Positions 1 through 30,341 of a stretch of 30,341 nucleotides of DNA are shown one piece after another (position 1 is the first letter of the stretch; every line of letters begins with the position of its first letter). The notes under the pieces were generated by a model. The model was not told where the DNA came from, searched no databases, and saw nothing but the letters and a program-made list of their open reading frames with translations. A program made the position numbers and the translations under genes. The stretch is from Candidatus Thorarchaeota archaeon SMTZ1-45 (GTDB lineage: Archaea > Asgardarchaeota > Thorarchaeia > Thorarchaeales > Thorarchaeaceae): NCBI GenBank assembly GCA_001563335.1, contig LRSL01000010.1, forward strand, positions 1 through 30,341, written 5' to 3'.

Positions 1-303
1 ACCTTATTGAATCATTTAGTCAGAGGCTTTTGAGGTTTGATGTTCGCACACTTGATTGAGCACCAAGAAGGCCAATCTCTCACGAACTTAGAGCAGAGCT
101 GATGCGAGTTTTTATCTCAATTCCCGGAGTTCTTATTCTCGATTCATTAGGACACAACTATATGCCTATCATGATTCCTATTCCTTTTTAGTTCCTCTAT
201 TGTGGATTACTCGTGCTCTATATATCGAAACGAAACATAGCACTGAATCATCAAACAAGTCAAACAATCGACAGTACAACTTGACGGACATGACTTATTA
301 AAA

Positions 304-1410
304 ATGCAATCGTTTATTGGAACAGTTAGCAAATTAACTTTGGAGAACAGGTTGGCAGTAATATCGAATGGTTGCACAATGCTTGTCCAAGGCTATCCTC
401 GAGGTTCATGTCTAGTGGAAACTTCAGAGGGTGCAAAGAAGATGGCGTGCACAGCCACACTTCGCCACAACCCTGACTCTGGGCATGAACGACTGATAAA
501 ATCACTACTCGTATCTCGTCCAGAGGACTATCTCTCCATATATCAGAGTGGCTGCAATCATACGTGTCTAAAGTGTCACTCACATGAGTTCAGTAAGGTT
601 GTCACTGGAAAATGGATGTCCGCATCTGATATAGCCAACGTGGTTTCAGAATATTTGGATTATGTGACAGTATTCGAGCCTAAAGAGGCTGCCACTAGTT
701 GGCATGCACATCGTCTTTGCAATCACTGCGGCATGTGTGTCACTATGGGGAAACGCCCACCCAAATGTCCTGAGAAACTATCTCCAGAACAAATAGTCCT
801 GAGCCCTCAGGGTTTCGGACCTGCGCGTAACATTATCGCGTTTACTGGCGGTGATGTTCTCTGTAGACCTGAGTTCTATATAGAAGCAGCTGAGAAGATC
901 AAAGAGGTGAGCAATGATTTCCACGTCTTGCTTGAAACTAATGGCTACGGACTTACTCCCAAGAACCTAGAAGCCTATTCAGAAGGGGGCATTGACGCAT
1001 TTTGGCTTGACATCAAGGCTTTCACTGAGAACACCTATCGCAAGCTTTGCGGGACCACTAATCAACACATTCTCTCGAGTGTTGAGAGAATAATCAATCA
1101 TGGCTTTACCTTGGAGGTGCTGACTCTCTACATTCCTGATATTGTTGAAACAGATGAACATATACAAATCGCAGAGTTAATTGCAGAAACTGACACTGGG
1201 ATTCCTACTACTTTACTTGCCTTCTTTCCCTGCTACAAACTTCTCTCTCCAGATTATAGACCTCCAACAGTTCAAGAGATGGTCAAGAGCTACACTGCAA
1301 TGCGCGAAGTTGGACTTGAGAATTTACGGATGAGCAACTTTGGGGTATTTGTTAAGACTGATCAAGACAGGCAGTATCTGAATGAAGCTTTAGGCTCTAA
1401 AACAATCTGA
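304..1410 (+). CDS. Radical SAM protein (PFL-activating-enzyme-like)
   Basis: 368-aa ORF with CxxxCxxC (GCNHTCLKCHS), FTGGD motif, LETNG and WLDIKA segments typical of activase-like radical SAM proteins; extra Cys cluster CNHCGMC...CP. Confidence 0.9.
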   Translation: MQSFIGTVSKLTLENRLAVISNGCTMLVQGYPRGSCLVETSEGAKKMACTATLRHNPDSGHERLIKSLLVSRPEDYLSIYQSGCNHTCLKCHSHEFSKVVTGKWMSASDIANVVSEYLDYVTVFEPKEAATSWHAHRLCNHCGMCVTMGKRPPKCPEKLSPEQIVLSPQGFGPARNIIAFTGGDVLCRPEFYIEAAEKIKEVSNDFHVLLETNGYGLTPKNLEAYSEGGIDAFWLDIKAFTENTYRKLCGTTNQHILSSVERIINHGFTLEVLTLYIPDIVETDEHIQIAELIAETDTGIPTTLLAFFPCYKLLSPDYRPPTVQEMVKSYTAMREVGLENLRMSNFGVFVKTDQDRQYLNEALGSKTI

Positions 1411-1419
1411 TATCATGAT

Positions 1420-1701
1420 CTAGATTATTCCTCCCCAGAAGGTGACTATGAACATCGCCTCTGAAGGAAAGTACACAAGAGCTCCAAATGGCACTCTGAC
1501 AACAGTCTTTGGGACCTCTCTCAATGGGATCATATCCCCAAGATAGTTAAATTCCTGATCTGGTCCACCAAGGTACTCAACCACCGTTGTAATTGCATAA
1601 TCATCCGTTAGCCAAGGCGACCATGCAAGAATAGCAATCATTGCAACTATAATGATGACAAAACTACGGCGTCGAGTAACTAATTTCCGAGTCATACGCA
1701 C
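1420..1701 (-). CDS. Small membrane-anchored hypothetical protein
   Basis: 93-aa ORF with a basic N-terminus followed by a hydrophobic helix; fills the gap convergent to the radical SAM gene. Confidence 0.7.
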   Translation of the reverse strand: MRMTRKLVTRRRSFVIIIVAMIAILAWSPWLTDDYAITTVVEYLGGPDQEFNYLGDMIPLREVPKTVVRVPFGALVYFPSEAMFIVTFWGGII

Positions 1702-1818
1702 TCATTGACTAATATGGCACTCACTTCGTATATGCATTTCTTACCCAATTTGAGAATGTCTATAAGGCGTCGGATAGAGAACCAGCTGACTGACTGAGTT
1801 AGGGAGCCCTTGTAAGAG

Positions 1819-2283
1819 TTGTACGATCCAAAATCAACCAGTGGACGCATAATGTTCATCGGAATCTACATCATCTGGATTGCTATTGGAGTATTGATGG
1901 GATTTTTCTTCATAGACTTTGCCAATTCTTGGCCTGACTGGGGGCCAGGTCCTCATCCATCTATGTTTGTCTGGATTCCATTCGCTATTGCTGGTGTTGG
2001 TGTCTTTGCACTCATAGTTCAGATAGTGAATGTAGTGAATGAGCGAGACGAATCAAAGCATGCTCAAGGATTTTCAGCGAGAACATATTCATATGATGAT
2101 GTCCCATCAACAAGTACACGAACATCTGGCTACCTTGAACCTACGCAATCCTACCAAGCTCCCCCATTCTGCAGTCAATGTGGTGCGGAGTTAGATTCAG
2201 AACTAGTTGAATGGATAGGACCCCTGCGATTCAGATGTCCATCTTGCGGAAGAACAGGTAAGGCTGAAGAAACACAATTCTAG
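1819..2283 (+). CDS. Two-TM membrane protein with C-terminal zinc ribbon
   Basis: Two hydrophobic helices, a Ser/Thr-rich linker and CSQC...CPSC; TTG start. Confidence 0.8.
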   Translation: MYDPKSTSGRIMFIGIYIIWIAIGVLMGFFFIDFANSWPDWGPGPHPSMFVWIPFAIAGVGVFALIVQIVNVVNERDESKHAQGFSARTYSYDDVPSTSTRTSGYLEPTQSYQAPPFCSQCGAELDSELVEWIGPLRFRCPSCGRTGKAEETQF

Positions 2284-2487
2284 TATATCTGTAGATTTGT
2301 ATCATATTCTCATGGTGCATGACAGGCAATATTCCCTGCAGAGGGGTAAGAGTCAATCAGCAATTACTTTCCTTCATTCTCACGCAGTAAGAACTTCTTC
2401 TCCTTTTTATGGAACCAAAAGTGCTATGGTAACTCTTAGGAGAACCTTATGTGTTTCTAAGCTCTTAATACACTAGAGCGTAAGACA

Positions 2488-3156
2488 ATGAGAAAGTCAT
2501 TGTATGTTCTATTGGCAGCAACAACAATTGGTTTATTCATAATGACCTTGTGGACTGGAAGTATTTTCTTCTCTGTCATCTCGCAGCGGGATCAGAGCGT
2601 AACTGACAACATCCAATATATCGAGGATGATCCAATAGAAGGGCAGGTGACGATCAGCGTCCGTAGTAAGATGTACGAAGGCATACTCAGTCAAGTATAT
2701 TTCAATATCAGTCTAATGATTCAAGGTTCCACTGTAATGAACTTGACAATTGAAAGTATCATAATTGTTTTATCGCCTCTTGACCTTGAGAATAGAACCG
2801 AAGCTGACTTACCGAAATATGTTGGTGTAAATAACACTCAGCTCAATTTCGAAAATGTAAGATTTGTGAATATTGAAGGAATTATTGAAATCAGACCTGT
2901 CATCATCACAGGAGAAATCTATCTAGGCTGCGGTATTGAGTGGATTCTAAGAAATGGCAGTCTATCGGGACCTTGTGAGTATGGGAATAATTGCTGGTTT
3001 GGAACAGACGGGTCACTCTTCATGACTCCCGTCATTGTTTATCCTGCCTTTCTTCAACTCCAAGGTTGGTCTTATGGGTTTGTTGGAACCCTGTTAATTT
3101 GGATGATTCTTGTTGTTTATAATTTCAAGAAAAATAGAACAAGGACTAATCCATAA
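2488..3156 (+). CDS. Hypothetical membrane protein (N- and C-terminal TM, beta-rich extracellular domain)
   Basis: 222-aa ORF with hydrophobic termini, several N-x-S/T sequons and a basic C-terminal tail. Confidence 0.75.
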   Translation: MRKSLYVLLAATTIGLFIMTLWTGSIFFSVISQRDQSVTDNIQYIEDDPIEGQVTISVRSKMYEGILSQVYFNISLMIQGSTVMNLTIESIIIVLSPLDLENRTEADLPKYVGVNNTQLNFENVRFVNIEGIIEIRPVIITGEIYLGCGIEWILRNGSLSGPCEYGNNCWFGTDGSLFMTPVIVYPAFLQLQGWSYGFVGTLLIWMILVVYNFKKNRTRTNP

Positions 3157-3424
3157 TCTCATCCTCTAGCTCTCTCATAACAGACAACTCTCCACCATGA
3201 TAATGGGATTGAAAATGCGGTCTATCTCTTGCAGGAAGTCCGCAACCAAGAAGTGTGAAGAGCATAATCACAGCAAATATGGTAATGGTAGGAATATCCT
3301 TCATTGAGATCTCAGGAGACCGACCGAGTGGCCAAAAGAAGATCCCAGCAATGAACCCAATAATCACAAGCAGCATGATGTAATATTCCCAAGAACGTTC
3401 CATGCTGACTCCATCTCGGACCAT
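3146..3424 (-). CDS. Small two-TM hypothetical protein
   Basis: 92-aa ORF with two hydrophobic helices; overlaps the end of the convergent gene by 11 nt. Confidence 0.65.
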   Translation of the reverse strand: MVRDGVSMERSWEYYIMLLVIIGFIAGIFFWPLGRSPEISMKDIPTITIFAVIMLFTLLGCGLPARDRPHFQSHYHGGELSVMRELEDEIMD

Positions 3425-3513
3425 ATAGTTCTCCAGACTAAGCCATTCACATCAATATGAATATAGACTTCGGTCTACGCTGATAACCGTCTATAAACGC
3501 AAAAATGAGAGTC

Positions 3514-3553
3514 AAAAACGGGTGATTGGGCAGCATGTTGCTGCCCTCCCGTT
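3514..3553 (-). terminator. Hairpin plus T-tract downstream of the histone gene
   Basis: GGGCAGCA-tgt-TGCTGCCC (3528-3546), outer AACGGG/CCCGTT pairing, and an A5 run at 3514-3518 (U-tract on the minus strand). Confidence 0.6.
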
Positions 3554-3569
3554 GTTTGTACTAAGCAAC

Positions 3570-3773
3570 CTAGAAGTCATAAGCTTTCAGGGTCTTTCTT
3601 CCATTCCTCTTGCAGCGCTCTGCTGCGTCTGCTAGTGCATTGTGTACAGCTGTGTTGACTGCATCATAGGCGTCAGACCCCACCATCATTCCACTGTCTT
3701 TGGCGAAGTCTTGGATTGCTTTCTTAACGAAAAATGTGTACTTTGGAGCTTTAGCAGCTTTTTTCTTCGACAT
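3570..3773 (-). CDS. Histone-fold protein, short-alpha3 (face-to-face-like) type, with Lys-rich N-terminal tail
   Basis: 67 aa: alpha1 (VKKAIQDFAK), L1 (GMMVGSDA), long alpha2, and L2 motif GRKTLKAYDF (R-x-T-x4-D) ending the protein. GAGGT RBS upstream. Confidence 0.9.
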   Translation of the reverse strand: MSKKKAAKAPKYTFFVKKAIQDFAKDSGMMVGSDAYDAVNTAVHNALADAAERCKRNGRKTLKAYDF

Positions 3774-3795
3774 TTTCTAAAACCTCTATAATTAC

Positions 3796-3878
3796 CCATC
3801 GCCAGAAATGGAGAACTGTGAACACTTCTCCCCTGACAGCAGGTGGAAAATTGATTAGTTGACTAGTTAATAAGTATA
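3796..3878 (-). promoter_or_regulatory. Putative histone promoter (TATA-like) and hairpin-forming leader
   Basis: The minus strand reads TACTTATTAA near 3867-3876; nested inverted repeats span 3796-3846. Confidence 0.4.
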
Positions 3879-3976
3879 TGTCGTAGAAACGCGCTCTGGA
3901 TAAGCTAGAAGCCTTTTGCTAGGTTTTGCACCATCTTTTGGTTTTAGACCCAAAGAACATCCCAAGGTAAACGACA

Positions 3977-4375
3977 TCATTCTATGTTCTCCGGATAGAG
4001 TGCCTTACGCATATCTTCCAATATTGTAACACCTTGCGTGAACACGAATGCTATCTCCAAAGCCGCCACTACACCAAAGACCATCACAGAAACAACAATG
4101 TTTCCAAACCTGAATGGATTCATAAGATAGCCCATCACAAGAACGAAACCTATCATGCTGCAAGCAATCATGAATAATTTTCCACATCCTCGACTGAAAA
4201 GATACGTGAGTGCGATGAACGATAGGCCAACTGATATGCTAAGAGATGTACATACAACGTAACTAATCCAGATTGAAGAATCAAATGAGCTGGGAGAATA
4301 ACTGTAGAAGGCCGCGAATGTGAGGAAGAATCCTATCCCTGTCGTAATCAATAGACCCCATCTTATGCCTAGCAT
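3977..4375 (-). CDS. Four-TM hypothetical membrane protein
   Basis: 132-aa ORF, almost entirely hydrophobic helices. Confidence 0.75.
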   Translation of the reverse strand: MLGIRWGLLITTGIGFFLTFAAFYSYSPSSFDSSIWISYVVCTSLSISVGLSFIALTYLFSRGCGKLFMIACSMIGFVLVMGYLMNPFRFGNIVVSVMVFGVVAALEIAFVFTQGVTILEDMRKALYPENIE

Positions 4376-4449
4376 GACACTTCAAGAACTAATAGTCCGC
4401 CAGAGAGTTTAGTCTTATCGGTCATTTCTAGTAATAGGCAAGTGCCACT

Positions 4450-4496
4450 TTTACTGTAAAGCAATACATTTATATAAAAATGTACATTTTTACAGT
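4450..4496 (+). promoter_or_regulatory. TATA box with overlapping palindromic operator
   Basis: TTTATATA at 4469-4476; perfect 18-bp palindrome TAAAAATGTACATTTTTA at 4475-4492; flanking ACTGTAAA (4453-4460) and TTTACAGT (4489-4496). Confidence 0.7.
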
Positions 4497-4509
4497 TCGT
4501 GATAAGATA

Positions 4510-5169
4510 ATGAGCGACGATATTGATATTATTCGCAAGGAACTCGAAGAGGTTCGTAAACTGAAAGAGGAGCTGAAAAAAGAATTACATGATATGAAAG
4601 CTCTGAAGAGAGAGGAACAGAACAAAGGTCAGCGTCGTCAGATTCATAGAGACGAAGCACGACGACTCAGAGCGGAAGCAAGACGTGCTCGTGCATCAAG
4701 ACCACCAAAACCTCCACGTCCACCTAGAGTCACAAGGGTTGACCTAGATCTTGAGGACCTCACAGATTCTTTAGAAACCATGATGGATGGGCTTGGCCAC
4801 CAGATCGAGATGAGTCTAAGGAACATTGATGGTCTGAAAGTACCAGGAATAAGAATTCACAAGGACTATCGAAGGACTAAGAGGAGAAGAGACCAACGCC
4901 AAGAGATTGAGTCAATAGCTCCAGAACGCGTGGCTGCGATAGTTGCACCCCTTGGAAGTGAAGAACGGTTGAAGATTCTTGACTACCTCAAGACAGGTGG
5001 GAAGAGTTTCAATGACATCGAGAATTTCACGGGCAAGACAGGCAGTTCATTGACTCATCATCTGAATCCTCTGATTGAAGCTGGCTATGTGGTCAAGGGT
5101 GAAGTAAGAGGAACTTACTATGTCACAGTAGAAGGACGGTTGGCCTCAGTGGTTGACTCATCGGGTTGA
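4510..5169 (+). CDS. ArsR-type winged-HTH regulator with N-terminal coiled coil (probably the 5' part of a frameshifted gene running to 5461)
   Basis: LGSEERLKILDYL...SFNDI...SLTHHLNPLIEAGYV...RGTYYVT is an ArsR-like wHTH. Start moved to ATG 4510 because ATG 4480 lies inside the promoter palindrome. Confidence 0.85.
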   Translation: MSDDIDIIRKELEEVRKLKEELKKELHDMKALKREEQNKGQRRQIHRDEARRLRAEARRARASRPPKPPRPPRVTRVDLDLEDLTDSLETMMDGLGHQIEMSLRNIDGLKVPGIRIHKDYRRTKRRRDQRQEIESIAPERVAAIVAPLGSEERLKILDYLKTGGKSFNDIENFTGKTGSSLTHHLNPLIEAGYVVKGEVRGTYYVTVEGRLASVVDSSG

Positions 5170-5461
5170 GAGGCAGAAACAGAGGTCTGTTAGCAACGAT
5201 AACAGTGAATCATCGATCGATATTGAGTTTGATGATGGAGATGCAGAATCTGATGTTTTCGAGGATGAGGACACAGCTGAGGAGGCTGCTGAACACCTAG
5301 AAAGGCTCGCAGAAGAACTTGAGGAAGCGAGGGATGACCTTGAAGATCAACATGATGGGCTTGAGGAAGCTAGGGAGGATCTAGAATCTTCTCTTGCTGA
5401 GAAACTTGAGGATGAAGATGATGAGCCAGAAGATCTAGACGAACTTGATTGGGATGATTAG
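5153..5461 (+). CDS. Highly acidic coiled-coil segment, likely the frameshifted C-terminal tail of the wHTH regulator
   Basis: D/E-rich frame with heptad Leu repeats, ending LDWDD. It has only a TTG start overlapping the upstream ORF, and the frame is open upstream (QWLTHRVER). Confidence 0.65.
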   Translation: MTHRVERQKQRSVSNDNSESSIDIEFDDGDAESDVFEDEDTAEEAAEHLERLAEELEEARDDLEDQHDGLEEAREDLESSLAEKLEDEDDEPEDLDELDWDD

Positions 5462-5468
5462 GAGGTAA

Positions 5469-6245
5469 ATGATAATGATACGACTAACACCTGATACTAA
5501 TGTAATGGTAACAACACAAGAGATAGACATTATCTCACATGAGAAAGCCTATGTGAGAATGAAGTCCGGCTGCGTGTGGGTCTACCTTCTCGAGGATGGA
5601 GTCCGCGTTGGTGTCGCTTTCGCTGGTCCATCGCGCTTTGCAGTTGATGCAATCGCAGAGACTGACATGGGTGCAATGGGCGAGTCAATAACCGGGGACC
5701 TCTCTGGTATACAGCTCTACATAGGAATTTCTTCTTTGGAGAACATCTCTAAGAGTGCTGAAAGTTTAGAGATTCAAAAGCAGGGTTTCAAAGACACTGA
5801 AACATTTGTGAAGAAGATTGAAGATGAAATCCAGAAGCACATGAATGGTGAGAACAAGAAGACAAAGATTGAGAGTAGGAAGGACTCCAAGATATTCTTC
5901 GGAACTGACTCGAAGGACAAGCAACTGCTTCTAGTCTTGAGTGAAGAAAAGGAGCTTGTTTTTACATATGATAAGGCTGTTTTTGTCTTGGGTGATGATA
6001 ACATGGTTTCAGTCAGCAAATCTGGAGTTGTAGTGTCAAACCGAGATGGAAAACAGATCATCGTTGGAAAGAATGGAATAGTTGGACTTGACAACTTCTT
6101 AGACATAGGTCCAATAATCACAGATTCTGTGACTAGTGCAATGAAGGGTCTAAAGGGTCTCAAGTCATTGAAATCCATGAAACGCTCGATGAGAGGATTT
6201 CCATACGCTTGGGACAACGTTGACGATTTTGACTGGGAGGACTGA
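5469..6245 (+). CDS. Hypothetical protein, likely co-transcribed with the wHTH regulator
   Basis: 258-aa ORF with GGAGGT RBS at 5461-5466 (true start may be ATG 5475); beta-rich body; C-terminal KGLKGLKSLKS and DDFDWED. Confidence 0.85.
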   Translation: MIMIRLTPDTNVMVTTQEIDIISHEKAYVRMKSGCVWVYLLEDGVRVGVAFAGPSRFAVDAIAETDMGAMGESITGDLSGIQLYIGISSLENISKSAESLEIQKQGFKDTETFVKKIEDEIQKHMNGENKKTKIESRKDSKIFFGTDSKDKQLLLVLSEEKELVFTYDKAVFVLGDDNMVSVSKSGVVVSNRDGKQIIVGKNGIVGLDNFLDIGPIITDSVTSAMKGLKGLKSLKSMKRSMRGFPYAWDNVDDFDWED

Positions 6246-6396
6246 TGGAGAATGGATGAGTGTGAAACCAACCTCCACAAACTAGAATCCAAGTTGATTC
6301 ACTATCTCTGGTGTCTTTCATCCGATGGTACTCACCATAATCATGGTGACATTAGTCTTAATGACTAATTCACAGAATTAGTAAAAAGCACGTTTC

Positions 6397-6421
6397 GGGC
6401 CCCTTTGTCTTTCGGGGGCCC
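6397..6421 (-). terminator. GC-rich hairpin just after the ABC exporter stop codon
   Basis: GGGCCCC (6397-6403) pairs with GGGGCCC (6415-6421); an A-run lies nearby at 6383-6387. Confidence 0.5.
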
Positions 6422-6423
6422 TC

Positions 6424-8244
6424 CTATTTCTGTATAGGCACTCTAATAGATCGTGGTCTGATTTGAAGTTCGTACAGTGAATGATACTTGCCCTGTTGTT
6501 CCATTAACTCCGCATGTTTTCCAGATTCAACTATTTTCCCATTTTCTAGTACAACAATTCTGTCTGCATTAACAATGGTTGAGAGTCTGTGAGCAATTAC
6601 GATCGAGGTTCGATTCTCTAGAAGGACTTTCATTCCTCTCTGGATTGCATGCTCCGTATAGATGTCAACTGAACTTGTAGCTTCATCAAGAATCAGGATT
6701 TTAGGATCTGCAAGCAGGGCTCTAGCAAAGCTGACTAATTGTCGCTCACCCTCTGAGAGTCTACTCCCTCTCTCACCCACCTCTGTGTCAAGTCCGTTCT
6801 CGAGACCCTCTATTATTCTTCTAGCACCTATTGCATCAAGCGCCGCAATAATATCTTCTTCAGTTGCCTCCTGACAGCCATAGCTTATGTTTTCCCTCAC
6901 AGTCCCCATGAATAGAAATGCTTCCTGAAGCACGAGTCCAATCCTTGAATGAAGCGAATTCTGTGTCACTGTCCTAATATCGATACCATCAATCTCGATT
7001 GAGCCATCAAGTACATCATAGAACCTGTTCAAGAGGTTCACAATTGTAGTCTTGCCTGCACCTGTGTTTCCAACAATTGCTACTGTTTCTCCAGTTTTAA
7101 TCTCCAAGTTGAAGTTCTCCAACACAAGAAGACCCTCAACATATCCAAAAGTAACATTGTTGAAACGTACATGTCCCTTTATCTCAAGCATGACCTGAGC
7201 ATCTGGATGGTCTTGAACTGCTGACTCAGAATCGATTACAGAAAAGACCCTCTCTCCGCCAGCAAAAGCACTCTGAACAGATGTATAGAAGTTAGCAATT
7301 ATGAGAATCGGACGGAAAAAGCTATCACTGAACTGAACAAACATGACTATAGTTCCAAGAGTGACTACAGGAACCAGACTTGGATCTAGCATGAGCATTC
7401 CACCAAAGAGAAGAATCACTGTTGTTCCGAGTCCGCTGATAAAACGAATAACAGGGAAGAAAGAAGCTTGCGCTTTCCCTGCATCAATATTTGACTGATA
7501 ATCTGCCTCGTTTAACTCTGCAAATATCTCAGCACTGATTCTCTCTCTTGCAAAACTCTTGGTCACCTTTGCTCCCGAGATACTCTCGGCTAAGTTGGAT
7601 GTTACATTTGATATTGTCTTTCGTGTCCGTCTGTATGCTTCGCGGAGTAGCTTCCTGAAGTATATTGTAGTGAGGAGCAGTATTGGAACAATCGAAAGTG
7701 AAATGAGAGCAAGTCGCCAATCAGCCGAGAACATAGCAGCACCAATTGCAAAGACAATGAAAACCTGAGCGAACGCATTGATTAGCTCCCCTCCAAGAAG
7801 CTCACTCATCCTATCCACATCATTTGTCAGCCTTGAGATAATCCTGCCACTTGAGGAATGATCATGGAACTCTTCAGACAACTCCTGTACATGGCTGTAG
7901 AGCTCTTGCCTAATGTCAAAGATGGCTCTCTGCCCCATGAGTGCCATTAGATAGCCACTTCCGTAATTTGTGATCCATGACATGATTTGAAGAAACACAT
8001 ACAGAAGTGCTGTGAAGATAATTGGCTGGATAATCTCATTCACAAAGTCAACATCAATTGCCTGTCGCAAAACAAAAGGAGTCCATACCCCAAGTACGAT
8101 GCCAATCGCAGTCAGAACCACAACAGCAGCAAACAACTTCCTATATGCAAACAGGTACTTGATCATTCGTATGAGCAGCTCCGAGTCGGTGTACTCGTAT
8201 GTTCTTGCGTCTGGGTCGTCTGCACTATCCAGAGAACTACTCAC
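6424..8244 (-). CDS. ABC exporter, fused TMD-NBD half transporter (TM288-like subunit)
   Basis: TMD followed by Walker A GNTGAGKT, deviant signature LSEGE, Walker B ILILDE and H-switch IAHR. Confidence 0.95.
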   Translation of the reverse strand: MSSSLDSADDPDARTYEYTDSELLIRMIKYLFAYRKLFAAVVVLTAIGIVLGVWTPFVLRQAIDVDFVNEIIQPIIFTALLYVFLQIMSWITNYGSGYLMALMGQRAIFDIRQELYSHVQELSEEFHDHSSSGRIISRLTNDVDRMSELLGGELINAFAQVFIVFAIGAAMFSADWRLALISLSIVPILLLTTIYFRKLLREAYRRTRKTISNVTSNLAESISGAKVTKSFARERISAEIFAELNEADYQSNIDAGKAQASFFPVIRFISGLGTTVILLFGGMLMLDPSLVPVVTLGTIVMFVQFSDSFFRPILIIANFYTSVQSAFAGGERVFSVIDSESAVQDHPDAQVMLEIKGHVRFNNVTFGYVEGLLVLENFNLEIKTGETVAIVGNTGAGKTTIVNLLNRFYDVLDGSIEIDGIDIRTVTQNSLHSRIGLVLQEAFLFMGTVRENISYGCQEATEEDIIAALDAIGARRIIEGLENGLDTEVGERGSRLSEGERQLVSFARALLADPKILILDEATSSVDIYTEHAIQRGMKVLLENRTSIVIAHRLSTIVNADRIVVLENGKIVESGKHAELMEQQGKYHSLYELQIRPRSIRVPIQK

Positions 8245-10171
8245 TGATCTCCCCTCCTTGAGTCTTTGATATTGTGGATGTTGAAATGGTATCAGATTTG
8301 ACGCTTGCAGCCAGTTCCAATTCAGTCAGAGTTTGGTGAATATTATGATAAAGCCCCTTCTCAGCGATCAAGCTCTCATGAGAACCAATTTCAACGATTT
8401 TTCCACGTTCCATCATTACAATTAGATCTGCATTTCTTACTGTACTCAAGCGATGAGTGATTATGAAGGTGGTTCGTCCTTTCATTAAGTTCTCCAGTGC
8501 TTGTTGAATCAGCATTTCTGTCCTCGCATCAACTGAGCTAGTAGAATCATCAAGTATCAGAATCCGTGGGTCAGCGAGTAGAGCTCTGGCAATCGCAATC
8601 CTTTGTTTTTGTCCTCCACTGAGTGTGACACCTCGCTCACCCACTTCAGAGTCATATCCATCTTCAAGTGTCACAATAAAGTCATGTATCATAGCTGCTT
8701 TCGCAGCATCCATGACCTCCTCAATTGATGCATCTGGTCGTGCAAAAGCTATATTGTTCCTCAAAGATGCTGAGAAGAGAAATGGGTCTTGATGCACTAT
8801 TCCAATTCGTTTTCGTAATTCACTTATCGCACAGAGCCGAATATCCACACCATCGATGCAGAGTGTACCCGGGGATTGAACCCTGATTTTTTCACCGTTT
8901 TTCTCAATATGACCATTTTCCACTTTTATTTCTGAACCATCGATAATAACACAACCAGTCTCATCAACACGATAGACCTTTCCGTTATGCCTGACCGTAT
9001 AGTCTTGGTCCACATCATAGAATCTTGGAATTAGATTGACTAGACTGGTTTTCCCTGAACCAGTCCCTCCAAGTAATGCTACCACTTGTCCCGGTTTCAC
9101 ATGAAGCGAAATATCCTGAAGAATATGTTTCTCTCCCCTATAGCTGAAATAGACATTATCAAAATCAATAGCTCCCAAGAAGTCAGAAACGTCGACAGGT
9201 TCCTCTGGGTCCATCACTTCCTCAATAGAGTCCAAGATGTAGAAGGTGCGATCTCCCGCGGCTGCTGCACGTTGATACATACCCACTCCCCAACTGAGGA
9301 ACCGTGCTGGGAGCAAGAGCATTCCCACTAGGGTCACAAAACCCACAAACTCACCAAGCGTCAGAATATCATTTAAGATTGACACTCCCCCAATGTATAT
9401 CAACCCTCCAATAGCGAGTCCAAATATTGCGGGGAGCATTGGTTGGAAGAGTGATTGAAGTCTGCTGGCCTCAACCCTCAAGTCAAGAAATCCACGATTC
9501 TCTTTTTCTACTCTTTTGGCTTCCCTCTCCTCCGACGCATATGTTCTAACGACCTTATGTCCGACTACATTCTCCGCAAGTACTGAGCTGAGGACTCCAT
9601 ACTGTTTCCGTGCGGCATAAAATACAGGTCGTACCTTTCGAGCAAAAGAGTATATGAAAATGGCAATCACTGGCAATAGTAGAAGCATGTAGTAAGTAAG
9701 ATCCGAATTCACATTCCACATCACAATGTATGTACCAATGAGCTGTACTGTCCCGATGAATATCACACGATAGCCCCAAAAGAGAAACTCTCTCATCGTG
9801 GTGACATCAGTCGTCGCACGGGCGAGAAGCTGACCTGTTTCATTCTCATCGTAAAAGGCCAAGTCTTTCTCCATCAAACTCTCGTAGAGCTCTTCACGCA
9901 TTGTGTAGATTACCCATTGCGAAGATATTGCTGCTCCATAGCGCCCAATCATGTCAAAGATTGCATAAAGAAGACCCAGTCCAACATAGAGTACTGTGTA
10001 TGGAAAGAGTAAATCAAGTTGCTCACCAAGTAGTACCTCATCGACTATTTCGACAACTACGAGTGGGGTTAGAAGATTGAACATGGTACCAATTGCTGCT
10101 GATATGAGAAAGCCAAAGAATAGACCCTTACGTCTGAGAGAATATCCTATGAGCCTTCTTATATTACCCAT
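8237..10171 (-). CDS. ABC exporter, fused TMD-NBD half transporter (TM287-like subunit)
   Basis: Walker A GGTGSGKT, signature LSGGQ, degenerate Walker B ILILDD; overlaps its partner gene by 8 nt. Confidence 0.95.
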   Translation of the reverse strand: MGNIRRLIGYSLRRKGLFFGFLISAAIGTMFNLLTPLVVVEIVDEVLLGEQLDLLFPYTVLYVGLGLLYAIFDMIGRYGAAISSQWVIYTMREELYESLMEKDLAFYDENETGQLLARATTDVTTMREFLFWGYRVIFIGTVQLIGTYIVMWNVNSDLTYYMLLLLPVIAIFIYSFARKVRPVFYAARKQYGVLSSVLAENVVGHKVVRTYASEEREAKRVEKENRGFLDLRVEASRLQSLFQPMLPAIFGLAIGGLIYIGGVSILNDILTLGEFVGFVTLVGMLLLPARFLSWGVGMYQRAAAAGDRTFYILDSIEEVMDPEEPVDVSDFLGAIDFDNVYFSYRGEKHILQDISLHVKPGQVVALLGGTGSGKTSLVNLIPRFYDVDQDYTVRHNGKVYRVDETGCVIIDGSEIKVENGHIEKNGEKIRVQSPGTLCIDGVDIRLCAISELRKRIGIVHQDPFLFSASLRNNIAFARPDASIEEVMDAAKAAMIHDFIVTLEDGYDSEVGERGVTLSGGQKQRIAIARALLADPRILILDDSTSSVDARTEMLIQQALENLMKGRTTFIITHRLSTVRNADLIVMMERGKIVEIGSHESLIAEKGLYHNIHQTLTELELAASVKSDTISTSTISKTQGGEISE

Positions 10172-10242
10172 TCCGTCAGCTCCACCCTCATCAACAAGAA
10201 TAGAAATGATAAGAATTATGCAGAAGGCATAGTTTCATGTTT

Positions 10243-10659
10243 CTACTGACAACGAGATGCCAGTTTTGTTCCAAGAGCTCGACATTCATCAAGTATCGAG
10301 TCGCTTGGATAATCCTTGGCCTTGATCGGTTTCCCTTCAATAAGACTAGCTCCCAAATCTTTCAGCCTATCCGCAATCTCATCTGGGGCTTCTCCACTCC
10401 ATCCGTAGGACCCAAAAGCTGCTGCTGGTAGTCCATTAAGTGCTGGTAGTTCCGAGAGTAACCGCTTGACCATAGGTAGTGTTCTCTTCATTCGCGTCGA
10501 GCTTCCCAGTGCTAAGGCACATATATCATCAATTCCCGGAAACTCTCTTGCGTCGAATATAACGCACTCAGCTCCTGTAGATATCACGCTCTCGTATATT
10601 GCCTCAGCCATTGCCTTTGTCCTCCCTCTAGTACTCTCATATACTACTGCTACTTTCAT
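10243..10659 (-). CDS. Flavodoxin (FprA C-terminal-like)
   Basis: VVYESTRGRTKAMA FMN-binding loop and AFGSYGWSGEA motif. Start re-placed at MKVAVV (10659) to avoid overlap with the divergent gene. Confidence 0.9.
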   Translation of the reverse strand: MKVAVVYESTRGRTKAMAEAIYESVISTGAECVIFDAREFPGIDDICALALGSSTRMKRTLPMVKRLLSELPALNGLPAAAFGSYGWSGEAPDEIADRLKDLGASLIEGKPIKAKDYPSDSILDECRALGTKLASRCQ

Positions 10660-10771
10660 TGTGATTCCCGTGGGGAGTATGACAATGTAACAAAAGAGTA
10701 TCGAAATGGGATTTTCAATTCCCCTGAACCACTGCTTACATAAGGTCGAACTCACTTACAATAAACCAAGC

Positions 10772-11455
10772 ATGAGCGATGACAAAATCACTGTCAAGAT
10801 GAGATTCCTCGCTAAACAAATTTGCAATGTGTTGATCCGCTATTATGGTAAAGCAGTCAGTGCAAGAAAGTTAGCTCCACTTGATGAACTTGTGATGACA
10901 ATCTTGAGTCAGCATACAAATGATACAAACATGTTTAGAGCATATGAGGCATTGAAAGAAAGATTTCCTACATGGGAAGAAGTACTGAATGCATCTCAGG
11001 ACGAAGTGGCTTTATTCATCAAATCATCAGGAATGTACAATCTCAAGGCTAAACGTATTCAGGCTACACTAAGAGAGATCAACGAGAGAGTTGGGAGACT
11101 TGACCTATCCCTTCTTGAAACTATGGAGGTAGACAAAGCAAAAAAATGGTTGACCTCGCTACATGGAGTTGGCCCGAAGACGGCTGCAATAGTTCTACTC
11201 TTTTCTTTTGAACGTCCCGTTTTACCAGTTGACACTCATGTCTGGAGAGTCACAAAACGTCTTGGTCTAATTGATGAAAAAGTTACTCGCGAGAAGGCTC
11301 ATGTGCTTCTTGAGGAAATCATGCCTCAGAGTTGCATTCCCTCTCTGAATAAGAATCTGGTTCGCCATGGTCGAGAGGTCTGCAAGGCTCTAAATCCCAA
11401 TTGCGATGAGTGTTTTTTGAGTCACCTATGTAAATACTACAAATCGCTCAAATGA
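10772..11455 (+). CDS. nth: Endonuclease III family DNA glycosylase/AP lyase
   Basis: HhH motif LHGVGPKTA with catalytic Lys, VDTHV motif, and Cx6Cx2Cx5C 4Fe-4S motif. Start at 10772 preferred over 10706. Confidence 0.92.
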   Translation: MSDDKITVKMRFLAKQICNVLIRYYGKAVSARKLAPLDELVMTILSQHTNDTNMFRAYEALKERFPTWEEVLNASQDEVALFIKSSGMYNLKAKRIQATLREINERVGRLDLSLLETMEVDKAKKWLTSLHGVGPKTAAIVLLFSFERPVLPVDTHVWRVTKRLGLIDEKVTREKAHVLLEEIMPQSCIPSLNKNLVRHGREVCKALNPNCDECFLSHLCKYYKSLK

Positions 11456-11588
11456 AAAAATGCTCCAGTATTAATTGAACTGGCCAAACATATGTTTCAT
11501 ATCTGTCACCTATACGCCACTTTAAAAGGAACAACAACCTTTCTTCCAATAAACAATGATACAAATCTCTCGCGGAGTGAAATGCTAG

Positions 11589-12929
11589 ATGCAGGTAGTC
11601 TTTACCCCTGGGACGCTGTTATTGATTGGTCTAGCGCTTGTTCTAGCCTATTTTGGCGCTGAGATAATGACGAGATTTGGTATTCCCAAAATATTAGGGT
11701 TCATGCTTGCAGGGCTGTTTCTCGGAGTAACTGGAGTGCTTAGTGATGCCACTCGAATCGCGCTATTCCCGCTTGTTGATCTCGCTCTGGGGCTCATAGG
11801 ATACAACATAGGTCTGGAAATCAGGAAAGAGGTCTTTAGCGGACAGACACGACGGATGTCTGTTATTCTCATTTTGGAATCAATCCTGACATTTGCTATA
11901 GTCACGGTGCTGACTGGACTTCTACTTGGTGCATGGCATATTGCCATTGTTTTTGGAGCCCTTGCCAGTGCCACTGATCCTGCCTCTACAGTGATGGTGA
12001 TTTGGGAGCGTAAATGTAAGGGGAACCTCACTGACACCCTTATGTTCATACTTGCAATGGATGATGTCATAGCGATTCTCTTAGCTGATGCTGCAATTAC
12101 CATAGCAGTTCTTTTCTATGCTACTCCAGGTACTATAACTCTCATAAGTGCCACAGCATCTCTGATCTATGAGATAGTTGCGTCATCCGCCATTGGTGCA
12201 CTTCTTGGGTTTGTGATGGTCTTTTTTGTGAACAAGGAGGAGAATCGTCGGGAAATATTGGAATTCGAGCTTGGTATGATTGTCTTGCTTGTAGGACTGA
12301 TGTCTTGGTTGCATCTAAGCGCAATTCTCTCTTGCATGGTGTTTGGTTTTGTAGTTGGAAACTATGTGAGCACTGAAAAAGAACCTATCAGCCACACACT
12401 AAAAGTCGTCATGTCACCAATTGTGATGATTTTCTTCGTCATCGTTGGTGCATCAATTGACCTTGGCGTCATTGCAAATGCCTTTGTGGTCATTCTTGCT
12501 GCGACATATGTTGGGGGCAGAACCTTTGCCAAGTACTTCGGTGCGAGGGTGGGAGCTCAGATGACAAGAACACCCCCTCTCACAACAAGATATCTGGGAC
12601 TATGTCTTATGTCACAGGCTGGAGTAGCGGTTGGGTTGTCTCTCATTGTAGAGCAAAACTTTCTCTCGATTGGGAATGCAGAGGCAATCTTCTATGGCAT
12701 TTTGATTCTCAACGTTATTGCATTGACAACAATGATCCTCCAAGTGTTTGGTCCAATTGCTGCTAGCGAGGGTCTCCGAAGAGCTGGAGAGTACCCACCT
12801 GATCTGTGTGGACCTGATGATAACTATGACATCGAAGCTATTGTATCATCTCAAAATAGTCCTGATAACGAACAGGACACAGTTAATGACCCCGCTCAGG
12901 ATTCTGATGATCTCCTGAGAGATGGTTAG
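11589..12929 (+). CDS. Cation:proton antiporter (CPA2/Kef-like), paralog 1
   Basis: About 12-13 TM helices, SATDPA, AMDD, GRTFAKY and SQAGVAVGL motifs; acidic C-terminal tail. Confidence 0.9.
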   Translation: MQVVFTPGTLLLIGLALVLAYFGAEIMTRFGIPKILGFMLAGLFLGVTGVLSDATRIALFPLVDLALGLIGYNIGLEIRKEVFSGQTRRMSVILILESILTFAIVTVLTGLLLGAWHIAIVFGALASATDPASTVMVIWERKCKGNLTDTLMFILAMDDVIAILLADAAITIAVLFYATPGTITLISATASLIYEIVASSAIGALLGFVMVFFVNKEENRREILEFELGMIVLLVGLMSWLHLSAILSCMVFGFVVGNYVSTEKEPISHTLKVVMSPIVMIFFVIVGASIDLGVIANAFVVILAATYVGGRTFAKYFGARVGAQMTRTPPLTTRYLGLCLMSQAGVAVGLSLIVEQNFLSIGNAEAIFYGILILNVIALTTMILQVFGPIAASEGLRRAGEYPPDLCGPDDNYDIEAIVSSQNSPDNEQDTVNDPAQDSDDLLRDG

Positions 12930-13138
12930 GTGTCGTGTATCTTAGCAGACATTCCTCTTGAATACCAACCCATGGAGATAAAGTTCTCTTCACAGTGTCA
13001 AAGTCAATGTTAGAATCTGTATCAAAATTTTGTAATCAATGATGTACAAATCCATGCAATGATGTAATTAGTAATCTTCAAATGGTTTCAAATATTTTAT
13101 AGACACCCGTTTCTAGAACAACACTGGAGCTTTGGCTC

Positions 13139-14455
13139 TTGGACCATTTCCTATTGACAATCGGTGCAGCCCTTGTTCTGGCATATATAGGTGCCTTCAT
13201 ACTCAAGAAGCTTGGCATCTCTCAGACGTTTGGATTTATGCTCGCTGGTATTGTTTTAGGTTTAACAAGTATATTGACTGAGCAAACAATTCATGACTTA
13301 CAGTCCTTTGTTGCTCTAGCTTTAGGACTGATAGGCTACAATATTGGTCATGAATTAAGTAGTCCTAATCTCACAAAAGGAAGAATACGAAAACTCATTC
13401 TTATAGTTTTTATAGAGGCTACAACTGCCTTTCTTTTGGTTACATTTCTGACTTTCATAATCCTCTCATCTCTTGGATTTCCCCATCCACTTCCTGCAAC
13501 AATACTCCTTGGGGCTATAGCCAGCGCAACCGCTCCTGCTGCAACAGCTAATGTGGTTTGGGAGTGTGCCTGTGAAGGACCTGTGACTTTCTCGCTTATG
13601 TTTGTCCTCGCTGCTGATGATATTATTGCAGTTATACTAACAAACTCCGCTATTGCCTTTGGGTTATGGGTCTATGTTCCTGGTTCACAAGGCTTCACAT
13701 CTGTGTTAATCGAGCCTGTGATAGGTATCTTCTGTTCTGTGATTATGGGAATTGTGTTTGGTTTGATTTTTCTTTATCCTGTCAACATCGAGAAGGATAG
13801 AGGAGCACTACTCGAGCTTGAGATTGGAATGGTTATTCTATTGATTGGTCTCATAGAATTTCTAAACATTTTTTTCAGGTCTCAAGGGCTATTGATTCAA
13901 TTTAGTGACATCTTTGCTGCTATGGTCTTTGGTTATCTAGTAGGGTCACGAATTAGTCATGATAAAGAGCAAGTTCCCGAATTACTCGAACATGTCATGG
14001 CTCCTATCGTGATGATTTTTTTTGTCATGGTAGGGGCTAGGATGATACAGCTTCTAACGACCTATGAAACCCTCCTTCTGGTTATCATTACCGTTGGTTT
14101 GTATCTTGGTGGTGGAGCGTTTGGGAAGTACTTCGGAACTGCACTTGGAGGCAGAATTGTAAACGAAGTTCCTGCAATACAATTATACTTGGGTCGGTGT
14201 CTCCTATGTCAAGCTGGTGTTGCTTTAGGCTTATCTTTCATTATTGAGGAAACATTTTTTGCACTAGGTGGTGAAGCTCAGATAATGGGCGGTATGATTC
14301 TTGGGGTTGTTGCTCTTTCAACTATGATTCTAGAATTGATCGGACCCATGGCTGTGAGGCGGAGTTTGGTGTCAGCTAATGAATGTTCTGCGTGTCGTGA
14401 TGCATTTCAGTCTCATGATGATATACATCTTGACGTTTCTGATAACAGGCCTTGA
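13139..14455 (+). CDS. Cation:proton antiporter (CPA2/Kef-like), paralog 2
   Basis: SATAPA, AADD, GKY and CQAGVALGL motifs; clearly similar to the upstream paralog; TTG start with GGAG RBS. Confidence 0.9.
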   Translation: MDHFLLTIGAALVLAYIGAFILKKLGISQTFGFMLAGIVLGLTSILTEQTIHDLQSFVALALGLIGYNIGHELSSPNLTKGRIRKLILIVFIEATTAFLLVTFLTFIILSSLGFPHPLPATILLGAIASATAPAATANVVWECACEGPVTFSLMFVLAADDIIAVILTNSAIAFGLWVYVPGSQGFTSVLIEPVIGIFCSVIMGIVFGLIFLYPVNIEKDRGALLELEIGMVILLIGLIEFLNIFFRSQGLLIQFSDIFAAMVFGYLVGSRISHDKEQVPELLEHVMAPIVMIFFVMVGARMIQLLTTYETLLLVIITVGLYLGGGAFGKYFGTALGGRIVNEVPAIQLYLGRCLLCQAGVALGLSFIIEETFFALGGEAQIMGGMILGVVALSTMILELIGPMAVRRSLVSANECSACRDAFQSHDDIHLDVSDNRP

Positions 14456-14554
14456 TCTAAATTAGATGATGATGAGTTAAATTCTGAAGAGGATTATGAA
14501 ATAGAAAACTGATTTCCAACAAATTAACAAAGACCCATTACATTATCTAAGCTC

Positions 14555-14848
14555 ATGACAAATGAAGATTGTATTCGTGATGAGCCTTGGCAGATTTTGT
14601 GTCGGGTTGTAAGGCAAGAGGGAAGCTGCGCAGCTGGTCATGAGGTTGGAGATGAAGTCCTCTTTACTGGTGAAGAAGTGAAGGGAAAGATCTGTATCAG
14701 TGCTCTGTACTCCATGATGCCAAAAATCTATGCCATGATGTATAATGCCCAGTTCCCTTGGTTGAAGGATCAGTGCGTTTCTACACACGCTTGTCCCGAT
14801 GGATTCAATCCTCTTATGTTTGAGTTACATCGCATTCCTCGTGACTGA
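14555..14848 (+). CDS. TIGR04076-like small Cys-containing protein
   Basis: Family pattern G-x-C-x-x-GH-x-VGD ... IC-x-x-A ... CPD ... FEL-x-R. Confidence 0.8.
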   Translation: MTNEDCIRDEPWQILCRVVRQEGSCAAGHEVGDEVLFTGEEVKGKICISALYSMMPKIYAMMYNAQFPWLKDQCVSTHACPDGFNPLMFELHRIPRD

Positions 14849-14849
14849 G

Positions 14850-15227
14850 TCAGAAGTCGTCTTCCATGACCTCATCCGCCTCCCCTAGGAGTGGGTCCTC
14901 GTTTGGATCCATCAAAGGTGTAAAAGCTCCCTGAAGATCCTCTAGGACGGCATCTCTCTCAGGCCTGTTTGACATAACAGGTGCAATACGGCCATACCAT
15001 CCACAATCTATACAATAAAACGCAGGTTGAAAAGAGCCAGGAAAAATCCCAAGATCATGTGCTGATGTCAGGTCCACAAGTCGTGGACTTTTGCAGACTG
15101 GACAAATTGGAAGGTCTACATTAAAGCCCTTTCTCTTCCACTCATCTAGAGCCTGCTGGACAGCCATAAGTCTTCTTAGTTCCTGTAGCTCTTTCTTTGA
15201 TAATTGTCCGGTGGCTGGTCTTGACAT
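14850..15227 (-). CDS. Zinc-ribbon protein
   Basis: CPVC...CIDCGW motif and acidic tail. Start placed at MSRPAT (15227) behind a GGTGA RBS; the track ORF extends to 15338. Confidence 0.8.
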   Translation of the reverse strand: MSRPATGQLSKKELQELRRLMAVQQALDEWKRKGFNVDLPICPVCKSPRLVDLTSAHDLGIFPGSFQPAFYCIDCGWYGRIAPVMSNRPERDAVLEDLQGAFTPLMDPNEDPLLGEADEVMEDDF

Positions 15228-15352
15228 CCATGTCACCGAGCCAATTGCTAGTAGAACCAATTTACCTTTTGTGATAGACGACTGTTTGTACCACCGAGCG
15301 ACCTCAGACGCATTCATAAGGTCTGAAACATTCAACACTCACAGGTGATGAG

Positions 15353-15841
15353 ATGCCACGTGCTGGAGAGTGGAACAAGAGGATCGATATCATCCTTGTT
15401 GCTATCTCCATAGTGACCCTCTCTGGAGCCCTCTGGATTTGGGTATCAGCAATGGCTGTTTCAAAAGAGATAGTCTTTCTTGCTACCACCATAGCTCTTG
15501 TGATCTCTTTGGTCCTAGTTCTGAATGTGGCTGTTCTAGTTGTCATTCGTCTTCAGAGAAGAGTTTCGCATCTCGAAGGCATCATGAAGATGTCAAATGC
15601 TCAAGAGGTCTCTCCAGAAAAAATACTGGTGGTAACACTCACCAATACTGAACGTCGTATAATTAATCGTCTAGAAGAGAATGGTGGCCAGATGGCTCAG
15701 GATGAATTACGAAGAGCTACGGGACTGAGTAAGTCTACCCTTAGTGTCACTCTTTCCACTCTCGAACGAAAATCGCTAATTCGTCGAACTGAGAGCGGTC
15801 GAACAAAGATAGTGACACTTGAGCATGATGTCGCTAAGTAG
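15353..15841 (+). CDS. Membrane-anchored winged-HTH (MarR-like) transcriptional regulator
   Basis: Two N-terminal TM helices; LTNTERRII...QDELRRATGLSKSTLSVTLSTLERKSLIRR...GRTKIV wHTH; AGGTGA RBS. Confidence 0.88.
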   Translation: MPRAGEWNKRIDIILVAISIVTLSGALWIWVSAMAVSKEIVFLATTIALVISLVLVLNVAVLVVIRLQRRVSHLEGIMKMSNAQEVSPEKILVVTLTNTERRIINRLEENGGQMAQDELRRATGLSKSTLSVTLSTLERKSLIRRTESGRTKIVTLEHDVAK

Positions 15842-16011
15842 TCTATAAGTTCCTTTTCGAACGTTAAAAGACCCTCATAACTTTCCGTGTTAAACGAAAA
15901 GCCATCATAGCCATCTTTCCTCATTAAGATTGAACTGTTCACAGAAAACTGCTATTATAGTATCTATCACCCATATTTGATGTCAAAAAACCATCGAGAT
16001 GAAAAGACACG

Positions 16012-17796
16012 ATGAAACCAATGATAAAACAACTTACATCTCTAGCTCTACTCTCAAGTATCATAGTTCTGGGAGTAGGGACGAATGCCGCAATTGCTCT
16101 TGATGGAACCTTTAGCTCTGCACAGATTGTCAGTCCATTCACTGAGATGCAACCTGGTGTATATGTTGCGTGGCAGTGGTGGAATGAAACTGGAAGTGAC
16201 TATTCTGTTCCAATTGATCCTGGTTATTTCTCTCGCATGACTGACGATTATTATTACACTGAATATCATGTGGAAGACATCTTTGATAATAGCTATACTA
16301 TCACCGAAATTAGCTTCTACAACTGGACATCTGATTGGGCGTTCTCTAATCTCCTTGTTGTTATCCTTCTGGATCCTGATGCATCATATATGTCTTGGAT
16401 GTCACAACAACCAAGCATTGCAGATGACATCTGGGGAATATATTGGTGGCCTCATGAAGAGGCACTTACTGGGGATGAGGTATTCATCTATTCCTCTTTC
16501 TATTATTCTGAATACAACTCAAGCAGCTATTACTATGCTGAATATGTTTGGCAAGATGAGGATGGACTCCCAGTTGATCCAAACGCAGTAATTCCAATTC
16601 TGAAGCCCGAATATGAGTGGGTTTCCTTCATGAACGAGACCTATGAGTATGACTATGACTGGGACTACTGCGGGTTTGGCTATGATGTCAATGAGATGTT
16701 CAGGGCTGATAATACCGAACACTGGATGAACCATTATTTCTCAGGCTTCAGCACATTTAACGATACAAATGGTAACGGTCGAATGGACATTGTTTACAGC
16801 GAGGTGGAGTATGACTTCGACGAGGATGGCATCATCGATTGGACTTGGTACCAGATGAACGAAACAGCCTCAGAGTTCGTCTATGGATTTCATACTACAA
16901 ATGCCGAACTAGGTGCAATCTCGACACCTCACATCAACTCAGACAATCAGATAGAGTGGAGTGCAGAGATTGTTGATATCCAAGGTGCATTGATGAGATA
17001 TCCTCCCTATGATGTTTGGTTCTTTGATGCCCCCTATATTGATGACTACTTCATAGATCAAAAAACAATACCTGTTGTTGTTGACAGCTTCGAGCTCACG
17101 TTTAGATTTGAAACCACCAGTGATGCAGCGGTTGTCAAGATTGACCAGTACATTGGTGACTTCAACGACCCTTTCACTGGAGAGGTTTCAACAGACCTGG
17201 AGGGTCTAGGACTCACTATCAATTACTGGAGTTCTTTCACAAGCCATGTGATTCCTGAGGTCCCTGTTGATCCAACCAATCCTGACCCCCTCCCTGGAAA
17301 TGAATCAAAACCCACAGAAATGCCACCTGAGAGTATTCCCCAGGATGAAGACTGGGTTCTCCTCCAAACTGATTCACTTGAGTCTACTGACGTTCCAGGC
17401 GGTTCTCTCCGATTCTCCGACGAAACCAGAACTCGATCAACGGTCGACTTTGGTGGAACATATGTCTGGGGTCGGGACGGACAGACTTATGATGTAGTAC
17501 CAGCCATAATGCCCTACTACTTCTATGCTGTCCCCATGCTCGCGGAATCCACCACCGATCTAGCCTATGCTGGTTGTTGCTGGTGGGGGCAAACTTACTA
17601 CTACAGCTCCTGCTATGCACAATGGGATGGCTACTCAATTACTCACGACCCAATATTCTCAGTGTTTCCGACGACCGCACCCTCTTCTGCAAGCGCCTTT
17701 ATTTCGGGTCTAATTTGGTCTTCAGTTGTTGTTGGTGTCTTTGGTGTAGCCGCAATCTTAGTGGTATTTTTGAGAATAAACTCTGAGAGAAAGTGA
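16012..17796 (+). CDS. Secreted, C-terminally anchored acidic/aromatic-rich surface protein
   Basis: Signal peptide, Y/W/D-rich body, DTNGNG and DFDEDG Ca-binding-like loops, Pro-rich linker, C-terminal TM helix plus basic tail. Confidence 0.88.
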   Translation: MKPMIKQLTSLALLSSIIVLGVGTNAAIALDGTFSSAQIVSPFTEMQPGVYVAWQWWNETGSDYSVPIDPGYFSRMTDDYYYTEYHVEDIFDNSYTITEISFYNWTSDWAFSNLLVVILLDPDASYMSWMSQQPSIADDIWGIYWWPHEEALTGDEVFIYSSFYYSEYNSSSYYYAEYVWQDEDGLPVDPNAVIPILKPEYEWVSFMNETYEYDYDWDYCGFGYDVNEMFRADNTEHWMNHYFSGFSTFNDTNGNGRMDIVYSEVEYDFDEDGIIDWTWYQMNETASEFVYGFHTTNAELGAISTPHINSDNQIEWSAEIVDIQGALMRYPPYDVWFFDAPYIDDYFIDQKTIPVVVDSFELTFRFETTSDAAVVKIDQYIGDFNDPFTGEVSTDLEGLGLTINYWSSFTSHVIPEVPVDPTNPDPLPGNESKPTEMPPESIPQDEDWVLLQTDSLESTDVPGGSLRFSDETRTRSTVDFGGTYVWGRDGQTYDVVPAIMPYYFYAVPMLAESTTDLAYAGCCWWGQTYYYSSCYAQWDGYSITHDPIFSVFPTTAPSSASAFISGLIWSSVVVGVFGVAAILVVFLRINSERK

Positions 17797-17809
17797 TGTA
17801 ATTGAAACC

Positions 17810-17842
17810 GGGAGCGGTCTTCCGCTCCCACCCTTTTTCTTT
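17810..17842 (+). terminator. Hairpin followed by a T-rich tract
   Basis: GGGAGCGG-tctt-CCGCTCCC (17810-17829) followed by ACCCTTTTTCTTT. Confidence 0.7.
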
Positions 17843-17869
17843 AATGCTAATTCTAAAAAGAGAGTAGGC

Positions 17870-18400
17870 ATGGATAGTGAAGTGGTTAGAATGAGAGACA
17901 TTCAAGATATTCAGCTTGCTGCAAAGAGTGTCCGAGTATGGCGTGACATGGAAATCAAGCTCCTCTCAGAGGCAGGTTGCAACGACCTTTCGTATCGTCC
18001 GCGAAATGGAATGTCTGCCCTAGGTTGGGTTCTTGCACACCAAGCTGCAATCTATGACTTCTCAGTGAACATGTTGATTGAACAAGGTCCACCAATGAAT
18101 CCTGGATTATTCAAACTCTACCAACCTGGAACATCCGGAGATTGGGCGAGAACACCACTCTCTGAGATTCAAGCGTATTATGATGCAGCAGAGACCAATC
18201 TATTCGAGTGGGTACAACGAGCAACGCCTGAAGATTTTGATAGAGTAATTAAGAAAGGTACTGCCCCGTCCTTCTTTGTAGGCATGTCATGTAGAGAAGT
18301 ACTCACGAATGCTTTCACACATCTAAATTACCACACTGGACATCTGACAGCAATTCGGAAAGACTGGAAGAAGACCAGATCAGACGAACTAAAAGTATGA
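17870..18400 (+). CDS. DinB/YfiT-like four-helix-bundle protein
   Basis: GWVLAH and HLNYHTGH metal-binding His pattern. Confidence 0.85.
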   Translation: MDSEVVRMRDIQDIQLAAKSVRVWRDMEIKLLSEAGCNDLSYRPRNGMSALGWVLAHQAAIYDFSVNMLIEQGPPMNPGLFKLYQPGTSGDWARTPLSEIQAYYDAAETNLFEWVQRATPEDFDRVIKKGTAPSFFVGMSCREVLTNAFTHLNYHTGHLTAIRKDWKKTRSDELKV

Positions 18401-18401
18401 A

Positions 18402-19166
18402 TTAACCCAAGGCAACAGGGTTTGCTATATCCCAGAAGTGAACAAAGAGATCATGACACCAATGAAGACCTATACTATCCTCAATTCTGAAACCCAAATA
18501 ATCAAGTCGACCGTCAAGATCTGGTAGAGCAAGTATCGCCTCAGACTCAGAAAGAATCACAACATGAGATACTTTTTCAAGATGCCTAGGTTCCATAAGA
18601 TTTCCTCGATATTTGCTAAAATCAGGAAGCATCTCTTCAGGTAATTTTGGTACTTCAATGTCTGCTGGTAGGACTACCTTAAATTCAACGCCTCTTTCAA
18701 GGCTTTGCTCAAGTAGTGGGAATGTGCTTGATAGTGCTTGATCAGACAGTATCCAAACATACTCGATTGCCCTTGAAATCAGACTATCTACATGCTGAAA
18801 TAGTACAATTGCATTATCAGTTAATTCAGCGTTTACTAAATCTCCTATTCGAGAGATAAATTCCCTTGGTAGGTTTGACATTGTATGGGTCATGAAATAT
18901 TCCTGGTTTTTGATGAGGAATGAAAGTGGTGGTAGAATCTCCTGCAGTTGAGAACCATATGCTGTGATGAAATACGCCCCATCAGACCCTTTCTGAATCA
19001 AATCAGCTTTTGTCATTCGTGATAGATGTCTGGATGTTTCTTGAACTGTCAAGTCAAGAGTAGAAGCGAGTGCAGTCAATTTTGCTGGGCTTTCTCTCAG
19101 CACATTTAAAATTCGGAGTCTGTCCTCGTTTGAAAGCTCAAACAGGAGTTTTGAGAGCTCTTCCAT
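18402..19166 (-). CDS. Archaeal ArsR-like wHTH regulator with C-terminal DUF1724/FilR1-like domain
   Basis: N-terminal ELSNEDRLRIL...QETSRHLSRM...YFITAYG, then YFMTH...LP.EF..RIGDL and the terminal WC.DLF..FW. Confidence 0.88.
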   Translation of the reverse strand: MEELSKLLFELSNEDRLRILNVLRESPAKLTALASTLDLTVQETSRHLSRMTKADLIQKGSDGAYFITAYGSQLQEILPPLSFLIKNQEYFMTHTMSNLPREFISRIGDLVNAELTDNAIVLFQHVDSLISRAIEYVWILSDQALSSTFPLLEQSLERGVEFKVVLPADIEVPKLPEEMLPDFSKYRGNLMEPRHLEKVSHVVILSESEAILALPDLDGRLDYLGFRIEDSIGLHWCHDLFVHFWDIANPVALG

Positions 19167-19268
19167 ATTGTTTCAAATGTCATATCGTGTTAATAATTCA
19201 TACTAGAACTTGAGATATGAATGGTAAGACTTATAAACTAACTATTGTTAATCATTTTTGGGAGTTTT

Positions 19269-20072
19269 ATGTCAACTAATTACAAATCATTCCAAATCAT
19301 AAACATCTTTGCAGTTGCTTTAACAATTGCAATGAATATACTTGCGAATATCTTGCCATTCAATGGCGTTAATACTGGTGAAGTGGCAGATTACTTTCTG
19401 AACTATTTCACACCACAAGGCTATGTGTTTGCAATCTGGTTCATAATTTACATTCTTCTTCTGGTCTTCGTCTTCTACCAAGCAAAGGCTGATCAGGTGA
19501 GCGAAGAATATCTTGCGAAGATTGGTTACTTATACCTGATCGGTGCAATTCTAAATGTTGCTTGGTTGCTGGTTTTCCATTACTCTTATGGAAACGATCC
19601 ATTGCTAATCTGGACTGAACCTCTGATTGGTGGCCTACTGATTGTACTTCTAATTACCTACGTCAAGCTTGAGATTGGAGTCAAGGAAGTGCCCCTGAAA
19701 CAGAAGCTTGCAGTTCATCTTCCTGTTAGTGTGTATGTCGGCTGGATATCTTTAGCGACCATAGCAAACACTGCATCTGTGCTTAACTCAGCATTTGTGA
19801 TTCCATTAGATGTGCAATACCTCTGGACAGCTTTGGTATTAGTAGTGGCACTACTAATCACATCTCTCATGCTTATGTTGAGACGCGACATCGCTTATGC
19901 GCTTGTAGTTGTGTGGGCAGCTCCAGGAATTGCTCTAAAGTGGTCTTTGATACCAATAATCTTCTGGTCTGCAACACTTGTGACAATCATTGTGATTCTT
20001 CTCATCATCTTGATTCCAGTAATCAGACGGAAGAATCCAGTGGACTATTATCTAGTCAGAAATCTTGAATAA
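19269..20072 (+). CDS. TspO/MBR-like tryptophan-rich membrane protein
   Basis: FTPxGYVFAIW, LNVAWL and SVYVGWISLATIAN motifs. ATG 19269 follows a GGGAG RBS; the track start is 19245. Confidence 0.85.
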   Translation: MSTNYKSFQIINIFAVALTIAMNILANILPFNGVNTGEVADYFLNYFTPQGYVFAIWFIIYILLLVFVFYQAKADQVSEEYLAKIGYLYLIGAILNVAWLLVFHYSYGNDPLLIWTEPLIGGLLIVLLITYVKLEIGVKEVPLKQKLAVHLPVSVYVGWISLATIANTASVLNSAFVIPLDVQYLWTALVLVVALLITSLMLMLRRDIAYALVVVWAAPGIALKWSLIPIIFWSATLVTIIVILLIILIPVIRRKNPVDYYLVRNLE

Positions 20073-20080
20073 ACTATGCT

Positions 20081-20110
20081 GGTGAGAGGACCTCCTCTCA
20101 CCTTCTTTGT
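20081..20110. terminator. Hairpin between convergent genes
   Basis: GGTGAGAGG-acct-CCTCTCACC (20081-20102) followed by TTCTTTGT. Confidence 0.7.
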
Positions 20111-20111
20111 T

Positions 20112-23100
20112 CTATCCTTCTTCTTCTACTGTTTCAGGAGCCCTGATTATATCAGTCGCAAACGGGGACTCATCTGTCGTGATGAGTAATTGATTCTCCA
20201 AAGCCCTCATGATTGCTTGATAGACCCGCCCCTCTTCGAGACCACAAGCTGAAATCTCTGAAGCGAGTTCTTCGAGTTTGAATTCTTCTCCTTGCTTACG
20301 AGCTATCCGTTCATCAGCGCAGGTGGATGTTGGGAATTTCTTTGATTCGTCTAACTTGTAGGTCCTTAAGAGAGCTCCATCTAGGATCTCGTCGAATAGT
20401 GAATTAAACCGCTTAGTTGTATGATGATTAAGGACAACGACCGGTACATCTTCCATCGTTTCATCAAAGATGAATCCAACAGTCTTGGCAAACTTAATCA
20501 TTTTCTCTCGTTGCTCAGGTGAAGGATTGCCAGTTGTGATGAATGCGCAAATTAGCTTGTTCGTGGACACCACCCTGACGATGTCCGAGATTGGAATCAA
20601 CCCCCATTCTTCGGATGTTGTTTCAATATCAAACTCGCCCCGAAAACTAGTGATTGCGGTGATGAATGCAGAAATCACAGCTTCCTCGAGACCCTCTCTT
20701 AGAATCTTAGAATAGACTGGTAATCCACTGTCTTTATGAAGCACAATAACTCCGAGAAGACTTTTGACATCATCAAAACGTTTCTTAATTGCGAGGGTGA
20801 TTTTGTTCTGTTTGATTCGTCTTTTTCTTGCTGTTCTTCTATAAGCAAGACCAACTACTACCATGCCAAGTCCTATGAATACCCAGTAGTAGTTACGCAC
20901 AGTCATGACAATCATTGTGCCAACATCTCTTCCTGGCTGCAGCAGCATTACAAGTGGTTCATTTAATATGAAATTGGTTGCATCAAAGGAGATCACAACA
21001 TAGTATGTACCGTCTGCTGAGGGCATGTCAAGTGCTGCTATGTACACTCCAGGCGTGGCTGACTCTGGCATCACTATGTCTTGCTCATAGATTCGCACTC
21101 CATCAGTTCTACGGATGTTATAGGCCACAGTGGCTCCAGTTACTGGAGCCCCTGTGTCAGCCTCTGTAATTCTTACCATGAGTGTCGTAATGAGTCCCTC
21201 TGACCCCCTAAGACCTTGAAGGACCTCAATAGTTACTGGGACCTCAGCAACACTGAACCTAAGCCTGAATGTTGCAGTTTCAAATCCTGTCTTCTCAAAG
21301 GTTAGGAGTACACTATAGTCTCCAAGAGCTTGTGGGGTCATGTTAACAGAATATTCTCCAGAGCCAAGTTCAGTGAATGTCACCCAATCAGCCCCCTCAC
21401 CTAAGGGTACCACTGTTGCTTCATAGATATTGCTACTATTTGACTCGAACATGTAACTGAAATTGAACAAGTATGACCTACCAATAAGTAGGTCATCAAA
21501 GGGACTCGAACCTGATATGGCTGTGTCAATTTCCTGCACCTGAAACAAGAACTGTTTGGTTGAAGTATAGTGATCAGTCTTGTTTGCTGTGATTGTTAGC
21601 GACCAGGTACCTAATGCCTGTCCTCTAATTGTGATCAAGTAATAGCCAGTATATGACTCGACAGCTATAACTAGTCCTGGATCTTGTGTAAGTACTGATA
21701 CATTAGCTCCAACTATATTGACAGAGGGGGTCACATCAGCTCGATAATAATAAACTATGAGAGTGTATGGTTCCTCGAACTCAACAAGTGCTGAGGAAAC
21801 ATCCCCTTCAAACACAATTCTTGTTTCTATCTGGGTCACTATCAATGTGAAGGCTGCACTTGAACTCTGATAGTTGTCTGCGGAACTCCGAAAGAGAACA
21901 TTGAAAGTGCCTATTGCCAGTGGGGTCAATGTGAAATTATACAATCCGGTCCCAGGTCCCACTAAAACAACTTCCGAAATGATTAACCCACTTGGAGGAT
22001 TGGTCACCGTGAAGTTGGCATTTTCAATTGGATTAAGACTGTCATCCTGTAAATGTAGCTGAACAGTGAAGTTTTGGTCCAATGCAATACTTGCACTTGA
22101 TGGTAATGATGTAAGAATTGTTGGTATGCCAGTCGCAGTTAGAGTGAACGTTGCATATTTCGTCTTGTGGTTTAAGATGCTGGCACTGATTACAATCGAG
22201 AATGCCCCTGCTGCTATGGGTGTAAGTGTAATCTGATAGTATCCATCAACAATATGAGAAAAGCCACCGTGGGTCAGTCCAGTAGCTGGAGTTATCGTCA
22301 CGACTTGTAGATCGGCACCCACAAGACCTGTTCCGGTGCTGTTTCTATATTCAACGACCAGAATATAGCTGCTACCAAACAAAACGACATCTACAGTGCC
22401 ATTAAGAAGCTGGAGTTCGCTTTCTGTTTCGCCAATAATCAGAGTAAAGGCATCAGAAGTATTGTAATGATACTCCTTGGAAAGTGTTATCGTTATCCCA
22501 TAGATTGCTGATATATTGCACTTGATATCTACAGAGTACAAACCGGTGTCATTATCAATGAAATTGGTCCACAAAAGACCTTCTTGAGGTCCTGTGAATA
22601 TGATTGTGGGAAAGGCCCCAGCTACCCCGCTCCCATTAAGGAGTTGGTAACTCATCTGTACTGAGAAGATCTCATTGAGACCAATTTCAATTGGAATCAA
22701 TCCCGCATTTAATATCTCTAGAGTGGTTTGTATAGCTGTCACTGATAGTGTGAATCTCATAATCGAACTCTGATAATTGACAGCTGAAGCTCTGAAGAGC
22801 AGATTGTAGACAGAAATGTCTGATGATCTTAGAGTAATGTTGTACAATCCACTTCCAATTGGTGTTGCTCCTGAAATGAAGATTCCACTTGGTGGGTCTA
22901 GCACAGATATAGTAGCGGAATTAATTTGATTCAGACTCTCATCTTGGAACAATAGCTGAAGTGTGAACGTCTGATTAACTGCGACTGTGGCACTCGGTGG
23001 AATAGCTGTCAAAATAGTTGGGATTACAACACCAGTCAGAGTAAAGGTCGCATATTGAGTCTCATGATTGAAGAGACTTGCGCGGATTACTATAGAGTAT

Positions 23101-25664
23101 GTACCAGTGGTAGTTGGGGTAAAAGTAATCTCGTAATAGCCTTCAGTTATTAGAATGAAACTGCCATTATCTAGTCCAGTTTGAGGGGTTATGGATACAA
23201 TTTCTAGATTTGCTCCAGAAAGACCTTGTCCGGTGCTATTTCTATATTCAACCACCAATCGATAGCTGTTTCCATATTGAATAACATCTGCAGTACCATT
23301 CAGAAGTTCAAGCTCGGTTCCAGTTTCACTAATTATGAGTGTAAAGGAGTCGGAAGAGTTGTAATGATATGGCTTTGATAGGGTTATTGTGACCTCGTAG
23401 GATGTGGCTATGTCACAAATGATATCCACTGAATAATGTCCATTATTATTGTCAACGAAATTAGTCCACGAAAGACCTCCACCCGGTCCTGTAAATGTAA
23501 CTATTGGCTGAGCCCCTGGAATTCCTGTCCCATTAAGGAACTCATAGTCAATTTGTGCTGTGAATACTTCATTTAGTCCATTCTCAATTGGGATTGACCC
23601 TGCATTTAGGATTTCTATTGAAGTTTCATACATTGAAATAACTGTGAACTGAGTTGAAACTGCGTCGAAAAATGGTCTCGTGGCAGTGACTATGACATTA
23701 AATTGTCCTCCTCCAAGTAACGATGTATCAAAGTCCGCCTCCCACCAATTTTTTGCATAGTTTTGTGTGAATGAGATAATTGTGCTTGACCAATTTGCTT
23801 CGATTTTGACACTATCATCCAAAAGATACTCGTTTGTATCAGCATCCCTGTACGTGATGAGATTTGAGATAGTCAGACCATAGTCCGTTTCGATAAGTGG
23901 GTAAGTTGCAACGATTGATGCTGAGTGGTAGAGATCGAAAGTGACTGATTCAAAGGCTATTTCCGTTCCATTAGTCCAGAGAACATCAATCGACCATTCC
24001 CCTGCAGTAGTGTTTGAGCTTCCAAAAGTCCATGAGGAGCTTGTAGCAGCACCTCCTACCAAAATAATCGAATCAATAATCCAAATGGCTTCATCTGGCA
24101 ATATCCATGTAATGTTAACAGGGTCACCTCCAGCTGGTGTTACACTTGCAGTCCCTATCTCTACCTGAACTCGTGTATCATTCCCAGGCCTGAATAGTGA
24201 ATTCTCTGACCAACCACCAATGCTCTGGTCGAACACTTGGACGGAGATGTTTTTTGCATAATTCCAGCTATTGAGATTAATCTCCCACCAACCACTTCGA
24301 CTCAATTCACTTGTTGGTATATGTAGTACGCCTGAAGTTATGACACAAGAATCTGTGATATTATTCATTAGTGGGTCCCAGACAGTTGTATTCTCCCAAT
24401 CCTTAGGATAGAAGATATCAATTGTTGAATCTGAATAACCACTTGGCTGTGTGATATACGTATAGAAGGTAAGATCTGAATTCTGACCTGATGTAATTGA
24501 ATATGCTACTCCCTTCTTACTGAGATCTGTTGTCCATGATGAATTGATATAACGCTGAAACAATGTAGTGACCGAGTAGGTAAATGTTACAGTTGCATTC
24601 GCTGTGATTTGATACTCCAGTGGAGATGCCGTCCAAAAGTCTGGATTGGAGATTGTAGCAGTTCCTGTTCCAATTCCCGAAACTGGAGCTGAAAAAGAGC
24701 CTGCATGAAAAGTTAAATCGACATCATCAAATCCCAGGGACGTGAGGCTCTTAAGTTCAATATTATCAATATAGATGGTCACATTTTCCGCATTTTCATG
24801 ACCATCTGGCTCCCCAAGTGGATCATCATCATAGTCGGTGTTTACGTATATCCACATATCCGCCCAACCAATCCAAAGACCAACATATATTGAGAAAGTA
24901 CTCAACCCTGGATCAACTGTAAAATCATGGCTAACCGAATACCATGTTTCTCTGGAGTTAAGTTCCTGCAGAGGATAGTACCATGCTTCACTAGCTAGCT
25001 GCCAATAGACACCAAAATCGCCTTGAAACGTGTTATCTCCCTCTGGGTCAAGTGGACCAGTTACATAGCGAAAATCGAACTCCATTCTGAAGCTCACTGA
25101 TTCAGGCGTGTTTGTAATTACTTGTTCCCATGCTGCTTCGGAGTCTTCACTATGAAGATAAGAACCTCCCAGTCCAGGATTGTAATTGCCAATGTTCTGG
25201 CATACAATGTATTCACCTGTAGAATTATAGGAGTTAATCTGTGTATTAGAACCACCATCATTGCTGAAAGGAATCCATGGGTCTGAACCATCATCAAATG
25301 TTCCATTTACAGAATACAATCGCTCGAGGTTTGCAATTTCAATTTCTGTACTGTTCACAAACCAGCCATTTGCTCCATCAATTGTGATATTTCCAGTAGT
25401 GTTAGTTCCAGTGTCGGATAATCCTTTGCTTATTTCTGTTGTCTGATATGCTGACTGCAACATCGATACAGGTTCAATAACCCCTTGTTGTTGAATCTGC
25501 GAAATTATGAATCCTCCGACATTCACCTCGTTAATGTTTTGAATTATTGTTGCTTCTCTATTATTATAATCCTCATGATGGCTTCTAGGAGTTGAAAAAG
25601 GTATTACTGTCAAAATAAGTGAAAAACCAATCAGGCATATAATCACATAGCGTTTAACATTCAT
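20112..25664 (-). CDS. Giant single-pass surface protein: Ig-like repeats, TM helix, cytoplasmic longin-like plus winged-helix-like domain
   Basis: About 1850 aa: N-terminal hydrophobic signal, ~100-aa Thr/Ser-rich beta repeats, TM YWVFIGLGMVVVGLAY plus basic stop-transfer, ~240-aa cytoplasmic domain. GAGGTGA RBS favours ATG 25664 over GTG 25673. Confidence 0.92.
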   Translation of the reverse strand: MNVKRYVIICLIGFSLILTVIPFSTPRSHHEDYNNREATIIQNINEVNVGGFIISQIQQQGVIEPVSMLQSAYQTTEISKGLSDTGTNTTGNITIDGANGWFVNSTEIEIANLERLYSVNGTFDDGSDPWIPFSNDGGSNTQINSYNSTGEYIVCQNIGNYNPGLGGSYLHSEDSEAAWEQVITNTPESVSFRMEFDFRYVTGPLDPEGDNTFQGDFGVYWQLASEAWYYPLQELNSRETWYSVSHDFTVDPGLSTFSIYVGLWIGWADMWIYVNTDYDDDPLGEPDGHENAENVTIYIDNIELKSLTSLGFDDVDLTFHAGSFSAPVSGIGTGTATISNPDFWTASPLEYQITANATVTFTYSVTTLFQRYINSSWTTDLSKKGVAYSITSGQNSDLTFYTYITQPSGYSDSTIDIFYPKDWENTTVWDPLMNNITDSCVITSGVLHIPTSELSRSGWWEINLNSWNYAKNISVQVFDQSIGGWSENSLFRPGNDTRVQVEIGTASVTPAGGDPVNITWILPDEAIWIIDSIILVGGAATSSSWTFGSSNTTAGEWSIDVLWTNGTEIAFESVTFDLYHSASIVATYPLIETDYGLTISNLITYRDADTNEYLLDDSVKIEANWSSTIISFTQNYAKNWWEADFDTSLLGGGQFNVIVTATRPFFDAVSTQFTVISMYETSIEILNAGSIPIENGLNEVFTAQIDYEFLNGTGIPGAQPIVTFTGPGGGLSWTNFVDNNNGHYSVDIICDIATSYEVTITLSKPYHYNSSDSFTLIISETGTELELLNGTADVIQYGNSYRLVVEYRNSTGQGLSGANLEIVSITPQTGLDNGSFILITEGYYEITFTPTTTGTYSIVIRASLFNHETQYATFTLTGVVIPTILTAIPPSATVAVNQTFTLQLLFQDESLNQINSATISVLDPPSGIFISGATPIGSGLYNITLRSSDISVYNLLFRASAVNYQSSIMRFTLSVTAIQTTLEILNAGLIPIEIGLNEIFSVQMSYQLLNGSGVAGAFPTIIFTGPQEGLLWTNFIDNDTGLYSVDIKCNISAIYGITITLSKEYHYNTSDAFTLIIGETESELQLLNGTVDVVLFGSSYILVVEYRNSTGTGLVGADLQVVTITPATGLTHGGFSHIVDGYYQITLTPIAAGAFSIVISASILNHKTKYATFTLTATGIPTILTSLPSSASIALDQNFTVQLHLQDDSLNPIENANFTVTNPPSGLIISEVVLVGPGTGLYNFTLTPLAIGTFNVLFRSSADNYQSSSAAFTLIVTQIETRIVFEGDVSSALVEFEEPYTLIVYYYRADVTPSVNIVGANVSVLTQDPGLVIAVESYTGYYLITIRGQALGTWSLTITANKTDHYTSTKQFLFQVQEIDTAISGSSPFDDLLIGRSYLFNFSYMFESNSSNIYEATVVPLGEGADWVTFTELGSGEYSVNMTPQALGDYSVLLTFEKTGFETATFRLRFSVAEVPVTIEVLQGLRGSEGLITTLMVRITEADTGAPVTGATVAYNIRRTDGVRIYEQDIVMPESATPGVYIAALDMPSADGTYYVVISFDATNFILNEPLVMLLQPGRDVGTMIVMTVRNYYWVFIGLGMVVVGLAYRRTARKRRIKQNKITLAIKKRFDDVKSLLGVIVLHKDSGLPVYSKILREGLEEAVISAFITAITSFRGEFDIETTSEEWGLIPISDIVRVVSTNKLICAFITTGNPSPEQREKMIKFAKTVGFIFDETMEDVPVVVLNHHTTKRFNSLFDEILDGALLRTYKLDESKKFPTSTCADERIARKQGEEFKLEELASEISACGLEEGRVYQAIMRALENQLLITTDESPFATDIIRAPETVEEEG
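21825..23624 (-). repeat. Tandem ~900-bp (~300-aa) intragenic duplication
   Basis: EILNAGSIPIENGLNEVF vs EILNAGLIPIEIGLNEIF are offset by 897 nt; the NYQSS copies are offset by 903 nt; VVEYRNSTG and YATFTLT recur. Confidence 0.9.
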
Positions 25665-25865
25665 CTCGGTCACCTCAAGTCTTAGGATTAGAGTTCAACG
25701 AGCCCCTTGGCTTATAGCTCCAATTTTGAATGCTGGGATTCCACTCAGTTCAGAAACCTTTTTTCTTGAGGTTATTATTATTCCTCGTTTTACCTGCTTT
25801 CGATTAATCGAATAGATTGAATAATTACACGCTAATACTTATTCCAAAGAATGGATCAAAATCAA

Positions 25866-26459
25866 TCATTTACCAAATCTGGGGATAAGCATTGGAACAT
25901 TCTCTCTATACTTCAGATACTCCTCTCCGAACTCTCTGATTAGTTCTTGTTCCTCTTTCCAACACAAGATGTAGTTGATTCCACACACTAAAGGTGTTAC
26001 TAGCAATGAGAAATATCCTGAAAACAGAAAAGAAGCACCTATGTGAGAGAATATCGCTCCCAAGTACTGTGGATGTCTTACTTTTGAGTAGACACCTGTT
26101 GAAATCACTCTATCCGCACGATGGGTTTCTGCAGCTTTAAGTCCCATTTCAGTGACCCCCTTTATTCCAAGCCAAGCTCCAGGCAGAAGAAATACAGTGG
26201 CAAACAAGAGATGCGAGAGTGGCAAACTTAAGAAGCTGACTCCTAGTATCTGGATCGAGAACTTCTCTTGGGGTGAAACCCAGAGTCCAATCAGGAAGAG
26301 AAAGAATCCCCATCCTGAGACCATCCCAAGAACAGCTCCAATCTTAAATCCCTTCTCCATGCCATATTTTCCATCCAACTTAGAATGTTCGACTGACAGA
26401 AAATGGACTGGTACGACAAGGATTAATCCTACCATTGAGAGAAGAAACCAGAAGCTCAT
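25866..26459 (-). CDS. Isoprenylcysteine carboxyl methyltransferase / PEMT-family membrane methyltransferase
   Basis: TGVYSKVRHPQYLG and EEQELIREFGEEYLKYRENVP motifs. Confidence 0.9.
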   Translation of the reverse strand: MSFWFLLSMVGLILVVPVHFLSVEHSKLDGKYGMEKGFKIGAVLGMVSGWGFFLFLIGLWVSPQEKFSIQILGVSFLSLPLSHLLFATVFLLPGAWLGIKGVTEMGLKAAETHRADRVISTGVYSKVRHPQYLGAIFSHIGASFLFSGYFSLLVTPLVCGINYILCWKEEQELIREFGEEYLKYRENVPMLIPRFGK

Positions 26460-26561
26460 CAGTTATGCCAATTCTTTCTATTTTATCAATCTAAGTTCAT
26501 TGGGAAAGAGTCATAAATAAGATGCCTTCTTTCTCTTGGCACACTCGCTAGGGGTGATGAA

Positions 26562-26918
26562 ATGTCAAACAATGAAATGTTAGAAGAACTTAGGGAAATA
26601 CGGAAACTGCTTACACCAGCTCCAGCGCCTCCAAAACCTAAAGGACTCATAAACGAGTTTGTTGCTTTTATTTCAAACTACAAGGTACTTGGACTCGCTG
26701 TGGCGTTCATCTTGGGTATCTATATCGGTGTGGTTGTACAAGCGCTTGTGACTAGTTTCATCATGCCGCTCATACAGATTGTACTCCCTGGTATTGGTGG
26801 GGATGTTGTTTATACACTTGCTGCTGGACCAATTATCAACAGCCTAATCACATTCATAATCGTGGCATTTGTGGTCTTCATAATCGTGAAGATTGCAACT
26901 CGAATTGGAATTGATTAA
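26562..26918 (+). CDS. mscL: Large-conductance mechanosensitive channel family protein
   Basis: EFVAFI...VLGLAVAFILG...VVQALV...IMPLI (S1/TM1) and GPIINSLITFIIVAFVVF (TM2); GGGGTGA RBS. Confidence 0.88.
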   Translation: MSNNEMLEELREIRKLLTPAPAPPKPKGLINEFVAFISNYKVLGLAVAFILGIYIGVVVQALVTSFIMPLIQIVLPGIGGDVVYTLAAGPIINSLITFIIVAFVVFIIVKIATRIGID

Positions 26919-26933
26919 AATACAGACTAGACT

Positions 26934-26973
26934 ATAGGTACTGGGGAGTTTTTTTCTCCCCACATATGCCTAT
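26934..26973. terminator. Hairpin between convergent genes
   Basis: TGGGGAG-T7-CTCCCCA (26942-26962) with outer ATAGGTA/TGCCTAT pairing. Confidence 0.6.
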
Positions 26974-26992
26974 GATTTTCGAATTGCAGGAT

Positions 26993-27205
26993 CTACCTGA
27001 CTGCTCCAACGATAAGAAGAATCACGCCCAACCCTAAGAGAATGAGCATAAGTTCTGAAAAATCATAGCCTGCAATCGATAGTGTATAGATATTGAGCAT
27101 GTAGAAGTAATCTACAAAAGTCCCAAGTCCAATCATTGGCATGAATAATGGTAGTATGCCAATTATGATTAGAATGAGTCCGAATAAAGCTAATCCCTTT
27201 CCCAT
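26993..27205 (-). CDS. Small two-TM membrane protein
   Basis: Hydrophobic 70-aa ORF; ATG 27205 follows a GGAG RBS (track start is 27214). Confidence 0.75.
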   Translation of the reverse strand: MGKGLALFGLILIIIGILPLFMPMIGLGTFVDYFYMLNIYTLSIAGYDFSELMLILLGLGVILLIVGAVR

Positions 27206-27266
27206 TTGATACAACTCCAGATGGTTAGATATATTGCATCATAATCTCCCTATTTATGCGTGTCTG

Positions 27267-28517
27267 TTACTTACCAGTTGATATTGGTATCATTGATGAG
27301 TTGATAAAATGCTCCAATTGACTCCTAATATGCTCAATTCTATCATTCTGAGAGTTTGTAACTCTTGAATACAAACTGAAGACGACTCTCTTCATATTTT
27401 CCTTGTCATCATCCAGCTCCCATCTGCCAACTACTTGACCATTTAGCCAGATTGAAGGTCTTACTTCCCCTGTGGCTCTTATTCCTTTACTTGGCATCTT
27501 TCTTGGTCCGTCCGGTTTCGAGGGCCAGAAGTGCTTTTTGTCTGCAGGAAACAGCTTTGGTTGGACATCCTCCACTATGAAATTAGCTCGATTAATGAAT
27601 GCTTTCAGAAAATGGTCCTCGTACGGTAGAAACCAAACTAGATCTTCAGATGGAGGTTCAAGGGATGCCGCAAATTCCAAATCCTCCATCAAAATGAACT
27701 TCTCAGAACCCCCAACTTCAATTTTGACGATAGTATCTCCCAATACTTCAAGCACGTTCTTGACAGTTGTTTTTGTTTCTCTTAGCCACCATGCAATATC
27801 ATCAACCGATGCAGGACCAAATCGTTCAATGTGGCTTTTGATGAGCAGAGTGATAGCCTCTTGCTCATCAATCAACTTCAGTTTGAAACCCTTAACCCAC
27901 TTGTTCAGCAAAGCATATGATGTGAAACTACTTCGTGCGTGACTGGCTTTTGCACGAATAACCTCTCCCCGTGCCATTAACATCAAGAGGGCAGAACGTA
28001 CATTCTCTCCAACTTCTGGAAGAAGTTTCTTCAACTCTGTTGTTAGTAGTGGTCCATCCTCCAAGGCCGCCCTCACACGGTCAAGCATATCTTCAATCTC
28101 TCTGTCACTCAGCTGGTCCATCTTTCTGTATTTGTCTGCCCGATAGGCCCTAAATAATGAAGGTCCGGTTGCACTTAGTATCATTGAAAGGTTATCAATG
28201 TGCATCACATGCAACGTTGTCCTGAATGCATGAGTCCTTGCTAGTCTTCTCCCATTGTCAATTGAATCAAACATACTCTCAGCATCATAATCACCAATAC
28301 GTGCCCATACAGAAAGGTAAGGCGTCCAATAATCAGTTGAGTGAAGACCAAGTTGGTCCTTTGCTACTTGATAGAAGTCAGACGGTTTCTCATCCAGAAG
28401 TGATTGTTTCCTTAGCTGATTCCAATGGAGTTGTTCTTCAGTTGCCTTGACCAATGGTATACCCCTTATGAGTGTCGACGGCATTGTCCCTTTTATCATA
28501 TACTTTTCAAGAATCAT
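27267..28517 (-). CDS. AlkZ/YcaQ-like (HTH_42) DNA glycosylase family protein
   Basis: LGLHSTD..TPYLSVWAR, RTTLH, FGPASVDDIAWW, FLPYED and GQVVGRW motifs; ATGA overlap with the upstream gene. Confidence 0.88.
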   Translation of the reverse strand: MILEKYMIKGTMPSTLIRGIPLVKATEEQLHWNQLRKQSLLDEKPSDFYQVAKDQLGLHSTDYWTPYLSVWARIGDYDAESMFDSIDNGRRLARTHAFRTTLHVMHIDNLSMILSATGPSLFRAYRADKYRKMDQLSDREIEDMLDRVRAALEDGPLLTTELKKLLPEVGENVRSALLMLMARGEVIRAKASHARSSFTSYALLNKWVKGFKLKLIDEQEAITLLIKSHIERFGPASVDDIAWWLRETKTTVKNVLEVLGDTIVKIEVGGSEKFILMEDLEFAASLEPPSEDLVWFLPYEDHFLKAFINRANFIVEDVQPKLFPADKKHFWPSKPDGPRKMPSKGIRATGEVRPSIWLNGQVVGRWELDDDKENMKRVVFSLYSRVTNSQNDRIEHIRSQLEHFINSSMIPISTGK

Positions 28518-28969
28518 TCAAAACCTGCAATTGAAATCTCAGAACCAGTAGTGTATCCTCTGACTTCGACGATTCTTGCACCTACACCACCAATAATCCC
28601 ACTGAAGAACCATATTTGATAGAATAATTCCGAAATGCTAGATGAGGTGGGATTCCAACCAATTGTGGGGGCTAGACTTGACCATAGGAGTGAGTCAGTG
28701 ACCATTGTTAATATGAGAAAGATTATGCCTACAAAGGAACCTTTCACTAGAGCGCAGATTTGAAACCGCAGACTGCATCCTCCACCAACTAGACTCTTGT
28801 ACGTAACTGGAGCGATGATTAACGGCACGCTGACTAACATTGTCCACCAATAGAACATCGGATCAAACATGCTTCCAAGAGCGATTCCAATAACTAGTGT
28901 TAACGAGTATACTACTATCCAGACTATAGGGACCCATAACCAGCTCTTTATCTCAGAAATTAGACTCAA
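28514..28969 (-). CDS. Four-TM hypothetical membrane protein
   Basis: 151-aa hydrophobic ORF, translationally coupled to the AlkZ-like gene. Confidence 0.8.
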   Translation of the reverse strand: MSLISEIKSWLWVPIVWIVVYSLTLVIGIALGSMFDPMFYWWTMLVSVPLIIAPVTYKSLVGGGCSLRFQICALVKGSFVGIIFLILTMVTDSLLWSSLAPTIGWNPTSSSISELFYQIWFFSGIIGGVGARIVEVRGYTTGSEISIAGFE

Positions 28970-29123
28970 TCTGTATCACTAGCCAATGCGTCATGTTGAG
29001 TTTAATTACTTCTTGGGTATGTTCATTGATGAGTTTCTACTCTTTATTACACGATTAATGCACACCAGTTAATAAGATACCAATTGCTGTGACCACACGT
29101 CGGTATCATAGGAGAGAATCAGA

Positions 29124-29831
29124 GTGGTATCTGATCAAGAGTGGAACATGATTGATTGGCTTGAGGAGGCTCGAGCACTTCTCGGTTGGTTGGACAGTTT
29201 AGATTCTGGTCCAGTCCTTATTATGATTAGGCACTCTGAACGACCAAGGGATATTGATGTACCAACAACAATTCAGGCAGAGCTCACAGAGTCTGGTCAT
29301 GATACTGCCTTTGAGTTCGGAAAAAGAATACCAAAGCATTGGAGGACAACCATCTTTCATAGCCCTCATATCCGAACCAAACAGACCGCAGAAAGAATCG
29401 CATCAGGATTTGATGCGAATAATGGTCAACTCATTAATATTGAAAGATTAAATATTCTTCTAGGAGGCAAAGGGGATATCGAAAAGATAGTTACACTAGC
29501 GCATGAGATTGGTTTTGATGAGTTCTATTTTCAATGGAAACAAAATAAGCTACCACCAGAGGTCATAGAGCCAATTGATGACTACCTTGACCGATTGACT
29601 CAACAAATTGTTGGTATATTCAATAGAGCGGATTCGAATGACCTCCATGTCTATGTCACCCATGACACAGTAATTGCTGCATCACGAAGTATCTACTTAG
29701 ACTATCCAGTCGATGAGGGGCTTTCAGTTTCTTTTCTTGGCGGATATGGCATCGCAAAGACTGATAGTAAGCTGGTAGGCTTCAAAGACGGAGAAGTAGT
29801 CAATATTACTAGAAACTTCCCAGTCCATTGA
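29124..29831 (+). CDS. Histidine phosphatase superfamily protein
   Basis: IRHSER, LTESG, HSPHIRTKQTA and VTHD motifs; AGGAG RBS. Confidence 0.9.
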   Translation: MVSDQEWNMIDWLEEARALLGWLDSLDSGPVLIMIRHSERPRDIDVPTTIQAELTESGHDTAFEFGKRIPKHWRTTIFHSPHIRTKQTAERIASGFDANNGQLINIERLNILLGGKGDIEKIVTLAHEIGFDEFYFQWKQNKLPPEVIEPIDDYLDRLTQQIVGIFNRADSNDLHVYVTHDTVIAASRSIYLDYPVDEGLSVSFLGGYGIAKTDSKLVGFKDGEVVNITRNFPVH

Positions 29832-29862
29832 GATGACAAATTTTTACTCTGCATGATTTGTT

Positions 29863-30341
29863 TCAATATCTCATCTTATCTTCATAGAAGCTATTGGGAT
29901 GATATGGATAAGGCCACTTAGGAGCATTATTCAAAATACTCTCAATCTCATCAAGCGTGTTCTTTGAGAGGCTCACATCAGAAGCTCTAACATTTTCAAT
30001 TACGTGTTCAGGCTTTGTAGCGCCTACCAGTGCTGCTGAAACCTCAGGGCGTCTAAGAACCCATGCTAATGCCAGCTGTCCAGTAGTAATATCAAGTGAA
30101 GATGCAATCTCTCCAAGTTTTCTTACCTTTGATAGATTCTCCTCAGTGAGATATTTGTTCATTATCTGAGATGTGGCTCCCCGACTACCTTCTGGCACGC
30201 CATCGTTATATTTTCCCGTAAGAAGACCCTGTGCCAGTGGACTAAAGACTGTAAACCCCATACCATGAGTCTTTCCCACTGCTAAGATCTCTAGCTCAAT
30301 GAAGCGGGAGAGCATATTGTATAGGGGCTGTTCAACGATCG
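29863..30341 (-). CDS. Aldo/keto reductase (5' end outside the window)
   Basis: The frame is open to the window edge (IVEQPLYNML); FSPLAQGLLTGKY and QLALAWVL motifs. Confidence 0.92.
   Translation of the reverse strand, partial: IVEQPLYNMLSRFIELEILAVGKTHGMGFTVFSPLAQGLLTGKYNDGVPEGSRGATSQIMNKYLTEENLSKVRKLGEIASSLDITTGQLALAWVLRRPEVSAALVGATKPEHVIENVRASDVSLSKNTLDEIESILNNAPKWPYPYHPNSFYEDKMRY

Follow-up and report, generated by a model that had tools for sequence, protein, structure and literature searches.

Two adjacent reading frames of a Thorarchaeota genome end in closely similar acidic, tryptophan-containing residues, which raises the question of whether these ends are one functional element and, if so, what would bind it. 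The window, meaning the whole analysed stretch of 30,341 nucleotides from Candidatus Thorarchaeota archaeon SMTZ1-45, had been predicted to hold two adjacent ORFs terminating in an acidic D-W-[DE]-D, and both tails are read in the sequence, as ELDWDD* (5441-5461) and VDDFDWED* (6219-6245). The upstream tail, ...EDLDELDWDD*, has its Trp codon at 5450-5452 and its stop at 5459-5461 in translation. The downstream tail, ...NVDDFDWED*, closes a 256-aa protein, here called p256 (ORF 5469/5475..6245; Trp codon 6234-6236, stop 6243-6245). At the level of sequence the two are one motif, hydrophobic-[DE]-x-hydrophobic-D-W-x-[DE]-COOH, written L-D-E-L-D-W-D-D at 5435-5458 and V-D-D-F-D-W-E-D at 6219-6242 and followed directly by the stop in both cases.

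The original prediction assigned the tails to two gene products. Two tails there are, but the first does not end an independent small acidic protein: on translation and comparison with homologs, the 'ORF' at 5153..5461 proves to encode the acidic C-terminal end of a winged-helix regulator of the ArsR type and is not a separate gene (Table 1). The 5' part of the regulator gene encodes a long N-terminal helix, a basic Pro-rich segment and an ArsR-type winged helix-turn-helix (wHTH); its start is placed at 4480 by the ORF lister and mostly at the MSDD codon, 4510, in orthologs. The 3' part continues with the end of the wHTH C-terminal helix, a VDIEFDD-like segment and an acidic helix, and closes with the terminal motif. 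Pfam HTH_5 matched the regulator with an E value of 3.5e-7 and 30.4 bits against a cut-off of 22, and its homologs, called ArsR/SmtB in their sources, with 29.6-34.6 bits; NCBIfam HTH_metalloreg gave 27.7 bits, below its cut-off of 55. When aligned with four orthologous loci, only the window has an 11-column gap at 5144. The homolog P0234 (332 aa), 100% identical over residues 1-222 and 94% identical over the tail, reads GRLAYRLAQWLTHRVE across this site. A contig from public run X1 (depth 7.5) carries 11 extra letters behind 5144, and a contig from run X2 breaks off at 5146, its loose end letters being consistent with this 11-nt insertion; the deleted form was seen in none of these public-run contigs. 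The regulator is a single ORF in 18/18 close loci.

Table 1. Features of the locus, with positions in the window.
Feature	Position	Strand	Basis
67-aa basic histone-fold-like protein	3570..3773	-	CBFD_NFYB_HMF, E 0.0073, below cut-off
Inverted repeat with ACTGTA...TACAGT half-sites flanking a TATA-like, A/T-rich box	4453..4496	+	just 5' of regulator start
Regulator gene, 5' part (frame 1)	4510..5144	+	ORF 4480..5169; Pfam HTH_5
11-nt deletion site, frameshift splitting the regulator gene	5144..5145	+	ortholog comparison
Regulator gene, 3' part (frame 2)	5145..5461	+	translation, homolog ends
p256, 256 aa, no family assigned	5475..6245	+	ORF, homolog ends, AF2
Pair of MsbA-like ABC exporter genes	6424..10171	-	NCBIfam MsbA-like matches below equivalog cut-offs

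The AF2 model of the intact homolog P0234 contains a helix at residues 5-71, a well-predicted wHTH at 134-215 and an acidic helix at 269-318 (pLDDT 85-96); the last 14 residues have pLDDT of about 45-56 and are undocked in the monomer model. Charge is unevenly distributed along this protein: two blocks of 20 residues reach +8 and +7, and every block within the last 90 residues lies between -7 and -9. p256 begins with an all-β N-domain (residues 1-95) and a helix, continues with β-hairpin repeats (repeat region 139-205) and a (GLK)n helix rich in Lys, and closes with the terminal motif. Its AF2 model (pLDDT 81.7, pTM 0.74) falls below 50 over residues 229-256, and the tail is not docked onto the protein's own core. 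No Pfam family was found for p256 in 68 members scanned at E values up to 1, barring scattered single matches; NCBIfam gave no match and a Protein Atlas search no usable one. Searched against the PDB with Foldseek, the p256 model returned nothing at an E value of 0.001 or better, and the best hits of a wide VIA fold search, an OspA-type sheet and a VgrG-type spike at Z 6.3, lie within the tool's stated noise. No paralogs of the regulator or of p256 were found in the genome by tblastn.

The two genes form a conserved pair. At the loci examined, other Asgard families included, 90 of 92 p256-family ORFs have a regulator-like ORF directly upstream, separated by -64 to +19 nt, often -3 or -6, and stop and start codons often overlap. 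The inverted repeat in front of the regulator consists of 22-nt arms (4453-4474 and 4475-4496) that are 77% complementary, with an inner 11-nt perfect palindrome, and the ACTGTA, TATA-like and TGTACAGT elements are found again in corresponding positions at 18 related loci from the genus. The repeat is a probable operator and promoter, and we infer that the regulator binds it. As neighbourhood context only, the histone-fold-like gene is divergent from the regulator, with a homolog adjoining the pair in 22/41 loci, and the ABC exporter genes are convergent with p256, with homologs adjoining the pair in 27/41 loci, all in the window's own family.

How specific the motif is was assessed on a crude proteome of 3712 ORFs from the window's genome. 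By the proteome-wide count proposed for this motif, C-terminal DW[DE]D occurs only in the regulator-tail ORF and p256. At least five D/E within the last 10 residues are found in 69/3712 ORFs, and of these again only the same two end in DWxD. The looser W-x-[DE]-COOH is at background: it closes seven ORFs, and moving the pattern 1-29 residues away from the end gives counts of 2-11. When all six frames of the genome were scanned (102,240 stop-to-stop segments, each at least 20 aa long), the 8-residue motif had three matches: the regulator tail, the p256 tail and a 33-aa segment that is non-genic in appearance. Permitting E at motif position 2 added a third real gene end (C108:3-224). By our own estimate from residue frequencies, not computed by a tool, about 0.005 occurrences of the 8-residue motif would be expected by chance per 3700 proteins. 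The motif is thus confined to three gene families in this genome and is not a general property of its acidic tails. A 60-aa ORF at C117, a candidate for W-x-[DE]-COOH, was rejected: its homologs correspond to internal stretches of ORFs of 200-340 aa, so that its end is not conserved. A HEAT-repeat protein at C95 was also rejected as a client; its ..IW.W.. is kept only in the 7-9 closest relatives and the ends are variable. Two other acidic ends were recorded in passing, ..LLEDFGE on a 750-aa protein at C69 and ..ALEFEDD on a 103-aa ORF at C18. A cause at the DNA level, such as an overlapping gene or a ribosome-binding site, was discarded, there being no same-strand gene 3' of p256 and the two coding stretches not being copies.

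The motif is also strongly conserved. All 120 listed p256 homologs end in DW-x-[DE] (FDW-x-[DE]), and 116/120 listed regulator homologs end in [LMIF]DW-x-[DEN], and of the four exceptions one has W changed to R and three are records with a truncation or frameshift. The mean top-residue frequency over the last nine residues of p256 is 0.908 versus 0.787 for the whole protein, and for the regulator 0.819 versus 0.527 in the preceding acidic stretch. Alignment of orthologs had been suggested as a check, and in both genes the terminal Trp is conserved while the acidic stretch before it drifts. The hydrophobic residue at -5, D at -4, W at -3 and D/E at -1 are held (the final residue is D/E in 0.91-0.97 of sequences), and position -2 is free (E, K, D, T, P, S). 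By eye, across the loci examined, position -2 of the regulator tail showed no pattern of covariation with that of p256 beyond relatedness. Several genera add 1-3 further acidic residues after the motif (DWDDDE, DWEDEE), and some regulator homologs end in DDVDDFDWED or NVDDFDWND, identical to the p256 tail. Regulator tails are always acidic with hydrophobic residues, even those that lack the Trp motif (IDIDIE, LDDFPEEEE, ...EEDW*, ...EEEF*). In other genera of the same family p256 keeps the motif and the regulator lacks its full form; on this account the tail of the regulator may have converged late and serve another role.

A third carrier came from the six-frame genome scan, an unlinked membrane protein of about 365 aa with about ten predicted transmembrane helices and no Pfam match. 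Its Trp element is MDWE/LDWD, and the protein has an Arg-rich N-terminal stretch, with RRRRSRNRRRR in juxtamembrane position. The short tail should face the cytoplasm, given the inferred topology. This tail is kept in 29/29 orthologous ORFs from four genera and in 109/120 homologs listed, and canonical [LMF]DW is present in 11/18 further membrane-protein loci of other genera. With Trp and its flanks conserved, the acidic stretch drifting and a third unrelated carrier, the proposal that the proteins share a C-terminal linear motif selected as such is supported.

The tails of p256 and of the membrane protein were then scored together in 49 genomes: 32 have both, seven the p256 tail only, ten neither and none the membrane-protein tail only, so that genomes with a tail-less p256 also lack the membrane-protein tail. 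The tail-less set comprises genera g2, g7, g8 and g10 and genome G321. Five of the seven 'p256 only' genomes have no membrane-protein match (G354, 71% complete; G343, 83%; G325, 92%; G336, 97%; G385, 90%), and incompleteness or divergence may therefore explain them. In the other two (G317 and G337) the membrane-protein homolog ends in a Phe variant, FDFTD or LDFKD. On the p256 gene tree the tail state needs only four changes, one of them forced by well-supported branches. A phylogenetic sign test had one independent pair on supported branches and four on all branches, which puts significance out of reach; the co-distribution of the tails is not statistically established.

The preferred reading, held with slightly better than even confidence from the sequence evidence above, is that the tails of the three unrelated proteins are one C-terminal docking peptide read by one putative binding site. 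The Trp and two hydrophobic residues would sit in a pocket, and the acidic residues and terminal carboxylate on its basic rim. A single site would read all three tails, and the carriers would therefore either compete for it or be gathered on it. In the version we favour, the receptor would lie within the system itself, the candidates being the conserved N-terminal β domain of p256 or a basic segment of the regulator or of the membrane protein. The tails of membrane protein, p256 and regulator would then exchange on the receptor site, and this exchange could couple a membrane or ligand signal to regulator activity at the palindromic operator, by partner switching or membrane sequestration. The conserved end residues lie in low-pLDDT tails and are common to otherwise unrelated proteins. 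In the predicted models the low pLDDT of the p256 and regulator tails fits peptide binding in trans; AF2 leaves the p256 tail off its own core, which argues weakly against p256 reading its own tail.

A rather unlikely alternative is electrostatic self-regulation, in which the acidic tails would mimic nucleic acid or a ligand and fold back, anchored by the aromatic Trp, onto basic segments within their own proteins. The shared motif would then be a common physical solution and not the mark of a common receptor. The targets would be the Arg-rich helix, KRRR stretch and wHTH of the regulator, the (GLK)n helix of p256 and the RRRRSRNRRRR stretch of the membrane protein. A strongly basic segment indeed accompanies the acidic tail in each carrier, as seen in the charge profile of P0234 and the Arg-rich N-terminus of the membrane protein; the Lys-rich helix and acidic Trp tail of p256 co-occur in the same lineages, and the well-predicted acidic helix of the regulator (269-318) could pack against its N-terminal helix. 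Self-regulation by an acidic tail is a feature of bacterial SSB, phage T7 gp2.5, HMGB1 and the C-terminal domain of Hfq. Published work treats acidic-tail autoinhibition for Hfq (PMC5606850) and for D/E repeats (PMC10250230). Electrostatics alone, however, could do without the invariant Trp at -3, the fixed D at -4 and the hydrophobic residues at -5 and -8, and known D/E tails are less specific than an 8-residue pattern common to three unrelated proteins. The end residues are, moreover, undocked in both monomer models, that of p256 and that of the regulator homolog.

The motif could instead be a C-degron or processing signal, with one protease or unfoldase adaptor reading ...DW-x-D-COOH and so co-regulating the abundance of the three proteins. 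Its place at the very C-terminus with a conserved last residue would suit such a role, as would the presence of a regulator and its partner among the carriers, regulator-partner pairs often being under proteolytic control. This is nevertheless improbable: the acidic residues that several genera add after the motif mean that its spacing from the carboxylate is not strictly kept, the neighbourhoods of 41 loci show no protease gene linked with the regulator-p256 pair, and we know of no archaeal C-degron of the DW-x-D-COOH kind.

The tails had also been likened to eukaryotic W-acidic elements, such as the acidic region of WASP or the cargo motifs bound by kinesin light chain, which would dock on actin/Arp-like machinery or a TPR protein. 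LDWD of the regulator and MDWE/LDWD of the membrane protein fit the pattern [LM][DE]W[DE], and FDWE of p256 has F in place of L/M. In the p256 tail, AWDNV..FDWED, one Trp-acidic element follows another, as in bipartite cargo motifs. Tryptophan-acidic cargo determinants exist, according to one report (PMC5450233). The genome encodes one actin homolog (441 bits) and 43 TPR_12 matches, none of the latter linked to the carriers. Against this reading, no WH2, connector element or actin-related domain was found in any carrier; by Pfam, neither of the two window proteins nor their intact homologs matched WH2 or an actin-related family at E values up to 0.05-0.1. Upstream of the acidic tails lie an ArsR wHTH and acidic helix in the regulator, and β repeats and a Lys-rich helix in p256. 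ARPC4 (PF05856), the only Arp2/3 subunit searched, had no match in this 88%-complete genome, in a weak search whose control matched in no genome. A DNA-binding regulator, its β-rich partner and a polytopic membrane protein include no obvious cytoskeletal factor, and the six-frame scan yields only three clients in the genome. The analogy with WASP and Arp2/3 is not supported; the likeness to WASP is a resemblance over about four residues with no homology. A W-acidic docking of this eukaryotic kind is very improbable, and a TPR-type receptor for the tails is possible.

Metal binding by the tails is highly doubtful. In this reading p256 would assist a metalloregulator of the ArsR/SmtB type as an accessory metal-binding protein, and its Trp tail, rich in Asp, would be the hard-cation counterpart of the His/Cys-rich tails of relatives. 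Tails of the wider p256 family are heterogeneous: 16/75 full-length representatives have at least four His/Cys in the last 25 residues, versus 3.7% of this genome's ORFs, which hints at metal binding in some lineages. The ArsR/SmtB class of the regulator and the ABC exporters beside the pair would also agree with such a role. Chelation, however, leaves the invariant Trp and fixed hydrophobic positions unexplained, as well as the same tail on membrane protein and regulator, and the regulator scores below the NCBIfam metalloregulator cut-off. There is next to no chance that the tails converged from acidic composition with a functionless Trp, for although W-x-[DE]-COOH alone is at background and acidic tails are common in the genome, the Trp tail recurs in 120/120, 116/120 and 109/120 listed homologs of the three families while neighbouring acidic residues vary, and the full motif ends no other real gene of the genome.

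If the docking reading is extended, a tentative picture arises in which Thorarchaeota would have a linear-motif network in the eukaryotic style, with a reader domain for a free C-terminal tryptophan-acidic tag joining the membrane protein, the regulator and its operon partner. The network may have further tagged members, for example a PCI-domain protein ending in ...DPGAWDIDLDEE. Eukaryotic regulation is characterised by short linear motifs through which unrelated proteins share a docking site; to our knowledge, such motifs are little documented in archaea. A precise, conserved C-terminal tag common to a regulator, a partner of no known fold and a membrane protein matters in the archaeal group closest to eukaryotes: such a network, if real, would set a precedent in archaea for the docking motifs, W-acidic and acidic-aromatic, of eukaryotic trafficking, cytoskeleton and transcription activation, and naming the reader would provide the first function for a pair of genes whose conservation spans Asgard families. 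A literature search at the level of titles and abstracts found no published account of the motif or the gene pair.

Several known systems resemble parts of this arrangement. Tryptophan-acidic cargo motifs, which bind the TPR domain of kinesin light chain, are likewise short acidic peptides with one essential Trp after a hydrophobic residue; they too occur on unrelated proteins, including the cytosolic tail of a membrane protein, and may be in tandem, as in p256. The Thorarchaeota motif differs in that it forms the free C-terminus and ends in a conserved D/E, and in its carriers, a transcription regulator, an operon partner and a polytopic membrane protein; the host, moreover, is an archaeon for which we know of no kinesin. 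In the WASP/WAVE family the acidic region forms the C-terminus, and its conserved Trp stands two or three residues before the end. The Thorarchaeota tails share the acidic end and the conserved Trp, but lack a WH2 or connector helix and belong to proteins otherwise unrelated to actin regulators.

Among DNA-binding proteins, the SSB tip and the T7 gp2.5 tail are acidic, disordered C-termini that can bind the protein's own DNA-binding surface as well as partner proteins, and they share with the regulator an acidic disordered tail with an aromatic or hydrophobic anchor. The regulator tails of sister genera, ending in ...EEDW* or ...EEEF*, are very similar to this class of tails. SSB, however, is one carrier with many readers, unlike the several carriers in Thorarchaeota, and in the window's genus the Trp lies at -3 and is not terminal. 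The EEVD-COOH tails of Hsp70 and Hsp90, read by TPR carboxylate clamps, are also C-terminal acidic peptides with a terminal Asp common to several proteins, a common receptor being what is proposed here; the Thorarchaeota tails have a different sequence and an aromatic anchor, and no chaperone is involved. With ArsR/SmtB regulators, the regulator of the window shares HTH_5 above the cut-off and a palindromic site overlapping its own promoter. It departs from them in its long N-terminal helix, basic Pro-rich linkers, acidic helix and tail of about 100 residues, obligatory β-rich partner gene and score below the NCBIfam metalloregulator cut-off.

The proposed logic is closest in its working, and in its working only, to that of Mlc, a regulator sequestered at the membrane by the glucose transporter PtsG. 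There, as is proposed here from sequence, a soluble regulator system and a membrane protein are joined through a short cytosolic element. The Thorarchaeota case differs in that regulator and membrane protein bear the same peptide, which would therefore imply competition for a reader and not mutual binding.

Both acidic, tryptophan-bearing C-termini of the original prediction are present in the translated window: the frame closing at 5461 ends in EDLDELDWDD, and the ORF closing at 6245, which encodes the 256-residue protein p256, ends in NVDDFDWED. All 120 listed homologs of p256 end in DW-x-[DE] (DWED 65, DWKD 33, DWDD 13, DWKE 4, DWTD 3, DWPD 1, DWSD 1), and 116 of the 120 listed homologs of the upstream protein, an ArsR-type winged-helix regulator, end in [LMIF]DW-x-[DEN]; the four exceptions are one record with Trp changed to Arg and three truncated or frameshifted ones. 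Top-residue frequencies by column are V 1.00, D 0.97, D 0.93, F 1.00, D 1.00, W 1.00, x 0.54 and D 0.97 for p256, and D 0.93, L 0.76, D 0.99, x 0.54, L 0.81, D 1.00, W 0.99, x 0.44 and D 0.91 for the regulator. The fixed tryptophan in a drifting acidic tail that had been envisaged is the pattern found, with Trp at 0.99–1.00 against a mean of 0.527 in the acidic stretch preceding the regulator motif. Some regulators carry tails identical to those of p256 (NVDDFDWND or DDVDDFDWED), and the common form is hydrophobic-[DE]-x-hydrophobic-D-W-x-[DE]-COOH.

The prediction had assigned the tails to two adjacent gene products; both tails are real, but the supposed upstream 'ORF' forms the tail of the regulator gene, which is a single ORF of about 290–370 residues at all 18 close related loci. 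There the unsplit sequence reads ...VTVEGRLAYRLAQWLTHRVEKQRER..., followed by the acidic stretch and the end DLD[ED]LDW[DEK]D. In the window the first piece ends 15 codons past the wing, and DNA alignment with orthologs places an 11-nt gap, peculiar to the window, at 5144/5145, which shifts the regulator frame. The database protein P0234 (332 aa), 100% identical to the regulator over its first 222 residues and 94% in the tail, reads through the split site. In public run X1, contigs at depth 7.5 have 11 extra letters behind 5144, and the contig of run X2 ends at 5146, its loose letters being compatible with the same insertion; the deleted form is on no contig of either run. Since orthologs, P0234 and public-run contigs carry the unsplit form, the split stems, on these sequence comparisons, from an error of assembly or from a minor variant, and the natural product is one protein.

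Features of the window, of the carrier proteins and of related loci (regulator parts from the AF2 model of P0234 and the homolog alignment; p256 parts from its AF2 model)
Feature	Location	Strand	Description
Histone-fold-like gene	window 3570-3773	-	67 aa, basic, divergent; weak CBFD_NFYB_HMF match (E 0.0073); upstream of regulator
132-aa ORF	window 3977-4375	-	hydrophobic; between histone-fold gene and regulator
Inverted repeat	window 4453-4496		22-nt, half-sites ACTGTA/TACAGT, bracketing an A/T-rich TATA-like box; just upstream of regulator
Regulator, first piece	window 4480..5169	+	ArsR-type winged helix-turn-helix; Pfam HTH_5 30.4 bits (cut-off 22)
Regulator, second piece	window 5153..5461	+	next frame; without ATG
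p256	window 5469 (5475 by homologs)-6245		
ABC exporter genes	window 6424-10171	-	two, MsbA-like; convergent with p256
Very large ORF	window 20112-25673	-	1853 aa
Regulator N-terminal helix	P0234 5-71		long; Arg-rich, Pro-rich at its end
Regulator second helix			low confidence; after N-terminal helix
Regulator KRRR stretch			basic; between second helix and winged helix-turn-helix
Regulator winged helix-turn-helix	P0234 134-215		pLDDT above 90
Regulator C-terminal helix			after winged helix-turn-helix; then disordered VDIEFDD segment
Regulator acidic helix	P0234 269-318		pLDDT 85-96; free tail beyond
p256 N-domain	residues 1-95		all-beta; G46, G51, D58, I60, E62, T63, A67, G69 nearly invariant
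p256 helix, then beta-hairpin repeats	repeats, residues 139-203		
p256 (GLK)n helix	residues 211-224		Lys-rich; then disordered tail 229-256
Membrane protein	contigs C8/C108		about 365 aa; acidic N-terminus, RRRRSRNRRRR stretch, five transmembrane-hairpin repeats (about ten helices), short tail QWRKYRDFEAMDWED
PCI-domain protein	C13:94336-95169	-	277 aa; borderline domain (Pfam 22.4 bits, cut-off 22); end ...RDLEDPGAWDIDFDDE
Oxidored_FMN-family enzyme	C33:38399-39445	+	end EI[IV]PWK[DE] in 19/19 orthologs within genus
Second membrane protein	C16:10256-11353	-	365 aa; end EP[IV]W-x-D in 26/26 within genus, identity down to 34%
N-domain fusions	L090:1618-3648; L091:1564-3516	-; -	p256 N-domain heads a 650-676-aa protein, two other Asgard families; adjoins short regulator-like ORF

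The inverted repeat recurs with the same half-sites in related loci of the genus and is probably the regulator's own operator. A regulator-like ORF lies directly upstream, on the same strand, of 90 of the 92 p256-family ORFs at the loci examined, separated by -64 to +19 nt and frequently overlapping by 3 or 6 nt; the two without it are one match at a contig start and one 73-aa fragment. The pairing is kept in other Asgard families, in two paralogs (L088, L089) and at the L090/L091 N-domain fusions, the remainder of which matches no Pfam domain. Beside the pair, a homolog of the histone-fold-like protein is found at 22 of 41 related loci, and the ABC exporter genes at 27 of 41, every one inside the window's own family. 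The 132-aa ORF has no homolog at any of the 41 loci, the spacer that holds it appears, from coordinates, to be shorter in relatives, and the ORF was either inserted here or is spurious.

p256 has no match in Pfam or NCBIfam. Its AF2 model (68-sequence alignment) has a pLDDT of 81.7 and a pTM of 0.74; Foldseek returned nothing at E 0.001 or better, and the best score in a wide structural search, Z 6.3 (OspA-type sheets, VgrG-type spikes), is noise level by the tool's rating. Of 1.84 billion cluster representatives, 89 belong to the family at E 0.001 or better; it is present in 151 of 400 sampled genomes of the phylum and in 76 of the 85 from the window's own family, mostly in single copy. Public sources label close homologs of the window proteins Thorarchaeota or Sifarchaeia (Asgard archaea). 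Relatives in other Asgard families have about 200–240 residues and lack the C-terminal extension. Many relatives (P0121-P0208; loci L053, L059, L074) have His/Cys-rich ends instead, such as ...HGHHDHHGHGSHHGGHCGGH, CCDEDDEPDHT and HCCH. Of 75 full-length representatives of the family, 16 have at least four His/Cys in their last 25 residues, compared with 3.7% of the ORFs in the window's genome, and 27 have [DE]W there, compared with 4.8%.

The window's genome (3.54 Mb, 119 contigs, 88% complete) yielded 3712 ORFs by a crude call, so that further carriers may exist. Within this call, DW[DE]D-COOH is confined to the two ORFs in question (2 of 69 acidic tails). The looser W-x-[DE]-COOH, closing 7 of the 3712 ORFs, is not enriched, because the same pattern occurs 2–11 times at offsets 1–29 from the end. 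Scanning 102,240 six-frame segments turned up one further genuine gene terminus bearing the motif, RDFEAMDWED, where contig C108 begins; the crude call missed this gene because the contig end cuts it. Contig C8 ends with the gene's 5' part.

The product is an unlinked membrane protein matching no Pfam family, and both its ends should be cytoplasmic, given the even helix count and the positive charges flanking the membrane. It has homologs in 64 of the family's 86 genomes. The end [ML]DW-x-D is present in 29 of 29 orthologous ORFs (genera coded g1, g6, g9, g16), and [LMFIV]DW-x-[DEN] in 109 of 120 listed database homologs (47–92% identical); nine of the 11 exceptions seem truncated or changed ahead of the motif, and the other two have MEWDD and LDRDD. 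At 18 loci of other genera the motif is canonical in 11 (IDDMDWKDEE and ELDELDWEE among them); Phe replaces Trp in two, two more show LAWE[DE], and the others lack it.

All three proteins bear the motif in the window's genus. Sister genera usually keep it on p256 and the membrane protein, and their regulators have a plainer acidic end, in many cases closed by an aromatic residue (EEDW, EEDVW, EEEF). In other Asgard families the regulator end is still short and acidic with hydrophobic residues (IDIDIE, LDDFPEEEE); p256 relatives have no such tail. Among 49 genomes scored for the p256 and membrane-protein tails, 32 have both, 10 neither, 7 the p256 tail only and none the membrane-protein tail only. 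Five of the discordant seven (71–97% complete) have no membrane-protein match, and two have a homolog ending in a Phe variant; the tail-less genomes are those of genera g2, g5, g7, g8, g10 and g13 and one of g6. On the p256-core gene tree, which is poorly resolved with long branches, tail state requires four changes, one of them forced by well-supported branches, and there are one to four independent contrasts. Statistically, the co-distribution is no more than suggestive of a shared constraint.

Other Trp-acidic ends occur in the same genome. The gene of the PCI-domain protein is carried by 82 of the family's 86 genomes, genera lacking the main motif included; the protein's tail, DPGAWD[IMLV], is conserved in 29 of 29 orthologs examined and resembles the leading half (AWDNVDD) of the p256 tail. 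The W-x-[DE]-COOH ends of the C33 and C16 proteins may dock on the same reader as the main motif or may serve a structural role.

The explanation modestly favoured is that the tails are docking peptides for a single reader site, since three unrelated carriers share a conserved, disordered, free C-terminal peptide with a fixed aromatic residue, two hydrophobic positions, an acidic frame and one free position. We think that the reader is more likely to lie inside the system than to be a general hub, as only three clients were found, two of them an obligatory gene pair, and every locus with the pair has a regulator tail of acidic and hydrophobic character. Candidate readers are the conserved N-domain of p256 and a basic segment in either the regulator or the membrane protein; exchange of tails on the reader would link these two proteins functionally. 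In the AF2 model the p256 tail is undocked on its own core, which is weak evidence against self-reading by p256.

Electrostatic self-regulation by acidic tails, as in SSB, gp2.5, HMGB1 and Hfq, is the main rival and rather unlikely. Papers on autoinhibition by acidic tails treat Hfq (PMC5606850) and D/E repeats (PMC10250230). Each of the three carriers has, besides its acidic tail, a strongly basic segment, as such a mechanism would have it. Recognition of the tails as C-degrons is improbable, and docking of the WASP or kinesin type, suggested by the original prediction, slightly more so. The WASP likeness spans some four residues, and Pfam scans found none of the features that precede the acidic region in that module. 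One actin homolog is present in the genome; a search for ARPC4, the control of which also matched nowhere, gave no match. The kinesin-light-chain cargo pattern, [LM][DE]W[DE], is fitted by the regulator and the membrane protein; of the plentiful TPR proteins in the genome (43 TPR_12 matches), none is linked to the carriers. That the tails bind metal is very doubtful. Chance convergence of the tails is scarcely credible.

Judged by titles and abstract openings, literature searches for C-terminal tryptophan-acidic motifs of Asgard archaea or of archaea at large, and for ArsR regulators of Thorarchaeota, gave nothing relevant. By working principle, the nearest classes are the free-C-terminus motifs (SSB tip, EEVD) and the W-acidic motifs, to none of which the motif belongs by descent. 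Docking motifs of this kind are already known; new here are the sequence and the carriers of a putative C-terminal docking motif, in the archaeal lineage nearest to eukaryotes.

Follow-up and report, generated by a model that had tools for sequence, protein, structure and literature searches.

A giant type I surface glycoprotein family of Thorarchaeota with a putative protein-docking tail of predicted Roadblock/longin fold

Introduction

Roadblock and longin domains, together with small GTPases, are the most expanded of the "eukaryotic signature" families in Asgard archaea, and it is puzzling what their targets could be in cells that have only one membrane. These domain families and the GTPases have been described as hugely expanded across the Asgard archaea (bioRxiv 10.1101/2020.10.19.343400), and Thorarchaeota genomes are described as coding for Rab-/Rag-like GTPases and Roadblock proteins in an account that also presents Roadblock dimers and longins as GTPase platforms (PMC10933270). 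In the Roadblock fold, as given there, a five-stranded sheet lies between a central helix and the N- and C-terminal helices, in the order alpha-beta-beta-alpha-beta-beta-beta(-alpha) (PMC10933270). The GAP longins FLCN, NPRL2, SMCR8 and C9orf72 are described as sharing a catalytic arginine finger and, where the loop before beta2 ends, a GP motif (PMC12290439). Known Roadblocks are soluble proteins of ~100-130 aa or the C-terminal domains of Rag GTPases, and longins of the SNARE type stand at the N-terminus of proteins that have a C-terminal TM anchor and no ectodomain.

The protein described here also resembles archaeal S-layer and other surface glycoproteins, as well as bacterial adhesins built of Big or Filamin repeats, in having a signal, arrays of Ig-like domains, dense sequons and a C-terminal membrane anchor. 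Many archaeal surface-layer proteins are Ig-repeat glycoproteins with a C-terminal TM helix and, to our knowledge, these proteins and the Big/Filamin adhesins have at most a short stub in the cytoplasm. Eukaryotic single-pass adhesion receptors such as integrins and Ig-CAMs offer an analogy only: they too join a large repeat ectodomain to one TM helix and a cytoplasmic docking region, but their tails are mostly regions of short linear motifs and they bear no sequence or fold relation to the ectodomain or tail reported here. We analyzed a gene in a 30,341-nucleotide stretch of DNA (the window) from Candidatus Thorarchaeota archaeon SMTZ1-45, whose product joins a surface-protein ectodomain to a folded cytoplasmic module with Roadblock/longin features.

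Results

A single-pass, sequon-rich surface protein

The gene is a single open reading frame on the reverse strand (20112..25673) that opens with GTG and codes for 1853 aa; an ATG at 25664 gives the 1850-aa product stated in an earlier, sequence-only reading of this DNA, whose numbering we use (Table 1). The two strongest hydrophobic segments of the 1850-aa protein are aa 6-24, an N-terminal signal or signal-anchor that is preceded by K/R and was called from hydropathy rather than with a dedicated signal-peptide predictor, and YYWVFIGLGMVVVGLAY. A hydrophobic peak just before the tail recurs in 69 of 74 related host ORFs, the remaining five being truncated by the end of a contig. The 15 residues after the TM helix hold eight K/R and no D/E, as against two K/R and one D/E in the 15 before it. 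Every one of the 37 N-x-S/T sequons lies on the N-terminal side of the helix. Shuffled ectodomains carried 19.3 +/- 3.8 sequons and none of 2000 reached 37, while the lack of sequons in the tail (0 against 0.8 expected) is uninformative taken alone.

With a signal, one TM helix, a positive-inside flank and sequons on the N-terminal side only, the protein has the makeup of a type I single-pass glycoprotein, and its sequence supports a signal-bearing, sequon-rich giant with a cytoplasmic tail. We place the tail in the cytoplasm because of the positive-inside rule, the distribution of the sequons and the existence of soluble, TM-less relatives of the module. The layout proposed in the sequence-only reading holds in each part: the signal peptide corresponds to the hydrophobic N-terminus (signal or signal-anchor), the ~1550 aa of sequon-rich beta repeats to a sequon-enriched ectodomain of ~1560 aa with ~100-aa beta repeats, and the TM helix with a ~240-aa cytoplasmic tail to a TM helix at 20841-20891 followed by 242 aa with a polybasic start. 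The tail peptides quoted there are found in the translation as written.

Table 1. Features of the gene and its product, in window positions
Feature	Position	Strand	Basis
Whole gene, 1850-aa type I surface glycoprotein	20112..25664	-	ORF and homologues; stop codon 20112-20114; alternative GTG start 25673
Signal peptide or signal-anchor (MNVKRY + 18-residue hydrophobic core)	25590..25664	-	Hydropathy maximum 2.39; similar segment in 33/36 full-length (>1000 aa) relatives
Non-repeat N-terminal ectodomain, aa ~30-330, Trp-/Asn-rich	24675..25577	-	Lead only: Atlas feature matches
Array of ~100-aa Ig-like beta-sandwich repeats, aa ~655-1485	21210..23702	-	Self-BLAST periodicity; Filamin repeat
Copy 1 of ~299-aa three-repeat internal duplication, aa 655-952	22809..23702	-	Self-BLAST, 48-64% identity to copy 2
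Copy 2 of internal duplication, aa 953-1283	21816..22808	-	Self-BLAST
Single TM helix YYWVFIGLGMVVVGLAY, aa 1592-1608	20841..20891	-	Hydropathy, charge flanks
Polybasic stop-transfer and juxtamembrane helix, tail residues 1-27, net charge +10, RFDD motif	20760..20840	-	AF2, charge, alignment
Roadblock/longin-fold core (predicted), tail residues 28-125, beta-beta-alpha-beta-beta-alpha	20466..20759	-	AF2, Foldseek
Invariant G-[LIV]-P, beta1-beta2 loop/start of beta2 (tail G39, P41)	20718..20726	-	Alignment; position from AF2 secondary structure
Conserved R67, end of central helix (F-R-x-E-F)	20640..20642	-	Alignment
Linker and extra helices, tail residues 126-158, conserved D126, F149, D154, L157	20367..20465	-	AF2, alignment
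Small acidic three-helix domain with short strands, tail residues 159-222, winged-helix-like	20175..20366	-	AF2; Foldseek suggestive, best E 0.21
Acidic low-confidence C-terminus SPFATDIIRAPETVEEEG	20115..20174	-	pLDDT <50; motif kept only among close orthologs

Judged from its sequence, the ectodomain consists of a non-repeat N-terminal region and roughly eight Ig-like repeats of ~100 aa. The repeats emerged when the ectodomain was queried against itself in chunks, the unchunked query returning only the identity match. Besides the internal duplication, the chunked self-BLAST revealed a fainter period of ~100 aa between aa ~655 and ~1485, at 24-34% identity. A Filamin/ABP280 repeat scores above its Pfam cut-off at aa 796-861 (window 23082-23279; 32.3 bits against 26.9), matches to MG2 and Big_1 are sub-threshold, and Tandem Repeats Finder detected no repeats in the DNA. 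The region of aa ~30-330 is possibly a jelly-roll or carbohydrate-binding-like domain: its Atlas matches to galactose-binding-like and CBM_4_9 clusters (0.86-0.87) fall under the 0.9 level, and Pfam and PDB sequence searches with it gave no match.

A giant Ig-repeat glycoprotein with a C-terminal TM helix could be purely structural, that is, an S-layer-like, sheath or adhesin subunit whose tail only oligomerises or spaces its neighbours through Roadblock-type pairing, with no switch or signalling. Roadblock proteins are described as obligate dimers (PMC10933270), in keeping with such an anchor. What it accounts for less well is the tail itself, since a two-domain module of 242 aa with invariant surface-type motifs (G-x-P, RFDD, PISD) exceeds the needs of spacing.

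A Thorarchaeota family with a conserved cytoplasmic module

Homology searches with a cut-off of E<=1e-3 returned 138 cluster representatives (50% identity), for 86 of which E was <=1e-30; members with a taxon name come almost entirely from Thorarchaeota. The sequence matches indicate that the family covers the whole protein and not the tail alone. At least 75 related loci were found, nearly all in Thorarchaeota MAGs. A MAG has at least 2-4 paralogs, and some of these form tandem arrays of 2-3. The locus scan used a single peptide pattern from a 17-sequence alignment, so copies per genome are lower bounds, and the family evidence comes entirely from MAG sequences. A search for short homologues among proteins of 30-83 aa yielded one fragment. 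We found no description of the family in print, and it may already sit under one of the Asgard COGs (bioRxiv 10.1101/2020.10.19.343400).

The ectodomain is homologous in every Thorarchaeota paralog compared and the folded cytoplasmic module spans 220-330 aa across the family. By sequence identity the module is far better conserved than the ectodomain in the orthologs compared, for example 89 versus 74% at locus L001, 86 versus 55% at L002, 79 versus 42% at L011 and 85 versus 56% at L018. This sets the family apart from S-layer proteins and adhesins, which are not known to share a folded module of such size that is more conserved than the ectodomain. In distant relatives from Lokiarchaeota the module directly follows a TM helix and KRKRR, and in those from Sigynarchaeota it is fused to TM-less LRR domains, a pattern from which we infer that the module may work in the cytoplasm as an autonomous unit. 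The survey proposed earlier for the same tail on different ectodomains therefore came out negative within Thorarchaeota and positive only for these distant TM forms and LRR fusions. Tandem paralogs could co-assemble, as a structural anchor might, but the fusions to soluble LRR domains lack any membrane or lattice context. With the evidence on both sides, we regard a purely structural role as somewhat doubtful.

A tail with a Roadblock/longin-type superfold

The AF2 model of the 242-aa tail (pLDDT 84.4, pTM 0.81) has the order H2-27, E28-35, E41-46, H53-69, E88-92, E96-102, H108-125, H139-152, H155-158, E160-163, H173-181, H189-197, H203-215, E219-221. In this model the module is a compact unit made of a juxtamembrane helix, a Roadblock/longin-fold domain and an acidic three-helix domain. 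Confidence over the core (residues 28-125) is mostly 84-97, with a dip to 63-69 at residues 51-80.

Foldseek assigned the first ~125 residues of the tail to the longin/Roadblock superfold at E 1e-3 to 1e-2 with target-normalised TM scores of 0.45-0.58, exactly one match reaching E<=1e-3. The matches listed include AP sigma/mu, zeta-COP, Sec22b, Asgard MK-D1 Roadblock2/3, MglB, Gtr1/2, Mon1-Ccz1 and Fuzzy-Inturned, and all PDB matches listed are an adaptor/coatomer small or medium subunit, a SNARE longin, a tri-longin GEF, a Roadblock/LC7/MglB protein or a Rag/Gtr complex. Against solved longins (AP2 mu/sigma, zeta-COP, Sec22b, Mon1-Ccz1, Fuzzy-Inturned), E ranges from 1e-3 to 1.3e-2 with probabilities of 0.9-1.0. 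The best of the matches listed are longins of adaptor and coatomer subunits (AP sigma/mu, zeta/delta-COP) and Sec22b (7rw9_M, E 9.9e-4; 6owo_S, TM 0.55; 1ifq_A, TM 0.58), at 7-18% sequence identity. Roadblocks match about equally well, at E 1.5e-3 to 1.3e-2 and TM on target of 0.47-0.57 (9jq8_A, E 1.5e-3, TM 0.47; 9jue_C, 3.1e-3, 0.57; 6hjm_P MglB, 1.3e-2, 0.53), with further matches of this type to 3l7h_B and the C-terminal domains of Gtr1/2.

Sequence profiles connected the tail to no known family. Pfam gave no family at E<=1 for the tail, and phmmer and profile searches against PDB sequences linked it to nothing known. Neither the tail nor 44 relatives had a Robl_LC7 (PF03259) match above the gathering score, and Longin, Clat_adaptor_s, NPR2 and Folliculin were absent among the 25 Pfam families most matched by the 44 relatives. 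In the distant relative P0193, Robl_LC7 comes up below threshold across the helix, beta1 and beta2 (E 0.041; 14.1 bits, with the cut-off at 23), and one relative matches MAPKK1_Int at E 0.14.

The two folds are also hard to tell apart by topology. A conserved helix (residues 2-27) precedes beta1 and is retained in the TM-less LRR fusions, and the model shows the helix-bb-helix-bb-helix order of Roadblocks, described for Asgard Roadblock2/3 (9jq8, 9jue), Thor-RB and MglB as alpha-beta-beta-alpha-beta-beta(-beta)-alpha with an N-terminal helix. Longins have no such helix in the account of PMC10933270, and like longins the tail has two helices after its sheet. With this conserved helix at the N-terminus, the order of secondary structures resembles a Roadblock as much as a longin. 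The sequence-only reading had likened the tail to a longin, with the order beta-beta-alpha-beta-beta-beta-alpha-alpha; a bb-a-b(b)b-a-a order is indeed seen in the AF2 model, but a helix precedes it and the central helix is followed by two long strands and a short bridge only. These data support a longin/Roadblock superfold for the first tail domain, by a modest match that no sequence profile backs, while longin specifically, as opposed to Roadblock, is not established. Both Roadblocks and the tail family occur in Thorarchaeota. Unlike known Roadblocks, the tail is tethered behind the TM helix of an 1850-aa protein, adds a helical WH-like domain and has no Pfam membership, and relative to SNARE longins its order is reversed.

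Conserved motifs and the GAP longins

Across 146-160 relatives, G39, A62 and F66 of the tail are invariant and D24, P41, S44, F59 and E69 nearly so. In the RFDD motif R21 is kept in 123/145 and D24 in 145/146 relatives, G39 is present in all 151 and P41 in 143 of the 151 aligned relatives, and position 67 is R in 136/160 and G in a distant Lokiarchaeota/LRR subfamily.

These positions raise the possibility of a membrane-tethered GAP-type longin, in which pairs of paralog tails would stimulate GTP hydrolysis on a Rag- or Arf-like GTPase by means of a candidate arginine beside the G-x-P loop. Like NPRL2/NPRL3, FLCN and SMCR8 (GATOR1, folliculin, CSW), the tail combines a longin-type domain with a small helical domain C-terminal to it, and Gly and Pro are conserved before beta2 with a conserved Arg nearby, as far as those proteins are described (PMC12290439; bioRxiv 10.1101/2020.10.19.343400). 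G39 and P41 stand at the loop end before beta2, the site given for the "GP motif" of GAP longins (PMC12290439), R67 is widely kept, and tandem paralogs could provide hetero-pairs. NPRL2-like proteins with a longin and a C-terminal domain are reported from most Thor MAGs (Liu et al., bioRxiv 10.1101/2020.10.19.343400); we compared this asCOG by its description only, and it may be the same family. However, the motif is G-x-P and not G-P, R67 is Gly in the distant subfamily, and Pfam NPR2, NPR3 and Folliculin have no match at E<=1. Among the Foldseek matches listed, longins of non-GAP type and Roadblocks score best, with SEA/GATOR1 chains appearing only as weak rows (8adl_S, E 1e-2; 8fw5_C and 7t3a_B, E 2.4-2.6), and GAP longin proteins are soluble whereas the tail is membrane-tethered. 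We consider a GAP activity of this kind quite unlikely.

The same fold matches bear on whether the tail is a sorting or cargo tag, by which coat-, ESCRT- or secretion-related machinery would deliver or remove the protein at protrusions or vesicles, making it cargo and not a signaller. Adaptor and coatomer small subunits are the closest folds among the matches listed, and in some paralogs the C-terminus is an acidic segment, F-[LIV]-[DE]-D-V-E-x-L-L, which we take to fit the eukaryotic [DE]xxxL[LI] pattern. The protein in the window lacks this C-terminal motif, though, the scanned neighbourhoods contained no coat or ESCRT genes, and the fold resembles the adaptor subunit itself and not a cargo peptide, all of which makes a sorting tag very unlikely. 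The alpha/beta domain, a sandwich of comparable size whose internal motifs are very strongly conserved, might also bind a cytosolic metabolite or nucleotide, in the manner of GAF or PAS domains, for inside-out control of the ectodomain. GAF, PAS and profilin are absent among the Foldseek matches listed, and such a ligand sensor seems highly improbable.

An acidic C-terminal domain

The C-terminal domain comprises three helices (H173-181, H189-197, H203-215) and short strands in the AF2 model. The winged-helix-like module proposed for it in the sequence-only reading lacks statistical support, as no Foldseek match reached E<=1e-3 and the lowest E was 0.21; a winged-helix identity is only suggested by the model. 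The top weak rows are the NisB/MadB leader-binding domain, an Ebp1/Arx1 insert, the Pol III C39 WH, PqqD and UFL1/DDRGK1, which we take to be WH-type folds. The domain has a net charge of -3 (43 relatives: -9 to +2, median -3), and no HTH Pfam family matches the tail or 44 relatives at E<=1.

A membrane-tethered transcription factor of the ToxR/CadC kind would use such a domain to bind DNA, directly or after proteolytic release. The helix-rich, WH-like order and the dominance of WH-type folds in the weak Foldseek list would fit, as would, though as leads only, the Atlas feature neighbours, which at scores of 0.79-0.81 include Thorarchaeota clusters that carry TrmB (52% of members) or HTH_47 (11%). 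We set this aside on the acidity of the domain, which makes DNA binding unlikely and favours protein binding, and on the absence of an HTH profile. In addition, the putative recognition helix EGRVYQAIMRALE has few basic residues, and the pTM of 0.81 suggests that the domain packs on the Roadblock/longin domain and does not swing free. A DNA-binding role is thus barely credible. Separately, two HTH genes in the window (4480-5169 and 15353-15841) were considered as paralogs of the tail and ruled out by their sequences.

Gene neighbourhood

No ORF for a P-loop GTPase (G1 motif) was found in the window or within +/-10 kb of the 75 related loci, the G1-motif matches near the loci being ABC ATPases and chance matches. 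Ras/Arf/Rag, Roadblock and longin Pfam families were likewise absent from the 107 of 128 neighbour clusters scanned, the other 21 having representatives outside 90-420 aa. Recurrent neighbours are housekeeping genes in conserved synteny (AlkZ-like glycosylase, MscL, PEMT/ICMT-like, folE2, PTPS, DNA ligase, MetRS), and we rejected the idea of a conserved operon partner. Close by on the same strand there are just more members of the family, folE2 or a DUF4332/HHH protein. In MglA/MglB-type pairs the GTPase gene is adjacent to the Roadblock gene; the tail gene, unlike these, has no GTPase gene beside it. That GTPase and signalling genes are unlinked at 75 loci agrees with a structural anchor. As these scans placed no gene for a small GTPase, a Roadblock or a longin close to the 75 loci, the coupling of surface contact to a small GTPase through the tail is put forward as a hypothesis only.

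Discussion

We tentatively favour a giant type I surface glycoprotein whose tail is a putative docking platform, with a small GTPase as the leading candidate partner. The ectodomain would bind a target outside the cell, be it a surface, a partner cell, a polymer or its own kind, and the tail would serve as a membrane-apposed platform for protein docking, as Roadblock and longin domains do elsewhere, and not as a DNA-binding regulator. Most probably the tail would pair with itself or with the tail of a paralog and then recruit a cytosolic partner, for which a cytoskeletal or coat-like protein is the alternative to a small GTPase. Pairing and recruitment could then connect events at the surface protein with the cell interior, in either direction. 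What the sequence-only reading had observed is confirmed, and its interpretation, a receptor that may couple extracellular contact to small-GTPase signalling, is partly supported.

A bolder form of this proposal, which we think unlikely, is a prokaryotic single-pass receptor with a Roadblock/longin GTPase-regulatory platform built in. When the giant ectodomain binds or clusters, two tails, from the same protein or from tandem paralogs, would unite into an FLCN-FNIP- or NPRL2-NPRL3-like pair at the membrane. Through the invariant G-x-P loop and R67 this pair would act as the switch for a Rag-, Arf- or Rab-like GTPase, leading to actin or membrane remodelling at the site of contact. If true, eukaryotic receptor-to-GTPase signalling would have an Asgard forerunner in this family, as would the adaptor-type longins that work at membranes.

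The docking-platform explanation matters because the family appears to put a Roadblock/longin-fold domain directly under the plasma membrane, as a covalent part of a huge glycosylated protein of the cell surface, and to do so with several paralogs per genome. Should the tail be only a structural spacer, the family would still likely be a major component of the Thorarchaeota cell envelope for which we found no earlier description in print. As a soluble protein of ~240 aa, the tail would make a bait, with invariant motifs that can be mutated, for the GTPases and the cytoskeletal or coat proteins at the Thorarchaeota surface, and it offers a handle on whether outside-in coupling predates eukaryotes.

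Architecture and membrane topology

The giant gene is a single unbroken frame of 1853 codons opening with GTG, in DNA of about 38-47% G+C (1-kb windows). An ATG three codons downstream of the GTG, at 25664, gives a protein of 1850 aa, which bears out the gene as delimited in the sequence-only reading. Its N-terminus, MNVKRY, leads into a hydrophobic core of 18 residues that forms the strongest hydropathy peak of the protein, and the sole other TM-grade segment ahead of the tail is YYWVFIGLGMVVVGLAY; by hydropathy this segment maps to 20841-20891, where a TM helix had been read at about 20841-20892. The 15 residues after it carry 8 Lys/Arg and no acidic residue, against 2 Lys/Arg and 1 acidic residue in the 15 before it. 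All 37 N-x-S/T sequons lie N-terminal of the TM helix, and Lys is scarce in the ectodomain (1.0% K) but Lys/Arg abundant in the tail (14.4% K+R). Together, these features place the tail inside the cell, as had been proposed. The claimed abundance of sequons also held, since shuffled ectodomains contained 19.3 +/- 3.8 and none of 2000 attained 37; the tail has 0 against 0.8 expected, which on its own is uninformative.

The ectodomain contains a block of ~299 aa that is duplicated at 48-64% identity, and beneath this duplication runs a periodicity of ~100 aa at 24-34% identity (see table). In Pfam a single Filamin/ABP280 repeat passes the threshold and matches to MG2 and Big_1 fall short of it; these matches together with the periodicity argue that the predicted beta repeats are Ig-like beta sandwiches. 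The initial ~300 residues of the protein are non-repetitive; their Atlas feature neighbours are galactose-binding-like and CBM_4_9 clusters (0.86-0.87), which are leads only. A PDB sequence search found nothing similar to the ectodomain.

Features of the window's protein, its neighbourhood and related loci (window positions in nt; tail residues in tail numbering; tail structure from the AlphaFold2 model)
Feature	Position	Strand	Remark
Giant gene, open frame	20112-25673	-	from GTG
ArsR-type HTH protein	18402-19166	-	flanks giant gene
TspO-like membrane protein	19245-20072	+	flanks giant gene
PEMT/ICMT-like methyltransferase	25866-26459	-	flanks giant gene
MscL	26562-26918	+	flanks giant gene
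AlkZ-like glycosylase	27267-28517	-	flanks giant gene
AlkZ-like gene and 151-aa ORF	27267-28969	-	4-bp overlap
229-aa ArsR-type HTH protein	4480-5169	+
Two half-size ABC exporter genes	6424-10171	-	8-bp overlap
Two Na+/H+ exchanger-family paralogs	11589-14455	+
162-aa winged-helix protein	15353-15841	+
594-aa ORF	16012-17796	+
Ectodomain block	aa 655-952
Second copy of block	aa 953-1283
~100-aa periodicity	aa ~655 to ~1485
Tail helix	2-27		long, continuous with TM helix
Tail strands	28-35, 41-46
Tail helix	53-69
Tail strands	88-92, 96-102		after lower-confidence loop with short bridge
Tail helix	108-125
Tail helices	139-152, 155-158
Tail strand	160-163
Tail helices	173-181, 189-197, 203-215
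Tail strand	219-221		short; disordered acidic end follows
Three-member tandem array	L066:3-10693
Three-member tandem array	L071:4096-17247
Split family member	L043:2-1717		ORFs of 449 aa and 118 aa
LRR-only gene near a paralog	L051:7089-7790
LRR-only gene near a paralog	L057:13557-14180

Fold of the tail

Sequence comparison did not place the tail in a known family: Pfam returned 0 families at E<=1 for the 242 residues and, among the matches listed, assigned none to 44 relatives, a PDB sequence search with the tail gave no meaningful match, and a profile of the 44 relatives found nothing in the PDB. The AlphaFold2 model built from the 44-sequence alignment has a mean pLDDT of 84.4 and a pTM of 0.81, with 136 residues at pLDDT >=90. 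Foldseek against the PDB gave at least 500 matches at E<=10, only one of them at E<=1e-3, and those listed are all longin- or Roadblock-type (E 1e-3 to 1.3e-2, TM on target 0.45-0.58). From the entry descriptions, we take the longin-side chains to be AP-1/2/3 mu and sigma, zeta-/delta-COP, Sec22b, Mon1-Ccz1, Fuzzy-Inturned/CPLANE and a SEA-complex chain, and the Roadblock-side chains to be Asgard MK-D1 Roadblock2/Roadblock3 homodimers, MglB, dynein LC7/Roadblock and Gtr1/Gtr2 C-terminal domains. This uniformity supports, at modest strength, assignment of the modelled tail to the longin/Roadblock superfold.

The longin topology of the sequence-only reading thus stood at the level of the superfold, but within it the tail may be of Roadblock or of longin subtype. 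A helix precedes beta1, and longins lack such an N-terminal helix (PMC10933270). The helix of the tail bears a nearly invariant R-F-D-D (R21 in 123/145 and D24 in 145/146 relatives) and is kept in relatives without any TM helix, which speaks for a Roadblock-type N-terminal helix. A sub-threshold Robl_LC7 match in one distant relative falls precisely over helix-beta1-beta2 (E 0.041). Like longins, the tail has two helices after the sheet.

As for the accompanying winged helix, residues 128-242, modelled alone from 24 sequences, reached a pLDDT of 77.9 and a pTM of 0.59, and Foldseek against the PDB gave 0 matches at E<=1e-3 (best E 0.21), although the weak matches were mostly winged-helix-type folds. 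These we take to include the NisB and MadB leader-peptide-binding domains, the Ebp1/Arx1 insert, the RNA polymerase III C39 WH, PqqD and UFL1/DDRGK1; GATOR1 chains stand lower among them. The model is therefore suggestive of a winged-helix-like domain. The domain is acidic, with a net charge of -3 (-9 to +2 across 43 relatives, median -3), and Pfam on 44 relatives gave no HTH profile among the matches listed, so that, if it is a winged helix, it would be of the protein-binding kind. The whole-tail pTM of 0.81 indicates that the two domains pack as one unit in the model.

Over 146-183 aligned relatives, tail positions G39 (151/151), A62 (158/158) and F66 (160/160) are invariant, and D24, P41 (143/151), S44, F59, E69, S85, A99, E203 and R67 also belong to the most conserved. 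G39-[LIV]-P41 reaches from the last part of the beta1-beta2 loop into the beginning of beta2. At that position, the available text of a 2025 survey describes a 'GP motif', neighbouring the catalytic arginine, as specific to the GAP-type longins FLCN, NPRL2, SMCR8 and C9orf72 and some Asgard longins (PMC12290439). The sequence likeness to this motif is a lead only: GAP-type longins have G-P whereas the tail family has G-x-P, and R67, present in 136/160 relatives, is Gly in a distant subfamily. We consider it improbable that the tail is itself a direct GAP-type longin.

Distribution and conservation of the family

HMMER, run in full over 1.84 billion cluster representatives, found 138 relatives at E<=1e-3, 86 of them at E<=1e-30. 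In long relatives (1000-2342 aa) the match is invariably C-terminal. Wherever relatives of any length bear a name, it is 'hypothetical' or 'exported protein of unknown function', and the source is given as Thorarchaeota or just as the phylum Promethearchaeota. GTDB species genomes yielded 86 stretches encoding a relative, of which 75 loci were kept, nearly all from Thorarchaeota MAGs, with several labelled just Promethearchaeota or uncultured archaeon and one Hermodarchaeota. The latter (locus L024, contig JBHLLF010000007.1) resembles the Thorarchaeota-/Promethearchaeota-labelled L021 and L027 in the order of its genes and has almost the same N-terminus, and its label may stem from binning or taxonomy and not from a broader host range.

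A host ORF was found at 74/75 loci. The 36 complete ORFs >1000 aa span 1131-2261 aa and 33 begin with a hydrophobic segment; a hydrophobic peak immediately precedes the tail in 69/74 host ORFs, the other 5 being cut by contig ends. The ectodomain of the giant protein in the window aligns to nearly all hosts with ectodomain sequence (coverage 0.56-1.0 in hosts >650 aa, 28-74% identity), so the whole architecture is one family and not a tail shuffled onto unrelated ectodomains. The tail is always better conserved than the ectodomain (89 vs 74%, 86 vs 55%, 79 vs 42% and 45 vs 28% identity).

The window has one family copy. Several MAGs have at least 3-4, as counted with a single peptide pattern. 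Tandem same-strand arrays occur at ten loci, with two members in L040, L041, L045, L047, L048, L050, L063 and L073 and three at the remaining two; each member has its own TM helix and tail, at spacings of ~80-200 bp, making them candidates for co-expressed hetero-pairs. At L043, one member is split inside the tail by a frameshift or assembly error. Many paralogs (proteins P0023, P0024, P0044, P0053, P0133, P0142 and P0152) carry an acidic extension past the tail ending F-[LIV]-[DE]-[DE]-V-E-x-L-L, absent from the window's protein. It fits the acidic dileucine pattern of eukaryotes, [DE]xxxL[LI], and could equally be an amphipathic helix.

A profile search added the distant subfamily (proteins P0189, P0191 and P0193, of 481-514 aa, and P0175, P0180, P0186 and P0187), which aligns with 75-86% of the tail and is 23-28% identical to it there. 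Its module is longer, with a conserved end LLKLIP[DE]L, and lies directly behind a TM helix and KRKRR, as in a Lokiarchaeota fragment, or at the C-terminus of TM-less LRR proteins, one from Sigynarchaeota and one on a 3.7-Mb contig. The proposed reuse of the tail on different ectodomains, not seen among the 75 loci, does appear in this subfamily, whose placements indicate an autonomous cytoplasmic unit occurring beyond Thorarchaeota. Two paralogs also have LRR-only genes nearby.

Genomic context

The genes flanking the giant reappear at as many as 22 loci, reflecting simple synteny, and a second paralog group adjoins folE2, PTPS, DNA ligase and MetRS genes. A P-loop G1 regex run on 1881 ORFs, drawn from the window and the 75 loci (up to +/-10 kb), found no small GTPase, its matches being mainly ABC-type ATPases and a few chance matches. 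Pfam on representatives of 107 of 128 neighbour clusters within 5 kb (the other 21 have representatives outside 90-420 aa) found no Ras, Arf, Rag, Roadblock or longin family. Given this and the housekeeping synteny, the neighbourhood offers no operonic clue to a partner of the tail.

Elsewhere in the window, the AlkZ-like DNA glycosylase gene overlaps the end of a co-oriented ORF without a Pfam family; the pair is conserved in 19-22 loci and may be a two-gene unit. The 162-aa protein, conserved in 9 related loci, carries a MarR/DUF7343 winged helix behind a pair of predicted TM helices at its N-terminus, and by its sequence is a predicted membrane-anchored HTH regulator. The 229-aa protein is unusual in joining a highly charged, Arg/Glu/Pro-rich, coiled-coil-like N-terminal half to a C-terminal ArsR-type HTH. 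The 594-aa ORF has no Pfam family and occurs in 14 related loci; the adjacent ABC exporters (fused TMD-NBD) and the adjacent exchangers look ordinary.

Implications for the tail

Full-text searches of the literature turned up no Asgard surface protein described as having a Roadblock/longin tail anchored at the membrane. The available text of Liu et al. (bioRxiv 10.1101/2020.10.19.343400) reports 130 Roadblock-superfamily asCOGs and, for most Thor MAGs, an NPRL2-like family that combines a longin with a C-terminal domain, and that of a 2026 structural-clustering preprint (10.64898/2026.10.28.762692) does not mention the family. The fold of the tail is of an already known kind. The architecture of giant ectodomain, TM helix, Roadblock/longin domain and small helical domain appears undescribed, and the NPRL2-like family might coincide with the present one.

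To our knowledge, characterised members of the superfold all pair and expose a surface for a partner that is in most cases a small GTPase. The available text of two papers describes this for MglB, Ragulator, TRAPP and GATOR1 (PMC10933270, PMC12290439), and that of the first records Rab- and Rag-like GTPases and Roadblock proteins in Thorarchaeota (PMC10933270). A tail acting purely as a structural oligomerisation anchor seems rather unlikely, and a sorting tag, a ligand sensor and a DNA-binding regulator share a small remainder. Because of the pairing and partner presentation within the superfold, and the GTPases and Roadblock proteins of Thorarchaeota, we tentatively favour a docking platform. 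The family, then, consists of giant type I glycoproteins of the cell surface, nearly all named members being Thorarchaeota, and its cytoplasmic module is strongly conserved and predicted to adopt a Roadblock/longin fold. The tail may be a membrane-apposed platform that would couple the surface protein to a cytosolic partner, for which a GTPase is the leading, unproven candidate.
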